Source of the DNA: Parcubacteria group bacterium M10-OD1-1 | GTDB taxonomy: Bacteria > Patescibacteriota > Minisyncoccia > Moranbacterales > UBA2206 | Direction of reading: 5' to 3' | NCBI GenBank assembly: GCA_003056145.1 | Contig: LSNL01000001.1 | Location: 9,351 to 73,350 of the forward strand | DNA: 64,000 nt | Part shown: positions 1-64,000 of the stretch, piece after piece | Position numbering within the stretch: position 1 is the stretch's first letter | Layout of the letters: each line of letters opens with the position of its first letter | The notes under the pieces: generated by a model | The model's database searches: none | What the model was told of the DNA's origin: nothing | The model's input: only the letters and a program-made list of their open reading frames with translations | Translations under genes and position numbers: made by a program

Positions 1-140
1 TGATTGCTAAAAAAGGAATTCAACAAATCAGAAAATGCAAAGAAAAAATGAGATTAAATATGCAAGAAAATCTTTCAAGGCTAAGTATTTCACAACAAAA
101 GAATTTCATAAAAATTTTAACCAAATTAATTAAACCCTAA
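1..140 (+). CDS. 3' end of a truncated upstream gene (hypothetical; possibly a small regulator preceding the efflux genes)
   Basis: An open frame reads ...IAKKGIQQIRKCKEKMRLNMQENLSRLSISQQKNFIKILTKLIKP and ends at a TAA at 138-140. The 5' end lies outside the window. Confidence 0.25.
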   Translation, partial: IAKKGIQQIRKCKEKMRLNMQENLSRLSISQQKNFIKILTKLIKP

Positions 141-154
141 TTTCAAATAAAATA

Positions 155-1030
155 ATGAGTAAAAAAATTATTACCCTAATATCACTCTCCTTAATCATTT
201 TTGGATTAGGAATTATTAGCTTTATTAAATTCAATTCAGCTGATTTATTAAAAAACACTGTTAAGGTTACCAATAATAAAAATACATCTAAAAAAATAAG
301 CTTTGATGGAGTTGTTACAGCAGAAAAGTCTGCAAATCTTGGCTTTCAAATGAGTGGAAAATTAGTTTCTCTCCTTTATAAAGTCGGAGACCAAGTAAAA
401 AAAGGAACTGTTTTAGCTAAGATTGACAAACAAAGTGCTTCTGCTGAATATAATCAAGCAATTACTGGAGAAAATATGGCCAAATTAAGAGTAAACCAAC
501 TCAAACAATCCCTAAAATCAGAAAAGTTAGAATTAAAAAAACTTAGACACGCCGGAAATAGAGATAAAGAAATTCAAAAAGCCAAAGTTAATGAGGTTCG
601 TTCCAGTATTAGTGAGCAAGAAGAAGTAATTAAACACGCTCAGTCCAATGTTAGATTGGCTAAAATTAATTTAAATAAAACTAATATCATCGCTCCTTTT
701 ACTGGGACTATAACAAAACAAGCCGTAGAAATTGGAGAAACTGTGACTGCTAATGTATCCATTATTAGTTTGGAAACTATCAATAACTTGAAGCTAGAAG
801 GCTATGTCTCCCAAGCTCAACTTGGAAAAATAAAAATTGGTAATCAAGCTCAAGTAGTTTTCGGTGCATCTGGAAATAATACTCCTGTCAATGCACATAT
901 AGTTATGATTGATCCATCTGAAACAATTATAAATAACGCTCCCGCTTACAAAATAACGCTAGCTTTTGAAAACCAGCCAGAAAATATAAAACCCGGGATT
1001 AGTGCTAATATTAATATCTTAAAAAATTAA
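155..1030 (+). CDS. HlyD-family membrane fusion protein (efflux periplasmic adaptor)
   Basis: It has an N-terminal TM helix, a biotin-lipoyl-like segment (GVVTAEKSANLGFQMSGKLVSLLYKVGDQVKKGTVLAKID), a long coiled coil, and a beta-barrel-like C-terminus. Confidence 0.6.
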   Translation: MSKKIITLISLSLIIFGLGIISFIKFNSADLLKNTVKVTNNKNTSKKISFDGVVTAEKSANLGFQMSGKLVSLLYKVGDQVKKGTVLAKIDKQSASAEYNQAITGENMAKLRVNQLKQSLKSEKLELKKLRHAGNRDKEIQKAKVNEVRSSISEQEEVIKHAQSNVRLAKINLNKTNIIAPFTGTITKQAVEIGETVTANVSIISLETINNLKLEGYVSQAQLGKIKIGNQAQVVFGASGNNTPVNAHIVMIDPSETIINNAPAYKITLAFENQPENIKPGISANINILKN

Positions 1031-1052
1031 TTATTTAATTGGAAACAAACTT

Positions 1053-1703
1053 ATGGAAACTGATAAAATAAATTCTAATAAAAATGAAATCAGCAAAAAA
1101 AAAGGTATTTTAACTTTATCAATAATATTTATAATCGTTGGAGGATTGGTTGGGTATTTTTATTGGAAAATTAATAGTACCAGAATTTACATTGAAGACG
1201 CTCAGATTTTGGCACCGAAGATTGCACTTTCTTCTGCAAACGGAGGTGTTTTACGAGAACTATTTGTAAAAGTTGGAGACACTGTTTCTGCCAATACTAA
1301 AGTTGCCCAAGTTGGTTATAATATAATTACCACAAAAGTGCCTGGAATTATTATTAATGTCAAAAATAATATTGGAGAAAATTTTTCTCCAGGACAAGCA
1401 GTAGCAACTATGATAAATACGTCTGATTTACAAGTTGTAGCTAGCATTCAAGAAAATAAAGGTTTAAATAAGATACGAATTGGAGATAAAGCCTATTTTA
1501 CAGTTGATGCTTTTGGATCACAAAGATTCCCTGCTATTGTTGATGAAATAAGTCCAACTTCTAAGACCGCTGACGTAGTTTTTAATATTTCTGACAAAAG
1601 GCAGGAAAATTATTTTAATGTAAAATTAAATTTTGATGAAAATAAATATCCACAGTTTAGAAACGGGATGTCAGCTAAAGCCTGGGTGTATAAGACTAAA
1701 TAA
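1053..1703 (+). CDS. Second HlyD-family/biotin-lipoyl-like efflux adaptor paralog
   Basis: It has an N-terminal TM helix and a lipoyl-like hairpin (ILAPKIALSSANGGVLRELFVKVGDTVSANTKVAQV). It sits immediately upstream of an MFS pump. Confidence 0.5.
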   Translation: METDKINSNKNEISKKKGILTLSIIFIIVGGLVGYFYWKINSTRIYIEDAQILAPKIALSSANGGVLRELFVKVGDTVSANTKVAQVGYNIITTKVPGIIINVKNNIGENFSPGQAVATMINTSDLQVVASIQENKGLNKIRIGDKAYFTVDAFGSQRFPAIVDEISPTSKTADVVFNISDKRQENYFNVKLNFDENKYPQFRNGMSAKAWVYKTK

Positions 1704-1705
1704 AT

Positions 1706-3184
1706 ATGAGAGCAAACAGAAAAGAAAAAAAGAATTTCAAATGGTTCATCCTTTTGACTGTTATTGTGGGAACTTTTTTAGGCAGGCTTGACCAAACGAT
1801 TGTTAATTTAGCTTTACCAAAAATAATTGATGATTTTAGTATTTCAATTAATTCTGCTGGTTGGATTATTACTGCCTACATTTTAGCTAACGCAATTTTT
1901 GTACCAATTTGGGGAAAACTTGGGGACCTTAAAGGACAAAAGAAAGTCTATATTATTGGTTTTTCGCTTTTTATCTTTGGATCTGCCCTTTCTGGATTTG
2001 CTTGGAATTTAGGTTCTATGATTGTATTTCGTATTATTCAGGCAATCGCCAGTAGTGCTGATTATCCAACCGCGATGGCAATCTTAGCTTTAAATTTTAA
2101 GGCTGGACGAGAAAGAGCTCAGGCATTGGGAATTTGGTCATCTTCTTTTGCAGCAGCATCAGTTATCGGACCACTTCTTGGAGGACCACTAATTGATAAT
2201 TTTGGTTGGCGCAGTATTTTTTTAGTTAATATTCCAGTAGGAATTATAGGCATCTTAATGGCTATGGCTTTTATTAAAGAAAGTGATATTCAAAGAGAAA
2301 AGGGAGCTTTTGATTGGTGGGGTGCAATAACCTTAGGAATTTCACTTAGTACTCTTGTTTTAGTCTTAGACAAAGGTATGGATTGGGGCTGGATTTCAAT
2401 TTCGGCTCTATTTTCTTATTTAACTTCTATTATATTTTTTTATTTGTTCGTCAAAATTGAAAATAAACATCAGAACGCAATTATTAATTTAAATTTTTTT
2501 AAAAACAAAGTTTTTGTTACAGTTTTAGCAAACAGTGGAGTTGTATTTATGGGTATGATGGGTGCTATTTTCTTGGTTCCAATCTTTGCTCAAATGTTTT
2601 TGGGATATAACGCAACTCAAACTGGCTATCTTTTTATCCCAATGGCGTTTTTACTTGTAATTTCAGCTTCCATCGGTGGACGATTTAATGACAAACTCCC
2701 TGTCCGTCCAGTTCTAATTATTAGCACTTTCGTAGCAGGGCTAGGATTCTATTTATTCTCTTTTTTAGATCCGCGTTCTGGAGCTTGGGCAATTATGATT
2801 CCCATGAGTATTTTAGCAATTGGAATAGGATTTGGAATGCCACTGAGAACAAACATTATCGCTTCTTCTGTTGAGCCCAATGAAGTTGGTTCCGCTTCTG
2901 CAGTAATGGCCTTAGTTCGAAATATCGCTGGAGCCTTTGGAGTAGCCCTCTTTGGGACTCTTTTACAAAATTTTCAAGAATCCAATGTTTTGAAGATTGC
3001 CCAACACTCAACAATTCATATTCACAGTATGCAAATTTTTAAGCAAGCTATCGGACTGATAATCCTAAAAGCAGATATAAGATCATATGATCAGGTTTTC
3101 TTTTGGGCCGCCATGTTGACAATGATTGGATCATTCACCGCCTATTGGATAAAAATTAAAAATAAAAACCAAAAAAAAATTTAA
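1706..3184 (+). CDS. MFS transporter, DHA2 (EmrB/QacA-like, 14 TMS) drug:H+ antiporter
   Basis: The N-terminal motif GRLDQTIVNLALP and about 14 hydrophobic segments support the call. It follows two MFP genes in an EmrA/EmrB-like arrangement. Confidence 0.8.
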   Translation: MRANRKEKKNFKWFILLTVIVGTFLGRLDQTIVNLALPKIIDDFSISINSAGWIITAYILANAIFVPIWGKLGDLKGQKKVYIIGFSLFIFGSALSGFAWNLGSMIVFRIIQAIASSADYPTAMAILALNFKAGRERAQALGIWSSSFAAASVIGPLLGGPLIDNFGWRSIFLVNIPVGIIGILMAMAFIKESDIQREKGAFDWWGAITLGISLSTLVLVLDKGMDWGWISISALFSYLTSIIFFYLFVKIENKHQNAIINLNFFKNKVFVTVLANSGVVFMGMMGAIFLVPIFAQMFLGYNATQTGYLFIPMAFLLVISASIGGRFNDKLPVRPVLIISTFVAGLGFYLFSFLDPRSGAWAIMIPMSILAIGIGFGMPLRTNIIASSVEPNEVGSASAVMALVRNIAGAFGVALFGTLLQNFQESNVLKIAQHSTIHIHSMQIFKQAIGLIILKADIRSYDQVFFWAAMLTMIGSFTAYWIKIKNKNQKKI

Positions 3185-3258
3185 GCTTGTCTTTAAAAAA
3201 GGACTACTTTTCTTAACTATATATTTAATAAATCCGATTTCAAATAATTTTCTCCCGC

Positions 3259-3287
3259 TTGCTAAATTTTTCTAGTAAGTCTATAAT
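3259..3287 (+). promoter_or_regulatory. sigma-70-like promoter: TTGCTA, 17-nt spacer, TATAAT
   Basis: The element ttgcta-aatttttctagtaagtc-tataat lies about 35 nt upstream of the ATG at 3321. Confidence 0.4.
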
Positions 3288-3320
3288 AACCTATCACTTT
3301 TATATTTAATAAAATTTAAG

Positions 3321-4580
3321 ATGAAAAATAATTTTGAAAAATTTGATATCGCAGTCATCGGTGGTGGACCAACTGGAATGATGTCTGCTATTCAAGCTAG
3401 TGCTAAAGGAGCTAGAGTTATTTTAATTGAAAAAAATAAATATCTCGGCGTGAAACTTTTAATGACTGGCAAAGGACGTTGTAATATTACTAATAACTCT
3501 TCTATTGAGGATATTATTGAAACAATTGGAAAGTCTGGACGCTTTCTCTTCTCAGCTCTTTATCAATTTGGTCCAACGGATATTATAAATTTTTTTGAGA
3601 AAGAAAATGTGCCTTTAAAAACAGAAAGAGGAAAAAGAGTTTTTCCTCAAAGTAATCAAGCTAGAGATATTTTAAAAATCCTTCTGCAAACTTTGAAAAA
3701 TAATAAAGTTACTGTTCGCACTAACTCGCAAGTCGTCAAAATAACCCAGGAAAACAATTTGATTTCTAAACTTGTTTTAGCTAATAAAAAAATTATTTCC
3801 GCTGATAAATTTATAGTTTGCACTGGCGGAAAATCTTATCCCTTGACTGGTTCTACAGGAGAAGGCTATAAATGGTTAAAGAAACTTGGGCATACTATTG
3901 TTCCTCTATTTCCAGCTCTGACGCCTATTATTATCCAAGAAAAAATTCCAAAACAGTTAGAAGGATTAAGTTTAAAAAATGTAACTATTAGTTTTTGGAA
4001 AGATAATAAAAAAATTATTTCTCAATTTGGTGAAGCTATTTTTACCTCCGAAGGAATGAGCGGTCCAATTATCATTGAAGCAAGTAAGCTCCTTGGCTCT
4101 TTTTTGTCGGCTAACCTTCAATTATCTATTGATTTCAAACCTGGATTAAATTATGAACAGCTAGATAAGAGATTGCAAAAAGATTTTCAAAAATTTAATA
4201 ATAAGCTTTTTAAAAACAGTTTGGAAGAACTTCTACCTAAAAAACTTATTCCTATTATAATTAAATTATCCAAAATAAATCCTCAAAAAAAAGTTAACCT
4301 AATTACCAAAGAAGAAAGAAAAAAATTAAATCATCTACTAAAAAAATTCACCCTTACTATTAAAAATATCGCTGGTTTTGAAAAAGCAATAATCACTAGT
4401 GGTGGAGTAAGTTTAAAAGAAGTTAATCCTCAGACTATGCAATCAAAAATTTTCCCTAATTTATTTTTAGCTGGAGAAATACTTGATTTAGATGGACCTA
4501 CTGGTGGTTATAATTTACAAATATGTTGGAGTACTGGTTATGTAGCCGGTCAAAACGCTAGTTTTAATCTTGCAAAATAA
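3321..4580 (+). CDS. NAD(P)/FAD-dependent oxidoreductase, HI0933/YhiN (BaiN-like) family flavoprotein
   Basis: An N-terminal FAD Rossmann motif (DIAVIGGGPTGMMSAIQAS) and family-typical length and segments (TGKGRCNITN, CTGGKSYP, SGGVSLKEV) support the call. Confidence 0.75.
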   Translation: MKNNFEKFDIAVIGGGPTGMMSAIQASAKGARVILIEKNKYLGVKLLMTGKGRCNITNNSSIEDIIETIGKSGRFLFSALYQFGPTDIINFFEKENVPLKTERGKRVFPQSNQARDILKILLQTLKNNKVTVRTNSQVVKITQENNLISKLVLANKKIISADKFIVCTGGKSYPLTGSTGEGYKWLKKLGHTIVPLFPALTPIIIQEKIPKQLEGLSLKNVTISFWKDNKKIISQFGEAIFTSEGMSGPIIIEASKLLGSFLSANLQLSIDFKPGLNYEQLDKRLQKDFQKFNNKLFKNSLEELLPKKLIPIIIKLSKINPQKKVNLITKEERKKLNHLLKKFTLTIKNIAGFEKAIITSGGVSLKEVNPQTMQSKIFPNLFLAGEILDLDGPTGGYNLQICWSTGYVAGQNASFNLAK

Positions 4581-4633
4581 ATTCTACCCGAGTATATTAA
4601 AAATAGCGTCCTAATTATCTTGAGAGAAGAAAC

Positions 4634-5761
4634 TTGATGAATTCACCTTCAAAAAATTTTACTCTAATTAAAAATCTCTTTGATTTAGCAGATATTCAAA
4701 TCAATGGTAATCACCCATGGGATATTCAAGTCAAAAACGAGAATTTATATTCCCGTCTTTTAAAAAATCCTTCCCTAAATTTAGGTGAATCTTACATGGC
4801 TGGTTGGTGGGATGTTCAACAACTAGATAAATTTTTTAGCAAACTTCTTAAAGCCAATCTAGATCAGAAAATTAGAAAAAGCCCTCAATTGCTTTGGCAG
4901 TTAGGATTGAACATCATTTTTAATTATCAAAATAAAAGACACGCTTTTGAGGTTGGGGAAAAACATTACGATTTAGGTAATAATCTTTACTCAGCAATGT
5001 TAGATTCTCGTAAAGTTTATACCTGTGGTTATTGGAAAAAAGCAACCAATCTAGAAGAAGCTCAAGAAGCTAAGCTAGATTTAGTTTGTCAAAAATTAAA
5101 TTTAAAACCAGGGCAAAAAATCCTTGATATCGGTTGTGGTTGGGGAAGTTTTGCTAAATTTGCTGCAGAGCGATATGGAGTAGAAGTAGTAGGTATTACA
5201 GTTTCTAAAGAGCAAGCTAAACTAGCGCAAGAACTTTGTCTTGGCTTACCAGTAAAAATTTTATTAAAAGATTATCGGGATTTAAACGAAAAATTTGATC
5301 ATATTGTTTCGCTTGGTATGTTTGAGCATGTTGGACCAAAAAATTATCGTAATTTTATGCAAATTGTTAGGCGCTCACTTAAAGACAATGGGCTCTTTCT
5401 TCTACACACTATTGGTCATGACTATTCCACTACCTCTCTTGATCCTTGGATTGAAAAATATATTTTTCCTAACGGTATGCTACCTTCACTAAAACAAATC
5501 GCCACCGCTACAGAAAAATTATTTATCATTGAAGATTGGCATACTTTTGGAGCTGATTATGATAAGACTTTAATGGCTTGGTTTAAAAATTTTGATCAAA
5601 ACTGGGGAAAAATTAAGGCTCAATATGGTGAAAGATTTTACCGAATGTGGAAATATTATCTTCTATCTTGTGCTGGATCTTTTCGCTCTAGAAATAATAA
5701 TTTATGGCAAATTGTTTTATCTAAAGAAGGTGTCCCAGGTGGATATAAATCAATAAGATAA
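4634..5761 (+). CDS. cfa: Cyclopropane-fatty-acyl-phospholipid synthase (SAM-dependent methyltransferase)
   Basis: The SAM motif ILDIGCGWGSFAKFAAERYGVEVVGITVS and CFA-synthase-like N- and C-terminal regions (HYDLGNNLY, MFEHVG) support the call. Confidence 0.8.
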   Translation: MMNSPSKNFTLIKNLFDLADIQINGNHPWDIQVKNENLYSRLLKNPSLNLGESYMAGWWDVQQLDKFFSKLLKANLDQKIRKSPQLLWQLGLNIIFNYQNKRHAFEVGEKHYDLGNNLYSAMLDSRKVYTCGYWKKATNLEEAQEAKLDLVCQKLNLKPGQKILDIGCGWGSFAKFAAERYGVEVVGITVSKEQAKLAQELCLGLPVKILLKDYRDLNEKFDHIVSLGMFEHVGPKNYRNFMQIVRRSLKDNGLFLLHTIGHDYSTTSLDPWIEKYIFPNGMLPSLKQIATATEKLFIIEDWHTFGADYDKTLMAWFKNFDQNWGKIKAQYGERFYRMWKYYLLSCAGSFRSRNNNLWQIVLSKEGVPGGYKSIR

Positions 5762-5870
5762 AATCATTGTCCATCTATTCTAATACTATCTATTTTAAAA
5801 TATAAAAGGGAAAGTTTATTCCAGATTCTCTGATTCAGATAAATCAATCTAACACATCTACCAATAGTCC

Positions 5871-7274
5871 TTAATAATCTTTTAATTTAATAATCGTTTC
5901 GTGTTCTCTAATTTTTTCTAAGGCTTTAGCTTCAATTTGACGAATTCTTTCTCTAGTTACACCAAACTCTTGACCCACTTCTTCCAAGGTGTGTGTTACT
6001 CCATCGTCAAGACCAAATCTAATTTTTAAAATTTTCTGTTCTCTTGGTGTAAGATCATTAAGTATTTCTATAATATGTTCTTTCAACATTTTACGAGAGG
6101 CTGTTTGATTAGGCATTACCGTTTCTGTATCTTCAATAAAATCTCCTAAAACGCTATCATCATCAGAATCACCAACAGAAGTTTCTAAAGAAACTGTCTC
6201 CTGAGAAATCTTCATAATATGTCTAATTTTATCTACCTCTAATCCCATTTCTACTGCTACCTCCTCTGGCAGAGGCTCTCTACCTAAATCCTGAACCAAC
6301 CTTCTAGTTATTTGGATATATTTATTGATTGTTTCTACCATATGAACTGGAATCCGGATAGTCCTGGATTGATCTGCTAAGGCTCTAGTTACTGCTTGTC
6401 TAATCCACCAAGTAGCGTAAGTTGAAAACTTATAACCTTTTTTATAATCAAATTTCTCCACTGCTCTAAATAACCCAATATTTCCTTCTTGAATTAAGTC
6501 TAAAAGAGAAAGATTGTGTGAACGACCAACATATTTTTTCGCAATACTAACCACTAAGCGGAGATTAGCTTCGGTTAACCTTTGCTTGGCCATTGAATCA
6601 CCTTTTTCAATTCTTTTAGCTAAGGCCACTTCTTCTTCAGTTTTTAATAGATTTACTCTTCCGATTTCCCGAAGATACATTTGAACTAAATCAGCTGAAG
6701 CATCTTCAGGAGCTACAAATTGTTGTAAAATATTCTTCTTTCTCTTTTTCTTACTATTTTTTTCTTTTTCTAAATTTTCAGAAATTTTATCAGTTTCCAT
6801 TTTCAACATTTCATCCGAACTAATCACTTTAATATTTTCTTGCTCTAATCGCTCATAAAGCTCTTCTAATTTTTCAATTTCTATTTCTGCATTAGGAATA
6901 ATATGCATTATTTCATCTTCGGTGATAAAACCTCTTTGCTTTCCCCGGTAAATAAAATCCTCTACATTATCGTGTTGTTTTTGATCTTTTTTAGTTTTTT
7001 TTGCTCGCTGAGATAAAGGAGCTTTTTTCTTTCTGCCTTTTTTAACTACTTTTTTAACTATTCTTTCTGATTTCTTTTTGTTCTTTTTGTTTTTTTTGTT
7101 ATTAGCTACTTTTTTAATAGTAGTCTTCTTTTTAACTACTTTTTTAACCATTTTTTTAGGTTTTTTATTTTTTTTAGAAATTACTTTTTTAATCACTTTT
7201 TTCTTAGTAGTCGCTTTCTGAGATGTTCGTCGAAGTGTTTTTTTAGTCTTGATTACCTTTTTTATTTTGACCAT
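5871..7274 (-). CDS. rpoD: RNA polymerase sigma-70 (RpoD) with ~105-aa lysine-rich N-terminal extension
   Basis: Regions 1.2 to 4 are conserved ([70 protein letters not shown]). The N-terminus is KKV/KKK repeats. Confidence 0.9.
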
Positions 7275-7422
7275 AATAATTTAATAACAAGTGACGCAAT
7301 CAGTTTAACAAAAACTTCTTGCGCCTAATATTTTATTTAAGTAATAATTTTTATAATTACAATTTATTCTCACAAAACCGCAAACATCCCGCTCTTAACG
7401 CGGGAAAGAAAAAATATTTATT

Positions 7423-9240
7423 CTATTTCGTTATTTCTATCAATTCTTTAGAAATTTTATCAAATTCTTGTCGTAAAAACAATACTACTGATTTATCCCC
7501 TTTTTCTTCAGCTACTTTTAAATCAGTTGTTATCTGAATTAATTCTTTTTTCTTGTCTTCTTTTTGAATTTCTTTCAAACAGTTTTCAAAATCTTCTAAG
7601 GGGTTATCAATTTCAATTTCTTCTAACTTATTATCTAGCCCTAGTTGAAACTTTTTTTTGAAAAAAAGTTTTTCAATCCTAGTTCTTAAAGTTTGGTCGT
7701 CTCCTAATTGATTGATTAGTTTTTCAAAACTAAATTCAACTTCCTGACCTTTTTCCAACATTAAATTTAGAAGACTATCTTTAGGTAGAGAAATATTTCT
7801 TAAATCTTTCTCTGCCTTCTTCCAAACCTCTTTGGAAATAAGCATTAGCCCAATAAGCTCTTTCTTTAACACTTCTGCTTTAGGAAGTAATTCTGTTTCT
7901 TCCTCCTGATCAATAGGAGCTTCTTTTTTTTCTATTCTACTCTTAAGATTAGCCTTTTTCAGCATATCCGTCAATGCCACCTCTTTAACTTGAATTTCTT
8001 CACTTAATTTTTTAATCCAATCACTTTGCTCAATCGGATTTTCGATTTCCTTGACCATATCCAAAATTTCTTCAACTATCTTTTTTTTATCTTCTATTTT
8101 ATTTTTATCAAATTTTTGAAAAATATTTTTGAAAAAATAATCTCTCACTGATAATGAATTTTTAACCGCCTCCATTAAAGCTACTGGATTATCTTTAGCT
8201 AGCTCAGCCGCATCTTTTCCTTGAGGCAAACTAACGATTTTAATATTCATCTCTTTAGCAAAACATAATTTAACACTTTTTTTAGTCGCTATTTCTCCCG
8301 CTTTATCCATATCAAAAAATATTTTAATATTTTTGGTATATCTTCCAATAATGTTAATTTGATCTTCTGTCAAAGCTGTTCCAGAAACTGCTACGGTATT
8401 TTTTATTCCTACTTGATAAGAAGCAATGACATCCATATTCCCTTCTACTAATAAGACAAAATCTTTTTGTTTGATTTCGTTTTTAGCTTTATCTAACCCA
8501 TAAAGAACTTGGCTTTTATGATAAACTTTAGTTTCTGGAGTATTAACATATTTTGCTTGTGATTCATCTCCTCCTGGTGCCACTCTAGCGCTATAACCTA
8601 AAATCTTCCCCGAATAATCAGAGATTGGAAACACTATTCGTTCTCTAAACCGATCATAAAAATTATCACCAGCTCCTCCTGAGGCATAACTATTTTTTTC
8701 TACCAACAACCCCGTTAAGACTATTTCTTGAATTGTATAACCTCTTTTTAATAAAAAATTTAAAATATTATTCCAACCTTCTGGGGCATAACCTAAACGA
8801 AAATCTTTAATAGTTTCTTCTGTTAAACCACGCTCAATTAGATATGATAAAATAGTTTTTCTTCCCGAACCTTTCCATAGTTGCACCTCATAAAATCGAG
8901 TTGCTAATTCTAAAATTTCTAAAGTTTTATCAGCTTTCTTATTTTGTTGAGAATTAAAAGATTTAAGTTGAACACCAGCCTTATCCGCTAAAAGCTTAAG
9001 AGCTTCTCTAAATTCTATCCCTTCCATCTCCATTACAAAGCCAAAAATATCTCCACCTTTTCCGCAACCAAAACAATGCCAGATTTGTTTCTCCTCACTC
9101 ACCATAAAAGATGGCGATTTTTCATTATGAAAAGGACAGGTAGTTCTAAAGCTAGTTCCCGCCTTTTTTAATTGAATATAGTCACTTAAAACATCTACTA
9201 TATTCAACTTTGATTTTATATCCTCAACATCAGAATTCAT
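7423..9240 (-). CDS. dnaG: DNA primase DnaG
   Basis: It has a zinc-binding domain (CPFHNEKSPSFMV...CFGCGKGGD) and a TOPRIM segment (LLVEGNMDV). It lies upstream of rpoD, the classical operon order. Confidence 0.9.
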   Translation of the reverse strand: MNSDVEDIKSKLNIVDVLSDYIQLKKAGTSFRTTCPFHNEKSPSFMVSEEKQIWHCFGCGKGGDIFGFVMEMEGIEFREALKLLADKAGVQLKSFNSQQNKKADKTLEILELATRFYEVQLWKGSGRKTILSYLIERGLTEETIKDFRLGYAPEGWNNILNFLLKRGYTIQEIVLTGLLVEKNSYASGGAGDNFYDRFRERIVFPISDYSGKILGYSARVAPGGDESQAKYVNTPETKVYHKSQVLYGLDKAKNEIKQKDFVLLVEGNMDVIASYQVGIKNTVAVSGTALTEDQINIIGRYTKNIKIFFDMDKAGEIATKKSVKLCFAKEMNIKIVSLPQGKDAAELAKDNPVALMEAVKNSLSVRDYFFKNIFQKFDKNKIEDKKKIVEEILDMVKEIENPIEQSDWIKKLSEEIQVKEVALTDMLKKANLKSRIEKKEAPIDQEEETELLPKAEVLKKELIGLMLISKEVWKKAEKDLRNISLPKDSLLNLMLEKGQEVEFSFEKLINQLGDDQTLRTRIEKLFFKKKFQLGLDNKLEEIEIDNPLEDFENCLKEIQKEDKKKELIQITTDLKVAEEKGDKSVVLFLRQEFDKISKELIEITK

Positions 9241-9339
9241 AATTTAATCGTACTATATTCCAATAAAATAAGCAAAATACTTTACATTCTTCTTTTAATT
9301 ATTTATAATTATTGGATAAATTATTTTTAGGGAAAATTT

Positions 9340-9915
9340 ATGCTCACTAAAATAATAAAACAAATTAAAGCTAATAAAATTGTTTTTATGCCAAGCGACA
9401 CAATCTACGGTCTTTTTGGTTGTGCCCTTAGTTCCAGGACTGTTGAAGAAATATATTCTCTGAAATCCAGAGATCCTAGAAAGCCACTGATTATTATGTT
9501 AAGTTCAATTGATGACCTTCTTCTTTTTGAAGTTAATCTTAATCAAAAAGAGCGAGAAATTCTAGAAAGAATTTGGCCAGAGAAAGTGAGTGTTGTTTTG
9601 CCAGTTCCTAGCGAAAAATTTTTCTATCTTCATCGAGGAAAAAATACGCTAGCTTTCCGTCTGCCTAAAAATGAAGAGCTTCTTTCAATCCTAGAAAATA
9701 CTGGACCACTTGTCTCCACTAGTGCTAATCTAGAAGGAAAGTCTTATGCAAAAACCGTAGCTGAAGCAAAAAAATATTTTGGAAATAAAATCAATCTATA
9801 TATTAACAAAGGAGCTATTAATAGCCCGCCCTCTACTCTTATAAAGATAAATAACGGGGAAATTGAAATTCTGAGAAAAGGAGAGTTTATTATTAATCAG
9901 ACTATTCTTTCTTAA
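9340..9915 (+). CDS. tsaC: L-threonylcarbamoyladenylate synthase, YrdC/TsaC family
   Basis: The YrdC fold signature (FMPSDTIYGLFG ... STSANLEG) and ~190-aa single-domain length support the call. Confidence 0.7.
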   Translation: MLTKIIKQIKANKIVFMPSDTIYGLFGCALSSRTVEEIYSLKSRDPRKPLIIMLSSIDDLLLFEVNLNQKEREILERIWPEKVSVVLPVPSEKFFYLHRGKNTLAFRLPKNEELLSILENTGPLVSTSANLEGKSYAKTVAEAKKYFGNKINLYINKGAINSPPSTLIKINNGEIEILRKGEFIINQTILS

Positions 9916-11032
9916 GCTCAATATTTTTAGTAGCTAAATAAGTGAAATAAGTCATAGCCAACGCTATTAAAATAAAAATTAAATGGATATTCCAAACTAA
10001 CATTAAAGCCATTCCATACAAACTTACCCTGCCAATTGCCACTGGAAATTCCCGAAATAAAATAAACTCAGCCCCACCTTCTATCTTAGCCTTCTTGTAA
10101 ACTACACTATTCAAAGGAATCAAAATCAACGCTTCTACAAAACCAACCATCAAAGTTGTACTATAAAAAATAATTGGATTCAAAGAAAAAAATCTCACTA
10201 ACCAAACAACTATTAAGATAATCGCCCCACCCATCATCATCTTTCGCTGACTAACTTTGTCAGCATATTTACCAACCAACAAAATAAAAATTACTGATCC
10301 AATTGTTCCTAATGTCCCAATATAACCAATTGATAAAATACTACCAAAACTTAAAAAAACAAAGATTGGATAAATAACCCCTTCCGCTTCCTCCCTTAAA
10401 TTTTCAACCACCTCAGCTAAAAAATATTTTCGATAACTAAAAAATAACTCCCAAAACTTTTTTAGATTAAAGCTATCTTGATAAGGAAATTCTGGTAAAA
10501 ATAAAAGTGGTACAAGAGAAAATAAATATAAAATTGTAGCCAAAATAAATAACGCCTTAAAATTTAAAAGGATAATTATAAAACCAGCTATTACAGGAGA
10601 AAATATTTTCAAAATCTTAGGAAACGCAAAGAATTTTCCTAGTTCATTCCCCATTTTATTTTTAGTAGAGATATTAGTAATCCAAATATGCAGAGGAAAC
10701 CAGAAAAAAGAGGCTTGAATTGAATTAACTAAAGCAATGACCCAGATAGGAATAGAATATTTAGTAATATTATAAACTAAAAAATAATACAAAAAAAGAA
10801 ATGGATAACTTAAGATAGCCGTGTTCCTTAGTCCAATCAATTTAACTAATTTATTAGCTAAAAAAAAGAAAACTAAAGTTCCCAGACTATAAATTAAATA
10901 AAATAAAATAACATTAGCTAAACTTATCCCTCTACTTAAAAAATAAATAGGGATAAAAATTGTAATGAAAGAACCAGCAAACGCATAAGTGGATTTCATT
11001 AAATAAATATTTTTTAATGACTTTTTCTTCAT
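9902..11032 (-). CDS. MFS-type transporter (about 12 TMS), substrate unknown
   Basis: The protein is hydrophobic throughout with 10-12 predicted helices. Its stop is convergent with tsaC and overlaps it by 14 nt. Confidence 0.5.
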   Translation of the reverse strand: MKKKSLKNIYLMKSTYAFAGSFITIFIPIYFLSRGISLANVILFYLIYSLGTLVFFFLANKLVKLIGLRNTAILSYPFLFLYYFLVYNITKYSIPIWVIALVNSIQASFFWFPLHIWITNISTKNKMGNELGKFFAFPKILKIFSPVIAGFIIILLNFKALFILATILYLFSLVPLLFLPEFPYQDSFNLKKFWELFFSYRKYFLAEVVENLREEAEGVIYPIFVFLSFGSILSIGYIGTLGTIGSVIFILLVGKYADKVSQRKMMMGGAIILIVVWLVRFFSLNPIIFYSTTLMVGFVEALILIPLNSVVYKKAKIEGGAEFILFREFPVAIGRVSLYGMALMLVWNIHLIFILIALAMTYFTYLATKNIELKKE

Positions 11033-11596
11033 ATTTTTAATTACACTACTTTGATACTTATTGTTTCTCCTGTTATCTTAGCCTAAACTATTTCGAAAAA
11101 AGATAAAGTGATGAGATATTTATTTCTTAACTTCTCTGCATAATCAAAAAAGGTTTTAAATTCTTCACTCATATTTTTGTTTATTTAAACTATAATCTAA
11201 TTGATATTTTTAGAATAGCATGATACTAGATGGCAAAACAACTCAATCTAATCGAGAAACTAGAAAAATTTTTTAAAGTTTCATCTATAGTAACAGGACA
11301 CTGCATTATCCAGATTCAAATTTAGAAACATAAAACTGAGTTTTTTAAGAAATTTTACAACTTTTATTTAAAAATTATTAAAAAGTACTTCAAAATATTT
11401 ATAGACTATTTTAACTAAAAAGTCGATACAAAAATCACTTTTACCTTACCCTTGATTATCAAAAAATAGGGTTATTGCTTTATAGAGTTTGTTTCAAAAT
11501 TGTGCAATTTAATCATGCAAAAAAAGATAAACTTTACAAATTTTGTTCTTTGTATTTCTAGGTAGTAACGGAATTGTTAAAATTGAATATAAAAAT

Positions 11597-11627
11597 CCCG
11601 CAGAATGTGAATTACACATTCTGCGGG
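11597..11627 (-). terminator. Rho-independent terminator (perfect 13-bp stem CCCGCAGAATGTG / CACATTCTGCGGG, then a T-run on the - strand)
   Basis: The hairpin lies directly downstream of the stop of the 11656-11979 gene. Confidence 0.6.
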
Positions 11628-11655
11628 ATTGAACATTACCTGCGCCTGTAGTGTT

Positions 11656-11979
11656 TTACGGCAGGCCCATCATCGGATCATGCCACACGTTTATTTGTCC
11701 TCCTTTAGGAAGGGCTTTGCGGATTAACTCCGCGAGCTCTTCTTGCGAATAATCTAACGACCATCGGGCAAAAGCCGGGACAGACTCATGCCTCTTTTTT
11801 ACCTTAAGAGGTTGGCTCTCTCCCAATCTCATATATGAAATTGGGCGAGAGAAAGACAAACTAAGCAATTTATCAGAAGCCTCCTTTGGGCTTCTGGCAC
11901 TTAGTTTCTTTTCAAAAATTATCCACTCAACTGGGGTGCTTCTCGACCAGTACCCCTGCGAATATTCTATCTTGTACAT
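11656..11979 (-). CDS. Hypothetical small protein (107 aa) with anomalously high GC (~47%)
   Basis: I chose the internal ATG as the start because it follows a strong SD (AAGGAGGTCGAAATG). A consensus promoter lies upstream and a hairpin terminator lies downstream. The protein begins MYKIEYSQGYWSRSTPVEW and I found no recognisable family. Confidence 0.5.
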   Translation of the reverse strand: MYKIEYSQGYWSRSTPVEWIIFEKKLSARSPKEASDKLLSLSFSRPISYMRLGESQPLKVKKRHESVPAFARWSLDYSQEELAELIRKALPKGGQINVWHDPMMGLP

Positions 11980-12025
11980 TTCGACCTCCTTTTTTTGTTT
12001 TGAATAATTTGTAGCTTCCACTGTT

Positions 12026-12055
12026 GAATATACACTACAATTGAGTAGATGTCAA
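12026..12055 (-). promoter_or_regulatory. Near-consensus sigma-70 promoter (TTGACA, 17-nt spacer, TATATT) for the GC-rich small gene
   Basis: The reverse complement reads ttgaca-tctactcaattgtagtg-tatatt and lies about 40 nt upstream of the SD and ATG. Coordinates are approximate to within 1-2 nt. Confidence 0.4.
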
Positions 12056-12061
12056 TAGGTA

Positions 12062-12090
12062 TTGACATATATGTGATAACCGTATAATAT
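12062..12090 (+). promoter_or_regulatory. Consensus sigma-70 promoter (TTGACA, then TATAAT/TAATAT) for the TrmB-like regulator
   Basis: The -35 TTGACA lies at 12062-12067 and the -10 TATAAT at 12083-12088 (TAATAT with a 17-nt spacer is the alternative). This promoter is back-to-back with the divergent one. Confidence 0.4.
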
Positions 12091-12120
12091 AAGTATACAC
12101 TTATATAAAATATTAGCTAT

Positions 12121-12912
12121 TTGTCATTGATATTACTTATGAAAAAAAAAGATAAAATTTATAATTCATTATACGCACCATTAAAAGAATTGGGTTTGTC
12201 TGAGATGGAAATAGATGTCTATATTATTTCTCTAAAATTGGGGCCCTCTCAAATTTCAACCATTGCCGAACATTTAGGTATTGCTAGACCCAACATTTAT
12301 AAAATAATAAAAGGTTTAGAAAATAAAGGGTTATCTAAATTTACAACTAAAACAAAATATCAGCGAAATTTTGTAGTTGAGTCGCCAACCGTGATATTAG
12401 AAAAATTTAGAAAAAAGGAAGAAAAATTTATACAAAAAGAAAAAGAATTAGTTGGTGAGATGCCCTACTTGATTGCAAATTATCAGCAAGGGAGTTTGCC
12501 TACCAAAATAAAAATATATCAAGGAAAAGAAGATTTCAGAAAGATATTTTTTAGTATCTTGAAAGAAGCCGATGATGTAATTTGGTTCTGTGGTTCAGCA
12601 AAGGATTTTATCGGTTTTATTTCTTGGTCTGATGAACGAAAATGGATTAGAGAGAGAATGAAAAAGAACTTATTTATAAAGGCGTTACTTTTGCCTAGCG
12701 TAGAGGCAGAGATATTGAAAAAAACAGACAGTAAGCAGTTGAGAAAAACTAAAATTATGAAAAAAGTTAATCCTTTTCTAACATCATTTCAGCTGTTTGC
12801 TAATAAAGTTATTTTTTGGCAACCGATAGCTCCACTAGTTTTGGTAATTGAAGATCAGTATCTTGTTGAAATGATGAAAAGTATTGTTAAAAAATTGTGG
12901 GAAGAGACTTAA
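12121..12912 (+). CDS. TrmB-family winged-HTH transcriptional regulator
   Basis: The N-terminal region (LGLSEMEIDVYIISLKLGPSQISTIAEHLGIARPNIYKIIKGLENKGL) matches the TrmB wHTH pattern. The true start may be the MKKKDK Met at 12139. Confidence 0.55.
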   Translation: MSLILLMKKKDKIYNSLYAPLKELGLSEMEIDVYIISLKLGPSQISTIAEHLGIARPNIYKIIKGLENKGLSKFTTKTKYQRNFVVESPTVILEKFRKKEEKFIQKEKELVGEMPYLIANYQQGSLPTKIKIYQGKEDFRKIFFSILKEADDVIWFCGSAKDFIGFISWSDERKWIRERMKKNLFIKALLLPSVEAEILKKTDSKQLRKTKIMKKVNPFLTSFQLFANKVIFWQPIAPLVLVIEDQYLVEMMKSIVKKLWEET

Positions 12913-13049
12913 TAAAGCAATTACAAAAAGCATGCATTTTTAAGATAAGGTTTTTGTCGTTGCCTTTGTTTTGATTTAAAAAGAAACCAATTAGCTAGAA
13001 AAAAATATGAGTATTCGCCGTTACTTATCGATAAAACACTATTTTTATA

Positions 13050-13556
13050 CTATTCTTGTTTACTTGAATATCTTTCTCTCCACTCGTTAAGAATTTTTGC
13101 TAAATCTTTCGCCGATTTTTTATACGTATTAGGCAAGCCTCCTTCAAAACCCGAAATACTTTTTGCCATTTTTTTACTCATATCAAGCGTGACATTCTCT
13201 GAATCAGAGTTTTTACGATAGTTAAAAACTACTTTTTTTGCACCACCCAACAAGAAAAATCCGATATATTTAGTTCCAAAACTCTCCACATCACTCCATT
13301 TTGTAAAAGTACTTCGAGACATTACACATACTTCAAACCCTTTTTCAGATAAACGGAGATAAGAACGTTTGTGTGAAAAATTTATAACCGCCACAAAAGA
13401 ACTAAAACCAAAGAATATTAAAATCAGCCAACCGGTAAGGTCTCCCGTACTCGCCAACCAGATACCTCCTACAGTAAAGAACAGCGATATACTTAAAATT
13501 ACAAACGACTTTAATTTGCTTGGATACAGCACTAGAGACTTTTGATTTTTATTCAT
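13050..13556 (-). CDS. Hypothetical membrane protein (2 TM helices plus a cytoplasmic, PH-like domain)
   Basis: Two N-terminal hydrophobic helices are followed by a soluble C-terminal region. I see no recognisable catalytic motifs. Confidence 0.45.
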   Translation of the reverse strand: MNKNQKSLVLYPSKLKSFVILSISLFFTVGGIWLASTGDLTGWLILIFFGFSSFVAVINFSHKRSYLRLSEKGFEVCVMSRSTFTKWSDVESFGTKYIGFFLLGGAKKVVFNYRKNSDSENVTLDMSKKMAKSISGFEGGLPNTYKKSAKDLAKILNEWRERYSSKQE

Positions 13557-13831
13557 AAAATTTATATCTAATTAATTATTATCTTATGTTTTTCATATCA
13601 TACTTTAAGCATCTACTGAAAGAATATTAGAAATGCAACGCTCTTTGCACTTTTTATTGTCCGTCCAAAACTAACAAAAACCCTTCTGTCGCACCATTAG
13701 ATTTTATTAGAAATTCCAAAATGGACTATAGAGATATAATAGCATATTTTATTTCTACTCGTCGCCATTTCTCCATTTCTTCGCGAACTTGGCGCTACGC
13801 TCGTGGTAACTTAGAAAATGTGTCGAAAAAT

Positions 13832-15847
13832 CTATGGAATCAACTTTTTATATGTTCTTGGGAAAGGCACTGCATCTTGAACCATGTCCATATCTAGTAT
13901 TTTCGCAATCAATCGATCAATACCTATACAAAAACCACCGTGTGGAACAGCTCCATCTACTATAGAAATATAAAACTCATAATCACGAGCATTTATTCCC
14001 GAAAGTTGCATCGACTTTCTTATTTTATCACCATCGGTTTGTCGTATTGCACCACTTACAAGTTCCCACCCACCAACAATCACATCAAAAGTCTCTGTCA
14101 GCCCTTTAGATTTATTTTTAGTATAAAATTTTTTAATAGTATCGGGGTAATCTTTTACGACAAAAATATCGTTACCATATTGTTTTTTTACTAGCTGTCC
14201 AAGATTTGATTCGCTCACAAGCCCAAGATCATCACCAAGAGTCACTGGACTACCATTTTTTCGCAACATATCGACTGCCTCGTGATATGTTAATATCGGT
14301 ATGTTGTCTACTTCAGGAATAACTAAATAGCGTTGTAAATCAAAAGTTTCTACAATTTTGTCATTAGATTTTTTTATTATTGAGCAGGCTAGGAAATAAA
14401 GCTCTTTTAGATTTTTTGGATTATTGAATTCAATATCAAGCCCGATAGATTCTTGTAAATGCCTATATGACTCACTTTCTTCTTTTCTCCAAAATGGACC
14501 TATCTCATAAACTTTATCCATCCCTGAGGCTACGAGTATTTGTTTATATATTTGGTTAGATTGACGCAAAAAAGCAGTGGTTCCATTAATCCAGTCCACA
14601 TTGATTGTTCCTCCCTTGTCGATCTTAGGTGGATCGGTTGAAATTCCCACAATATGAGGAGTTGTGACTTCTATAAAATTTTCATTATGTAAATATTCTC
14701 TTATGCTATTTATCAACTCTCCTCTTTGTTTTATTAAATTAATTTTCTTTTCATCAAGTTTTAAAGTGTGATTCTTTTGTTTGTAAATATACTTTTTCCC
14801 AATATTTTTATTTATCGTATTTATAACAGTATTTAATTTGCTCTGTATGACAACTCGCACTTTACTAATCTCTTTTTTACGAAGTTGAGTGTTTTGTTCG
14901 GCTATTTTTGATAATTCACTAATATCAACTATAGCATTTAGTTTTTCATTCAAAATCGGAGGTGAAACAAGATCTACAAAATAGATTTTTGAAGTGTCTG
15001 GTATTGTCTTTATTAATCTCTCGACAATTTTTTTAGTATTCTCATTATTATCTAGCGCCACCACAACAGAGCTAATATTATTGGAAATTATAAGTTTATC
15101 AAGAGATAAATAATGCACAGATATTTCATCGAGATTCTCCTTTTTAATATCAATAGGAGTACGATTTAAAATATATACGGGCAAAAATAGTTCACGATTT
15201 AATATTTTAGCAATAAGTTTTCCGGATTTTCCGTAACCAACCAAAAGAACACTCTGCTTTTCCTGGGTATTTTGCGCAATAAGCTCGCATGCAATTCTTT
15301 CAAGTGATATATTCCCATTAAAAAGACTTGTTCTTAATTTGCAATCCGCAACAATCTCAGTTAGCCATTTTGCAATAGTCTTAAGAACTTCAATGCCACC
15401 ATGGATTCCTGAAAGCAACCCATTATTTATCTGCTTTGAAACTTGTGAGTCCCCAATTGTGACACTATGTAGCCCAACAACACACTCTGCTAAAAATTTA
15501 AGAGCGTCAATATTATGGGACATCTTAATATCTCTTGTCATATCTAAAATTCCCTCTTTGGAGTTTTTATCCCATGTCGCCAACAATCTGTCATGGATAT
15601 AATCAAATGACAAATCATTCATATACGAAGCAACCACTATAACCGCATTGCATTTTTTTATTATCGCTAAAGATTCAATTTCAATACCTAAATCTTTCTT
15701 AAATTTTTCTAAAGCATCCAAGTCACTCTCAAGATTTGCTGAATTCAAATTAGACAACGCCCTGTTATCAAGTCTTTGATAGTTAAGTGTCGCACAGATT
15801 ATTTTAGTATGTAGTTGCATATTTTTATTTATTATTTCTATATACAT
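13832..15847 (-). CDS. Fusion protein with an N-terminal glutamyl-tRNA reductase (HemA)-like domain (putative Cys-Asn, NAD(P) Rossmann) and a C-terminal class IIb aaRS (AspRS/AsnRS-type) catalytic core without an anticodon-binding domain
   Basis: The N-terminal half carries KKCNAVIVVA, GLHSVTIGDSQVSKQIN, VLLVGYGKSGKLIAKIL and FVDLVSPPILNEKLNAIVDISEL. The C-terminal half carries motif 1 FIEVTTPHI, LRQSNQIYKQIL, motif 2 FWRKEESESYRHLQESIGLDIEF, and motif 3 GGFCIGIDRL. The start could instead be the internal Met at 15820. Confidence 0.7.
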   Translation of the reverse strand: MYIEIINKNMQLHTKIICATLNYQRLDNRALSNLNSANLESDLDALEKFKKDLGIEIESLAIIKKCNAVIVVASYMNDLSFDYIHDRLLATWDKNSKEGILDMTRDIKMSHNIDALKFLAECVVGLHSVTIGDSQVSKQINNGLLSGIHGGIEVLKTIAKWLTEIVADCKLRTSLFNGNISLERIACELIAQNTQEKQSVLLVGYGKSGKLIAKILNRELFLPVYILNRTPIDIKKENLDEISVHYLSLDKLIISNNISSVVVALDNNENTKKIVERLIKTIPDTSKIYFVDLVSPPILNEKLNAIVDISELSKIAEQNTQLRKKEISKVRVVIQSKLNTVINTINKNIGKKYIYKQKNHTLKLDEKKINLIKQRGELINSIREYLHNENFIEVTTPHIVGISTDPPKIDKGGTINVDWINGTTAFLRQSNQIYKQILVASGMDKVYEIGPFWRKEESESYRHLQESIGLDIEFNNPKNLKELYFLACSIIKKSNDKIVETFDLQRYLVIPEVDNIPILTYHEAVDMLRKNGSPVTLGDDLGLVSESNLGQLVKKQYGNDIFVVKDYPDTIKKFYTKNKSKGLTETFDVIVGGWELVSGAIRQTDGDKIRKSMQLSGINARDYEFYISIVDGAVPHGGFCIGIDRLIAKILDMDMVQDAVPFPRTYKKLIP

Positions 15848-16580
15848 TCTCTACCGTTGCCTGATGTAATGGCGTTACGGTAATTTCATTTATTTGTACA
15901 TGCTCTGGTGATTCTATGGAAAACTTTATAATTGTAGCGATGTCCTCGGCTGAAAGAGGTTTAATGCCAAAATATGCTTCTTTTGCCTTTTCTTTATCCC
16001 CATCAAAACGCGTAATGCTAAAATTTGTTTCAACTAATCCTGGTTGAATATTCGTTATTCTAATTTTATGCTCAATTACATCTTTGCGAAGACCGTCTGA
16101 AATAGATTTTACTGCAGCTTTAGTTGCAGAATAGACTATACCTTTTGCATAAGTGTTAATACCTGCTATTGAACCCATATTAACAATATGTCCATTATTT
16201 TTATCTTTCATATATTTCAAAGCAAACTTTGTAACATAAAGTAGACCTGCAATATTAGTATTTAACATTGTGTCCCAATCTGAAATAAGGCTTCCTTCAA
16301 AACTATCTAGTCCAAGAGCGAGACCTGCGGAATTAATTAGAACCTCTGGATATATTTTTTTCTCGTCAAGCATACCAAACATTTTTTTCACTTGTTCGTT
16401 GTCTGTAACGTCAACTCCAACTACCATTACTTCTTCATCGGAAACTCCAAGATCTTTTTTTACATCGTGTAACTTGTCTAAATTTCTAGAACAAAGCACT
16501 AATCTATTGCCAGCTTGTAGCTTGTAAGCACATGCTAAACCTATCCCACTACTCGCACCTGTTATAAGTATTGTTTTCAT
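15825..16580 (-). CDS. NADP-dependent short-chain dehydrogenase, YdfG-like (3-hydroxy acid / serine dehydrogenase, malonic semialdehyde reductase family)
   Basis: It has TGASSGIG, NSAGLALG and the catalytic YSATKAA, and shows block-by-block similarity to E. coli YdfG. Its start ATG overlaps the aspS stop (ATGA). Confidence 0.85.
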   Translation of the reverse strand: MKTILITGASSGIGLACAYKLQAGNRLVLCSRNLDKLHDVKKDLGVSDEEVMVVGVDVTDNEQVKKMFGMLDEKKIYPEVLINSAGLALGLDSFEGSLISDWDTMLNTNIAGLLYVTKFALKYMKDKNNGHIVNMGSIAGINTYAKGIVYSATKAAVKSISDGLRKDVIEHKIRITNIQPGLVETNFSITRFDGDKEKAKEAYFGIKPLSAEDIATIIKFSIESPEHVQINEITVTPLHQATVENVYRNNK

Positions 16581-17998
16581 GTATTAATTTTTGTTATTTT
16601 AACTCCCAATTCTTTCTTCTGCTTATCTGAAATTTGTGCAGGTGCTCCAAGTATTAAATCTTTTCCATCTCCTGTTTTAGCGAAAGGTATCACTTCTCTA
16701 ATACTTAATTCATTTTCAAGAATCATGATAAGACGATCAAAACCCCATGCAATACCTCCATGTGGTGGAGCACCATACGAAAAAGCCTCAAGTATATGAC
16801 CAAAATTCTTTTCAATTTTATCATCTGTATACCCCATAATTTCAAAGGTTTTTTTTAAAGCTTCTGATTTGTGATTTCGTATGCTACCACCACCAATTTC
16901 AAAACCATTGAGTATAATATCATATTGTGTTGTTAAAATATTGCCTATGTTTTCTTTATTCATAAACATTTTTAGGTGTTCATCTTTTGGTTTCGAAAAA
17001 GGATTATGCGTAAATGTCCACTCTCCCGTCCCATCTACATTTTCATCTTCTGTTTTTTCAAACATAGGAAAATCTACTACCCACAAAAACGCCAGAAGAT
17101 TTGGGTTATTCTTATCTTCACGAATGTCTGGTCTATCATTGCCGTATTTTTCCATTGCTCCTGCATAAGTTATTCTCGGAAATGGTATCTGTTGAATTTG
17201 TTTTTCTGGATACTGTTTCTTGATAAGCTCAATTAATAACTGTTCGTTGATTTGCATAATATCCTCTTCATCGACAAAAGCGAGTTCCATATCTAGCTGA
17301 GTAAATTCAGCTTGTCTATCGCCACGAGCATCTTCATCACGCATACATCGTGCGAACTGAAAATATTTTTCAAAACCAGCAGTCATTAAGAGTTGCTTGT
17401 ATTGTTGTGGTGATTGAGGAAGTGCATAGAAATCTCCTTTCCATATTCTATGAGGAACAATAAATGAGCGAGACCCTTCTGGAGTTGGCACTGAAAGTAT
17501 AGGAGTTTCAATTTCAATGAAATTTTGCTCACTTAAATAATTACGCACAAAATTTTGTACCTTAAATCTATTTTTAATATTTTTCTGCATACGAGATGTC
17601 CGCAAATCAAGATAACGATACTTAAGTCGTGTACTTTCATTCACCTCCCTAGTGTCACCATCGATAGGAAACGGCAAAACTTCAGCAAAATTAAGCACAA
17701 TGATTTTTAAAATCTCAAGTTCAATATCACCATTTTGCGTGTTTGGTTTTTTGTTCCTTTCGGGGCGTTCATTTACTTTTCCAGTTACCTCAACTACGCA
17801 CTCTTCACGAATATTCTTCCCAACATCCATTGCTCCACTTTTTGGTAAAATAACCCCTTGTACCACTCCCGTTGTATCTCGGAAATCAAGAAAAACCATC
17901 TTTCCTTGATCGCGTCTAACCTTAACCCACCCTTTAATTACAACTTGCTTACCTATTTTAGATGAAAGTTTATTTATGTATATTCTATTTATTTTCAT
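16577..17998 (-). CDS. aspS: Aspartyl-tRNA synthetase, bacterial-type sequence but compact (GAD insertion domain absent)
   Basis: It has an OB anticodon-binding N-terminus, LPQSPQQYKQLLM, motif 2 CMRDEDARGDRQAEFTQLDMELAF, and motif 3 PPHGGIAWGFDRL. It is 473 aa, against ~590 aa for GAD-containing AspRS. Confidence 0.9.
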   Translation of the reverse strand: MKINRIYINKLSSKIGKQVVIKGWVKVRRDQGKMVFLDFRDTTGVVQGVILPKSGAMDVGKNIREECVVEVTGKVNERPERNKKPNTQNGDIELEILKIIVLNFAEVLPFPIDGDTREVNESTRLKYRYLDLRTSRMQKNIKNRFKVQNFVRNYLSEQNFIEIETPILSVPTPEGSRSFIVPHRIWKGDFYALPQSPQQYKQLLMTAGFEKYFQFARCMRDEDARGDRQAEFTQLDMELAFVDEEDIMQINEQLLIELIKKQYPEKQIQQIPFPRITYAGAMEKYGNDRPDIREDKNNPNLLAFLWVVDFPMFEKTEDENVDGTGEWTFTHNPFSKPKDEHLKMFMNKENIGNILTTQYDIILNGFEIGGGSIRNHKSEALKKTFEIMGYTDDKIEKNFGHILEAFSYGAPPHGGIAWGFDRLIMILENELSIREVIPFAKTGDGKDLILGAPAQISDKQKKELGVKITKINT

Positions 17999-18112
17999 AA
18001 AGATTATTTCAAAAGTTTATCCGTGTTGTTTCTATGTGATTACAATTTCCACATTGTTTATTTTATTAAAAGTTTCAATGTTTATTCAAAGCACTTAGTG
18101 CTAGCACAATGT

Positions 18113-18202
18113 TGGCGGAGAGTGAGGGATTCGAACCCTCGAAGCCGGTTAAAACTTGCCACCTTTCCAAGGTGGTGCACTAGACCACTATGCGAACTCT
18201 CC
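18113..18202 (-). tRNA. tRNA-Ser (anticodon GGA), 90 nt with a long variable arm and encoded CCA
   Basis: The manual fold gives a 7-bp acceptor stem (GGAGAGT/ACTCTCC), a D-arm, an anticodon stem CCACC/GGTGG with loop TTGGAAA, a 17-nt variable arm, T-loop TTCGAAT, discriminator G, and CCA. Confidence 0.85.
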
Positions 18203-18224
18203 TATATGAACATACAATATTATT

Positions 18225-18252
18225 AAAAGTGACCTTATATAAGGTCACTTTT
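18225..18252. terminator. Perfect hairpin AAAAGTGACC-TTATATAA-GGTCACTTTT (bidirectional terminator-like)
   Basis: It lies between the ppsA stop and the tRNA-Ser 5' end. Confidence 0.55.
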
Positions 18253-18306
18253 AATAATATCAATAAATCCTAATAATTTCAACTTTTTTAGCTTTTAATC
18301 TTTTTT

Positions 18307-20742
18307 TTATTCTATCTTAACAATTTCTGAAGTAGTTTTAACGACAGTATCAGGACTAAGTGAAATAGAATCAATTTTTTCTTTCACTAAAAATTTGGCA
18401 AAATCAAGAAAATCCGAAGGAGCTTGTCCGCAAATTCCCACTTTTCTTTTCGCTTTGTGTGCTTTAGTAATCACTTGTCTAATAAGTTCCTTAACTGCCT
18501 CATTCCTTTCATCATAAACATGAGCTACTTTAGCGCTATCTCTATCCACTCCTAAAGTTAGCTGAGTAAGATCATTAGAACCAATAGAAAATCCGTCAAA
18601 AATTTTGGAAAATTCTTCAGCCAAAATAACATTAGCTGGAATTTCACACATCACATAAACTTCTAAACCATTCTTCTTTCTTTCCAATCCATGTTTTTTC
18701 ATTATTGCTAAAACTTCTTTTCCTTCTTTAATCGTTCGGCAAAAAGGAATCATAATTTTCACATTAGTTAAGCCCATAAAATCGCGAACCTTTTTAAAGG
18801 CTTTACATTCTAAAGCAAATCCTTCTGTATAATCAGGATCATAGTAACGAGAAGCTCCTCGCCAGCCAATCATTGGATTTTCTTCTTTTGGTTCAAAATT
18901 AGAACCTCCAATTAAAGTAGCATATTCATTAGTTTTAAAATCGGACATTCTCACAATGACATCCTTTGGATAAAAAGCAGCTGCGATTCTACCAATCCCC
19001 TCAGCTAACTTATCAACAAAAAATTCTTCCTTATTTTTATATCCACTAGTTAACTGTTCGATTTTTTTTCTTTCATTTTCATCTTTAACTTTTTCAAAAT
19101 GCCTCAAGGCCATTGGATGAATTTTAATATACTCAGTAATAATAAATTCTTCTCGAGCAAGTCCTACGCCGTCATTAGGAATAAAAGAAAGATCAAAAGC
19201 TTTATCTGGATTACCAACATTCATCATTATTTTTGTTTTTGGTCTTTTGAAATTTTTAAGATTAGTCTTTTTTATTGTATATCTTGAAAGACCCTCATAA
19301 ACTTTTCCTTCTTCTCCCTCAGCACAACTAACCGTAATATTTTTGCCATTTTTTATCATATAGGTAGCATTTCCAGTTCCAACGATACAAGGAATACCAA
19401 TTTCTCGACTAACAATCGCAGCATGAGAAGTCCGCCCTCCACTATTAGTTACAATAGCGCTGGCGATTTTCATAATTGGTTCCCAATCAGGATCAGTCAT
19501 CTCAGTAACTAAGACTTCGCCTTTTTTAAATTGTGCAATTTGAGCTACATTTTTAATGATATTAGATTTTCCTTGCCCAATTTTACTCCCCACTGAAGAA
19601 CCAGCGCAAAGCACTTTTCCTCGACTACTAAGAACATATTCTTCTAAGACATTTTGATTTTTTTGAGATTGCACCGTTTCAGGCCTTGCTTGAACAATAA
19701 ATAATTCTCCACTTCTTCCATCTTTTGCCCATTCAATATCCATCGGTTTTTTATAATAAGACTCAAGTTGAATTCCCCATTGAGCGAGTTTCAAAATTTC
19801 TTTGTTATTCAAAGAAAATTTTCTTCTATCTTCAAAGGGAACAGAAACATTTTGAGTAGAAGAATTTCCACCAACACTATATATCAGCTTGCTTTTTTTA
19901 CTTCCAAGTTTTTTTCCGATAATAGAACTAAAACCATCATTAAGTGTGGGTTTATGAACGATAAATTCATCTGGAGTAACTTTTCCTTTAACAATATTTT
20001 CTCCTAGACCCCAAGAGCTATTTATAACAATTGCATCTTGAAAGCCCGATTCAGTATCAATTGTAAACATAACGCCACTTGAAGCTTCGTCTGATCTAAT
20101 CATTTTTTGTACTCCAGCTGAAAGAGCTATTGAAAAATGATCAAATTTCTTATCTACTCGATAGGAAATTGCTCGATCAGTAAAAAGAGAGGCGAAACAT
20201 TTTTTAACAGAATCTAAAAGTTGGTATTCTCCAATAACATTAAGATATGATTCTTGCTGACCAGCGAAAGAAGCGTCCACCAAATCTTCAGCCGTCGCAC
20301 TAGATCTCACTGCTACATCAACACCTCCTGTAAAATGATTTGTATGATCCTCTTTGTCCCAAGTAATCCTAAAATCCTTATGACGAATATATTCACGAGA
20401 AAGCTTAGAATAACTTTCTATAATTTCGTTCCTAAGATCAAAAGGAATTTCGGCAGCCAAAATAGCTTGACGAATTTGATAACCCCGCTTAGACAGATTA
20501 ACCATATTGGAGGTATCCAATCCTTTTAGTATTTTTCTAATTTCTTGATCTAAATTATTTTCAGAAATAAAATAACGGTAAGCAAAAGAAGTGATAGCAA
20601 ACCCATCTGGAACTTTAATACCTTTTCTCCGAAGATTAGAAAACATTTCACCTAAAGAAGCATTTTTTCCACCCACCAACTCTATATCTTTAATGCCAAC
20701 ATCCTTGAACCAAAGAATAAATTCATTTTTTTTGTTTTTCAT
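18307..20742 (-). CDS. ppsA: Phosphoenolpyruvate synthase (PEP-utilising enzyme)
   Basis: The N-terminal nucleotide-binding motif GGKNASLGEM, the phospho-His domain GGRTSHAAIVSREIGIPCIVG, and a C-terminal PEP/pyruvate TIM-barrel domain support the call. The length is 811 aa. Confidence 0.85.
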   Translation of the reverse strand: MKNKKNEFILWFKDVGIKDIELVGGKNASLGEMFSNLRRKGIKVPDGFAITSFAYRYFISENNLDQEIRKILKGLDTSNMVNLSKRGYQIRQAILAAEIPFDLRNEIIESYSKLSREYIRHKDFRITWDKEDHTNHFTGGVDVAVRSSATAEDLVDASFAGQQESYLNVIGEYQLLDSVKKCFASLFTDRAISYRVDKKFDHFSIALSAGVQKMIRSDEASSGVMFTIDTESGFQDAIVINSSWGLGENIVKGKVTPDEFIVHKPTLNDGFSSIIGKKLGSKKSKLIYSVGGNSSTQNVSVPFEDRRKFSLNNKEILKLAQWGIQLESYYKKPMDIEWAKDGRSGELFIVQARPETVQSQKNQNVLEEYVLSSRGKVLCAGSSVGSKIGQGKSNIIKNVAQIAQFKKGEVLVTEMTDPDWEPIMKIASAIVTNSGGRTSHAAIVSREIGIPCIVGTGNATYMIKNGKNITVSCAEGEEGKVYEGLSRYTIKKTNLKNFKRPKTKIMMNVGNPDKAFDLSFIPNDGVGLAREEFIITEYIKIHPMALRHFEKVKDENERKKIEQLTSGYKNKEEFFVDKLAEGIGRIAAAFYPKDVIVRMSDFKTNEYATLIGGSNFEPKEENPMIGWRGASRYYDPDYTEGFALECKAFKKVRDFMGLTNVKIMIPFCRTIKEGKEVLAIMKKHGLERKKNGLEVYVMCEIPANVILAEEFSKIFDGFSIGSNDLTQLTLGVDRDSAKVAHVYDERNEAVKELIRQVITKAHKAKRKVGICGQAPSDFLDFAKFLVKEKIDSISLSPDTVVKTTSEIVKIE

Positions 20743-21040
20743 TTTTTTGTTTTAAAGTTTATGGTTAGCTACTTTATATTATACCATAAAATAAATAATA
20801 GAAAAGAATACTCAGAAAAATAAAGCAGTATTTATTTCAAAAATTATATTTTATTAAGTAGGTACTATAAACTTCCACACTACTCTAAAACTATATAAAC
20901 GGATTATACCACTCAACAGTTTGAGTTTGAGAATTTATAAGCTATCCACCACCTAGACTTTAAAAGTTTTACCTGATACTTTTTTTACTTAAGTGAATTT
21001 TTATAATTCAGATATAATTCTGATCTTTATCATTAAAAAA

Positions 21041-22486
21041 CTACACAACTTCCTCAATCTTAACTAGACTCATATGCTCATGAGAAACACCTGGACGACC
21101 AGTAACAATTATTACTTTGTCATCAGTTTTGATTTTTTTGTTAATTTTCAAAGTTTCAATAGACTTGTCAATCAACTCATCAAGAGTTTTACATTCCGCT
21201 AGCACAAAACTTTCAATTCCCCAAACCAGCGTCAATTGATTGTGTGTTTTTTCGTTGTTTGTCATAACAAAAAAAGGTTTTTCTAGTCGATGACGAGAAA
21301 TCATACGCGCCGTAAAACCGCTAATACTAGCCGCTACCACTGCTTGAGCCTTAGCGTCTTTCAAGAGTTCGTGAGCTGCATGTGCAATAGCCGTAGAAGT
21401 AGATGCATCTTTGTCTCCCAAAAATCCATGTCCTAAAACATCAAAAGAAGAGTGTTCAGTTTTTTTAATGATATCATACATCACTCTAACAGCTTCAACT
21501 GGATATTTTCCATTAGCAGTTTCTCCAGAAAGCATAACCGCATCTGTATTATCAATCACTGCATTAGAAACATCACTGACTTCCGCTCGAGTGGGACGAG
21601 GGTTATAAATCATTGAATTTAACATTTGAGTAGCCACAATCACTGGAGTAGCTGACTTGAGACATTGCATAATTAGTTCTTTTTGATAGATAACTACCCG
21701 ACTTTCATCCATTTCAATTCCCAAATCACCCCTAGCAATCATAATCACATCAGTAACTTCTATTATTTCTTTAATATTTTTGATTGCATCTTTTCTTTCA
21801 ATTTTAGCGATAATTTGTGGTAATTGTTCTGATTTGCCTAATATTTTTTTCATTTTTTCTCGTGTATCAATAATTTCTTTCGCTCTACCTACAAAAGAAA
21901 GAGCAATAAAATCAACATCTTTTCCTAAAACAAATTTTAAATCTTTTTTATCTTTTTCAGTAACAGCGTCAATCTCTAAATCAGCATCTGGAATATTTAC
22001 ACCTTTATGATCTTGTACCACCCCGCCTTCAATAACTCGTGCTCTTAAAAAATGATTTTCTTTTTTAAAAACCCTAATTTTCATCAGTCCATCCTCAATT
22101 AAAATTTCATTTCCAATTTCAATATTTTTAATAATTCCTGCCCAATCTAAAGTAAGGTGTTTTTTTTCTAATTTATCAGAAACAACTTTTTTAATAGAAG
22201 CTGAATCAAAAACTAAAATTTCTTCTCCATCTTCAATAAGAATTTCTTTTTCCATTAAAGTTCTAATTCTTGGTCCTTGTAAATCCGCTATTATTCCCAC
22301 CGGAATATTCATTTCTTCTCTTAATTCTTTAACATAATCAATCAGTTGACCATTAGATTCATAGCTTCCGTGAGAAAAGTTTATTCTCGCTACATTCATA
22401 CCAGCCTCAATCAACTCCTCAATTTTTTCCTTAGATTTAGTAGTTGGTCCGATTGTTGCAATAATTTTAGTTCGTTTCATAATCAA
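21041..22486 (-). CDS. pyk: Pyruvate kinase
   Basis: The N-terminal segment (KIIATIGP, NFSHG) and the conserved barrel and C-terminal domain architecture support the call. The length is 481 aa. Confidence 0.9.
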   Translation of the reverse strand: MIMKRTKIIATIGPTTKSKEKIEELIEAGMNVARINFSHGSYESNGQLIDYVKELREEMNIPVGIIADLQGPRIRTLMEKEILIEDGEEILVFDSASIKKVVSDKLEKKHLTLDWAGIIKNIEIGNEILIEDGLMKIRVFKKENHFLRARVIEGGVVQDHKGVNIPDADLEIDAVTEKDKKDLKFVLGKDVDFIALSFVGRAKEIIDTREKMKKILGKSEQLPQIIAKIERKDAIKNIKEIIEVTDVIMIARGDLGIEMDESRVVIYQKELIMQCLKSATPVIVATQMLNSMIYNPRPTRAEVSDVSNAVIDNTDAVMLSGETANGKYPVEAVRVMYDIIKKTEHSSFDVLGHGFLGDKDASTSTAIAHAAHELLKDAKAQAVVAASISGFTARMISRHRLEKPFFVMTNNEKTHNQLTLVWGIESFVLAECKTLDELIDKSIETLKINKKIKTDDKVIIVTGRPGVSHEHMSLVKIEEVV

Positions 22487-22594
22487 TCTTTATTTTTAAT
22501 AATTAGTAACCTATCTATTATATATTTATTCTCTTGGAAAATCAAAAGCAGGAAACATCAAGCTACCTGCTCTTAATTTAATTTGTCTTTTATT

Positions 22595-22984
22595 TTATAA
22601 ATGAATTTTCTCAGCAATCTCTCCTACAACTGGTAAAGATTTTTTTTCTCCAGCTAATACATTCCTTATTCCCATAATCCAAAGGATAAAAATTATAACC
22701 CCTAAAATCCAGCCAAAGAAAGGAATCCAAATAAAAAATTCTCCAATAAATAAAACCAAACCTTGCTTAGCATGAAATTGGACAAATTCTGAATCTTTTT
22801 TAAATAAAAGAGCGACTAAACATAGCACATTTAAATAGCTAAGAAATGCCCATAATTTATTTTCAGAAGATTCTTTATTAGGAACGTTCTTATTTTCTTC
22901 TTTGCCATTATTTTCTGGCTGACTTTTCGAAAATTGCTCCTGTTCTTCTTGAGTTGATTGCTCTTGTTTTTTTTGTTCTTCCAT
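22595..22984 (-). CDS. Small membrane protein, DUF4870/Tic20-like (HAKQGL motif)
   Basis: It has an acidic N-terminus, two or three TM helices, and the family-typical FHAKQGLVLF segment. Confidence 0.45.
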   Translation of the reverse strand: MEEQKKQEQSTQEEQEQFSKSQPENNGKEENKNVPNKESSENKLWAFLSYLNVLCLVALLFKKDSEFVQFHAKQGLVLFIGEFFIWIPFFGWILGVIIFILWIMGIRNVLAGEKKSLPVVGEIAEKIHL

Positions 22985-23022
22985 ATAACACCTCCTATTC
23001 TTTTTTTATATATTATTAATAT

Positions 23023-23400
23023 CTATACTATTTCATCTGGATCAATACCCAGATCACTTGCTTCCTTCTTTCTTTCCGCTTCAAGCTCTGCCGCATCATT
23101 TATAATCATTCGTTGCCTCTCTTCCGCTAAGTCAATTTCATTGTCCTTTCTTTTTTTGCCAGAAACTTTTCTAATTGCCTGAACACATAAAGGAAATTCC
23201 GCCCTACTTATTTTCAGGTTTCCTATAAATTGCTTCACAAACTCATTTGACCTTACTTCAATTTCTGGCATATCTTTCTTTGCCTTATCTACCATTTCTT
23301 TTAGTTGTCTCCAGCTACCAAAAACATTTCGCACAAATATATCAATCGGTTTTTCTTGTTTTAATTCTCTTTCGGGAAGATAATTGTTTTCATTAGGCAT
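23023..23400 (-). CDS. Hypothetical protein (125 aa, charged/coiled)
   Basis: It is an ORF with coding-like composition and no recognisable motifs. Confidence 0.35.
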   Translation of the reverse strand: MPNENNYLPERELKQEKPIDIFVRNVFGSWRQLKEMVDKAKKDMPEIEVRSNEFVKQFIGNLKISRAEFPLCVQAIRKVSGKKRKDNEIDLAEERQRMIINDAAELEAERKKEASDLGIDPDEIV

Positions 23401-23419
23401 AATAGTTATTTTACAATTA

Positions 23420-24310
23420 TTATATATTTATTCCCCTTAGTTTAGCCACTCTTTCTTCAATCGGTGGATGAGTCATAAATAGTTTTGAAACTTTTTTGCC
23501 TCTGAAGGGATTAGTAATAAAAAGATGAGCCGTTGCCCGGTTAGCTTCTTTTAATGGTTTTGGATCAGCAGAAATTTTCTCTAGTGCCCGAGCTAAACCT
23601 TCTGGATATCTAGTTAAAAGAGCTCCATCAGCATCAGCTAAAAATTCTCTTTTTCTAGAAATAGCTAATTGCATTAAAACCGCTGCGATTGGAGCTAAAA
23701 TTGACAAAACGATAGCCACTATCATCATAATCATTTGAAATTGTCCACCCCCGTTATCATTATCTCTTCCTCCAAAAAAAGCCCAATAACGAAACCAATC
23801 AGCTAAAAGAGCAATAAAACCTACTAAAACAACTATTACTGTTGAAATTAGAATATCCCGATTACCAATATGAGAGAGTTCGTGAGCAATTACACCTTCT
23901 AATTCAGATTTTTCTAATTTATCAATAATACCACTAGTCAAACAAATTACTCCGTGTTCTGGATTTCTACCAGTTGCAAAAGCATTAGGAGAATCGTCTT
24001 TAATAAGATAAATTTTCGGAACTGGTAAACCAGCGGTGATACAAAGATTTTCTACGATACGATATATTTCTTTTCCATCTTTCGGGGTTATTTCATGAGC
24101 TTTACTTATCGTTAAAACTATTTTATCGCTCCACCAATAAGAGCTAAAACTCATCACGATAGAGAAAATAACCGCTCCGTATAAAATTACGCTACTATTA
24201 AAAGCTTGAGCAAAAACATAACCTACTCCAATAACAAAGATTAAAAAGAAAGTTATATAGACATAAGTTAAATGAGTATTTTTAGCTACCTGATTATAGA
24301 GAGTCATCAA
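23420..24310 (-). CDS. htpX: Zinc metalloprotease HtpX (M48)
   Basis: HELSHIGNRD (HExxH) and flanking TM helices support the call. It is paired with lemA as in many bacteria. Confidence 0.85.
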   Translation of the reverse strand: MMTLYNQVAKNTHLTYVYITFFLIFVIGVGYVFAQAFNSSVILYGAVIFSIVMSFSSYWWSDKIVLTISKAHEITPKDGKEIYRIVENLCITAGLPVPKIYLIKDDSPNAFATGRNPEHGVICLTSGIIDKLEKSELEGVIAHELSHIGNRDILISTVIVVLVGFIALLADWFRYWAFFGGRDNDNGGGQFQMIMMIVAIVLSILAPIAAVLMQLAISRKREFLADADGALLTRYPEGLARALEKISADPKPLKEANRATAHLFITNPFRGKKVSKLFMTHPPIEERVAKLRGINI

Positions 24311-24327
24311 TTTAAAAAGTTAATAAT

Positions 24328-24879
24328 TTAAAACTCAACTTTTGGCACTGCTTTTTCTGATTCTTCCATTTCAAAAAAATCTCGTGAAGTAAAATTCAGC
24401 ATTCCCGCTATAATATTAGTTGGGAAAACTTGAACCTTAGTATTAAAATCTCGTACATTACCATTGTAAAATCTTCTAGCAGCTTGAATTTTATCTTCTG
24501 TATCAGTTAATTCTCTTTGCAACTCTAAAAAATTTTGATTAGCTTTTAAATCCGGATAAGCTTCAGCTACAGCAAATAAACTTTTCAAAGCTCCTGTTAA
24601 CATATTTTCCGCTCCAGCTTTTTCTTGAGCAGTACCTGCTCCCATAGCTTGTGTTCTAGCTTCTGTTACTTTTTCAAAAACTTCTTTTTCATGAGCGGCA
24701 TAGCCCTTAACCGTATTGATTAAATTCGGAATTAAATCATATCTCCTCTTTAATTGAACATCAATATCACTCCAAGCCTCATCAACTCTATTTTTAAGTC
24801 TAATTAACCCATTATACATTATAATAACCCAAAGAATTATTATAATTATTATTCCCAAAAAAATTAGTCCTATCATCAT
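24328..24879 (-). CDS. lemA: LemA family protein
   Basis: It has an N-terminal TM helix and the LemA signature region (RRYDLIPNLINTVKGYAAHE...RRFYNGNVRDFN). Confidence 0.8.
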   Translation of the reverse strand: MMIGLIFLGIIIIIILWVIIMYNGLIRLKNRVDEAWSDIDVQLKRRYDLIPNLINTVKGYAAHEKEVFEKVTEARTQAMGAGTAQEKAGAENMLTGALKSLFAVAEAYPDLKANQNFLELQRELTDTEDKIQAARRFYNGNVRDFNTKVQVFPTNIIAGMLNFTSRDFFEMEESEKAVPKVEF

Positions 24880-25006
24880 AATTTTATTTTAATTTATTAT
24901 AGCTTTATTTTAACAACTTTATCCTAAACTGTAAAATCATTTTAAATGTGTTATAATTTAATAGATAACAAAAATAAATTATTATTTGTTTTAATTTTTT
25001 AAAATT

Positions 25007-25459
25007 ATGTTTACTTTCTCTAAATACGCTATTTTCATTATTCCCCTAATTGTTTTAATTTCTGCTCGGATTTTAAAATTTATTATTTTTTATTTCAAAC
25101 ACAATGATGATTTAAAATATGCTATTCGTCACTCTATGACTTATGGACATATGCCGAGTGTTCATTCCGCCTTAATGGTTTCCTTAGTCACTTCTATTGG
25201 TTATTATTCTGGTTTAACTTCTGGTGCTTTTTCCATTGCTTTGATTATGGCAATTCTAATTATTGATGATGCCACTAGATTAAGAGTTTATATGGGTGAC
25301 CATAGTCGGTACATCAATATGCTAATTGGAAAAATTCAAGCTAACCAGATAGATTATCCACATTTAAAAGAAAGAATGGGACATAAAATTAGCGAAGCTA
25401 TCGCTGGAGGAATCTTAGGATTAGTGCTTACTCTAATTCTAATAAGATTTTTTGGATAA
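25007..25459 (+). CDS. Divergent PAP2/acid-phosphatase-related membrane protein (DUF212, YuiD-like)
   Basis: GHMPSVHSALMVSL and a multi-TM topology support the call. Its 3' end overlaps the convergent murE-like gene by ~30 nt. Confidence 0.55.
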   Translation: MFTFSKYAIFIIPLIVLISARILKFIIFYFKHNDDLKYAIRHSMTYGHMPSVHSALMVSLVTSIGYYSGLTSGAFSIALIMAILIIDDATRLRVYMGDHSRYINMLIGKIQANQIDYPHLKERMGHKISEAIAGGILGLVLTLILIRFFG

Positions 25460-26672
25460 TTTTTTTATCGTTCCAAGTAATTCTTTTTTTTCTAATTGCC
25501 ATTGTTTCTTCCGCACCTTTTCCTGTTACAATTACAAAATCACCAGACCTTGCAATTTGTAGAGCTTTTTTAATTGCCTCACGACGATCAACTATTTTCC
25601 AAAAATTTATATTTTCTTGTTTATTTTTAATTCCTCGTGCTACTTCGTTAATAATTTGCCAAGGATCTTCTCCATAAGGATCTTCATTGGTTACAAATAC
25701 ATAGTCAGTGCTATTAGCGACGATTTCTCCCATAATCGGTCGTTTTCCGCGATCACGCTCCCCGCAAGAACCAAAGACTGCAATAACTTTCTTTTTTTGA
25801 ATATTAAGTTTTTTAATAAGTTCATATAATTTTTCCAAAGAATCTGGAGTTACAGCGTAATCAATGATAATATTTAGTCCTTTGTTATTTGCTACACTCT
25901 CCATTCTTCCTGGCACACCCTTAATTTTCTCCAAAGCCTTAGCACAAATTTTCAAATTAATATTTTCCAGGGTTCCAACACTAATAGCGGCTAGAGCATT
26001 TTCAATATTAAAGTTACCCATTAAATTTAAGCTAATCTCTTGATTCTTAATTATAAAAGAAGATTTATCAATACCCGTTTCAATATTTTTGGCCAAAATA
26101 TCCGCTTGATTATTTTTCAAACTATATGTAATTATTTTTTTATCTGTATCTTGCAAAAATTCTTCTGGTTTTTTCATATCTAAGTTTACTACAATATTTT
26201 TTGCTTTTTTGAATAATAATTTCTTAGCCTGACGATATTTCTCCATTGTCTTATGATAATCTAAATGCTCGCGCGTAACATTAGTAATAATCGCAGTATC
26301 ATATTTCACTCCCCAAACTCGATACTGATCCAATGAATGGGAAGATGTTTCTAAAACGACATAATCATGATGAGAAAGAACCGCTTCAGAAATAAATTTT
26401 TGAACAGTAAAAGCAGAAAGGGTTGTAAATTTAGTTTTATTTATTTTTTCTATCCCGTTAAATCTAAAATTAATTGTAGAAGTCATAGCTACTTTATTTC
26501 CCGCTTCTTCTAAAATTTTAGTTATCATTTGAACTGTTGTTGTTTTTCCGTTTGTCCCTGTCACTCCTATCACTTTTATTTTCCGACTGGGATATCCATA
26601 CCAAAGATTTGCCAAGATAGCTTGGACTAAGTGATAATAATTTTTCAATTTTTGCGGAATAATTTTTTTCAT
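25428..26672 (-). CDS. murE: Mur ligase, MurE-like (UDP-MurNAc-L-Ala-D-Glu: diamino acid ligase), lacking most of the N-terminal domain 1
   Basis: The evidence is GVTGTNGKTTT, ETSSHSLDQYRV...TNVTREHLDYH, and the C-terminal DYAVTPDSL (cf. MurE DYAHTPDAL). At 414 aa it is shorter than the ~490 aa typical for MurE. Confidence 0.65.
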   Translation of the reverse strand: MKKIIPQKLKNYYHLVQAILANLWYGYPSRKIKVIGVTGTNGKTTTVQMITKILEEAGNKVAMTSTINFRFNGIEKINKTKFTTLSAFTVQKFISEAVLSHHDYVVLETSSHSLDQYRVWGVKYDTAIITNVTREHLDYHKTMEKYRQAKKLLFKKAKNIVVNLDMKKPEEFLQDTDKKIITYSLKNNQADILAKNIETGIDKSSFIIKNQEISLNLMGNFNIENALAAISVGTLENINLKICAKALEKIKGVPGRMESVANNKGLNIIIDYAVTPDSLEKLYELIKKLNIQKKKVIAVFGSCGERDRGKRPIMGEIVANSTDYVFVTNEDPYGEDPWQIINEVARGIKNKQENINFWKIVDRREAIKKALQIARSGDFVIVTGKGAEETMAIRKKRITWNDKKIIQKILLELE

Positions 26673-26729
26673 ATTTTTATTATATCCTAAAATTAAATAA
26701 ATATAAAAGGTTTAATTCTTTAATAAGAA

Positions 26730-27434
26730 TTAAACCTTTTGACTTCTTTCTATTTTTTTATTGCTGTTAATTCTTAAGACCTCTTCTGCTTCCTGACAAA
26801 TAAGAGAAAAATCAGTTAATGCTTCCCTTATACTTTTCTCGTATTTTAGTCCAGTTAAATTTCTCTTTTGAATAATTTCCAAAAAAGGAAAAGCCTTTTC
26901 TGTTAAATAAGACTCTATTCTTTTTTTAGAGGAAGAAAGGTTTTTGGCATAAAATTCATCTAACATACCTATAAATCCATCAATCATGTCACAAATCTTC
27001 GACATAATTAAAAAATCTGTTTGAGCAATTTTTTTAAAATAACTAATTTTAGACTCACCCTTCATTCTAGTAAACATTTTGACATAAATGGGAATTAACT
27101 GTCCGTAATGTTCTTTGATGCTAATTAGGGTTATCAGACCTACTTCTTCAGGAACATCGTGGAGTAAAATACTTGCCCCTTCTTGATCTTCATATGCAAG
27201 TTTAGCATTATAAACGGTATAATAGATAAAGGCTCTCAACACCCGTTTTGGATGTTTTCTGTATTCGCTTCCATCTCTCCGCATAGTTTGGTGATAAGTA
27301 TCACAGCATTTTTCCGCCTTTAACGTTGCTACACCTTGCATTTTTTTAGCAAAGGATGTTATTCTAATCTGTTGCCAAAGTATACTTTTTTTTCTCACAG
27401 AATCAGCTATGAGCAATAACGGTTTTTCTCTCAT
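26730..27434 (-). CDS. HD-domain protein, RelA/SpoT-type (p)ppGpp hydrolase-like (small alarmone hydrolase-like)
   Basis: YHQTMRRDGSEYRKHPKRV and LLHDVPEE resemble the Rel/SpoT HD motifs (H..R.sGePY..HP and LLHDv.EDT). Confidence 0.45.
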   Translation of the reverse strand: MREKPLLLIADSVRKKSILWQQIRITSFAKKMQGVATLKAEKCCDTYHQTMRRDGSEYRKHPKRVLRAFIYYTVYNAKLAYEDQEGASILLHDVPEEVGLITLISIKEHYGQLIPIYVKMFTRMKGESKISYFKKIAQTDFLIMSKICDMIDGFIGMLDEFYAKNLSSSKKRIESYLTEKAFPFLEIIQKRNLTGLKYEKSIREALTDFSLICQEAEEVLRINSNKKIERSQKV

Positions 27435-27646
27435 AACTTTTTTCTCCTTATAAAAAATTTTAATGAACTAAAATTAACACCAAAGACTAGTATAAGTTAT
27501 TTTTGATTAAAAATCAATCCCTCTGCATTAAATTGTTTAAAATAACATCAGAGAGTAATAAAGGTTTTAAGCTAATCAGTTTTTTAATTTTCTAGAAACA
27601 AGACAAAAAATTTAAGTTATTTATTTTTAATAGTAAAATTTATACT

Positions 27647-28645
27647 TTAGAATTTTTTATTTTTAAGACTTCTTATGTTTTGAATCGTTCTATATAAATA
27701 ATATCGCATAGGATTAATAATAATATCATAACTCCCAGGAAATTTAACTGGTTTAGTCTTTGGTGAAAAACCTGATTTAAACCGTGTAATACCTCTCCAT
27801 GAATTTTTGCCGCTCTCAATACTAACCCCGCCAAAATCATATCTCATCATCCCTTTTTTTTGAGCTATTCTCATTTGTTGCCATTGCAAAAGATACGATG
27901 CCATCACATTCTTATATTTATCATCTGAAGCTCCATGTAAATAAGTAGCCATTTCCCCAAAAAAAATAACCAAATTAACAGCTGTTACTTGACCTTGATA
28001 TTGAGCAACAAATATATTTAATTTATCCCTTGGAATGGTAGCTATCATTTTTTGATAATATTCTTTAGGATGAGAAACAATTCCTTGCCGTTTAGCAGTA
28101 ATTTGAGCTAATCGCCAGAACTCTTCTAAATATTGTTGCTTATTTTTTTCCTGAGCTACTATGATTTTCACATTTTTTTTCCCCGCCAATCGAATATTGT
28201 ACCGAGTTTTACTTTTCATTTGAGCTAATAATTCTTCTTCTGTTTTCAAAATATCCACCACTAAAACTTCTCTTGGTTGCATATCATGCGGAGCCTTTTG
28301 AATTTTATAATTTATATTTTTTTCAATCTCCACTAACTGATTTTTTGTTACTGGCTCAATTCTAATCCAGCCAGCCTTTTCTTTTTTGGCTAACTTTATT
28401 ATTTTTTTCAATCTCTCTTTGTTATTTTCCAAACTAGATTTCTTTAAAATCGGTCCACGAGGAATATAAAAATATTTTCCCACAATCGGTAATTGATGCT
28501 TAATTATGTTTGCCCAAAAACTTTCTCCCTCTAGATGATACGTTTTTCTTCCTACTGCTTCTTGAAAATTTTTCCATTCATTTGATTGCAAAAAACCACC
28601 ATCAGGAGAATTCTGTTGAATAAAACTATTTTTATTATTTTCCAT
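27647..28645 (-). CDS. FemAB-family aminoacyl-tRNA-dependent peptidoglycan interpeptide-bridge transferase (FemX-like)
   Basis: The N-terminal FLQSNEW-type start is typical of the FemABX family, and the ~330-aa length fits FemX/MurM. Confidence 0.65.
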   Translation of the reverse strand: MENNKNSFIQQNSPDGGFLQSNEWKNFQEAVGRKTYHLEGESFWANIIKHQLPIVGKYFYIPRGPILKKSSLENNKERLKKIIKLAKKEKAGWIRIEPVTKNQLVEIEKNINYKIQKAPHDMQPREVLVVDILKTEEELLAQMKSKTRYNIRLAGKKNVKIIVAQEKNKQQYLEEFWRLAQITAKRQGIVSHPKEYYQKMIATIPRDKLNIFVAQYQGQVTAVNLVIFFGEMATYLHGASDDKYKNVMASYLLQWQQMRIAQKKGMMRYDFGGVSIESGKNSWRGITRFKSGFSPKTKPVKFPGSYDIIINPMRYYLYRTIQNIRSLKNKKF

Positions 28646-28669
28646 AAAAAATTATTCTAACTTAAAGAG

Positions 28670-28740
28670 AGCAAGATACGAGACTCGAACTCGTCTTTTC
28701 TGCTTGGGAAGCAGATGTACTACCCCTGTACTAATCTTGC
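28670..28740 (-). tRNA. tRNA-Gly (anticodon CCC), 71 nt, no encoded CCA
   Basis: The manual fold gives acceptor GCAAGAT/ATCTTGC, D-arm GTAC-AGGGGTA-GTAC, anticodon stem TCTGC/GCAGA with loop TTCCCAA, T-arm ACGAG-TTCGAGT-CTCGT, and discriminator U. Confidence 0.85.
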
Positions 28741-28774
28741 TAATCTAAAATTAACACTTTTTTAGTTTTTTAAT

Positions 28775-29347
28775 TTATTTTTTACCTAAGTTTTTTAAAG
28801 CTTCTTTTACTCTTGCACCTACTTCTTTTATTTTTGGAGAAACCATTTTCAAAGCCTCCCTAGCTTCAGTAGTAGAATAACCAATACTCAGAAGAGCTTC
28901 TACGGCATCACTATCAATAGTTGCTTCTTCCTTTTCTTCTGTAGTCATAGTAGCTACTTTATTTTGTAATTCTAAAATCACTCTTTCGGCAGTTTTCTTT
29001 CCAACGCCAGAAACTTTAGTTAGAATTGCTGGATCATTATTTAGAATAGCCGTTTTAATAGTCTTCGGCGTTGCAATAGACAAAATACTCATCCCTGCCT
29101 TTGGACCAATCCCAGAAATAGAAATTAAAAGTTCAAAAATTTCTAATTCTTCTCGACTTAAAAAACCGTATAATGCTAGCGTATCTTCTCTGACATAAGT
29201 ATAGATAAAAAAACTCACCTCTTTTAATTGAGAAGTTTTTCCAGCAGTATAAGCACTCAAACCAACTTTATAACCAACCCCATTAACATCTATAACAGCA
29301 TAGCTATCCTGCATATATTCAATTTTTCCTGTTAACTTAGCAATCAT
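28775..29347 (-). CDS. ruvA: Holliday junction DNA helicase subunit RuvA
   Basis: The N-terminal OB fold (MIAKLTGKI...VIDVNGVGYKV) and the HhH domain (GIGPKAGMSIL, VSGVGKKTAERVILEL) support the call. Confidence 0.85.
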   Translation of the reverse strand: MIAKLTGKIEYMQDSYAVIDVNGVGYKVGLSAYTAGKTSQLKEVSFFIYTYVREDTLALYGFLSREELEIFELLISISGIGPKAGMSILSIATPKTIKTAILNNDPAILTKVSGVGKKTAERVILELQNKVATMTTEEKEEATIDSDAVEALLSIGYSTTEAREALKMVSPKIKEVGARVKEALKNLGKK

Positions 29348-29499
29348 ATTTTAATTCTATCATTTATCTCCCTCCTTGCCAAAAATAATATAATATGCTA
29401 AAAATAATTAGTCTTAGTTCCAAAACTATTTAGATTATAAATTTTAACTTATCAAGTTAATTTTTGCATTATTGCATTATTAACTTGTCTCAAAAGAAC

Positions 29500-29769
29500 G
29501 TGCCAATTAAAAACTCAGCTAAAAAATATATGCGAGTAACCGCTCGTAAAACCGAAAAAAATAAACGAATTAAGGGACAATTTCGTTCTGCGATTAAAGC
29601 CACTAAAACTGCTTTAACAAAAGGAACTATTGATAAAGCTCAGGAATATCTTAAAAAATCGATTAAGGCTTTAGATAAAGCAGCTCAAAAAAAAGTTTTG
29701 TCTAAAAATACTGTGGCTCGCTATAAATCTAAACTTAATAAAGCCGTAAAAACTGATAGTCAAAAATAA
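29500..29769 (+). CDS. rpsT: 30S ribosomal protein S20
   Basis: After the GTG start it reads PIKNSAKKYMRVTARKTEKNKRIKGQFRSAIKA (cf. MANIKSAKKR...). The ORF-track start at 29464 is probably too early. Confidence 0.75.
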   Translation: MPIKNSAKKYMRVTARKTEKNKRIKGQFRSAIKATKTALTKGTIDKAQEYLKKSIKALDKAAQKKVLSKNTVARYKSKLNKAVKTDSQK

Positions 29770-29792
29770 TTTTCTTATTTTTTGTCAAAATA

Positions 29793-29818
29793 AAAAACCA
29801 CTATTTTAGTGGTTTTTT
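29793..29818. terminator. Bidirectional hairpin terminator AAAAACCACTA-TTT-TAGTGGTTTTTT between convergent rpsT and holA
   Basis: It is a perfect stem with A/T runs on both sides. Confidence 0.6.
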
Positions 29819-29845
29819 ATTGTTATCTTTTTAGTAAAAGAATAT

Positions 29846-30817
29846 TTATAATTCTACAATAAATTTAACTAGAGCTAATTTTATATCTACTTCTCCAGTT
29901 TTGATAGTTATATCTAACTGACTTAACTCTTGATAAATCTTTTTTAGTTGAGAAAAAGAAAAATTTTTAATTTGGCTAAGTGTTTTTTTTATTACAAAAG
30001 GATGCAATTTAGCCACTTTAGCAATTTCGTATTCGGTTAGTTGGTTATTAATTGCTAAATCTGATACTTTAAGCATATTTCTAAATTGATAGACTAACAT
30101 CGACAAAAGATAAAAAGGATCTTCCCCCTTGGCTAGATGTTCATAAATCAAATTCAAAGCTTCTTTTTTATTATTAGCTCCAATAGCATCAATAGCTTGG
30201 AAAATGCTACTTTTCAAATTATTTTTAACTAAATTTCTTATTTCTTTTAAGGTGATAATTTCTCCCGCTGAAAAATTAACTAATTTTTGTAACTCTGAAA
30301 AAATAAGATACTTATTATTTTGACAAACACTTAATAGTTCTTTCAAAGCTTCTTTTTCAATTTTAGCCTTTGGATCAATCTTAAATAATATCTGTAAAAT
30401 TGATTGTTCTAACTTGAAACCAACTAAGTTATCAAACTGTTGTTTTTTAGCTTTCTCTTTTAAAAATTTAAACAGAGCGTTATTTTTTCTAGGCATTCCC
30501 ACTTCCCAAAAAATTATGATTCTATCTTTATCATTCAATAGCTCGTTAGAATTTTTTTTCAAAAATTCTAATATAGTTTTTTCCTCTAAACTTAAAGCAG
30601 AAGAAAATAAATTTTTAATTATTATTAAACGCTTGGGCGCTAATAGATTAGCTGTTCTTAAAGTAGCTATAATTTTTGAAATAATATTTTTTTCTTCTTC
30701 TATATCAAAAACTGACAAGCCAGATCCTGACTTGTCAGAAGATAAAAATTTCTTTTTTAATTCTAATAATTTCCTACTCGATTGAAAATAGTCTTCACCA
30801 TATAAAAAGATTATCAT
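29846..30817 (-). CDS. holA: DNA polymerase III delta subunit
   Basis: The N-terminus MIIFLYGEDYF is typical of delta, and the length and helical C-terminal domain fit. Confidence 0.65.
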   Translation of the reverse strand: MIIFLYGEDYFQSSRKLLELKKKFLSSDKSGSGLSVFDIEEEKNIISKIIATLRTANLLAPKRLIIIKNLFSSALSLEEKTILEFLKKNSNELLNDKDRIIIFWEVGMPRKNNALFKFLKEKAKKQQFDNLVGFKLEQSILQILFKIDPKAKIEKEALKELLSVCQNNKYLIFSELQKLVNFSAGEIITLKEIRNLVKNNLKSSIFQAIDAIGANNKKEALNLIYEHLAKGEDPFYLLSMLVYQFRNMLKVSDLAINNQLTEYEIAKVAKLHPFVIKKTLSQIKNFSFSQLKKIYQELSQLDITIKTGEVDIKLALVKFIVEL

Positions 30818-30837
30818 ACCTAATTAACTGAAAAAAA

Positions 30838-31965
30838 TTAATTTTGAACTGTCCAATGTAATCCTTGTCCAGGCTCTAATATTTCTACCCAAATTTGTCC
30901 AGGAACAAATTTAAATTGTTGTCCAGCGTCATCATAAAAATACAACTTGCTATCTAATCTAGATTTATCTTTTTTCCAAGTTCCAGTATAAGTTTTTCCA
31001 TTAATATAATAATGAGCCGATCCACTATCAGAAGTATCATACCAAGGATCTCCCAATTGAACATTATTATATTGGATACCCTTAATCATTTGGGCAGATT
31101 TAGCAAACATCACTACAACATTTTTAGGAGCTAATTGCTTTTTATTATCTCTATCGGTATCAATTACTCCACCCCAGGTTCTTAAATAAGAATTACTTTT
31201 TTTATCGTAAGTATATTTAACATTATAAGGTTTAGCAAAATTAACACTTAGCGTTCCTCCCTTAGGTCGTTGGTTTAAAGGAGCTTCCTCTTGATGAGGA
31301 TAACCAGAAAATTTATCAATCATATTATATTTAAAAGCTTTTGCTCCTTCTAAAAGACGAGAGAATTTTGCATAACCAGTGTCATCTCCCTTCAGACGAA
31401 CTTTAGGAAAGGCTCGGTCCTTAGCTAAAACCGCTAAACTTTTTCTATAACAATATTTTTGGGCTGAACGTCCTCCGTCATTATTACAATTCATATCATC
31501 AATCACACCCTCTTTTAATTTATCTAAAGCATAGTGAGAACCACCCCAATGAACAAAAATAGCATCTAATCCTTTAGCTAGTGCAATATAATCATGGCGA
31601 GCACTTCGCATTGAACCAAGATCAGTTGGATTACCACAAACATAGACTGCCATTAATCTAGTAATGCTCGCCGTTACTACCGGCATTTCGAAAACCATAT
31701 CTGCGCTACTCAATCCTGCATCTGGTCGAGCTGAGAGATCTGATGGTTGCATAACCGCAATAGGACGTCTATTCCAATCAGCACAAGCCAGACCAGAAAG
31801 AGGACTAACATGACCATTATTAACCGGTTTAGCACTTTCTAGCTGAGGTTTTTCATTAATGTTAATTTGTTTGACCTTTTTTTTACTAGATTTTAGAAAA
31901 TAGTAACCTCCAAAAATTATCCCTATCACTACCAAAGCAACTATTATTTTTTTATTTTTGTTCAT
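30838..31965 (-). CDS. Secreted/membrane-anchored DUF3048 (YerB-like) domain protein
   Basis: An N-terminal TM anchor is followed by conserved DUF3048-like blocks (PIAVMQPSD, ADMVFEMPVVTASITRLMAVY). Confidence 0.45.
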   Translation of the reverse strand: MNKNKKIIVALVVIGIIFGGYYFLKSSKKKVKQININEKPQLESAKPVNNGHVSPLSGLACADWNRRPIAVMQPSDLSARPDAGLSSADMVFEMPVVTASITRLMAVYVCGNPTDLGSMRSARHDYIALAKGLDAIFVHWGGSHYALDKLKEGVIDDMNCNNDGGRSAQKYCYRKSLAVLAKDRAFPKVRLKGDDTGYAKFSRLLEGAKAFKYNMIDKFSGYPHQEEAPLNQRPKGGTLSVNFAKPYNVKYTYDKKSNSYLRTWGGVIDTDRDNKKQLAPKNVVVMFAKSAQMIKGIQYNNVQLGDPWYDTSDSGSAHYYINGKTYTGTWKKDKSRLDSKLYFYDDAGQQFKFVPGQIWVEILEPGQGLHWTVQN

Positions 31966-32058
31966 AGTTTAATTATTATAAATTATTCTTTTAAAATTAT
32001 TATACCACAGAAATTTATTTTTTCTGAATTATCTTCTTCCACTTTTAATTTATTTTTT

Positions 32059-33006
32059 TTATTTTTGACATTTTAGACAAAAGAAAATACTTCTCTGAGC
32101 TAATTTTTCTCTTTGAATTGTAGCTTTACTTTTTTGATTTTTCTTCCAACAACGAGGACATTTTTCTCCTTCTTTTTTATAAACTTTTAAAACTTTCTGA
32201 AAATTACCTGGAGCGCCTTCTGTATCTCGATAATCACTATCTGAAGTGCCTCTCATTTTAATAGCTTTTTTTAAAATTTTTTTAGTCGCCTGATAAATTC
32301 TTTTTATTTCTATTTCTTTTAAATCTTTGACTAATCGCTCAGGGTGAATACCAGCTTCAAATAAAATTTCACTCCGATAAATATTTCCAATCCCAGCTAT
32401 CAATTCTTGCTCCATTAAAATTATTCCGATTTTTTTAGTTTTTAAACTTAATTGACCTTTGGAATTTTTTTTCTGCAAAATTTCTTGAAACTTTTTAAAA
32501 GTAAACTCTTCACTGACAGCGTCAATACCTAATTTTTTAATAACTGGCAAAGCTGAAATCGATTGAGTATCTATTAATACTATTTTAGCAAATTTACGCA
32601 AATCAGAAAATTCTAAAGTTAAATCATATTCTTTATTTTCTTTTTGGTTTTTCTTTTTATTTAGTTTATCCTTTAAATAAAAAATGTGATGAATATACTG
32701 ATTAACTTTTTCTTGAAAATATTCTCCTTGAGTGGTATTGTTTTTTTCTCTTTTTTTAACTAAAAGATGTCCAGTCATCTTTAAATGAATATACAAAGTT
32801 TTTCCATTTGATAAATCAAGAAAAATATTTTTTCCCAATCTATAAATTTTCAAAATTTTCTGACCAGTTATTAATTTAGTAAATTTCTCAACCGTTAACT
32901 CTTTAATAGTTTTCTCCCAATCACTCCAAAAATCAATAATTATTTTACCTTTAATTTTTTTATTTAAATCAGAGACTACTGTTTGTACCTCTGGAAGTTC
33001 TGGCAT
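32059..33006 (-). CDS. mutM: Formamidopyrimidine-DNA glycosylase (Fpg/MutM)
   Basis: The N-terminal MPELPEV (catalytic Pro2/Glu3), an H2TH region, and a C-terminal zinc finger CPRC...CLKC support the call. Confidence 0.85.
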   Translation of the reverse strand: MPELPEVQTVVSDLNKKIKGKIIIDFWSDWEKTIKELTVEKFTKLITGQKILKIYRLGKNIFLDLSNGKTLYIHLKMTGHLLVKKREKNNTTQGEYFQEKVNQYIHHIFYLKDKLNKKKNQKENKEYDLTLEFSDLRKFAKIVLIDTQSISALPVIKKLGIDAVSEEFTFKKFQEILQKKNSKGQLSLKTKKIGIILMEQELIAGIGNIYRSEILFEAGIHPERLVKDLKEIEIKRIYQATKKILKKAIKMRGTSDSDYRDTEGAPGNFQKVLKVYKKEGEKCPRCWKKNQKSKATIQREKLAQRSIFFCLKCQK

Positions 33007-33067
33007 ATTTTTTATGATTTTATTAAATACTCTTTTTTTATTATTTCTTTTTTCAATAATTAAAACT

Positions 33068-35755
33068 CTACAGCTCTCCCCAATTATCCCCTATTTTTAC
33101 ATCCACAACTAAAGGAACTTTTAGGGCATAAACTTGCTCCATTATGGCTTTTGTTTTTTTAGCTACTTCCTCCGCTAAGGATTCCTTCACTTCTAAGATA
33201 ATTTCGTCGTGAACTTGAAGAACCATTTTAACAGCTGGGTTATTTTCGTACTCCTTAAAAACCGCTATCATTGCTAATTTCATAATATCAGCTGACATCC
33301 CTTGAATTGGCATATTAATAGCCATTCTTTCAGCCGAATTTTGAATTTTAAAATTAGGAGAATTTATTTCTGGTAAATACCTTCTTCTACCCATTTCCGT
33401 TTCCACATAACTTCTTTTTTTAGCTAATTCTTTAGTGGTTTTCATATAGTTAGCTACTCCTGGAAATTTTTTCATATACGCTTCAATAAATTTCTTAGCT
33501 TCTTCTTTTTCAATTTTTGCCGACTGAGAAAAACCAAAAGCACTCATTCCATAAATTACGCCAAAATTTAAAGCCTTCGCGCTAGAACGCATTTTTTCTG
33601 TTACCTGAGAAGGAGCAACTTTATTTATCTCCGCTGCTGTTGCTAGATGAATATCTTTTCCTTGCCAAAAAAGTTCTATCATTTTTTTATCCTTAGCTAC
33701 ATGAGCAACTGCTCTCAAATCAATTTGTGAATAGTCGGCACTAACAAAACGAAAACCTTCTTTAGCTTCAAAAGCCACTCGTAAAAGCTGCCCTAACTCT
33801 GTGCGAATAGGAATATTTTGTAAGTTAGGATCAGAAGAAGAAAGTCTTCCCGTAGCAGTTACAGCCTGATTGTAAGTTGTGTGAAGACGAGAGTTTTCAT
33901 CTACCATCTTTGGTAGAGTATCTAGGTAGGTTGTTTTTAGTTTGAAAACTTCTCGATATTCCTCAATTTTACTAATAATCTTATGCTTATTCTTTAATTT
34001 TCCTAATTCAGCTGAAGCGGTAGAAAAATTAGTTTTTCCTTTTTTAATTCCTTCCGTAGAAATTTTTAGTCTAACAAAAAGAATCTCAGCTAATTGCTTT
34101 GGAGAATTAATGTTAAATTCTATTCCTGCTAATTGGTAAATATTTTTTTCTAAGTTTTTAATTTTAATTTCAATTTTTTCAGCAATTCCTTGAAATAAAA
34201 CAGTATTTAATTTTATTCCAGTTAATTCCATTTCAGCTAAAATTTTAACTAAAGGCATTTCAATTTCTCGAAAAATTTTAACTAAATTATATTTTGGATT
34301 TTGAGTTTGAATTATTTCTTTGATTTTATTTTCGTAAATAAATTTTAACTTAAAAATATAATCTGCCCGCTGGCATTCATTAGAAGCTACATTTTGAAGA
34401 GTTTCCATTTCCAGTCCTAATTGTCCTTTCTTCTTTTCTTCTTCAATTTCTTCCCCTAAAGAAGCTAAAACCAATTGAGAAAAGTCTACTTTAGAGCCTG
34501 GATTTAAAACATAAGCTGAAAGCATTATATCAAAAAGTTCACCCCGTAAGGTTATCTTAGCTTTAGCCAAGACTTCCTTATTTTTTTTCAAATCATAACC
34601 AATTTTACTAATTTTAGAATTTTCTAAAATACTTTTTATACTCTCATAATTTTCTTCTTTAAATTCTAAATAACCAGCTCTTCCTTTTTTATAAGCTATC
34701 GCGATACCTAAAATATCAGCCTTGAAATTTTTTTCTCCTCTCGTTTTCAATTTAATGGCTACTTCTTTCTGCTGGTTTAATAATTCCAAAAACTTCAATT
34801 TATTCTCTTTGGAAATAAGTTGGTATTTAAAATCTTTCACTCCTCCTGACTGAGAATTATTTTTCCTTAATTCTCCTTCTTCTGACGGCAATCTTTTAAT
34901 CAGAGAATAAAAATTTAATTCTTGAAAAAGAGTCACTATTTTTTCTCTGTTAAATTTATTAGTTTTAGCTTCTTTTAGATTAATTTTAATAGCCACATTT
35001 TTTACTATCGTTGCCAGTCTTTTGCTCTGAAGAGCTTGCATTTTATCTCGAGCTAATTTATCTTTAATTGCTCCTTTAATTTCTTCTAGATGTTTATAGA
35101 CATTTTCGATCGTACTATATTTTTGTAAAAGAGTAGATGCTGTTTTTTCTCCAATACCTTTAACTCCTGGTATATTATCGGACGGATCACCTCTTAATCC
35201 TTTAAAATCAATAATTTGTTCAGGAGTTAAACCATAACGTTCTTGAATTTTTTTTCTATCATAAAAAACTGAATCAGTTATCCCTCTTCGCATAGTATAA
35301 ACTTTAGTCTTTTCATTAACTAGTTGAAGTGTATCTAAATCTCCTGTTACAATAATAATTTCTTTTATTGTTGTTTCTTGTTTTGCTTGTTGAGCCATTG
35401 TACCAATTAAATCATCTGCTTCAAAACCTTCTTTTTCATAAATTGGTATCCCCATAGCTCTGGTTACTTCTTTAACTCGGTCAATTTGAGCGTATAAATC
35501 ATCAGGAGCTTTTGTTCTATTAGCTTTATAATCAGGAAATTCTTGATGCCTAAAAGTTGGTGCTAATAAATCAAACGACGCTAAAATATAATCTGGTTGA
35601 AACTTATCAATAACCGATAAAAGAGTAGAAGCAAATCCATAAACAGCATTAACTAGTTCACCTTCTTTAGTCATTAAAGACGGAATAGCATGATAAGATC
35701 GATGAATTATGGCATTTCCATCAATAAGGACTAGTTTTTTTAGTTTATTTTCCAT
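33068..35755 (-). CDS. polA: DNA polymerase I
   Basis: It has a 5'-3' exonuclease N-terminus (LVLIDGNAIIHRSYHA), a central exonuclease-like domain, and polymerase motifs A/B/C (DYSQIDLR, RSSAKALNFGVIYG, QVHDE). The length is 895 aa. Confidence 0.9.
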   Translation of the reverse strand: MENKLKKLVLIDGNAIIHRSYHAIPSLMTKEGELVNAVYGFASTLLSVIDKFQPDYILASFDLLAPTFRHQEFPDYKANRTKAPDDLYAQIDRVKEVTRAMGIPIYEKEGFEADDLIGTMAQQAKQETTIKEIIIVTGDLDTLQLVNEKTKVYTMRRGITDSVFYDRKKIQERYGLTPEQIIDFKGLRGDPSDNIPGVKGIGEKTASTLLQKYSTIENVYKHLEEIKGAIKDKLARDKMQALQSKRLATIVKNVAIKINLKEAKTNKFNREKIVTLFQELNFYSLIKRLPSEEGELRKNNSQSGGVKDFKYQLISKENKLKFLELLNQQKEVAIKLKTRGEKNFKADILGIAIAYKKGRAGYLEFKEENYESIKSILENSKISKIGYDLKKNKEVLAKAKITLRGELFDIMLSAYVLNPGSKVDFSQLVLASLGEEIEEEKKKGQLGLEMETLQNVASNECQRADYIFKLKFIYENKIKEIIQTQNPKYNLVKIFREIEMPLVKILAEMELTGIKLNTVLFQGIAEKIEIKIKNLEKNIYQLAGIEFNINSPKQLAEILFVRLKISTEGIKKGKTNFSTASAELGKLKNKHKIISKIEEYREVFKLKTTYLDTLPKMVDENSRLHTTYNQAVTATGRLSSSDPNLQNIPIRTELGQLLRVAFEAKEGFRFVSADYSQIDLRAVAHVAKDKKMIELFWQGKDIHLATAAEINKVAPSQVTEKMRSSAKALNFGVIYGMSAFGFSQSAKIEKEEAKKFIEAYMKKFPGVANYMKTTKELAKKRSYVETEMGRRRYLPEINSPNFKIQNSAERMAINMPIQGMSADIMKLAMIAVFKEYENNPAVKMVLQVHDEIILEVKESLAEEVAKKTKAIMEQVYALKVPLVVDVKIGDNWGEL

Positions 35756-35884
35756 GTATTCAGTATATACATTTAAGTTACTTCTTACAAATAAAAAACC
35801 AGCAACCTATCAAGGTTAAAAAAAAACCGATCTTCCTTTTTAGGTAAGCCGGTTTTCATTTGATTATTCCTAGTTATAAGTCGA

Positions 35885-36544
35885 TTATAAGTCTATCACA
35901 AGTTTTTTCGCTTTCACAAAAAAATTGAATCTCACTTCCTTTTCCCCATACAGGAAGCCCCCTATAAATAGCCTAGCAGGCCATTTCCCTTTAAGTGGCA
36001 CTAGTGGCCATTTTAAAGAATATTTTTGTTGATTGGCCATCCTTTGTATTTGCAAAAAATTTCTAATTAAATAAATCTCTGATATTGATCCATTGTAAAT
36101 TTTGTAATACATTGTCCTGGAAAAAAGTTCAAGCTCTTGACTGGAAACATTCTTAATAATGACAACTTCTACTTCATTATTGGTTTCAATGAATGCTCTC
36201 CTTAATAATTTTAGAACTTTCTTAGTCCTAATATACATCCCAATGAAGAATCCAGTCATTGAAACTGAACTAGCTAGTACCATTGATACTACTAAAAAAA
36301 TTACCGTCTGAATATCAATAAGAGAACTTCTAAATAAGACACTATTTACTACAGAAAACATAATAATAAAGATCGGGAGAAAAAGTTGCAAAAACGGACT
36401 AGCAAGATATCCCCCTAGATACCCAACTGTCCAACAAGCGACAAGAAAAATTATCAGACGATACTCTCCAGAAAAGTCTCCAGTCACTAAAATTGCCCAA
36501 ATAGCATTTAAATAATTACTAATAAAATTTTCTATCATTGCCAT
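35885..36544 (-). CDS. Hypothetical membrane protein (4-5 TM helices plus a soluble C-terminal region)
   Basis: It is a hydrophobic ORF. The 3'-terminal ~80 nt is GC-rich and repetitive, so the exact C-terminus is uncertain. Confidence 0.4.
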   Translation of the reverse strand: MAMIENFISNYLNAIWAILVTGDFSGEYRLIIFLVACWTVGYLGGYLASPFLQLFLPIFIIMFSVVNSVLFRSSLIDIQTVIFLVVSMVLASSVSMTGFFIGMYIRTKKVLKLLRRAFIETNNEVEVVIIKNVSSQELELFSRTMYYKIYNGSISEIYLIRNFLQIQRMANQQKYSLKWPLVPLKGKWPARLFIGGFLYGEKEVRFNFFVKAKKLVIDL

Positions 36545-36730
36545 TCCCTCCTAAAAATAAGTTTTGTCAATCATTTTGGAAAAATTTCCATATTACTTTG
36601 CCAAAGAACTTCCGATTAGCTTACCTTAAGAAATCTACTCTGTCAATTTTTAAATGTAAAGTGAAAAATTTATTTTTTCTCTTTCACTGATAAAAGCCAT
36701 CCAATTGACAAAATAGATTTATTTCATTAA

Positions 36731-37480
36731 TTAGTTCACTAAAGGCTCAATAGTTTTTACAATTACATCTTCTAATGGATGGTCATTTTCATTAACTTTA
36801 ACATTTTCAATTTTTAAAGCAGTCTCCATTCCCTGAACTACTTTGCCAAAAACAGTATAAAGGGGTGGTAAAGGAGCCTTTGGGTTAGCAGTTACAATAA
36901 AAAACTGGCTACCGTTAGTATTAGGTCCAGAATTGGCCATCGCCAATGTTCCTTGCGGGTAAGTTTCTTGTCCAGTTAACTCATCTTTAAATTCATAGCC
37001 TGGTCCGCCTATTCCATCATTACTCCAATCATTATCTTTAGAATTTGGATCTCCACCTTGAATCATAAAACCCTTAATTACCCGATGAAATTTAGTTTTA
37101 TCGTAAAAACCATCTTTAGCTAATTTTAAAAAGTTACCGACGGTTATTGGAGCCTTCCCTCCATAAAATTCGACTTTAATATTACCAAAATTGGTTTTTA
37201 AAACTGCGTATTTGTATTCTTTTACTAAGGCAGAATTATTTCCTACCGTTGCCTGACTAGTTTTCATATGGTTTATTTTAGATTGATTATTTTCTTGTTT
37301 AGTTTGTTTAGTTTGTAAATTGGAGCTATTTTCTTTTTCTGTATTAAGTTTTTTTATATTTCCTTCAGAATTTATTATCGGTTTATTTACCTCCTTTTTA
37401 TTCTCTTTTTCTTTTTGACTACAAGCTGAAAAAGTTATCATAAAGCCCATTACTAGAAATAAATAAACTATTTTTTTCAT
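36731..37480 (-). CDS. Cyclophilin-type peptidyl-prolyl cis-trans isomerase, lipoprotein
   Basis: It has a lipoprotein signal peptide (ITFSAC) and the cyclophilin core (FHRVIKGFMIQGGDP). Confidence 0.8.
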   Translation of the reverse strand: MKKIVYLFLVMGFMITFSACSQKEKENKKEVNKPIINSEGNIKKLNTEKENSSNLQTKQTKQENNQSKINHMKTSQATVGNNSALVKEYKYAVLKTNFGNIKVEFYGGKAPITVGNFLKLAKDGFYDKTKFHRVIKGFMIQGGDPNSKDNDWSNDGIGGPGYEFKDELTGQETYPQGTLAMANSGPNTNGSQFFIVTANPKAPLPPLYTVFGKVVQGMETALKIENVKVNENDHPLEDVIVKTIEPLVN

Positions 37481-37487
37481 ATTTTTA

Positions 37488-37910
37488 TTAGTTAATTATT
37501 ATTTTTCTCCGATTTTTATCTAGCCATTGAAAATTTATCCAAATCGCTTTAGCAGGAATTATTTTTTTTATTCTCTCTGCCCATTCAATTATAATAATAT
37601 TTTTAGGATCATTCAATATTTCTTCCCAGCCCAAAGTTAAAATATCTTCTTCTTTAACTCTATAAGCGTCTATGTGATACACTTTTTCATTCCTCCTCTT
37701 AAAATCATATTCTTTTATAATTAAAAAAGTTGGACTCGTATAAGGTCCGGTTAACTTCAGCTCCTCTAAAAATCCTTGTGCAAAAGTAGTCTTTCCCATT
37801 CCTAAATCCCCCGAAAGACAAACAATCCCGCCTTTTTTCATTTTAGCTCCTAATTTAGCCCCTAATTTCTTAGTTTCTTGAGCATTATAAGTAATAATTT
37901 CTTTTTCCAT
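37488..37910 (-). CDS. tsaE: tRNA t6A biosynthesis ATPase TsaE (YjeE)
   Basis: The P-loop GDLGMGKTTFAQG and the ~140-aa length support the call. Confidence 0.8.
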   Translation of the reverse strand: MEKEIITYNAQETKKLGAKLGAKMKKGGIVCLSGDLGMGKTTFAQGFLEELKLTGPYTSPTFLIIKEYDFKRRNEKVYHIDAYRVKEEDILTLGWEEILNDPKNIIIIEWAERIKKIIPAKAIWINFQWLDKNRRKIIIN

Positions 37911-37999
37911 CTTTATATTATAAAGTCATTTTAAAAAAAATAAAAGTGGAGCTAGAGAAATTTTTTCTAGTTCCACCAAATTTCGTAAACGAATATTTA

Positions 38000-38269
38000 T
38001 TAATGACAATACTTTCGTAAACGAATATTTATTCGCCCGTTACTTCCGACGAAAAGATGATATCTATTAGAACATCGTTGGCGAAAACGATACTCTCTTT
38101 GATAACGGGCATAATTTAAATTATTGATATTTCCCGAGAAATTTCCCGAGAAATTTCTCGTCCCAAAACGCATCTGAACCCTGTTCCTGCTTTGAGGATT
38201 AACCCCTACACAACCAGAACAAAATAAACAAACAATAATTACTAAAAGAACTTCATTGAAAATCTTCAT
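38000..38269 (-). CDS. Putative small lipoprotein (89 aa), doubtful
   Basis: It has a signal peptide with LFCSGC, but the body is built from DNA direct and palindromic repeats (NFSGNFSGN) and it sits in a divergent promoter region. Confidence 0.2.
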   Translation of the reverse strand: MKIFNEVLLVIIVCLFCSGCVGVNPQSRNRVQMRFGTRNFSGNFSGNINNLNYARYQREYRFRQRCSNRYHLFVGSNGRINIRLRKYCH

Positions 38270-38499
38270 CCTTTTCCCCTCCTTTTTTGTTTTATTAATT
38301 TTGATTTTATATAATACCTCAAAATACTTTAAAAGTCAAGACTTTTAACCTTTTTAACTCACCCTCTATTTATTTTAGTTTATTTTATTTTATATTCCAA
38401 ACAGTTTAAGTTCTGATTTGACATTAAAAAAAAATCTTGCTAGATTATAACATCAGCTTAATTAAAGTAATTCTTTTTATAATCTTATTTAAATATATT

Positions 38500-39624
38500 A
38501 TGAGTTTAGAACCCCAAGGACAATTTAAAAAATTTCTAGAAAAATCTAAAGATGTTTTAATCCTTATTTCTGAGGGTCCTTCCAGTGATGCTGTTGGCTC
38601 AGCTTGGTCTCTTTATTATTTTTTAGAAAAATTAAATATCACTCCTACTATTGCTTTTTCTAATAATCTATCGCCTAAATTTGATTTTTTAACTAAACCT
38701 TCTCGTCTCTTAAAAGAACTTTCTGGAGCTCGTGATTTTGTTTTATCTTTTGACACTACCAGGAATAAAATTATTAAATTACGTCAAGAAGAAAAAGAAA
38801 ATCGTTTTAATATTTTCGTTACTCCTGAAAAAGGATCTGTTGACCCAAGAGATTTTTCTTTTATTTTAGCCAAATTCAAATATGATCTAGTGGTTGTTAT
38901 TGGCATACCAGATTTAGAAAAACTTGGTAATTTATATTTAAAAAATACCGATTTATTTTTTGAGGTTCCCATTGTCAATATTGATCACCAAAGTAATAAT
39001 GATAATTTTGGACAAATAAATTTAGTGGATGTAACTTCTTCTTCTTCTTCTGAAATTTTAGCCAATTTTTTTGAGAATTTTAATAAAAATTTAATTGATG
39101 AAAATATTGCCACCTGCCTTTTAACTGGTTTAATAGGCGGAACAGAAAGTTTTCAGAAAAAAAATACCACGCCTAAAGCTTTAGCTTTGGCCGCTTCTTT
39201 AATGGATAAGGGAGCTAACCAACAAGAAATTATTCGTTGGCTTTATAAAACTCAGCCTTTACATATTTTAAAACTTTGGGGACGAGCAATGGCAAAAATA
39301 AATTGGGAAGAAAATAGTCAACTAATTTGGTCAACTATTTCCGTAGAAGATTTTGTTCAAAGTCGGTCATCTCAAGAAGATTTACCTTTGATTATTGAAA
39401 AGCTCCAAGAAAATTATAGCGAAGGAAAAATATTTATTGTTGTTTATAATGATACTCCAGAAACGACTGTTATTCTCATTAAAACAACTAGTCCAAAAAT
39501 GATGGAAAAATTATATTCTCATTTAGATGGAGAAATTAAAAAAGAACTCCTAAAAATCAGGCTTAAGAATAATAATTTATTAGAAGTGGGCAAATCTATT
39601 GCACAAAAAATTAACTCTCTTTAA
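38500..39624 (+). CDS. DHH-DHHA1 family protein (NrnA-like) with degenerate catalytic motifs
   Basis: Motif I is SEGPSSDAVGS (cf. HxNPDGDALGS), the DHH motif is IDHQ, and the DHHA1 GGGH motif is GGTE. I placed the start at the Met at 38500; the ORF track starts at 38437. Confidence 0.55.
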   Translation: MSLEPQGQFKKFLEKSKDVLILISEGPSSDAVGSAWSLYYFLEKLNITPTIAFSNNLSPKFDFLTKPSRLLKELSGARDFVLSFDTTRNKIIKLRQEEKENRFNIFVTPEKGSVDPRDFSFILAKFKYDLVVVIGIPDLEKLGNLYLKNTDLFFEVPIVNIDHQSNNDNFGQINLVDVTSSSSSEILANFFENFNKNLIDENIATCLLTGLIGGTESFQKKNTTPKALALAASLMDKGANQQEIIRWLYKTQPLHILKLWGRAMAKINWEENSQLIWSTISVEDFVQSRSSQEDLPLIIEKLQENYSEGKIFIVVYNDTPETTVILIKTTSPKMMEKLYSHLDGEIKKELLKIRLKNNNLLEVGKSIAQKINSL

Positions 39625-39646
39625 TTATTTTTTTCATTACTTTTTT

Positions 39647-39670
39647 AAAACAGGCTAGCCCTGTTTTTTT
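39647..39670 (+). terminator. Hairpin terminator AAAACAGGCTAGCCCTGTTTTTTT
   Basis: It is a stem followed by a T-run, 23 nt after the DHH gene stop. Confidence 0.55.
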
Positions 39671-39731
39671 GTTGGCTCTTTTGTGATAAAATAAAATTAT
39701 TAAAAACATTCTTTCATTTTAAAAAATTCTA

Positions 39732-42700
39732 ATGATTAAAATAACTAAAGAAGTAAAAAAAGAAGTAAAAAAAGAATCTAAAACTCAAAAAATTATTTCT
39801 CGTTTTAGAAAAAAAGAAGAAGAAGAAATGACTTCCGCTTTAGCTAATGAATTAAACCTTCCCTATATAGATACTAATTTAGTACCTATTTCTACTGACG
39901 CTATTAAACTTTTAAGCGAAGAAGAGTCTGTAAAATTTGAGCTAGCTATTATTCATCGCTCAGGGAAAAATGTTACTTTAGTTGCTACCCATCCTCAACA
40001 AACCGATACTCAAGAATTTATTAAAAAACTTCAAGAGAAAGAAAGTTGGAAAATAAAAATTTTTATTATTTCCCGCTCTAATCTTCAACGAATTTGGGAA
40101 AGATATAAAAAGATTGTTTTTGTTGACGCCCTTGATCAAATGAGTCTTAATCTTAGCGGGAAAGATTTAGAAAAGTTTGAAGCTGAAATGAAAGATTTAA
40201 TTACATTGAAACATCGTATTGTTGAACTGCCAGTTACTCAAATTCTAAATATTATGCTAGCGGGAGCTTATAAGTTAGGTGCTAGCGATGTACATATTGA
40301 ACCTCAAGAAAAAGAACTCCGCCTTCGTTATAGAATTGATGGTGTACTTCAAGATGTTGCTTTTTTACCTCTTAATGTTTTTAAGAGTGTTATCTCTCGT
40401 CTTAAGTTAATGGCACATATGAAATTAAACTTGCGAGACATTGCTCAAGATGGAACCTTTGAAATTAATTTAGCTGAAAAAAAAATTTCTATCCGAGCAT
40501 CTATTATTCCTGGTAATTTTGGCGAATCAATAGTAATGAGATTGTTAGATCCAGATTCTATTAAAGTTCAGCTTGAAAGTCTAGGCATTCAAGGTTTAGC
40601 TTACGAAACTCTCCAAAAACAAATAGAAGCCCCAAATGGAATGATTTTAAATACTGGTCCAACAGGTTCAGGAAAAACTACCACGCTTTATTCTATTATT
40701 AATAAACTAAACACTCCCGATAAAAAAATAATTACTATTGAAGATCCTATTGAATATGAATTGAAAGGCATCTCTCAAACTCAAATAGATAAAGACCACG
40801 GCTATTCTTTTGCTCAAGGTCTTCGTGCTATGGTTAGACAAGATCCAGATGTAATTTTAGTAGGAGAAATCCGAGATGATGAAACAGCTGATATTGCTGT
40901 TAATTCAGCTCTTACTGGGCATTTAGTCCTTTCTTCTTTGCATACTAATAATGCTATTGGAGCCATTCCCCGACTTTTAGAGTTGGGAATAAAACCTACT
41001 TTAATGGCTCCTTCTATCAATGCTATTGTCGGTCAACGATTAGTAAGAAAACTTTGTGATTGTAAAGAAGCTTACGCACCAGCCAAAGAATCTATTGAAT
41101 CAATTAAAAAAATTCTTTCTATTATTTCACCCAAGTCTAAAATAGAAATTCCTAAAAAGATTGAAAAACTTTATCGCCCGACTGGTTGTCCTAAATGCAA
41201 TAACATTGGCTATAAAGGACGCGTAGGAATATTTGAAATTCTAACTATTAATGAAGAAATTGAAAAATTAATTTTAGATATGGCTGGCGAAACTGATTTA
41301 GCTGTCACTGCTTTAGAAGCTGGTATGGTAACCATGCTTCAGGATGGAATTTTAAAAGCTGTTAATGGTATCACCTCTATTGATGAAGTTGAGCGAGTAA
41401 CTGGACAAGGAGAATTTCTAGAAGCTATTTATGAAAAATTAATGGCTCAAACTTTAGGCAAAGGTATTTTAATAGAAAAAACTCATTATGAAAATGCTCA
41501 GGCAGTCGCTCATAATTTTAAAAAACTAGGAGAACTTTTACTTTCCTTAAAGACAACTGAAATTAATAAAACTATTTTTGCCGCCGCCGCCATTCTTGGC
41601 GTTGGTGACATTCACATAGAACCTGAAGAAAATGATGTTAAAATTAGATTTAGAATTGATGGAATTTTACAAAATATCGTTTCTTTGCCTCTCAATGAAT
41701 ATCCAGCTTTATTAGGTGAAATAAAAATACTTTCTGGTGTTAAAACTGAAGTTAGACAAGGAGTGGTAGATAGTCGCTTTACTATTAAATTTGATGATGA
41801 TATTGACTCAGGAAAAAAGAAAAAAATTGACGTCAGAATTTCTATTATTTTAGGTGGTTATGGAGAAACAGTAGTAATGCGTTTACTTAATCAATCCTCA
41901 GTCAGTTTAGATTTAACAAAACTAGGTATTCGCCAACAAAATTTAGAAAAACTTCTTCACCAAGCTAAAAAACCTAATGGGATTGTTTTAAATACTGGCC
42001 CAACTGGCTCAGGAAAAACTACCACGCTTTATAGTGTACTCAACATTCTCAATAAGCCAGAAGTCAAAATTATTACCGTTGAAGATCCAATTGAATATCA
42101 AATCCCAGGCATTCTTCAAACGCCCACTAACGAAAAAGAAGGTTACACATTTTCTACTGCTCTACGAGCACTCTTACGACAAAATCCTGACATTCTCATG
42201 ATCGGTGAAATGCGAGACAATGAAACAGCTCAAGTAGCTGTACAAGCTGCTTTAACTGGACATTTAGTTCTCTCCACTATCCATACCAATAGTTCAGCTG
42301 GAGCGGTAGCAAGGATTATGAATATGGGAGTCTCTCCCTCTGACATAGCTACTTCATCTAACGCTTTTTTTGCCCAAAGATTAGTGCGTCATCTTTGCGA
42401 TTGCAAAGAAAAAGTCATTCCTACTCAAGAAGAAAAAAATAAGATTGAAGGTGTCCTTAAATCTATTAGTCAAGAATCAGGAGTTGAAATCCCTTCAGTT
42501 AATGATATTTACCATCCTAAAGGTTGTGCAAAATGTAACCAAATTGGCTATCGTGGACGCACAACTATTAGTGAAATATTTGTTATTGATCGTGAGATAG
42601 AAGAATTAATAACCCGTGGAGCTATTACTTCTGAACTTCAAGATAAAGCCGTAGAATTAGGAATGATTACTTTAGTCCAAGATGGAGTTCTAAAAGTTTT

Positions 42701-42749
42701 AGAAGGGGAAACTAGCCTTGAAGAAGTAGAGCGCGTAACAGATTTATAA
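39732..42749 (+). CDS. pilB: Tandem-duplicated type IV pilus / type II secretion ATPase (two complete PilB/GspE modules in one 1005-aa polypeptide)
   Basis: It has a GspE N1 domain, then two modules. Each carries Walker A (GPTGSGKTTTLYS), an Asp box (EDPIEY), Walker B (GEIRD / GEMRD), a His box (GHLVLS), and a tetracysteine motif (CDCK...CPKC / CDCK...CAKC). Confidence 0.85.
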   Translation: MIKITKEVKKEVKKESKTQKIISRFRKKEEEEMTSALANELNLPYIDTNLVPISTDAIKLLSEEESVKFELAIIHRSGKNVTLVATHPQQTDTQEFIKKLQEKESWKIKIFIISRSNLQRIWERYKKIVFVDALDQMSLNLSGKDLEKFEAEMKDLITLKHRIVELPVTQILNIMLAGAYKLGASDVHIEPQEKELRLRYRIDGVLQDVAFLPLNVFKSVISRLKLMAHMKLNLRDIAQDGTFEINLAEKKISIRASIIPGNFGESIVMRLLDPDSIKVQLESLGIQGLAYETLQKQIEAPNGMILNTGPTGSGKTTTLYSIINKLNTPDKKIITIEDPIEYELKGISQTQIDKDHGYSFAQGLRAMVRQDPDVILVGEIRDDETADIAVNSALTGHLVLSSLHTNNAIGAIPRLLELGIKPTLMAPSINAIVGQRLVRKLCDCKEAYAPAKESIESIKKILSIISPKSKIEIPKKIEKLYRPTGCPKCNNIGYKGRVGIFEILTINEEIEKLILDMAGETDLAVTALEAGMVTMLQDGILKAVNGITSIDEVERVTGQGEFLEAIYEKLMAQTLGKGILIEKTHYENAQAVAHNFKKLGELLLSLKTTEINKTIFAAAAILGVGDIHIEPEENDVKIRFRIDGILQNIVSLPLNEYPALLGEIKILSGVKTEVRQGVVDSRFTIKFDDDIDSGKKKKIDVRISIILGGYGETVVMRLLNQSSVSLDLTKLGIRQQNLEKLLHQAKKPNGIVLNTGPTGSGKTTTLYSVLNILNKPEVKIITVEDPIEYQIPGILQTPTNEKEGYTFSTALRALLRQNPDILMIGEMRDNETAQVAVQAALTGHLVLSTIHTNSSAGAVARIMNMGVSPSDIATSSNAFFAQRLVRHLCDCKEKVIPTQEEKNKIEGVLKSISQESGVEIPSVNDIYHPKGCAKCNQIGYRGRTTISEIFVIDREIEELITRGAITSELQDKAVELGMITLVQDGVLKVLEGETSLEEVERVTDL

Positions 42750-42771
42750 ATCACTGAATAATAAATAAAAA

Positions 42772-42800
42772 ACAACGTCCAATGACGTTGTTTTTTATTT
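42772..42800 (+). terminator. Rho-independent terminator AACAACGTC-CAAT-GACGTTGTT followed by a T-run
   Basis: It is a 9-bp perfect stem followed by TTTTTATTTTT, downstream of the pilB stop. Confidence 0.65.
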
Positions 42801-43155
42801 TTCTCCTGAAAAAAAATAGTTTTCTTGGCTAAATATTGTCAGTAACTATTTCATTAAAACACTAACCTGTAGGCAAATCCCAAAACTAAGAGCCTTGGGG
42901 AAGGAACAATATCGAGGCACATCCCAGCCAAAACCAGAATGCCCATATCTTGAAAAAAGTTCCCGATATTGATAACAAAAGATAGAAGTTACCAATTACC
43001 TACAGTTTACTGCTAATCATCTAAAAACAATTGTTTTGTAAGATGACTTTGAAGGTTAGCATAGCTTGTAAATTTTGTCAAGTAATGCTAAACTAAATTT
43101 AGAAAATTACCTTTACTTCTAGTCTTTTTAACTTCCTTTAAATTATCTATTTCTT

Positions 43156-44157
43156 ATGACTATTGCCCATGCCGAAGAACAAATTGAAGACATTGGTTTA
43201 GATTTAACTTTACGACCTCAAACTTTTACTGATTACGTTGGTCAAGAAAAAGTAAAAAAAAATTTAAATATTCTTATTCAAGCTGCTCAAAAAAGAAAAG
43301 AATCCATTGAGCATGTTCTTCTTTATGGCCCAGCTGGATTGGGAAAAACTACTCTCGCTAATATCATCGCCAAAGAAATGGGTGTTAATATTAAAACCAC
43401 TTCTGGACCAGCTATTGAAAGAGTTGGCGATTTTGGTTCAATACTAACTAATCTCTCTGATGGAGATATTCTTTTTATCGATGAAATTCATCGTCTCAAT
43501 AAATCTATTGAAGAAATTCTCTATCCCGCAATGGAAGATTACAAACTTGATATCATAATTGGAAAAGGTCCTTCTGCTAGAACTATTCAGTTAGATTTAC
43601 CTCATTTTACTTTAATTGGAGCTACTACTAAACTAGGAGCTCTCTCCAATCCTCTCCGTAATCGTTTTGGAGCTATTCATCGATTAGAATTTTATTCTAA
43701 TGATGAGATTAAACGCATCATTGAAAGATCAAGTAGAATATTAGGCGTTAATATTAATAGTAATGGACTTCAAAAAATTGCTAGCTGTGCCCGTTATACA
43801 CCAAGAGTGGCCAACCGACTAATCAAACGAGTACGTGATTATTCTCAAATAAAAGAATTCTCGATTATCACTGGTGAAGTAGCTAAAAAAGCTCTTGAAA
43901 TGATTGATGTTGACCCTATTGGTTTAGAGCCAGCCGACAAACATATTTTAAAAACTATTATTGAAAAGTTTAGAGGTGGTCCAGTTGGATTAGGAACTTT
44001 AGCGGCCGCCACTTCAGAAGAAATTTCTACCATAGAAGAAGTTTATGAGCCTTATTTAATGCAACTTGGATTTATCGCCAGAACTCCCCGCGGAAGAGTA
44101 GCCACAGAAGATGCTTATAATCACTTAGGTATTAAATACGAAACAAAAGAAAAATAA
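43156..44157 (+). CDS. ruvB: Holliday junction DNA helicase RuvB
   Basis: The AAA+ Walker [19 protein letters not shown], the Walker [11 protein letters not shown], and a RuvB C-terminal winged helix support the call. Confidence 0.9.
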
Positions 44158-44198
44158 TTTTTTATTTTTAAAAGCTTTAACTCAATAATCTCAAATTA

Positions 44199-44423
44199 AT
44201 GTTTTATCTTATTCTTGCTTTATACGGAATTATTATCCTTACTTTTATTTTAATGTTCTCTTTTATTATTTACCATTTTGTAAGATATTCTACTAACGTC
44301 AGTTTAAATAAAATTTTATTACCAATTTTTATTCTAGTTTCTATTTTATTACTTTTTTCTAATATTTTCCTTTTTTTCTCTGTTAATTGGACAGCTTTAT
44401 TATCAAAATTATTTTTTAACTAA
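44199..44423 (+). CDS. Small hydrophobic membrane protein (74 aa)
   Basis: It has two TM helices and no recognisable motifs. Confidence 0.3.
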   Translation: MFYLILALYGIIILTFILMFSFIIYHFVRYSTNVSLNKILLPIFILVSILLLFSNIFLFFSVNWTALLSKLFFN

Positions 44424-44431
44424 AACTTGCT

Positions 44432-45019
44432 ATGAAAAATTTTAACACTTATCATTTTGATGGACAAAAGAATAATGAGAAAATTCTTTTAGTTCTTCAT
44501 CGCCACTGGTTTGATATAATCAAGCAATTTTTTCCTATTTTTTTAATGACACTACTTCTTTTTGTCAGTTATTATTTCCAATCTCTTTTTTATTCTTTTT
44601 TTAATGATTCTCTTATTAAAGAATTTATGTTTTTTATCCGTAATCTCTTTTTTATGTTTATTTGGATGACTTTTTTTATAATTTGGATTGATTATTATTT
44701 TGATATTTGGATAATCACTGATCAACATATAGTTAATATAGAACAAAAAGGCTTATTTGCTAGAACGGTTAGTGAGTTAGAAATTGAAAAAATTCAAGAT
44801 GTTACCACTGAAGTCAAAGGATTAATTCCAACTTTTTTAAATTATGGTAATCTTCTTGTTCAGACCGCCGCCGAAAAAGACCGTTTTACTTTCCATAATA
44901 TTCCAGATCCCTATTCTGTTCGTGATTTAACAATGAAACTCCAAGCTAAACAAGAAGCTTTAGAAGAAAATGAATTTGGAGATATGCTAAGGAAAAAAAT
45001 TCATCATGACATAGAATAG
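44432..45019 (+). CDS. Membrane-flanked bacterial PH domain protein (DUF304/bPH_2, YdbS-like)
   Basis: An N-terminal segment (EKILLVLHRHWFDII) is followed by two TM helices and a PH-like C-terminal domain. Confidence 0.45.
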   Translation: MKNFNTYHFDGQKNNEKILLVLHRHWFDIIKQFFPIFLMTLLLFVSYYFQSLFYSFFNDSLIKEFMFFIRNLFFMFIWMTFFIIWIDYYFDIWIITDQHIVNIEQKGLFARTVSELEIEKIQDVTTEVKGLIPTFLNYGNLLVQTAAEKDRFTFHNIPDPYSVRDLTMKLQAKQEALEENEFGDMLRKKIHHDIE

Positions 45020-45057
45020 ATTTAAAAGGTAGTTCCTTTATTATTTTTTAAGTTCGG

Positions 45058-47103
45058 GTGAAAATTGAAAAAAAACACAAAAGCACTTTTATTTTTCTAA
45101 GCTTATTTATTATAATAGGATTTTTTAGATTTAATAAATGCCAAGCAAACCAAAATATATTCCTAAATGAGATTTTAATAAATGGGACAAACAAAGAAGA
45201 ATTTATAGAGCTTTATAACCCTACTTCACAAGAAATTAAATTAAAAAATTATTATTTAGTCTATTATTCCTCAAAAAGAAATTGGAATAAACCCTATAAA
45301 AAAAATATCTTTCCAAAAAAATCGGCTATTAAACCTAGTAATTTTTTTCTAATTGCCATGAAAGGAGGTCTCCCTAAGTCAGTACATTCCGATTGGAGTC
45401 TTAATTATCATTTAAGTAACTCTAATGGCTCTGTAGCTCTTTTTCCTAATAATACTTTTGAAAAAAATAATTGTCTTAATTTGTTAGCTTGGGGAAAAGT
45501 CTTTGCTGTTGGTAAAGGACAAGAGCTAAAATCTAGCAAAACTGGTCAAAGTTTTGAAAGAACAACTGTTACTAAAAATAAATGGCAAAAATCGTATATT
45601 TTAAATGGCACCCCTGGCTATAAAAATTCTACTCAACCAATTTTAAAAAATTATACTCATAAAATAAAAATTAACGAAATTTATCCATCACCTAATACCC
45701 GTATCGGCGAAACAGAATTTATTGAAATAAAAAATATTTCTAAGGAAAATATAAACCTGAAAAATTGGTCCGCCTCGGATTCAATTCACAAAGGAAAGCT
45801 TTTAAAAAAAAGTTACATTTTACAACCTAATGCATTTTATGTTTTCCAGGGAAAATTCTATCTTAATTCTTCTAATGACAGCGCTAATGTTTTTGATGAA
45901 AATAAAAAATTAGTTGCCTCTCTTTCTTACAAGAAAGGAAAATCCAGATATTCATACGCTTTTGACGGATCTACTTGGCGCTGGACTAGTCAATTAACTC
46001 CCGGAGAAAAAAATAAATTTGATAAAATTCTTTCTGGAAAAATTATTAAAGATAAGCCTATTTATAAAAATATCTATGCCAATTTTAAAGTAAAATCCAA
46101 TAAAGATGTTCAAAAATTTACTTGGAACTTTGGTGATGGTCATAAAAGTTATCTCAAAAATACTCACCACAAATATAAAAAAACTGGAAAATATAAAGTC
46201 AGCTTAAAAATTACTGGCAAAGGCGAAAGTTCTTTTTATAATTTTATTATTAAAGTAAGGAAGTATAAAGCTCTTAAAGTAAGAATAAAAATACTTTTTC
46301 CTAATCCCAAAGGAAATGACTTTAAAAATGAATGGCTTAGTATAAAAAACGAATCAAAAAAAAATATAAACCTGAAAAATTGGAGTATTGCTACTGGATG
46401 GAAAAAATTATCTAATCATCCAATTAGAAAAGATTTTAAAATTAAATCAGGTAAAATAAAAATTCTCACTCATAATGTCTGTGCTTTCACACTTAACAAC
46501 ACCAAAGCTAAAATTGAACTTAGAGACCCCAGTGGAAAGATTATTCAAAAAATAAGATATAGACAAAATAAAGCTGTCCCTGAAAATTCTTTTTATCAAA
46601 AAATAAATTATCACTGGAAATGGTTTTTCCCTCAAAAAAAATCTTCCTCACAAACACTAAAAAAAGTAGCTGGAGCCAGTACAACTAAATTCCTTTCCTT
46701 TATTTCACACTCTTCTTTGATTAAGAAACCTCTTTTTTCTAAAAAAATATTCCTTCTTTCTTCTACTCCTTTCTCTTCATCTTCTCACGCTAAAATTAAA
46801 GACTTACCAAAAAAAACATCTCCGTTTATTTCTTTAATTTCCCCTAAAAAGAAGATAAATTCCCAATTAATATTACCGAACATAGTTTCTCCTCTTAAAA
46901 TTACCACTCGTTTTTTTCAAAAATCAAAACAACCAATTCACCTTTTTCTTATTTCTAATAACTCTTTTTCGTCAACTCATCCTAAAATTATTTTTTATTC
47001 CTTCACTAAAAAAATTTCTTCTGAATACTGGCTGATAAAATTTACTCGTCATTTCAACCGTTTTCTTAATTCAAGGCTCAATCAATTATTTTGGCAACTA
47101 TAA
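45058..47103 (+). CDS. Secreted multi-domain surface protein with three lamin-tail domains (LTD), one PKD domain, and a low-complexity C-terminal tail
   Basis: It has a signal peptide, LTD blocks (LNEILINGTNKEEFIELYNPT...LKNYYL, KINEIYPSPN...EFIEIKN...LKNWS, LFPNPKGND...LKNWS), and a PKD domain (FTWNFGDGH...GKYKVSLKITGKG). Confidence 0.6.
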   Translation: MKIEKKHKSTFIFLSLFIIIGFFRFNKCQANQNIFLNEILINGTNKEEFIELYNPTSQEIKLKNYYLVYYSSKRNWNKPYKKNIFPKKSAIKPSNFFLIAMKGGLPKSVHSDWSLNYHLSNSNGSVALFPNNTFEKNNCLNLLAWGKVFAVGKGQELKSSKTGQSFERTTVTKNKWQKSYILNGTPGYKNSTQPILKNYTHKIKINEIYPSPNTRIGETEFIEIKNISKENINLKNWSASDSIHKGKLLKKSYILQPNAFYVFQGKFYLNSSNDSANVFDENKKLVASLSYKKGKSRYSYAFDGSTWRWTSQLTPGEKNKFDKILSGKIIKDKPIYKNIYANFKVKSNKDVQKFTWNFGDGHKSYLKNTHHKYKKTGKYKVSLKITGKGESSFYNFIIKVRKYKALKVRIKILFPNPKGNDFKNEWLSIKNESKKNINLKNWSIATGWKKLSNHPIRKDFKIKSGKIKILTHNVCAFTLNNTKAKIELRDPSGKIIQKIRYRQNKAVPENSFYQKINYHWKWFFPQKKSSSQTLKKVAGASTTKFLSFISHSSLIKKPLFSKKIFLLSSTPFSSSSHAKIKDLPKKTSPFISLISPKKKINSQLILPNIVSPLKITTRFFQKSKQPIHLFLISNNSFSSTHPKIIFYSFTKKISSEYWLIKFTRHFNRFLNSRLNQLFWQL

Positions 47104-47287
47104 ATTAAATCAATCTTATTTTCTATTAAAAACAGACTTTTTTTAATTTAAAAATTTACTCTCTACATAAGCAACCTCTTTAATCATTAAGAAAAAAAAT
47201 TTAGTTTGAAAAAAGCTTTTAAAGATGTTAGAATAAGCTAGTTATCAGCTAGTATTTTTTAATTTTAGTTAACTTTTTATTTTCATT

Positions 47288-48001
47288 ATGTCGGGACACT
47301 CACATTGGTCAGGAATAAAACATAAAAAAGGGTTACAAGACGCTAAGCGAGCTAAAATTTTTACTCGGGCAGGAAAGATGATTACTATCGCTGCTCGAGA
47401 AGGAGGAGGAAAACCAGATTCTAATTTAAAATTAAAACTAGCTATTGAGCAAGCCAAATCAGTTAATATGCCGAAAGAAAATATTGAGCGAGCAATAAAA
47501 CGAGGTACAGGAGAATTAAAAAGCAACTTCATTGAAGAGATTACTTATGAAGGAGTAGCTCCTGGCGGGATAATGATGATTATTAAAACAGCTACTGACA
47601 ATAGAAACAGAACTGTTAGTGAAATTAAAACTATCTTTACTAAATTAGGTGGTAAATTAGGTGAAGTGGGTAGCGTGATGTGGAATTTCGAACAAATAGG
47701 TAAAATCTTCCTAGCTATTCAAGAAAAAGATGTTGATAAATTAGAGTTATTAGCCATTGAAGCTGGAGCAGAAGATATCCAAAAAAATGAAAATACTCTT
47801 ATAATTTCTACTCGATCTAAAGACCTGCAATTAGTATTAGAAAAATTACTTAATCAGAACTTAGTTATTTTAGAATCTAGATTAGCTTATATACCTAAAA
47901 CAACCCTCATTGTCAATGAAAAAAATTATACCATTTACCAAAATATCTTAGATCAACTCAAAGAGCAAGAAGATGTGGATGAGATATATGATAATCTTTA
48001 A
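47288..48001 (+). CDS. yebC: YebC/PmpR family DNA-binding transcriptional regulator
   Basis: The N-terminus MSGHSHWSGIKHKKG...AKRAKIFTR is family-typical. It precedes ruvC, the conserved arrangement. Confidence 0.85.
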   Translation: MSGHSHWSGIKHKKGLQDAKRAKIFTRAGKMITIAAREGGGKPDSNLKLKLAIEQAKSVNMPKENIERAIKRGTGELKSNFIEEITYEGVAPGGIMMIIKTATDNRNRTVSEIKTIFTKLGGKLGEVGSVMWNFEQIGKIFLAIQEKDVDKLELLAIEAGAEDIQKNENTLIISTRSKDLQLVLEKLLNQNLVILESRLAYIPKTTLIVNEKNYTIYQNILDQLKEQEDVDEIYDNL

Positions 48002-48046
48002 TTTTTGGTTAATTATTCAATAATTGAAAATAAATTTAATATTTTT

Positions 48047-48535
48047 ATGAAAATACTCGGTATTGACCCTGGAACTGCTATTACCGGCTGGGCAATTATC
48101 TCCGAACGAAAAGGAGAAATTATTCCCCTAGCTTTTGGACATATCGCTACTAGTAAAGAAAATACTGAAGAAGAAAGACTTTTAGAAATAGCTAACGATT
48201 TAAAAATTATTGTCCAAAAATATCAACCTGAAGAAGCCTCTATTGAAAAGATTTTCTTTTTTAAGAATCAAAAAACAGTTATTCAGGTTGCCCAAGCTAG
48301 AGGAGCTATTTTATTGACACTTCAACTAAATAATGTTAGAGTATTTAGCTACACACCCCTTCAGGTAAAGCAAGCAATAACTGGCTACGGGCGAGCCGAC
48401 AAAAAACAAATTCAATTAATGACTAAAAGCCTTCTTCATTTAGAAAAACTCCCAAAACCTGATGATGTTGCTGATGCTCTTTCTATTGCTATTTGTCATT
48501 TAAACAGTCGCAAAATTAATAATTTATTACTTTAA
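48047..48535 (+). CDS. ruvC: Holliday junction resolvase RuvC
   Basis: MKILGIDPGTAITGWAII gives the catalytic Asp. I placed the start at the Met at 48047; the ORF track starts at 48005. Confidence 0.85.
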   Translation: MKILGIDPGTAITGWAIISERKGEIIPLAFGHIATSKENTEEERLLEIANDLKIIVQKYQPEEASIEKIFFFKNQKTVIQVAQARGAILLTLQLNNVRVFSYTPLQVKQAITGYGRADKKQIQLMTKSLLHLEKLPKPDDVADALSIAICHLNSRKINNLLL

Positions 48536-48539
48536 ATTT

Positions 48540-49214
48540 ATGTATTACCTTCACAGTTTAGGAATTTTTATTAGTCCTAGTATTCATTTTTTTCTTCAGG
48601 AGGGTGTTCCTTTTGATACTATCATTCTAATTCTTATGCTCCCAATTATCGCTACTTTAATTGCTTTTTTTGGACAAGTTTTAGGAATTAAAGCTTTTGG
48701 AATTTACACTCCTTTGATTGTAACCTTTGCTTTTTTAGCTACTAATGGAATTAAGTATGGCATTACTATTTTTGTTTCTATTATTTTAATTGGAATGGTG
48801 ATGCGTTTCATTTTAAAACCTTTCCGGCTTCTTTATCTGCCTCGTGTCGCTATAATGCTAACTGCTGTAGCAATTTTAACTTTAGGTCTTTTAGTTTTTG
48901 GTGGTGGGCTTAGAAGAACTGGACTAGCCGCCGTTTCTATTTTTCCTATTCTTATTATGATTACTTTAGTAGAAAAATTTGTAGCGGTTCAAATTGAAAA
49001 AGGAAATAAAGCAGCTTTAATTCTAACCTTAGAGACTCTTTTTATTTCAATTATTGGTTTTTTTATTGCTAGCTCCGAACCACTTATTAAACTCATTGCT
49101 TTGAGACCTTGGGTTATTTTATTAACTATTCCTTTAAATATTCTTTTAGGAAAATGGACTGGATTAAGAGTAAGTGAATATTTTCGCTTTAGGGAGATTT
49201 TTAAATATTTGTAA
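48540..49214 (+). CDS. 7-TM membrane protein of the type associated with RimK-like ligase / retropepsin-like protease cassettes (7TM_transglut-like)
   Basis: It has 6-7 predicted TM helices and sits immediately upstream of the ATP-grasp-retropepsin fusion. Confidence 0.45.
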   Translation: MYYLHSLGIFISPSIHFFLQEGVPFDTIILILMLPIIATLIAFFGQVLGIKAFGIYTPLIVTFAFLATNGIKYGITIFVSIILIGMVMRFILKPFRLLYLPRVAIMLTAVAILTLGLLVFGGGLRRTGLAAVSIFPILIMITLVEKFVAVQIEKGNKAALILTLETLFISIIGFFIASSEPLIKLIALRPWVILLTIPLNILLGKWTGLRVSEYFRFREIFKYL

Positions 49215-49217
49215 ACC

Positions 49218-50612
49218 ATGTTAGATTTTTTCAAAAAAAGTCGCCAGATTTTAGGAATGAATTCTAGAAATTTAGAATTCATTCGTCCTTTTAATTTAAA
49301 ACGAGCTAAACGCCTAGCTGATGATAAATTAAAAAGTAAAAAAATCTTACAAAAAAATAATTTATCTGTTCCTAAGTTAATTACTAAAATTTCCTCTCAT
49401 AAAGAATTGGATAATTTTGATTGGCAATCGCTCCCTAATAGTTTTGCTTTAAAACCCAATCGAGGTTTTGGTGGAGAAGGAATTTTGGTTGTTTACGGCA
49501 AGAAAAAAGGTCGTGATGATACTTGGGTAAAAGCTAACCGCTCTTTAGTTACTATTGAAGATTTAAAAATTCATATTAGAAATATTTTAGATGGTTTCTT
49601 CTCTCTTTCTGGAACTCCCGACATCGCCTTTTTTGAAGAACGACTTCAATTATTAAAACTTTTTAAACCTTATTCTTATCGAGGAATTCCTGATATCCGA
49701 GTTTTAGTTTTTAATAAGGTTCCTATTATGGCTATGCTCCGCCTACCCACTAAAAGTTCCAATGGGAAAGCTAATTTACAGCAAGGAGCTATTGGCTTAG
49801 GCATTGATATGGCAACTGGAACCACTACAACTGCTGTTTTAGGAAAAAATAAAATAATTGATTATGTTCCTAAAACTAGAATGCTTCTTTCTGGAATAAA
49901 AATTCCTTATTGGAAAGATATTCTTGCTTTAGCTATAAAGTCACAAGATGTTTCTGGTTTGGGTTTCCTAGGTGCCGATATTGCTATTGATAAAGTTCAT
50001 GGACCAGTTATTATTGAGCTTAATGCTCGCCCAGGACTCTCTATTCAAATTGCTAATTTAGCTGGTTTAAAAGGTCGCTTAAAAAAAATATCTGGTTTAA
50101 AAATTAAAACTTTAGCTCGAGGTATGAGAGTGGGCATAGATCTTTTTGGAGGAGAGATTGAAGAAGAATTAGAAGAAGTTTCTGGAAAAAAAGTTATCGG
50201 TACTATAGAAAAAGTAAAACTTATTAGCAAAGAAAAAAATGAAATAGAAATTTCCGCTAAAATTGATACAGGCGCTGGCTTTTCTTCTATTGATACAAAT
50301 TTAGCTAAACAATTAGGTTTTGAAAAAACAGTTTCTGAATACGAAAAATTAAATATAGATTATGAAAAAATAAAAAAACTTAATTCCGAAGAAAGAAAAG
50401 AATTATTTAAAAACATTCCCGATTTAGCTGATACGATAATTGTTCACTCTTCGCATGGCACCACTTATCGACCAATGATAAAAATTTATCTAATTATGGA
50501 CAATACCAAGATTCCTGTTACTGTCTCTATCATTGATCGTTCTAATTTAAAAATGCCCATGATTATTGGCAAAAGAAATCTTCAAAGATTTTTAATTGAT
50601 GTAACTAAATAA
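49218..50612 (+). CDS. RimK-related ATP-grasp ligase (alpha-L-glutamate ligase-like) fused to a retropepsin-like 'putative ATP-dependent zinc protease' domain
   Basis: The N-terminal ATP-grasp part carries KPNRGFGGEGILVV and IIELNARPGLSIQ. The C-terminal ~130 aa carries the aspartic-protease-like AKIDTGAGFSSID. Confidence 0.6.
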   Translation: MLDFFKKSRQILGMNSRNLEFIRPFNLKRAKRLADDKLKSKKILQKNNLSVPKLITKISSHKELDNFDWQSLPNSFALKPNRGFGGEGILVVYGKKKGRDDTWVKANRSLVTIEDLKIHIRNILDGFFSLSGTPDIAFFEERLQLLKLFKPYSYRGIPDIRVLVFNKVPIMAMLRLPTKSSNGKANLQQGAIGLGIDMATGTTTTAVLGKNKIIDYVPKTRMLLSGIKIPYWKDILALAIKSQDVSGLGFLGADIAIDKVHGPVIIELNARPGLSIQIANLAGLKGRLKKISGLKIKTLARGMRVGIDLFGGEIEEELEEVSGKKVIGTIEKVKLISKEKNEIEISAKIDTGAGFSSIDTNLAKQLGFEKTVSEYEKLNIDYEKIKKLNSEERKELFKNIPDLADTIIVHSSHGTTYRPMIKIYLIMDNTKIPVTVSIIDRSNLKMPMIIGKRNLQRFLIDVTK

Positions 50613-50613
50613 A

Positions 50614-51555
50614 ATGAAAAAAGTAATGATTCTTTTTGGTAAGAGTAATTGGCAAAAAGCCAAACCTTTCGCCAATAAAGATTATCAATATTCTTACGAA
50701 TATTTTTATGATCTTTGTCAAAAAAATAATATTCAAATGTATCGCGCCTCTTATCAATGGTATGACTACAAAAAACATCTTTTTAAACACGCCTGGATTT
50801 TTGAAGGCAAAGGTGGACAATGGAAAAAAGTAACTAATATTAAACCCGATCTTGTTTATGATAAAACTAAAGCTCGCCGAGAGGTTTATTATAAAAAAGA
50901 ACTTATTAGAGAATATTATCCTTTTCTTAATGATTTAGAATTCACTGAATTAGTTGATGATAAATTAACTACTAGTCTTCTTTTCCCTCAATGGAGTAAA
51001 AAGAATTGGTTAATAAAAAATCAAACTGACTTAAAACATTTTTTACCCCAAATAAAAACTCGCCTAGCAGTTTTAAAGCCACTAGCTGATAGTGGCGGTA
51101 AAGGTATTCAAATTTTAAAAAAATCTGAGATACTAGAGAAAGCTCAACTAGGACGACCTTATTTATTACAAAATTTTATAGACTCATCTAAAGGCGTTCC
51201 TGGAGTTAGTTATCATATGCATGACTTGAGATTAGTCTTTGTTAATAATAAATATATTTATTCTTATATTAGAGAACCAAATCAAGGAAGTTATTTAGCT
51301 AATTTAGCTCAAGGAGGTAAACTTATTATTGTCCCTGAAAATAAATTACCCCAATCATTGAATCCAATCATAGAAGAAGTTAATGAAACTTTCAAAACTT
51401 TTTCCCCGCGAATTTACGCTATTGATTTTATGTTTGATGAAAAAAAACAACCTTGGATAGTAGAACTTAATTCTATGCCAGGATTATATTTTACCCCAGA
51501 GGAAAAACCATATATGCTTAAAATGTACAAAGAACTATTACAAGTATTTAAATAA
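50614..51555 (+). CDS. ATP-grasp ligase, YheC/YheD-like
   Basis: LKPLADSGGKGIQIL and WIVELNSMPG are ATP-grasp C-terminal motifs. Confidence 0.5.
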   Translation: MKKVMILFGKSNWQKAKPFANKDYQYSYEYFYDLCQKNNIQMYRASYQWYDYKKHLFKHAWIFEGKGGQWKKVTNIKPDLVYDKTKARREVYYKKELIREYYPFLNDLEFTELVDDKLTTSLLFPQWSKKNWLIKNQTDLKHFLPQIKTRLAVLKPLADSGGKGIQILKKSEILEKAQLGRPYLLQNFIDSSKGVPGVSYHMHDLRLVFVNNKYIYSYIREPNQGSYLANLAQGGKLIIVPENKLPQSLNPIIEEVNETFKTFSPRIYAIDFMFDEKKQPWIVELNSMPGLYFTPEEKPYMLKMYKELLQVFK

Positions 51556-51569
51556 TCAATAAGAGGATA

Positions 51570-52436
51570 TTGAAAAAAATAAACTTCGCAATCATCGGCT
51601 CGCTAACTGAAAATACCTTAGACTTAAAAAATGAGATTAAAAAAAGAGGATTTTTTGTTTCTGTTTTTTCTCTAAATAGCGTCTTCTTGGAATTTAACAG
51701 CAATAATTTTATTGCCAGAAATAAGAAAATTTCTCTTAATGATTTTGATATTTTTCTTTTTAGAGCTTATAATAAAAACTTTAGAGAAGCTAGAATTTTA
51801 GCTGAAGCTTTACTAGCTAAAAATAAAATTGTTATTGATACTGTTTTAGGTTTAAATATGATCAATAGTAAAATTTATGAAGCTAGTAAATTAAATCAAG
51901 CAGGAATTAACTATCCTAAAACATGGCAATCAATTTGGGGGAGGAATTATAATGAGATTCTTAAAAAAATAGATTTTCCTCTTATTGTAAAACCTATTTA
52001 CGGACAAAAAGGTCAAGGAGTAGAAAAAATAGAAAATGAGCAGGACTTTATAAAATTTTTTGAAACTAATCCCAAGGGATATTTAATGCAAGAGTTTTTT
52101 AAAATTGATGGAGATATTAGAGTTTTTATTGTTAATGGAAAGATTTTAGGAGGAATAAAAAGATACCTCACAAAAAATGATTTTCGCTCAAATATTTCCT
52201 TAGGTGCTAAAATAAAAAAAATAGACCTAACCGATGAAATGAAAAAAATTGCTATTAAGGCTGCTAATGCTATGCAATATGAAATTGCTGGAGTTGATCT
52301 CATTGAATATAAAAATAAAATTTATGTTTTAGAGGTTAATTCAACTCCTCAATGGCAAGGATTTAAAAAGGCTACTGGAATTAATCCAGCTAAGGAGATA
52401 ATTACATATGCCCTAAAAAAATATGAGAAAATATAA
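51570..52436 (+). CDS. RimK-family ATP-grasp ligase
   Basis: The segments PLIVKPIYGQKGQGV, DIRVFIVNGKILGGIKR, DFRSNISLGAK and YVLEVNSTPQWQGF match RimK-type ligases. Confidence 0.6.
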   Translation: MKKINFAIIGSLTENTLDLKNEIKKRGFFVSVFSLNSVFLEFNSNNFIARNKKISLNDFDIFLFRAYNKNFREARILAEALLAKNKIVIDTVLGLNMINSKIYEASKLNQAGINYPKTWQSIWGRNYNEILKKIDFPLIVKPIYGQKGQGVEKIENEQDFIKFFETNPKGYLMQEFFKIDGDIRVFIVNGKILGGIKRYLTKNDFRSNISLGAKIKKIDLTDEMKKIAIKAANAMQYEIAGVDLIEYKNKIYVLEVNSTPQWQGFKKATGINPAKEIITYALKKYEKI

Positions 52437-53385
52437 AGTAGGTTTTTTAAAGAAAGCCCAAGGTGTTTTCTCTAAAAATACGATAAAAAACATAGAAAAT
52501 AAACTCAGAACTATTGATAATATTGAACTTTTTACCGACCTAGATTTTAGAAAAGCCTATGTTTTAAATGGTAATGTTTATATAGAAAATTTTAACCTCA
52601 ACTCACTTGATCTCTATTTCTGGCATGACACAGTAAAGCCAAATGATTGGAAGGGAGATAATTTTAATCTAAATATCCTTTCTGTTTTAGAAAAAAACTG
52701 TTTAGTTATTAACACAAGCCAATCAACAAAAATTACTAATGATAAATTTTTAGCCCATACAATTCTTAAAAAAAATGATTTACCCGTGGCTGACTTCGCA
52801 TTAACTAAAGCAACAGATAAAAATGGTCTCACTAAGGCATTTGAAAATCTTGGTGGTACAGTCTTGATTAAACCGCGATTTGGCGGATGGGGAGTGGGAA
52901 TAATAAGAGTTAATAGCCTAGAAAAATTATTTTCTTCAATTGAAATGCTTTTAAGTTTTTTACCAAATAAAAACCAACAAATTTTATTAGAAAAATATTA
53001 TAAAAATGATCTCAATAAATGGATTTCTGTTATAGTTATTGGAGACAAAGTTGTTTTTGGTTATAGAAAAATAATAGGAGAAAGTTCTGATTGGAAAATT
53101 TATGATCCAGACAAAAAAGACGGAAAAGGTGATAATTCTAAATATATTAATCCGCCTGAAGAATTAAAAAAAATAGCCTTAAAAGCAAAACAAGTCATAG
53201 GCAAAGATATTATAGGTTTTGATTTTATTTATACAAATGAGGGTTATAAAATAATTGATGAAAATGGAAGACCTGGAATATATCCCCAATGTTTAGAAAG
53301 CTCAGGCATTAATATTGAAGATGAAATTGTTAATCTTATTTTATCAAAAATAAAAAACCCAATCTATCTCCGTCTTGAAAAATAG
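52423..53385 (+). CDS. ATP-grasp ligase (RimK-like, divergent)
   Basis: It carries LIKPRFGGWGVGI, ISVIVIGDKVVFGYRK and IIGFDFIYTNEGYKIIDENGRPG. It overlaps the preceding gene by 14 nt. Confidence 0.5.
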   Translation: MRKYKVGFLKKAQGVFSKNTIKNIENKLRTIDNIELFTDLDFRKAYVLNGNVYIENFNLNSLDLYFWHDTVKPNDWKGDNFNLNILSVLEKNCLVINTSQSTKITNDKFLAHTILKKNDLPVADFALTKATDKNGLTKAFENLGGTVLIKPRFGGWGVGIIRVNSLEKLFSSIEMLLSFLPNKNQQILLEKYYKNDLNKWISVIVIGDKVVFGYRKIIGESSDWKIYDPDKKDGKGDNSKYINPPEELKKIALKAKQVIGKDIIGFDFIYTNEGYKIIDENGRPGIYPQCLESSGINIEDEIVNLILSKIKNPIYLRLEK

Positions 53386-53430
53386 TTCCTTTAATAGTAA
53401 ACTTGAGATAATTTAAATCAACAAATTATT

Positions 53431-55974
53431 ATGCATATATTTTCCCCAAAAAAACAAGGACCAGAAAAAGCCTCTCTTCAAAGTACTAAAAAATATACTT
53501 TTTATAAATCTTGGGGTTTTTGGTGGAAAACTTTTCTTTCTTTAGCTTTAATAGGATTTTTATCTATAGCTGGAATCTTCGCCTGGTTTGCAAGAGACCT
53601 CCCTAGCCCAGAAAACTTAACAAATCGTACCATCGCCCAATCCACTAAAATTTATGATCGCACTGGAAAACATTTACTTTATGAAATTCACGGCGAAGAA
53701 AAAAGAACAGAAATACCTTTTTCTCAAATGCCAGATACTTTAAAATATGCCACTATTGCCCTAGAAGATCAGAATTTCTATACCAATCACGGCATAGAAA
53801 TCACCGCTATTATCAGAGCTGGTCTAGCTGATTTACTTCATCGTAGTGCTACTCAAGGAGCCTCAACAATTACCCAGCAGTTAGTCAAGCAAACTATACT
53901 TTCTTCTAAAAAAACTCTTTCTCGTAAAATCAGAGAGGCTATTCTTTCTATTGAGATTAATCAAAAATACTCTAAAAATAAAATATTAGGAATGTATCTC
54001 AATCAAATACCTTATGGTTCTAATGCTTATGGTGTTGAGGCCGCTGCTCAAACTTTTTTTGGAAAACATGCTAGCGAACTTACTTTAGATGAATCAGCTT
54101 TAATTGCTTCTCTTCCTCAAGCTCCATCTCATTTTTCTCCTTATGGAAATTATACTAAAGCCCTAAAAACACGCCAAGAATATGCCCTTGATCAAATGGC
54201 TAAATTAGGCTATATCACTAAACAACAAGCTAAAACAGCCAAAAAAATAGATGTTTTTTCTAAAATAAAACCTTTTTCTGAAAAAATTTCTGCACCTCAT
54301 TTTGTAATGTATATTAAAGATTATTTAGAAAAAAAATACGGCGAACAAAAAATTGAACAAGGTGGTTTAAGTGTTTATACTACTTTAGACTGGGAAAAAC
54401 AACAATTAGCTGAACAGGCTATAAAAAAAGGAGCTGAAAAAAATGCTAAGATTTGGGGAGCCAGTAATGCTGCTTTAGTAGCTATGGATCCAAAGACTGG
54501 TCAAATCTTAGCCATGGTTGGCTCAAAAAATTATTTTGATAAAAGTATTGATGGTCAAGTTAATGTAGCTATCCGTCCTCGTCAACCAGGTTCTTCTTTC
54601 AAACCTTATGTTTATTTAACCGCTTTTGAAAAAGGTTATACTCCAGAAACGCAAATTTGGGATACTAATACAAATTTTTCTACTGAAGATGGGAAAATTT
54701 ATGATCCTAGAAATTATGATGGAAAAAACATCGGTTTAACTCATATGAAAAATGCTCTAGCGATGTCTTTAAATGTTCCAGCCGTTAAAACACTTTATTT
54801 AGCTGGAATAAAAGATTCTATTAAAACTGCCAAAGAAATGGGAATAACTACCCTTAATCATCCAGACCGTTATGGTTTATCTTTAGTTTTAGGTGGTGGC
54901 GAGGTAACTCTCCTTGATCATGTTAACGCTTATTCTACTTTTGCTACTGGAGGAATTCATCATAAAACTGTTTCTATTCTTAAAATCGTAGATAGTTCTG
55001 GTAATATATTAGAACAATATAAAAATAGTCCCGGAGAAAAAATTGTAGATAAAAAATATGTCGCTATGATTGATTATATTCTTTCTACTAATTCCCTTCG
55101 CGCTCCAGTCTTTGGCGTAAATAATCCCTTGCGTTTTGATGATCGACCAGTAGCTGCAAAAACAGGAACTACTAACGCTTGGCGAGATGGTTGGACTATT
55201 GGTTATACACCTTCTTTAGTAGCTGGTGTTTGGGCTGGTAATGATAATAATAGTCCTATGCGAGCTGGGGCTGATGGTTCTTATGTTGCTTCTCCAATTT
55301 GGAAAGATTTTATGGAAAAAGCCTTAAAAAATTATAATATAGAACATTTTCCTAAATACAAAAAAGAAGATACCGGAAAAGATATTATAGATGGAAAATT
55401 AAATATTAAAAAAGAATTTAAGGTTTGTAAAATTCCAGGAACAAAACATGATTACTGTTTAGCTAATAATATTTGTCCAAATAATAAAATTGAAAAAAAG
55501 AAATTTTCTAATATCCACACAATCTTATATTATATAAATAAAAATGATCCACTTGGAGCTCAACCAAAAAATCCAAAAGATGATCCACAATATAAAAATT
55601 GGGAAAAAGGAGTTCAAAAATGGTTAAAAGATAATAAATCATCTAGTAATATTCCCCCCACTAAAGACTGTAAGGAGAGTGATTTTAAAAAATACAAACC
55701 ATCTATTAAAATAATAATTCCCTCAAATAATCAAATAGTTACTACCTCCTCATTACCTATTAAAGCTAATATTTCTGCTGATTATGGAGTTAAAAATATT
55801 ACCATTCAAATTAATGGTAATAAAATTCACTCTACTAATAATAATTCTTTAAATTATACTTATTCAATACCAGAAAAAGAAAAACACACCACTCTTAATA
55901 TAAAAATTTCTTTGGAGGATAATAATGAAAATACAACTTCTGACAATTTAAGTATTCAAACTAATATTCCTTAA
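53431..55974 (+). CDS. Class A penicillin-binding protein (transglycosylase plus transpeptidase) with a ~200-aa C-terminal extension
   Basis: It has an N-terminal TM anchor, a GT51 motif (EDQNFYTNHGI), and the transpeptidase SSFKP, SLN and KTGT motifs. A Cys-containing, Ig-like tail follows aa ~650. Confidence 0.85.
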   Translation: MHIFSPKKQGPEKASLQSTKKYTFYKSWGFWWKTFLSLALIGFLSIAGIFAWFARDLPSPENLTNRTIAQSTKIYDRTGKHLLYEIHGEEKRTEIPFSQMPDTLKYATIALEDQNFYTNHGIEITAIIRAGLADLLHRSATQGASTITQQLVKQTILSSKKTLSRKIREAILSIEINQKYSKNKILGMYLNQIPYGSNAYGVEAAAQTFFGKHASELTLDESALIASLPQAPSHFSPYGNYTKALKTRQEYALDQMAKLGYITKQQAKTAKKIDVFSKIKPFSEKISAPHFVMYIKDYLEKKYGEQKIEQGGLSVYTTLDWEKQQLAEQAIKKGAEKNAKIWGASNAALVAMDPKTGQILAMVGSKNYFDKSIDGQVNVAIRPRQPGSSFKPYVYLTAFEKGYTPETQIWDTNTNFSTEDGKIYDPRNYDGKNIGLTHMKNALAMSLNVPAVKTLYLAGIKDSIKTAKEMGITTLNHPDRYGLSLVLGGGEVTLLDHVNAYSTFATGGIHHKTVSILKIVDSSGNILEQYKNSPGEKIVDKKYVAMIDYILSTNSLRAPVFGVNNPLRFDDRPVAAKTGTTNAWRDGWTIGYTPSLVAGVWAGNDNNSPMRAGADGSYVASPIWKDFMEKALKNYNIEHFPKYKKEDTGKDIIDGKLNIKKEFKVCKIPGTKHDYCLANNICPNNKIEKKKFSNIHTILYYINKNDPLGAQPKNPKDDPQYKNWEKGVQKWLKDNKSSSNIPPTKDCKESDFKKYKPSIKIIIPSNNQIVTTSSLPIKANISADYGVKNITIQINGNKIHSTNNNSLNYTYSIPEKEKHTTLNIKISLEDNNENTTSDNLSIQTNIP

Positions 55975-56249
55975 TTTATTTTTATATATTTAATATTCTC
56001 TCTACCTAATTTATTATTAATTTTTCTAATAATTTTTCTTTTGTTTAAAAATAATTCATTTGCCCAAACACTACTAGTTGATTTTATAAAAATTGTTTTA
56101 TTCTTATAAAAATCTGGCTGAAATTTTCCAAATCCAATACTTCCAAATTCCTCTTTAATAACACTATTAAACATATAAAAAATATCTTTATTGGATAAAT
56201 TTATTTTCAGACTTTTTCTCCTTTGTAAAAGATTTTTAAGTGATTTCAA
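55971..56249 (-). CDS. dciA: DUF721/DciA-like protein (putative replicative helicase loader), downstream of dnaN
   Basis: It is a small basic protein. Its C-terminal region (IFIKSTSSVWANELFLNKRKIIRKINNKLG) fits the DUF721 pattern, and its position next to dnaA-dnaN is typical. Confidence 0.45.
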   Translation of the reverse strand: MKSLKNLLQRRKSLKINLSNKDIFYMFNSVIKEEFGSIGFGKFQPDFYKNKTIFIKSTSSVWANELFLNKRKIIRKINNKLGRENIKYIKIN

Positions 56250-56277
56250 TTTTTTATTTAAATAATTTATTGAGTTT

Positions 56278-57435
56278 TTAGTTTTTTACTGGCATAACTA
56301 TATAAATTAATTCCTCTGAAATTTCATTTGTTTTTTCATTAACTTCTTTTATAGCTACTGGAGTTAATTCTGTATTACTTAAAATAGCTATTTTAGAAGA
56401 AGAAATTATATTAACTCCATCTAATAAGTATTTTGAATTAAAAACTATTTCTTGAGATACTCCTGTAATCTCAAAATTAACCTCTGTGGAGTTTTCTCCT
56501 GTTTCTGAGTTAGCTGATAACATAAAGATTTTTTTATTTTCCTGGTCAATTTTAAGCGTAATCTCACTACTATTATTAGAAGAGAAAATACTACTTAATT
56601 TTATAGCATTTTGAATTATAGATTTATCTCCAATAATTTTAGTTTTGTATTCTTTAGGTATAATTTGTTTATAATCTGGATATTTACCATCAATTAAACG
56701 AGAAACTATTTTAATTCCATCTATTTCAAAAAAAATCTGACTTTCTTCAATAGTTATTTTTATTTTCTCATTAAAATCATTACTTATTATTCTATTAAGT
56801 TCTATTATCGTATTAGAAGGAACTATTATATTATTATTCTCTTTAATAAAATTATTATAAATTTCATTATTTAAAGTAAATTCAGTAGCTTTTATTTTAA
56901 ATTCCGCTAATCTAAAACTATCCGTAGCTGCTAAAGATATTTCCTCTTCATTAAAAATAAAATTAATTCCTGTTAATTCTTGTCTTGATTCATTTAAGGC
57001 GACAGCCGATAAAACACTACTTAAAGCTTTTTTTAATTTATCTGCTGAAATTTCTAAAAGATGATCGTTTTTTTTAATTGGTATTAAAGGAAAATCATCA
57101 GCAGGAATTCCCATGATAATAGCTTTATTTTTACTACTTTTAATTTTTAATTTATTATCAACCACTTCTAAGGATATATTATCCTCACTTAGTAAATTAT
57201 TAATAAAATTACTAATTACTTTAGCTGGAATAGTAATTTTTCCTTCTTTTTCTATTTTTGCTCCTATTTTAGAAGATACGCCTATTTCTAAATTAGTAGC
57301 TGATAATCTTAATCCTCCATTATCTGTTTCAAATAAAATATTATTTAAAATAGGTAAGGTATTTTTCTTAGCTACTACTCGTTCACAATTAAAGATAGCT
57401 TTTTTTAAATTTTCCTGAGTGCAAATAATTTTCAT
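56278..57435 (-). CDS. dnaN: DNA polymerase III beta sliding clamp
   Basis: The N-terminus MKIICTQENLKKAI...LPILNNILFET and three-domain length (385 aa), directly downstream of dnaA, support the call. Confidence 0.9.
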   Translation of the reverse strand: MKIICTQENLKKAIFNCERVVAKKNTLPILNNILFETDNGGLRLSATNLEIGVSSKIGAKIEKEGKITIPAKVISNFINNLLSEDNISLEVVDNKLKIKSSKNKAIIMGIPADDFPLIPIKKNDHLLEISADKLKKALSSVLSAVALNESRQELTGINFIFNEEEISLAATDSFRLAEFKIKATEFTLNNEIYNNFIKENNNIIVPSNTIIELNRIISNDFNEKIKITIEESQIFFEIDGIKIVSRLIDGKYPDYKQIIPKEYKTKIIGDKSIIQNAIKLSSIFSSNNSSEITLKIDQENKKIFMLSANSETGENSTEVNFEITGVSQEIVFNSKYLLDGVNIISSSKIAILSNTELTPVAIKEVNEKTNEISEELIYIVMPVKN

Positions 57436-57714
57436 AATAGTATTATTATAGTTAATTTAATTAATATAATATTATTACTAATACTATAAAAGGGTATTCT
57501 AGTTGATAACTAGAAATAACAGTTTAAATAAGGTAATAATATTAGTGGACAATTAGTGAATATTTGATGTTTTATAGGGTAGGTAATGAGGTGATTAAAA
57601 TGAGAAAAAACTTTTTTTAAAAAAACAATCATCTTAAGAACAGGGATATACTTATTTTAAAAACATACTTATCTACTTACTTATCAATATGTTATTAACA
57701 ACTTATTAACAAAA
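57436..57714. promoter_or_regulatory. Candidate oriC / DnaA-box region in the dnaA-dnaN intergenic spacer (AT-rich)
   Basis: It contains near-consensus DnaA boxes (agtggacaa = TTGTCCACT rc, ttatctact, ttatcaata, gttgataac) within >75% AT sequence. Further boxes lie upstream of dnaA at 59095-59388 (agtggatag). Confidence 0.4.
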
Positions 57715-59094
57715 TCAATCAATGAGATATAATTGTTCTTTGATATATTTTAAATCATTAGCTAATTTTTCATCTGTTTTTAAAATTTGGGTAATTTTTT
57801 CACAAGCATGAATAGCAGTTGTGTGATCTCTTCCTCCTAATTTACTACCAATTCCAGGATAAGAATAGTGTAATTCTTCTCTCATTAAATACATAGCTAT
57901 TTGTCTTGGTTTAACAATTTCTTGCTTTCTATTCTTAACAATTAAATCATTAATATCAACTTCATAAAATTTAGAAACAACTTTAAGGATGTGTTTATGG
58001 TTAATCCCTTTTTTTATACTACTGGCTATAATATCAGATAAAATTTTCTTAGTATAATCTAAATCTAATAATTCTTTAGTCAATTGAGAAGAGACAGCCA
58101 CTCTATTGAGAGCTCCTTCTAATTCACGGATATTATTTGTTATATTCTCTGCTATGAATTCTAAGGCTTCATTGGTAATTTCAATATTATCTAAAGAGGC
58201 TTTTCTTTGTAGGATAGCAATTCTAGTTTCTAAATCTGGCTTAGAAACATCAGCAATCATTCCACCTTCAAAGCGAGAACGGAGTCTTTCCTCTAAAATT
58301 TGAATAGCTTTTGGTGGTCGGTCACTAGAAAGAACAATTTGTTTATTTAATTGATAAAGATAATTAAAGATGTGAAAAAATTCTTCTTGAGTTTTTTCTT
58401 TTCCGGAAATAAATTGAATATCATCAATAATTAAAAGGTCTATTTTTTGATAATCCTCTTTAAATTTATTGATTTTTTGGCTTCTAATAGAATCAATTAG
58501 ATCACTAGTAAATCTTTCAGAAGAGATATATTTAATCTTTAATTGAGAATTATTTTTAATACTTTCATTGCCAATAGATTGAATTAAATGCGTTTTTCCT
58601 AAACCTACTCCTCCATAAATAAAAAGAGGGTTATATATATGTCCTAAATTTTGAGAAACAGCGAAACAAGCCGCTTTAGCTAGTTCATTACTACCACCAA
58701 CTATAAAATTTTCAAAAGTATATCTAGGATTTAGATTGCTTTGTGGACTAATTTGACCAGAATTAATATTATTAGAAGGAATTATTCTTTTAGGTGGAAT
58801 AATAGCATCTACGGGATTTTCTGACGTTTTTAAGGGGGAAGGTTTGTGTTTATTGGTTATTTGACAAGAAATAGATTGAATTTCTTTATCTAAATTTTTT
58901 AAAGTCCGTAAAATATATAAATTATACTTATTTTCTAGCCATTCCTTAGCAAAACCATTAGGAACACTAATAACAACATGACCATTTGTTTTTGATAAAA
59001 TGGAAGTGTTTTTAAACCAGGTAATAAAATTAGCTTTTGAGATTAATAATTCTATTTCACCTAAAGTGGCTTGCCAAAGTTCTTCATTTGTCAT
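57715..59094 (-). CDS. dnaA: Chromosomal replication initiator DnaA
   Basis: The AAA+ Walker A GGVGLGKTHL, the Walker B LLIIDDIQF, and a C-terminal DNA-binding domain support the call. It lies in the canonical rpmH/dnaA/dnaN context. Confidence 0.9.
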   Translation of the reverse strand: MTNEELWQATLGEIELLISKANFITWFKNTSILSKTNGHVVISVPNGFAKEWLENKYNLYILRTLKNLDKEIQSISCQITNKHKPSPLKTSENPVDAIIPPKRIIPSNNINSGQISPQSNLNPRYTFENFIVGGSNELAKAACFAVSQNLGHIYNPLFIYGGVGLGKTHLIQSIGNESIKNNSQLKIKYISSERFTSDLIDSIRSQKINKFKEDYQKIDLLIIDDIQFISGKEKTQEEFFHIFNYLYQLNKQIVLSSDRPPKAIQILEERLRSRFEGGMIADVSKPDLETRIAILQRKASLDNIEITNEALEFIAENITNNIRELEGALNRVAVSSQLTKELLDLDYTKKILSDIIASSIKKGINHKHILKVVSKFYEVDINDLIVKNRKQEIVKPRQIAMYLMREELHYSYPGIGSKLGGRDHTTAIHACEKITQILKTDEKLANDLKYIKEQLYLID

Positions 59095-59388
59095 AGCTGT
59101 ATGGGTAAAGAATTATAAAAAAATTATATCACAGACAAATTGAATAGTCTAAAGAAAAAAGTGGATAGGTTGTTTATAATATGTGCATTACTATTATAAA
59201 TAGCAACAAAAAAGATTTTTGTAAAGAGATTGGGAAAAAACAAGATCTTTTTGGTCAAATAAAGAGTTAAAAAGGCTATTAATAAAGAATATTTATTAAA
59301 CCTTTATTTAATTGACTTTTAGTTAGTTAGCTGGTAAACTTTAAATTACTTAAAGAAAAGAAAATTATTAGTAAGTTTTTAAAAAAAT

Positions 59389-59523
59389 ATGAGTGAAACC
59401 TATAAACCAAAAACCAAAAGAAGAAAAAGAAGACATGGTTTTTTAAAGCGTAGCCGTACATCAGCTGGTCAAAATATCTTAAAAAGTCGCAGACAAAAAG
59501 GTAGAAAAAAACTTTCAGTTTAA
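59389..59523 (+). CDS. rpmH: 50S ribosomal protein L34 (44 aa; below the ORF-track size cutoff)
   Basis: My translation gives [44 protein letters not shown] (cf. L34 MKRTYQPSKRKRKRTHGFR...RRRAKGRKRLTV). It lies upstream of rnpA. Confidence 0.85.
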
Positions 59524-59596
59524 ATTTTAATTAAAATTGTTAAAAGACAATCTTAATTAAATTTGTTAAAAATACTGAAAATATTGAGTAATTATT

Positions 59597-59941
59597 ATGC
59601 TTCCTTGTGAAAATAGATTAATAAAGAAAAAAGATTTTACTGCTATTTATTCTTCTGGGCATAGTTTTTCTTTTAAGAATGTAATAATTAAAGTAAAAAA
59701 CAATAATTTAAAAGTTACGAGAGTGGGTATTGCTATTGGACTTAAATTTTCTAAAAAAGCAGTTAAAAGAAATAAAATTAAGAGACAGTTGAGAGAAATT
59801 TTTAGGAAGAGAATCAAGCAAATTAAAATAGGAAAAGATATTATTGTAATGGTAAAAAAAATAAAAGCAGAAGAATTTATTTTTTCAGAAATAGAAAAAA
59901 GTGTTCAAAAAGTACTTAAAGAAGGTAATTTAATGAAATAA
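59597..59941 (+). CDS. rnpA: RNase P protein component
   Basis: The RNR-type basic motif KRNKIKRQLRE and the position in the rpmH-rnpA-yidC cluster support the call. Confidence 0.8.
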   Translation: MLPCENRLIKKKDFTAIYSSGHSFSFKNVIIKVKNNNLKVTRVGIAIGLKFSKKAVKRNKIKRQLREIFRKRIKQIKIGKDIIVMVKKIKAEEFIFSEIEKSVQKVLKEGNLMK

Positions 59942-59953
59942 TTTAAACATCAA

Positions 59954-60751
59954 ATGGGTTTTTTATTTAATGAATTAGTTTATAGACCGTTATATAATCT
60001 TTTAATTTTTATTTATAATGTTTTTCCGTTTAGTGATTTTGGTATTGCTATAATTTTAGTTACTTTAATTACTAAATTTATTTTACTTCCTTTAAGTAAA
60101 AAGCAAATTGAATCACAAAGGAAAATGCAGGAATTGCAACCAAAAATAAAAGAACTTCAGGAAAAATATAAAAAAGACAAAGAAAAGCAGAGTAAAATGC
60201 TAATGGAGTTTTATAAAAAAAATAAAACCAATCCTTTTTCTGGTTGTTTGCCGACTATTTTTCAATTAATTTTTTTAATTGCTATTTATAGAGTTTTATT
60301 TAATATTTCTAACGCTCATTTAATAGTTAATGGTTCTATCTTATATTCTTTTGTCTCTAATCCAGGACAAATAAATCAATATTTTCTAGGAATACTTGAT
60401 CTTTCTAAGTCTGTAAATTTTTCTCAGTTTAATGTTAGTATGGTAGCCCAATCTTTATTAGTGGTTGCTACGGCAATTGCTCAGTATTTTCAGACAAAAA
60501 TGTTAATGCCAACTATTAATAAAAATAATCAATCTAAAACTAAAAAAGGTAAAGGACAAGATTTAACTCAAATGATGTCTAGTCAGATGCTTTATTTAGG
60601 ACCATTATTAACTTTATTTATTGGTTTTAAATTTCCTGCTGGATTGGCTTTATATTGGTTAGTTTCTACTGTGTTTGCCATAGGACAACAAATGTATTTA
60701 ATGAAAAATGGGGAAACAACTAATCAAAAAGTAGTTAACATTAAAGATTAA
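59954..60751 (+). CDS. yidC: Membrane protein insertase YidC (short Oxa1/SpoIIIJ-type)
   Basis: It has 5 TM helices and the conserved helical hairpin region. It follows rnpA. Confidence 0.8.
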   Translation: MGFLFNELVYRPLYNLLIFIYNVFPFSDFGIAIILVTLITKFILLPLSKKQIESQRKMQELQPKIKELQEKYKKDKEKQSKMLMEFYKKNKTNPFSGCLPTIFQLIFLIAIYRVLFNISNAHLIVNGSILYSFVSNPGQINQYFLGILDLSKSVNFSQFNVSMVAQSLLVVATAIAQYFQTKMLMPTINKNNQSKTKKGKGQDLTQMMSSQMLYLGPLLTLFIGFKFPAGLALYWLVSTVFAIGQQMYLMKNGETTNQKVVNIKD

Positions 60752-60768
60752 TATATAATTTTAAATAT

Positions 60769-61257
60769 ATGGAAACTCAAAATTCAGATCAAAATATCAA
60801 AGAAGTAATCTTAGAGACAGTAAAAGAACTAGTGAAAAGAATGGGAATTGAAATAGAGTTAGAAATGAAAATTCAGAAACAAGACGAACAAGAAAATATG
60901 ATTTGTAGTCTTAATACAGAAGAGTCAAATTATTTAATCGGTCAGTATGGTATTAATTTGCAAGCCTTGCAACATATTGCCAGGGTGATAGTAAGAAAAA
61001 AAATAGATCAAAAAGTAAATTTCATTATTGATGTTAATTCTTATCGCCAAGAAAAAAATGAATCTATTGCTTTATTAGCTGATAATACAGCACGACAAGT
61101 TATTCTTGAAAAAAGAGCGATTACTCTTCGCCCAATGTCTCCTTACGAAAGAAGACTAGTTCATTTAGAATTAGCTAAAAATGACCAAGTGAAGACAGAA
61201 AGTATTGGTGAAGGTAACGATCGACGAATTGTTATTAAATTGAGAGATTTAATTTAG
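60769..61257 (+). CDS. jag: Jag/KhpB-like KH plus R3H RNA-binding protein
   Basis: The C-terminal R3H segment (PMSPYERRLVHLELAKNDQVKTESIGEGNDRRIVI) and the position after yidC support the call. Confidence 0.75.
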   Translation: METQNSDQNIKEVILETVKELVKRMGIEIELEMKIQKQDEQENMICSLNTEESNYLIGQYGINLQALQHIARVIVRKKIDQKVNFIIDVNSYRQEKNESIALLADNTARQVILEKRAITLRPMSPYERRLVHLELAKNDQVKTESIGEGNDRRIVIKLRDLI

Positions 61258-61291
61258 GAAAGTTTATTTATATTCAAGAGTAATTTATTTT

Positions 61292-62725
61292 ATGCTTGTT
61301 GCTAGAAAAATAGCTTACAATATCGTTGTAAGTAGTGTAGCTAAATTTTTATCGACCATTTTAGCCCTTATTTCTATTGGGCTTATTACTCGTTACCTGG
61401 GGAAAGATGGTTTTGGAAACTACGCTACTGTTTTAGCTTTTTTAGCTTTTTTTACAGCGATAGCCGATTTAGGTTTGAATACAGTTTCTACTAGAGAAAT
61501 TTCTCGTCAAGGAGCTAAAGAAGAAGAAATAATTAGTAATATTTTTTCTTTAAGGATAATCACTTCTCTTTTGATTTTATTTTTAGCTCCTTTGATTATT
61601 TGGGTTTTTCCTTATTCTGTAGAAGTTAAAGAAGCTATAATGATTGTAGCAGCTTCTTTTTTATTTTCTTCGTCTTATCAAATTTTTAATGGAGTATTTC
61701 AGAAGCATTTAGCAATGGACAAAGTGGCAGTAGCGGAATTGGTGGGAAAAATTTTTCAAGTAGCTATCATTTTTTTAGTTATAGAATTAAAACTGGGATT
61801 TTTATGGATTGTCTCAGCTTTATTTTTCTATATGCTAATTAGCTTTATCTTAGTTTATATTTTGTCCAAGAAATACATAAAGATTAAATTTAAGATAGAT
61901 TTAAATTATTGGAAAAAATTTATTCAAGAATCGTATCCTTTAGGAATAGCAGCTTTAATTTCGTTTATTTATTTTAAAGTAGACACGATAATGCTTTCCG
62001 TCATAAAAAGTAGTACAGAAGTAGGAATTTATAGCGCTGCTTATAAAATTATTGAAAATATAACTTTCTTTCCAGCGATGATTATTGGTTTAATTTTTCC
62101 TATAATGTCGCATAATATTTTTTCTAATAAAAAGCATTTTCAGCTTATTTCTAATAAAACGTATAAGGTTTTTTGGTTATTAGTGATTCCTTTGGTAATT
62201 GGTACTCTTTTTTTAGCACCAGCGATTATTAATTTAATTGGCGGCAGTGGTTTTTCCCAATCGGTTATTATTCTAAAAATTCTTATTTTTGCTTTAGCTT
62301 TGATTTTCTTTAGTAATTTTTCTAATGCTATTTTAGTAGCAGCTAATCAACAAAAAAAACTGATGATAATTATGCTAATAGCGGCTATTTTTAATGTAGG
62401 AGCAAATTTAATTTTTATTCCTTTGTATTCCTATTTTGCTGCTTCAATTATTTCTGTAATAACGGAGCTTTTAGTTGTGGTAGGAACTTTTATAGCTATT
62501 TATAAAAAAATTAATTATTTTCCGAAAATAGAAAATATAGGCGGTATTTTAGGTGCTGGGATAGTAATGATTTTATTTTTTTTAACTTTTAATAAGCTAA
62601 ATTTTATAGTGGCTGGTGGATTGAGTGTTCTAATCTATTCTCTAGCTCTTTGGATTTTTAAAGCTATTAAAACAGAGGAAATAACAAGTTTAATAAGTAA
62701 AAAGGATATTAAAGAGTATGAATAA
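61292..62725 (+). CDS. Polysaccharide flippase (MOP/Wzx family, 12-14 TMS)
   Basis: It is hydrophobic with Wzx-like periodicity and is followed by glycosyltransferase genes. Confidence 0.6.
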   Translation: MLVARKIAYNIVVSSVAKFLSTILALISIGLITRYLGKDGFGNYATVLAFLAFFTAIADLGLNTVSTREISRQGAKEEEIISNIFSLRIITSLLILFLAPLIIWVFPYSVEVKEAIMIVAASFLFSSSYQIFNGVFQKHLAMDKVAVAELVGKIFQVAIIFLVIELKLGFLWIVSALFFYMLISFILVYILSKKYIKIKFKIDLNYWKKFIQESYPLGIAALISFIYFKVDTIMLSVIKSSTEVGIYSAAYKIIENITFFPAMIIGLIFPIMSHNIFSNKKHFQLISNKTYKVFWLLVIPLVIGTLFLAPAIINLIGGSGFSQSVIILKILIFALALIFFSNFSNAILVAANQQKKLMIIMLIAAIFNVGANLIFIPLYSYFAASIISVITELLVVVGTFIAIYKKINYFPKIENIGGILGAGIVMILFFLTFNKLNFIVAGGLSVLIYSLALWIFKAIKTEEITSLISKKDIKEYE

Positions 62726-63578
62726 TTTTCCTAAAGTTTCTATTGTAATCCTTAATTATAATGGAAAACAATTTATTTTAGAGGTCTTAAATAGTGTCCT
62801 TAAAATAAATTATCCTAATTTTGAAGTAGTTTTAGTAGATAATGGTTCAACTGATGGGTCTTTGGAATTAGTTAAAAAATCTTTTTCTAAAATAGTTTTT
62901 ATAAAAAATAGTGAAAATATCGGTTTTTCGGCTGGTAATAATATTGGAATAAAATATTCCTTAGAAAGAGGGGCTAAGTATGTTTTGTTACTAAACTATG
63001 ATACGCAAGTTAAAAGAAACTTTCTTGTTAATTTAGTAGCTATTATGGAGAGAGATAAAAAAATAGGGATCAGTAGTCCAATAATTTTTAAAAATAAATC
63101 TTCTCAACTTTGGTTTGCGGGGGGGAAAATTAATTGGTTAAAAATGAAAAGTCGACACCAAACTAAAATGATAAAAACTAATTATAAAAAATCTGATTTT
63201 ATTTCTGGTTGTGCGATGCTAGTCAAAAGAGAAGTTTTTCAGGAAGTCGGCTTATTAGATGAGGACTTTTTTCTTTATTGGGAAGATGTTGATTTTAGTG
63301 TGAGAGCCAAAAGAAAAGGTTTTAATCTTTTAGTTTCTCCTAAAAGCCAAATCTACCATTTTGAAAAAAGTGAAGAACGAAATAAGATAAAAGTTTACTG
63401 GCTAGTTTTATCGGGTTTGATTTTTTTTAAAAAAAACACCCCCTTAGTCTTTAAGCCATGGATTTTTTCTTATACTTTAATTAGAAAGATTAAAAATTGG
63501 CGAGATTTTAAGTTTCATCCTCAGAAAACAGCTAAGCTAATTAAAAAGGCTTACCAAGATTTTAAATATGTTAAATAA
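62718..63578 (+). CDS. Glycosyltransferase family 2
   Basis: The N-terminal GT-A block VSIVILNYNG...VVLVDNGSTDGS and a DxD-like segment (LLNYDT) support the call. Confidence 0.7.
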   Translation: MNNFPKVSIVILNYNGKQFILEVLNSVLKINYPNFEVVLVDNGSTDGSLELVKKSFSKIVFIKNSENIGFSAGNNIGIKYSLERGAKYVLLLNYDTQVKRNFLVNLVAIMERDKKIGISSPIIFKNKSSQLWFAGGKINWLKMKSRHQTKMIKTNYKKSDFISGCAMLVKREVFQEVGLLDEDFFLYWEDVDFSVRAKRKGFNLLVSPKSQIYHFEKSEERNKIKVYWLVLSGLIFFKKNTPLVFKPWIFSYTLIRKIKNWRDFKFHPQKTAKLIKKAYQDFKYVK

Positions 63579-64000
63579 AAAAATATCTATTTTAATTGTT
63601 AATTATCGTAGCGAAAAATATCTTGAAAAATGCATTGCTTCTTTATATTTAAAAATTAAAAATAAAATTGAGGCGGAAATACTTATTATCAATAATGATT
63701 CAAAAACTAAGCTTATTAAAGTAGCTAAAAAGTATCCTTCGGTGCAAATAATCAACAGTCAGAAAAATATTGGCTTTGGAGCGGGACATAATTTAGGAGT
63801 TAAGCAAGCTCAAGGAGAATTTTTATTTTTTTTAAATCCTGATGCGGAAATATTATCAGTCAATATTCAAAAAATAATAACTCTCCTTGAGAATAATACT
63901 AAGATAGGTATTTTAGGCGGAAAATTAATTGATGATTTTGGAGTAGTCCAGAAATGGAATGCAGGAGCTCAACTGGACTTCAAAGAGTTGATTAAAAATA
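63568..64000 (+). CDS. Glycosyltransferase family 2 (5' part; it runs off the window end)
   Basis: It reads MLNKKISILIVNYRSEKYLEKCIASL...IINNDS...FLNPDAEI. It overlaps the previous GT2 gene by 11 nt. Confidence 0.6.
   Translation, partial: MLNKKISILIVNYRSEKYLEKCIASLYLKIKNKIEAEILIINNDSKTKLIKVAKKYPSVQIINSQKNIGFGAGHNLGVKQAQGEFLFFLNPDAEILSVNIQKIITLLENNTKIGILGGKLIDDFGVVQKWNAGAQLDFKELIKN

Follow-up and report, generated by a model that had tools for sequence, protein, structure and literature searches.

A glutamyl-tRNA-reductase-like protein fused to an aspartyl-tRNA-synthetase core: a possible tRNA-dependent route from aspartate to a semialdehyde

As far as we are aware, no enzyme other than glutamyl-tRNA reductase (GluTR) is known to reduce an aminoacyl-tRNA, and GluTR itself belongs to haem and chlorophyll synthesis. 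What might a GluTR-like protein do when it is joined to a synthetase core, in organisms that make no haem? The window (the whole 64,000-nucleotide stretch that was analysed, from a CPR bacterium with a tiny genome) carries such a gene on the minus strand at 13832..15847 (671 aa; stop codon included in the coordinates). The initial annotation described it as a single gene that joins a HemA-like half to a class IIb aminoacyl-tRNA synthetase (aaRS) core. The ORF list and the sequence agree with this description: no stop or frameshift separates the two halves, and both are fused in more than 100 homologues. All of the peptides quoted from it are present in the translation, namely KCNA (aa 65-68), GLHSVTIGDSQV, VLLVGYGKSGKL and FVDLVSPP, and toward the C-terminus FIEVTTPHI, LRQSNQIYKQ, FWRKEESESYRHLQESIGLDIEF and PHGGFCIGIDRL. 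Translation probably starts at ATG 15820 (M10), 4 nt beyond the stop codon of the upstream SDR gene, because most homologues begin there and residues 1-8 have pLDDT <50 in the predicted structure (pTM 0.69).

The three parts of the GluTR fold, catalytic domain, NADPH Rossmann domain and spinal helix, are all found in the N-terminal half. It matches the NCBIfam hemA model TIGR01035 over aa 40-377 (2.3e-17), and Pfam reports Shikimate_DH (1.8e-6) and GlutR_N (2.5e-5). When the family profile was compared with PDB sequences, the reductase half matched GluTR 1gpj (4.7e-29) and GluTR 4n7r (2.5e-27), so the HemA-like assignment holds. The profile matches of the protein lie well outside what chance would give. 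A shikimate dehydrogenase or generic Rossmann protein was rejected because the match spans the GluTR catalytic domain and the spinal helix. Profile, alignment and family conservation place the GluTR-like catalytic domain at aa 10-175 (15323..15820, minus strand, as are all features of this gene). The NADPH-binding Rossmann domain follows at aa 176-308 (14924..15322), marked by G204-x-G206-x-x-G209, N228-R229-T and D292. Long helices at aa 309-362 (14762..14923) are the equivalent of the GluTR spinal helix, as judged from the predicted structure (helices 309-325 and 327-358) and the 1gpj alignment, which runs to residue 323. They lead into the aaRS core at the point where GluTR has its dimerisation domain. 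No match to that domain (PF00745) was found in the fusion by Pfam; tRNA-synt_2 occupies its position.

Like GluTR/HemA (EC 1.2.1.70; 1gpj, 4n7r), the fusion has the nucleophilic Cys of a C-N motif, a GLxSxxxG[DE]xQ block and the GxGxxG and N-R-T motifs for NADPH. Cys66 (codon 15650..15652), the predicted thioester nucleophile, falls on the catalytic Cys of Arabidopsis GluTR (4n7r) in the alignment, the Cys of the S-T-C-N-R motif. C66 and N67 are invariant in 75 family sequences. K65-C66-N67, G125, S128, G132-D133, Q135-V136 and Q139 are the invariant residues of the catalytic domain, and the GxGxxG and N-R-T of the NADPH motif, intact here, are strictly conserved in the family. The GLxS..G[DE]xQ block had been labelled glucose-inhibited-division-like; this label is wrong, as the block is a GluTR motif.

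The glutamate-recognition residues of HemA, T-C-N-R and G-E-x-Q-I, are absent from the fusion, which has K-C-N-A and G-D-S-Q-V. The exchange is family-wide (TCNR to KCN[ACGS], GExQI to GDxQV). In M. kandleri GluTR, Thr49, Arg50 and Glu114 reportedly contact glutamate, in work attributed to Moser et al. in 2001. KCNx together with GDxQV is present in 117/118 long (fused) proteins, and 0/84 HemA of the TCNR type have the long architecture. In this set of sequences the signature strictly tracks the fused architecture. The fusion scores below the HemA trusted cutoff (TIGR01035, 63.1 bits against a curated cutoff of 209.55) and below that of GlutR_N (24.6 bits against 27). No haem-pathway gene was found among the 54 window ORFs of at least 110 aa, a few of them unscanned or lacking a Pfam match, or in the annotated flanks of related loci. 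The systematic change of glutamate-recognition residues and the lack of haem-pathway hits in the window support the earlier suggestion that the HemA-like domain has been repurposed.

The C-terminal half, aa 363-671 (13835..14761), is an archaeal-type aspartyl-tRNA synthetase (AspRS) catalytic core without an OB-fold, as indicated by profiles, tree and structure. It matches Pfam tRNA-synt_2 (8.6e-53, aa 360-665) and the NCBIfam archaeal-type AspRS model NF003483 (1.2e-70, aa 325-671), and the family profile matched AspRS 3nel among PDB sequences (6.2e-61). AspRS models align to it only from profile position ~88-130 onward, and Pfam found no OB-fold (PF01336) in the fusion, though one is present in the neighbouring AspRS. 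The earlier prediction of a class IIb core that has motifs 1-3 but lacks a domain for anticodon binding is therefore correct. The accompanying comparison with AsnA and EpmA stands for the missing OB-fold and needs refining for the core itself, which lies much nearer archaeal-type AspRS. NF003483 scores 238.6 bits (cutoff 353) and TIGR00458 190.2 (cutoff 368.4), against 109.6 for AsnA (cutoff 368) and 53.7 for EpmA/GenX TIGR00462 (cutoff 286.9), so the core is outside the AsnA and EpmA families. Among NCBIfam models it scores as AspRS, not as AsnA, EpmA or LysRS. Models for the class IIb paralogues that lack an anticodon-binding domain (archaeal asparagine synthetase A 3p8t, E. coli AsnA 11as, EpmA/GenX 3a5y) thus score far below those for AspRS, and none of these proteins is joined to a reductase.

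Archaeal/eukaryal-type AspRS (NF003483; 3nel, 1b8a, 1wyd, 1n9w, 1asy) aligns with the core end to end at ~30-35% identity, sharing motifs 1-3, QSxQxYKQ, LD(I/V)E, SGxxR, PHGGF and the C-terminal FPRxxxxLxP. In the fusion these read FIEVTTP (motif 1), RQSNQIYKQ, FWRKEE..RH (motif 2), LDIE, SGAIR, HGGFCIGIDR (motif 3) and FPRTYKKLIP. All class II ATP-binding residues are kept (R454/E456 of motif 2, R645 of motif 3; also R462-H463), and those of motifs 1-3 are invariant or at least 90% conserved in the family. Also kept are S430, Q432, K435, D471, R602 and H636, whose role in binding L-aspartate we take from established AspRS structures. The only change in this set is P to N in QSPQ. Because the core scores so far above AsnA and EpmA as an AspRS, the alpha-carboxyl of aspartate is favoured as the group that it activates, as in AspRS.

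The core differs from these AspRSs in lacking the OB-fold, in scoring below the AspRS trusted cutoff, and in FWR, KKFYTK, GWE, QSNQ and a 5-6-residue insertion in the flipping loop (TDPPKxDxGG). In the tree the fused core forms a sister clade to archaeal-type AspRS. Its true sister is a small clade of ~12 clusters of stand-alone cores (e.g. L001:2527-3501 and L047:39-1061), of which the window has none. Fused and stand-alone cores share derived changes by the active site: the flipping-loop insertion, FWR for (V/A)FR, KKFYTK for RPFY and QSNQ for QSPQ. Judging from their position, these changes could reflect an acceptor other than tRNA A76.

The fusion is kept in well over a hundred uncultured bacteria and some archaea, and it lies in one frame in more than 100 independent assemblies (NCBI, JGI, ENA, Logan). 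A literature search on reductase-synthetase fusions found no paper. In public annotations the family goes under the names AspRS, GluTR or 'hypothetical'. Across 75 sequences, with identity down to 24%, the catalytic residues of either half do not vary or are at least 90% conserved, and loci at 32-35% identity have them too. In the core, the positions that bind ATP and Asp vary little or not at all, both in the family and in 26/26 genomic loci. Three variants keep the reductase Cys and NADPH motifs. P0100 has degenerate aaRS motifs 2 and 3, P0151 has an unrecognisable aaRS half, and P0146 is a split GluTR-like gene, followed by a 299-aa ORF with no Pfam or NCBIfam match and no BLAST similarity to the core. 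These variants suggest that the reductase can use a diffusible activated substrate such as aminoacyl-tRNA.

Two genes precede the fusion on the minus strand. The first encodes a bacterial-type AspRS of 473 aa (16577..17998) with an OB-fold and without the GAD insertion domain. The second encodes a YdfG/YMR226C-like SDR of 251 aa (15825..16580) that shares 4 nt with the AspRS gene and touches or overlaps the fusion. No terminator-like sites were found within the three genes on this strand, which form an apparent AspRS-SDR-fusion operon with AspRS as first gene. AspRS adjoins the fusion in at least 13 of ~24 dereplicated loci and in four different gene orders; some loci have a bacterial-type AspRS there, others an archaeal-type one. 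Since both AspRS type and gene order vary, the linkage is functional rather than a duplication remnant. The SDR lies immediately upstream of the fusion in ~10 dereplicated loci. Among solved structures it is closest to YMR226C, YdfG, sulfoacetaldehyde reductase and clavaldehyde dehydrogenase, which reduce small aldehydes with NADPH, and its predicted role is the NADPH-dependent reduction of an aldehyde made by the fusion. About a third of loci (a Falkowbacteria-like group) have no AspRS, SDR or Amidohydro_2 gene nearby. Neither NCBIfam models nor PDB sequences match the Amidohydro_2 neighbours found elsewhere, and the window has no such gene.

Other neighbours were considered and set aside. 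In the Falkowbacteria-like group an MBL-fold gene is convergent with the fusion; it is PhnP/RNase Z-like, and a functional link is not arguable. A dedicated tRNA gene beside the fusion was rejected, the window having only tRNA-Ser(GGA), upstream of AspRS. The tRNA-Glu upstream of the fusion in loci L013 and L016 is followed by a terminator of its own, and as these loci are syntenic they represent a single event, probably chance. No T-box or other riboswitch leader was found with Rfam at gathering thresholds.

Our tentative reading, which we hold as possible rather than probable, is that the fusion is a bifunctional enzyme for aspartate activation and aspartyl reduction, the aspartate counterpart of GluRS plus GluTR in one chain. 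The core would make aspartyl-AMP and load the aspartyl group onto a tRNA 3' end, probably that of tRNA-Asp; a second source of Asp-tRNA may be the full-length AspRS encoded next to it. The CCA end would then bring the aspartyl ester to the GluTR-like pocket, much as the CCA end of a tRNA moves between the synthetic site and the editing site of an aaRS. In GluTR a Cys thioester forms first and then receives a hydride from NADPH. By the same chemistry, Cys66 would form an aspartyl thioester and NADPH would reduce it to aspartate semialdehyde, which would be the 1-semialdehyde, 3-amino-4-oxobutanoate, if both halves keep their ancestral regiochemistry. The co-transcribed YdfG-type SDR would convert the aldehyde to a 4-hydroxy amino acid, and the Amidohydro_2 enzyme found in many genomes may act on a lactone derived from it, or on something similar. 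At the dimer interface, the class II core would also take the place of the GluTR dimerisation domain. Because the gene for an aldehyde-reductase SDR (YdfG/YMR226C/IsfD type) overlaps and the AspRS adjacency recurs, the carboxylate-reductase reading gains support. Against an Asp-tRNA route is the lack of an anticodon-binding domain in the core, as this domain is a major identity reader in AspRS. The derived changes beside the active site and the Falkowbacteria-like loci without the three neighbours also count against the reading. We know of no consumer of 3-amino-4-oxobutanoate or of its alcohol, and the general view of CPR and DPANN organisms is that they do not make amino acids.

Known systems offer partial parallels. 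In the C5-pathway GluRS-GluTR pair, the transamidosome and SepRS/SepCysS, an aaRS likewise works together with an enzyme that alters the amino acid on the tRNA, and the genes are clustered. In the fusion one chain holds both activities, Asp is the predicted amino acid, and a free aldehyde would be released rather than a new aminoacyl-tRNA formed. Carboxylic acid reductases, NRPS terminal R domains and aspartate-semialdehyde dehydrogenase (Asd) share the logic of an ATP-activated carboxylate, a thioester and NADPH-dependent aldehyde release. Their folds are unrelated to that of the fusion, in which Pfam found no AMP-binding, PP-binding, NAD_binding_4 or Asd domain; the activating module here is a class II aaRS, and the likely carrier is tRNA, not phosphopantetheine.

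A carrier-less version of this adenylation-reductase logic is unlikely, though it deserves some weight. Cys66 would attack aspartyl-AMP directly, by domain docking or because the adenylate mimics the aminoacyl-A76 end, and NADPH would release the aldehyde with no tRNA involved. The missing anticodon-binding domain and the flipping-loop insertion and other derived changes at the aaRS active-site entrance are consistent with this idea, and covalent fusion is expected where two active sites must meet. However, no carrier or tunnel is evident, the reductase stays intact in the variants whose aaRS half is dead or missing, and the recurrent adjacency to a full AspRS is left unexplained. Furthermore, GluTR pockets are built for a 3'-aminoacyl-adenosine ester, not a 5'-acyl-phosphate anhydride.

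It is distinctly improbable that the beta-carboxyl is activated instead. In that case AsnA-like side-chain activation, Cys66 and NADPH would give L-aspartate-4-semialdehyde and the SDR would be a homoserine dehydrogenase. The module would stand in for aspartokinase and Asd (and Hom) and supply either the DAP/lysine needed for peptidoglycan or threonine and methionine. In its favour, it would yield known and useful metabolites; a Mur ligase, FemAB and PBP1a, all peptidoglycan enzymes, are encoded in the window; the chemistry parallels that of Asd, from activated acyl through Cys thioester to NADPH; a lactone-forming 4-hydroxy acid suits a lactonase-type Amidohydro_2 neighbour; and the core shares its anticodon-less architecture with AsnA. 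However, the AsnA score is less than half the AspRS score, and no dapA, thrB, thrC or hom was found in any annotated flank. Every residue with which AspRS fixes the alpha-amino group and the beta-carboxylate in its own orientation is kept, as are the GluTR residues that hold the alpha-amino group by the thioester (S128, D133 and Q135). At the sequence level, the retained AspRS pocket argues against beta-carboxyl activation.

The aaRS half could also be mainly a scaffold that provides a dimer interface and a grip on the acceptor stem, with Asp-tRNA supplied by the neighbouring AspRS and the pathway chemistry confined to the reductase half. The four gene orders in which AspRS is adjacent, the degenerate aaRS motifs of P0100 and the unrecognisable aaRS half of P0151 while reductase motifs persist, and the location of the core exactly at the position of PF00745 would all fit. 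This too is doubtful, since near-invariant ATP- and Asp-binding residues, in the family and in all 26 genomic loci checked, are unexpected in a purely structural domain.

A non-reductive function in translation quality control or regulation, either Asp-tRNA hydrolysis or sequestration or an unusual substitute for AspRS or AsnRS, has very little probability. The housekeeping chromosomal context beside AspRS would suit it, and GluTR is an established esterase when NADPH is absent. However, the NADPH motif is strictly conserved, the partner SDR is of the aldehyde-reductase type and a full AspRS is already present. Finally, an ordinary haem-synthesis HemA, a name that a few public annotations give to family fragments as 'glutamyl-tRNA reductase', or an assembly or frameshift chimera of two genes, is refuted by the single open frame here and in the independent assemblies, the low hemA score, the change of T-C-N-R in all members, the missing GlutR_dimer domain and a window without haem genes.

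What stands out is a second, widespread GluTR-like clade with a rebuilt substrate pocket, joined to an aspartate-type synthetase core, in organisms that make no haem. We suggest, again tentatively, that the fusion may be the first aminoacyl-tRNA reductase outside tetrapyrrole biosynthesis, with an aaRS as adenylation module, tRNA as swinging carrier and a GluTR paralogue for release. With the YdfG-type SDR and Amidohydro_2 it may make up a new pathway from aspartate to a semialdehyde or hydroxy amino acid, common to CPR bacteria and DPANN-type archaea. If so, tRNA-dependent metabolism would gain a new reaction and a new amino acid, and a natural aaRS would serve as the adenylation module of a carboxylate reductase, which would be of interest for enzyme engineering. 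Because family genes carry the names AspRS, GluTR or 'hypothetical', metabolic reconstructions of these lineages miscount both activities. CPR and DPANN episymbionts are usually described as nearly devoid of amino-acid metabolism; if the proposed reaction is real, they would have a biosynthetic capability that has gone unrecognised.

The fusion is encoded by a single uninterrupted open reading frame of 671 aa (13832..15847, minus strand), showing that the two halves are one gene and not two separated by a frameshift. All peptide strings quoted in the initial annotation were found in this frame, and K65-C66-N67-A68 was verified by translation. The real start is likely the ATG at 15820 (M10), 4 nt past the stop of the upstream short-chain reductase (SDR) gene, since most homologues begin there and residues 1-8 were modelled at pLDDT <50. 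The fusion was examined with Pfam and NCBIfam profiles. The proposed HemA-like N-terminal half was recovered by hemA TIGR01035 (aa 40-377, E=2.3e-17) and GlutR_N (aa 39-142), with Shikimate_DH matching aa 195-309. The class II aminoacyl-tRNA synthetase (aaRS) core was recovered by tRNA-synt_2 (aa 360-665, E=8.6e-53) and by NF003483, the archaeal-type 'aspartate--tRNA(Asn) ligase' (aa 325-671, E=1.2e-70). As had been proposed, the Pfam scan found no OB-fold anticodon-binding domain in the fusion; this domain is present in the AspRS encoded two genes upstream. Against the PDB, the family profile matched AspRS 3nel (6.2e-61) and GluTR 1gpj (4.7e-29).

An AlphaFold2 model built on 75 sequences was graded confident (mean pLDDT 90.5, pTM 0.69). 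Cys66 aligned with the cysteine of S-T-C-N-R in Arabidopsis GluTR, in agreement with the candidate Cys-Asn dyad. Reductase residues invariant or at least 90% conserved in the 75 sequences are K65, C66, N67, A68, G125, S128, G132, D133, Q135, V136, Q139, S181, E183, R184, G204, G206, G209, N228, R229 and D292. The GluTR dimerisation domain is not present; in the model, spinal helices at aa 309-358 lead directly into motif 1 of the class II core. Because class II cores are obligate dimers, the aaRS core probably supplies the dimer interface.

HemA proteins carry [ST]-T-C-N-R and G-E-x-Q-I, whereas the fusion clade carries K-C-N-[ACGS] and G-D-x-Q-V. When 255 proteins were checked, the latter pair was found in 117/118 long proteins (>=560 aa), and 0/84 proteins of the TCNR type were long. 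Clearly, the two signatures part the fusion clade from HemA. In the M. kandleri GluTR structure of Moser et al. from 2001, Thr49, Arg50 and Glu114 reportedly contact the glutamate moiety. The signature changes coincide with these contacts, so the fusion clade has kept the catalytic machinery but has a rebuilt substrate pocket.

The fused core scored far higher with AspRS models than with AsnRS, AsnA, LysRS or EpmA models of NCBIfam. Its alignment with AspRS from S. tokodaii, T. thermophilus (archaeal-type) and T. kodakarensis spans their whole catalytic domains, C-terminal FPRxxxRLxP tail included, and the aspartate-binding residues of AspRS are kept (the QSxQxxK block, D of LDxE, R of SGxxR and H of PHGG). 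Synthetase residues invariant or at least 90% conserved in the 75 sequences are R428, S430, Q432, K435, W453, R454, E456, R462, H463, D471, E473, R602, H636, G637, G638, D644, R645 and the FPRTxxxLIP tail. Neighbour-joining placed the fused cores in one clade with a small group of stand-alone cores of 275-340 aa (~12 clusters), and this clade is sister to archaeal-type AspRS. Derived features of this clade are a 5-6-residue flipping-loop insertion (TDPPKxDxGG vs ATE--GG), FWR for (V/A)FR before the motif 2 Arg, KKFYTK for RPFY, GWE, and QS[NVA]Q for QSPQ; they lie around the active-site entrance. Two of these rare stand-alone cores, of 324 aa (L001:2527-3501, minus strand) and 340 aa (L047:39-1061, minus strand), are encoded within a few kb of a fusion gene in other genomes. 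Both lack an anticodon domain, show 35-40% identity with the fused core, and have the same derived loop insertion and motifs as that core.

The survey of phylogenetic distribution that had been suggested was carried out. When 5.8 billion proteins were searched, full-length homologues of 640-676 aa, with identity down to 39%, made up ~100 clusters (at 90% identity), and remoter members lay at 24-30%. Another ~30 fusion representatives, clustered at 50%, came from an exhaustive HMMER search that took the 350 N-terminal residues as query. Among GTDB species representatives 22 full-length loci were found, essentially all in Patescibacteria/CPR (Kaiserbacteria, Azambacteria, Falkowbacteria, Moraniibacteriota); non-CPR labels belong to contigs that are short or of doubtful binning. 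A MAG labelled Saccharibacteria contains a contig that matches the window at 99% identity. All 26 genomic loci examined keep the motifs of both halves, among them loci of 32-35% identity. The fusion is thus a conserved family and no accident. A less derived branch is represented by P0192 (hemA model 188.5 bits, AspRS model 315.6 bits). The 625-kb contig that carries its relative P0285 also encodes Cdc6/Orc1, thermosome and class I LysRS; this host is an archaeon, probably of DPANN type.

In the window, AspRS (16577-17998), SDR (15825-16580) and the fusion follow in that order on the minus strand with overlapping or abutting coding regions, and no terminator-like site was found on that strand inside the three genes. 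The triad recurs in ~10 dereplicated loci. Other orders are fusion-AspRS (L025, L026); a stand-alone core, then fusion-AspRS with an archaeal-type AspRS (L047); fusion-AspRS followed by SDR-Amidohydro_2-NUDIX (L051); and fusion, AspRS, Amidohydro_2, AspRS in the archaeon (L050). In the last cluster, of three class IIb paralogues, the Amidohydro_2 gene that follows the fusion is flanked on either side by a full-length AspRS-type gene (435 and 440 aa, QSPQLYK in both; L050:10001-15669). An Amidohydro_2 protein is encoded near the fusion in ~7 loci; no such gene was found in the window. The adjoining AspRS is bacterial-type in CPR whereas the fused core is archaeal-type, so tandem duplication cannot have left this linkage behind, and a shared function is indicated. 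The closest solved relatives of the SDR, yeast YMR226C, E. coli YdfG, sulfoacetaldehyde reductase and clavaldehyde dehydrogenase, are all NADPH-dependent reductases acting on small polar aldehydes. About 1/3 of loci (a Falkowbacteria-like group, 42-44% identity) are without AspRS, SDR or Amidohydro_2 neighbours, the sole neighbour noted being a convergent PhnP/RNase Z-like MBL gene.

The window AspRS is bacterial-type yet only 473 aa long; the ~120-residue GAD insertion domain is missing, and the match to the NCBIfam AspRS model falls into two segments. AspRS adjoining the fusion in other CPR loci is likewise short (459-478 aa). A tRNA-Ser(GGA) gene (18113-18202) lies on the same strand, 115 nt upstream of the AspRS start, preceded by a strong promoter-like site (18282-18254) and a long palindrome (18260-18217), and may be co-transcribed with the three genes. 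Elsewhere in Patescibacteria, two syntenic loci have a tRNA-Glu gene with anticodon TTC or CTC ~230 nt upstream of the fusion (L013:9670-9742, L016:9715-9787), and in each the tRNA gene has a terminator hairpin of its own behind it. Although the ancestral GluTR has tRNA-Glu as its cognate tRNA, this placement is probably coincidental.

The remainder of the window is housekeeping chromosome. As noted initially, it holds no other haem genes among scanned ORFs of >=110 aa. The region 56278-61257 is likely the chromosomal replication origin, with dnaA (57715-59094) and dnaN (56278-57435) on the minus strand adjoining rnpA, yidC and jag/KhpB on the plus strand; GC falls to 0.23 at 56-58 kb and GC skew becomes positive past ~58 kb. 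A FemAB-family gene (27647-28645, minus strand) directly downstream of tRNA-Gly(CCC) (28669-28740, minus strand), near a Mur ligase (25428-26672, minus strand), and with PBP1a at 53431-55974, suggests tRNA-dependent peptidoglycan branching in this CPR bacterium. At 48540-53385, the gene for a 7TM_transglut membrane protein is followed by four ATP-grasp (RimK/sugar-transfer-associated) genes, one of which also encodes a putative zinc protease domain; the cluster resembles a system for peptide or amide ligation. A 1005-aa protein (39732-42749), in which Pfam detects two stretches of T2SSE/PilB-type ATPase (bit score 752), is apparently a tandem-duplicated secretion or pilus ATPase.

Public records name genes of this family AspRS, GluTR or 'hypothetical'. 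The fusion differs from HemA in its altered substrate residues, absent dimerisation domain and score below cutoff, and from AspRS in lacking an anticodon-binding domain and again scoring below cutoff; it belongs to neither AsnA nor EpmA. Its predicted chemistry is that of GluTR, and its logic resembles that of the GluRS + GluTR pair and of adenylation-reductase enzymes, in which a phosphopantetheine arm takes the part that tRNA would take here. A full-text literature search found no description of the fusion, nor of an aspartyl- or aminoacyl-tRNA reductase besides GluTR.

The simplest reading is that the ancestral chemistry of both halves is retained. The aaRS core would make aspartyl-AMP and then esterify the tRNA 3' end, which would enter the GluTR-like pocket and form a thioester on Cys66, from which NADPH would release aspartate semialdehyde. 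The co-transcribed SDR would convert this to a 4-hydroxy amino acid, and a derived lactone might be acted on by the Amidohydro_2 enzyme, a member of a family rich in lactonases. Some relatives have a degenerate aaRS half that has lost the motif 2 and motif 3 Arg (P0100), one that is unrecognisable (P0151) or one that is split off (P0146). Since the Cys and NADPH motifs persist in all three, the reductase half may be able to take a diffusible activated substrate, which fits aminoacyl-tRNA from the neighbouring AspRS. Immediately upstream of P0100, in the same orientation (L052:6866-9926), lies a D-Ala-D-Ala-ligase-type ATP-grasp gene, whose product may be a substitute activating enzyme or simply the housekeeping Ddl. 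A distant member, P0153, is encoded amid class IV aminotransferase, GFO_IDH_MocA oxidoreductase and FAD-oxidoreductase-like genes and a stand-alone NRPS Condensation-domain protein (L048:1-13941). Such surroundings recall a biosynthetic gene cluster, a hint that transamination or condensation of the aldehyde may occur in some lineages.

A route free of tRNA, by direct attack on the adenylate, could be served by the derived active-site entrance of the aaRS core. Alternatively, the beta- instead of the alpha-carboxyl of aspartate may be reduced, which would yield the useful metabolites aspartate-4-semialdehyde and homoserine. The architecture and conservation of the fusion are solid, and the reaction proposed for it is a well-motivated prediction.

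Follow-up and report, generated by a model that had tools for sequence, protein, structure and literature searches.

tRNA genes serve as integration sites of genomic islands, and they can be co-transcribed with a protein gene, as in the thrU-tyrU-glyT-thrT-tufB operon of E. coli. Glycine tRNAs also meet enzymes of the cell wall. Staphylococci employ the non-proteogenic (NP) tRNAs NP1-NP3 together with the transferases FmhB, FemA and FemB, and these tRNAs are marked by TGC or TGT replacing TTC in the T-loop, by an altered D-loop and by an AU/UA/AU T-stem (PMC7826273). For a Staphylococcus NP tRNA with this AU/UA/AU stem, the published free energy of EF-Tu binding (dG) is -9.5 kcal/mol (PMC3239215 table). 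Another member of the Fem family, the coiled-coil-less FemX of Weissella viridescens (FemX_Wv), reads only the acceptor arm of its tRNA (PMC7826273).

Here we analysed a 64,000-nucleotide stretch of DNA from Parcubacteria group bacterium M10-OD1-1 (the window), in which a tRNA-Gly(CCC) gene stands directly before a gene for a Fem-type transferase. The original prediction took this pair for a dedicated, physically linked cross-bridge module. If true, that reading would give the first physically linked tRNA/Fem-enzyme pair for wall synthesis in ultra-small Patescibacteria. We conclude that the gene is very probably an ordinary, single-copy elongator tRNA-Gly(CCC) in an inherited, recombination-prone gene order and not part of a dedicated wall module. 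The main value of the case would then be a clean negative, an ordinary decoding tRNA at an inherited but unstable position, and the lesson that tRNA neighbourhoods need controls for copy number, EF-Tu rules and synteny.

The tRNA-Gly(CCC) gene and its EF-Tu determinants

ARAGORN finds two tRNAs in the window. One of them is tRNA-Gly(CCC), which it calls at 28669-28740 on the minus strand. Rfam RF00005 matches 28670-28740 with 63.5 bits (E 1e-12; gathering score 29), and together with an arm-by-arm reading this gives a gene of 71 nt up to the discriminator U73. The cloverleaf is canonical with four arms, its standard fold being that returned by ARAGORN. The T-stem consists of A49-U65, C50-G64 and G51-C63, of which the first and the last had been read correctly in the original prediction. 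Both loops are normal, with TTCGAGT in the T-loop and AGGGGTA, including G18G19, in the D-loop. The tail runs U73-C and then TCTTT. The predicted lack of an encoded CCA is thus real, yet it is the rule in this genome (31 of 41 tRNAs) and therefore not distinctive.

The E. coli GlyRS identity set comprises U73, G1:C72, C2:G71, G3:C70, C35 and C36. All of these are present in our tRNA except at position 3:70, where both bases have changed in a compensated manner to A:U; 13 relatives and the genome's two other Gly tRNAs have G:C there. A49 is lineage-specific as well, since the same 13 relatives carry G49. These two changes, the only oddities of the tRNA, could hint at an altered use. Beside the tRNA, an Rfam scan of 26000-30000 with E up to 1 revealed no other credible structured RNA. 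Nor did we find a repeat of the tRNA 3' end within the window, and there is hence no sign of an integrated element here.

The genome (866 kb in 7 contigs, 30% GC, 97% complete) holds 41 tRNA genes, with one each for Gly CCC, GCC and UCC. No second, proteinogenic tRNA-Gly(CCC) stands beside the first in the genome-wide tRNA list of this 97%-complete assembly. GGG makes up 10.9% of Gly codons, or 6.7 per 1000, in 509 long ORFs. tRNAs with C34 are retained for Thr, Glu, Lys, Gln, Ser, Arg and Leu as well. GGG can possibly also be read by a tRNA-Gly(UCC) with C32 (Figure 1 legend, PMC7826273).

We computed EF-Tu affinities with Schrader and Uhlenbeck's averaged ddG values (PMC3239215), using the base value of -10.1 kcal/mol implied by their Table 3. 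The calculated dG is about -10.8 kcal/mol for our tRNA-Gly(CCC) (AU/CG/GC) and -11.2 kcal/mol for the Gly-CCC tRNAs of relatives (GU/CG/GC). The class mean for Gly CCC is -11.0 kcal/mol (sd 0.34), which places our tRNA within 0.6 sd, at a value that is usual for tRNA-Gly in bacteria. Its 49:65, 50:64 and 51:63 pairs are the same as those of the genome's tRNA-Gly(GCC), the sole reader of GGU and GGC, which must therefore serve translation. The Gly-CCC tRNAs of relatives, whether linked to femX or not, share one scaffold, G49-U65/C50-G64/G51-C63, which is the pattern of the staphylococcal proteogenic P1. A search of our tRNA for the staphylococcal NP hallmarks came out negative, as the T-loop is TTC, the T-stem is not weak and G18G19 is kept. 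The idea of a dedicated cross-bridge module is not supported by these data: this is the only Gly-CCC gene of the genome, and the Schrader-Uhlenbeck table rates its EF-Tu determinants as normal. The finding is essentially what the original prediction itself had named as speaking against it, a unique tRNA-Gly(CCC) with canonical determinants.

FemX, MurE and the organisation of the locus

The gene behind the tRNA, femX (27647-28645, minus strand), encodes a FemAB-family transferase of 332 aa (P0001) in the short, FemX_Wv-like form. It matches the Pfam FemAB family PF02388 with an E value of 1e-44 and 153.4 bits against a cut-off of 24. ARAGORN, Rfam and Pfam PF02388 thus agree with the original prediction that a tRNA-Gly(CCC) lies 24 nt upstream of a Fem-type gene on the same strand. 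Among PDB sequences, FemX matches S. aureus FmhB (6snr) and Weissella FemX (1ne9, 4ii9), and homologues are present in 39 of 41 related genomes. When our FemX is combined with 11 relatives into a profile (alignment A1), the alignment to FemX_Wv runs from end to end, over residues 19-329. The Phe-Lys pair at the catalytic position of FemX_Wv, F304-K305, corresponds to F289 and K290 here, which do not vary across 12 relatives. The coiled-coil insertion of the FemA/FmhB type, some 60-70 aa between the domains, is absent, and the alignment skips residues of about 232-302 of the FmhB chain in 6snr. Against the NCBIfam alanyltransferase equivalog NF047883, FemX scores 81 bits. As this is far under the cut-off of 500, the protein is a member of the family and not an equivalog. 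Judged from sequence, the protein is a true transferase of the FemX_Wv-like kind, and its gene is coupled to murE. Because FemX_Wv reads the acceptor arm only (PMC7826273), an enzyme of this type gives no reason to expect an anticodon-specific partnership.

The original prediction had also placed a murE-like ligase nearby, past an intervening gene. This holds: murE lies on the same strand at 25428-26672, beyond an ORF at 26730-27434 on the minus strand, and synteny identifies it as the conserved downstream partner of femX. It encodes a short MurE-family ligase of 414 aa (TIGR01085, E 3e-122) without the N-terminal domain, the alignment starting at profile position 69, and with EDPY where DAP-type enzymes have DNPR. 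The intervening ORF of 234 aa had been labelled an HD-domain gene. That label, drawn from motifs picked out by eye, found no confirmation, as the ORF has no match in Pfam (E up to 1) or among PDB sequences (E up to 10). tblastn finds homologues of it only in three loci (L032, L088, L102), and it is missing from most relatives. Conserved femX-murE adjacency is the one observation that speaks for the predicted wall role of FemX. A near-universal FemX, fixed beside a short MurE without the DAP motif across Parcubacteria-like genomes, predicts a branched wall. To our knowledge, nobody has analysed such a wall in these organisms.

Upstream, the tRNA begins 34 nt past the stop codon of ruvA (28775-29347, minus strand; TIGR00084, E 3e-56), a neighbour that is conserved by synteny. 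Downstream, an AT-rich spacer (28646-28669, minus strand) separates it from the femX ATG by 24 nt when counted from the discriminator base, or by 23 nt when counted from the end called by ARAGORN. Inspection of this spacer and a promoter/terminator scan revealed no Shine-Dalgarno-like run, no terminator and no called promoter. The same scan called neither promoter nor terminator anywhere between ruvA, tRNA and femX. Of the promoter-like sites in the region, the best (TTGGCA-17-TAGAAT with a TG) lies upstream of ruvA at 29354-29382 on the minus strand and matches the consensus at 10 of 12 positions. Promoter-like sites are not more frequent here than in shuffled sequence (23 versus 20.2), and the site is a weak candidate for the start of a ruvA-tRNA-femX transcript. 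Since in this genome, as in one relative (G023), no space remains outside the tRNA gene for femX to have a promoter of its own, co-transcription of ruvA, tRNA and femX is likely here, with tRNA processing releasing the products. A search of sequencing runs listed the stretch in DNA contigs of vent and other metagenomes only, and in no RNA data set.

An unstable tRNA at a conserved junction

The comparison covered 41 genomes, 40 relatives plus our own (G000), with about 10 kb fetched on each side of femX for synteny. The gene block fpg-DUF3048-holA-ruvA-femX-murE-DUF212-lemA-M48 extends across the order. Nearly all of 39 relatives carry its ruvA-femX-murE core, as do most of 80 wider Patescibacteria loci. 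tRNA-Gly(CCC) follows ruvA in 11 genomes (G000, G002, G004, G009, G010, G012, G013, G017, G018, G023, G024), all of which belong to the window's family. In most relatives ruvA and femX are joined directly, by 10-40 nt and without a tRNA. The gap between tRNA and femX is 1-130 nt in four of the 11 genomes (1 nt in G023, 24 nt in our genome, about 80 nt in G013 and about 65 nt, measured to the likely ATG, in G009). It amounts to 0.67-9.7 kb in five others (0.67 kb in G012, 1.2 kb in G018, 1.5 kb in G010, 1.8 kb in G004 and 9.7 kb in G024). In 8 of the 11 genomes no more than 165 nt separate the tRNA from ruvA, but only in 4 do no more than 130 nt separate it from femX. Between tRNA and femX of G009 stand a terminator-like hairpin and a TATAAT, which point to separate transcription in this relative. 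Since adjacency of tRNA and femX recurs in relatives, it is not an accident of assembly. As the original prediction requires, femX does neighbour a tRNA in some relatives, but the pattern is patchy, with interruptions of 0.7-9.7 kb and a tRNA that is missing in 17 of 41 genomes.

That last count required a sensitive search. BLAST with the 72-nt tRNA reached only 11 of the 41 genomes, and real copies in G013, G018 and G010 escaped it. We replaced it with an anticodon-arm and T-loop pattern and a covariance model derived from 14 Gly-CCC genes. By pattern and model together, tRNA-Gly(CCC) went undetected in 17 of the 41 genomes, where the best matches of the model were Gly-GCC, Gly-UCC and then scores at the level of tRNA-Trp. 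femX is kept in 15 of these 17. In at least ten relatives tRNA-Gly(CCC) is found at other places, often in tRNA clusters: it follows Pro-Gly(UCC) in G006, adjoins Gly(GCC) in G034 and adjoins Gln, Pro or Thr tRNAs in G014, G020 and G027.

What separates tRNA and femX differs between genomes. The insertion in G024 opens with an ORF that overlaps the 3' end of the tRNA and encodes a large serine recombinase, and it also holds an EcoRI-type methylase and a GmrSD/HNH nuclease. A Fic protein lies between tRNA and femX in G004 and a MerR/HTH protein in G018, and partial tRNA copies flank the tRNA-Gly(CCC) gene in G012 and G013. From these comparisons, the ruvA-femX junction is a recombination hot spot centred on the tRNA. 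In a tree of block proteins, the trait of a tRNA after ruvA is scattered and needs at least 4 changes. We considered a single origin of the position and do not claim one on such a tree; the tRNA may have been gained repeatedly at one site.

At the junction the anticodon is always CCC, and among the 30 closest loci none has a different tRNA within 1.5 kb of femX. G018 and G010 carry a UCC-type tRNA body with a CCC anticodon at the same site. Strict retention of the anticodon, even on such a body, is what selection for decoding would produce. Two further tRNAs served as controls. In at least 13 relatives tRNA-Ser(GGA), which has no link to the chemistry of its neighbours, holds its place near the block. 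In another lineage, five loci have tRNA-Arg(CCG) 0.1-2.2 kb downstream of femX, although this tRNA is not a likely donor for a Fem enzyme.

The reading that we prefer combines these elements. tRNA-Gly(CCC) would decode GGG in protein synthesis and would owe its place in the short ruvA-femX spacer to a block that Moranbacteria share with many other Patescibacteria. Within one family, the position after ruvA seems to be old. In some relatives, inserted genes, among them the serine-recombinase island, have parted the tRNA from femX, and in others the tRNA has shifted into tRNA clusters or disappeared. In our own genome a common transcript of ruvA, tRNA and femX is probable, from which RNase P and a nuclease acting at the 3' end would excise the tRNA before CCA is added. 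Only a very short leader would then remain on the femX mRNA. Whatever aminoacyl-tRNA FemX uses, nothing marks tRNA-Gly(CCC) as reserved for it.

Competing explanations and known systems

A dual use of the tRNA could also account for its place: FemX would add glycine and prefer Gly-tRNA(CCC), and a tRNA inside the femX transcript would tie the supply of the donor to the enzyme. Several features fit. CCC is the Gly isoacceptor that translation needs least in a genome of 30% GC, as GGG is a minor codon that a tRNA-Gly(UCC) with C32 may also read (PMC7826273). The tRNA shares the strand of femX across a 24-nt spacer without a terminator, and in G023 the femX ATG comes 1 nt past it. Eleven family members keep a CCC-anticodon tRNA at the junction, two of them on a different body, and a MurE without the DAP-type DNPR motif is compatible with a branched wall. 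We nevertheless consider this reading unlikely, because many relatives retain femX where the tRNA is lacking, and because the pair is often split. Fifteen relatives have femX but no Gly-CCC gene, and at least ten have the tRNA elsewhere, often among other tRNAs. Insertions of 0.7-9.7 kb and a terminator-like hairpin divide the pair in relatives, and the tRNA stays close to ruvA (8 of 11) more than to femX (only 4 of 11). For coiled-coil-less enzymes of the FemX_Wv type, which read the acceptor arm only, the anticodon would not matter (PMC7826273). We give somewhat less credence still to the fuller version, in which, within one Moranbacteria family, FemX adds a Gly branch to non-DAP peptidoglycan mainly from a dispensable, dual-use and co-expressed Gly-tRNA(CCC).

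The tRNA might instead matter as a cis-acting processing element, whose excision parts the ruvA and femX messages, makes a near-leaderless femX mRNA and so sets femX expression. The leader is 24 nt long without a Shine-Dalgarno run here and 1 nt long in G023, and neither promoter nor terminator was called from ruvA to femX, as this reading would have it. It is nonetheless improbable, as most relatives do with ruvA and femX joined directly, 10-40 nt apart and without any tRNA, and G009 has terminator-like and -10-like elements of its own. Least credible of all, and in our judgement barely worth retaining, is a dedicated non-proteogenic tRNA that escapes EF-Tu like staphylococcal NP1-3 and serves only cell-wall synthesis. 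It can point to A49-U65, which is the 49:65 pair of the staphylococcal NP tRNAs too, and to a 3:70 pair that differs from the family consensus. Against it stand the sole Gly-CCC gene of the genome, a calculated EF-Tu affinity that is normal and equal to that of the indispensable GCC isoacceptor, the TTC of the T-loop together with G18G19, and the regular use of GGG codons. The CCC anticodon, moreover, is strictly conserved even on a replaced body, as decoding would select. This reading is already largely refuted. An ordinary elongator tRNA in an inherited and unstable position remains our preferred explanation, and it can be set against the known systems.

Compared with NP1-NP3 and FmhB/FemA/FemB of staphylococci, the likeness is that of a Gly tRNA and a Fem-family transferase within one organism (PMC7826273), and the A-U pair at 49:65 is shared with the NP tRNAs (PMC7826273). 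The staphylococcal NP tRNAs, however, are extra copies with a UCC anticodon (PMC7826273), whereas here there is a single CCC gene. They combine a weak T-stem (-9.5) with a TGC/TGT T-loop, in contrast to the normal T-stem (about -10.8) and TTC T-loop of our tRNA. Unlike the staphylococcal Fem enzymes, the enzyme here is without the coiled coil, the presumed reader of the D and T arms.

FemX of Weissella viridescens, a UDP-MurNAc-pentapeptide:L-Ala transferase (1ne9, 4ii9), is closer. The two proteins are alike in length (332 versus 335 aa), neither has the coiled coil, and the F-K pair at F304-K305 is kept. They differ in a His where FemX_Wv carries R211, and our femX, unlike the FemX_Wv gene, is fixed beside murE and ruvA.

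The junction also recalls islands integrated at tRNA genes, given the recombinase ORF that overlaps the tRNA 3' end in G024 with restriction-modification genes after it, and the partial copies in G012 and G013; our own window differs in holding neither an island nor a tRNA-derived repeat. With respect to the E. coli thrU-tyrU-glyT-thrT-tufB operon, our arrangement is distinct in that the tRNA stands between two unrelated protein genes. As in that operon, a tRNA lies directly upstream of a same-strand ORF with no room for a terminator, and maturation would release both.

Variation at the ruvA-femX junction

Among the relatives of the window's genome, the tRNA gene between ruvA and femX, the FemAB-family transferase gene, varies in its body, its spacing and its surroundings. 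In two genomes, G018 (locus L034:12211-12282) and G010 (L061:8443-8515), the junction tRNA carries a CCC anticodon on a tRNA-Gly(UCC)-type body, and its anticodon arm matches the CCC-type gene of G013 base for base. Judged from these sequences, the junction tRNA of both genomes looks like the product of gene conversion among glycine tRNA genes in which the anticodon was kept.

The spacing is shortest in G023 (L046:6503-6580), where a single nucleotide, the C following the discriminator base, separates the tRNA from the femX start codon, so that tRNA 3' processing would yield an essentially leaderless femX mRNA. Partial tRNA-like copies detected with the Gly-CCC covariance model (24-28 bits) directly adjoin the intact tRNA in G013 (L048:10965-11146) and G012 (L037:11638-11683), and in G013 a copy of the tRNA 3'-half stops 9 nt ahead of the femX ATG. 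In G024, tRNA-Gly(CCC) and femX are separated by a 9.7-kb island (L187:412-10230) in which the ORF of a large serine recombinase overlaps the 3' end of the tRNA. The island also encodes an adenine methylase of the EcoRI type and a GmrSD/HNH nuclease, and it holds several ORFs that have no family assignment.

Absence and possible duplication of tRNA-Gly(CCC)

Of the 41 genomes compared, 17 had no tRNA-Gly(CCC) detectable by pattern search or covariance model: nine of these are G001, G003, G005, G008, G011, G016, G019, G021 and G022, and the other eight are G026, G028-G030, G032, G033, G039 and G040. All 17 have kept the Pro-Gly(UCC) and Leu-Val-Phe-(Met)-Gly(GCC) clusters. G015 has two matches to a Gly-CCC-like anticodon arm plus T-loop, 5.3 kb apart (C3:32718-32743 and C3:38034-38059), which by sequence may represent a duplicated gene; ARAGORN confirmed only the second (locus L075).

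Other tRNAs near the block and in the window

Five loci of another Patescibacteria lineage (L121, L142, L144, L147 and L154) have a tRNA-Arg(CCG) downstream of femX, at a distance of 0.1-2.2 kb; in L154 it stands between femX and murE. Elsewhere in the window, tRNA-Ser(GGA) leads a gene run on the minus strand (13832-18202). Next come a class II synthetase of the Asp/Asn/Lys type and a short-chain dehydrogenase, and then a 671-aa protein in which GluTR-like and shikimate-DH-like domains are fused to a class II synthetase core. At least 13 relatives have kept this tRNA in the same position.

The Patescibacteria-type ruvA-femX-murE block was also encountered in several public MAGs titled Bdellovibrionales, Gammaproteobacteria, Bathyarchaeia or Pirellulales (loci L077, L081, L091, L092, L120 and L132, among others), which are probably mislabelled bins.

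Genes downstream of femX

Between femX and murE lies a 234-aa ORF (window 26730-27434, minus strand), in which HP...LLHDVPEE motifs are recognisable only by eye. It matched nothing in Pfam at E up to 1 or among PDB sequences at E up to 10, and a counterpart at the same site occurs in few relatives only (L032, L088 and L102). At 414 aa, the MurE-family ligase beyond it (25428-26672, minus strand) is a short form; its alignment to MurE profiles starts only at about position 70-90, and the N-terminal domain is therefore missing. The MurE proteins of relatives are similarly short by tblastn (405-445 aa). In the window's MurE, the DNPR of DAP-adding enzymes is replaced by EDPY.
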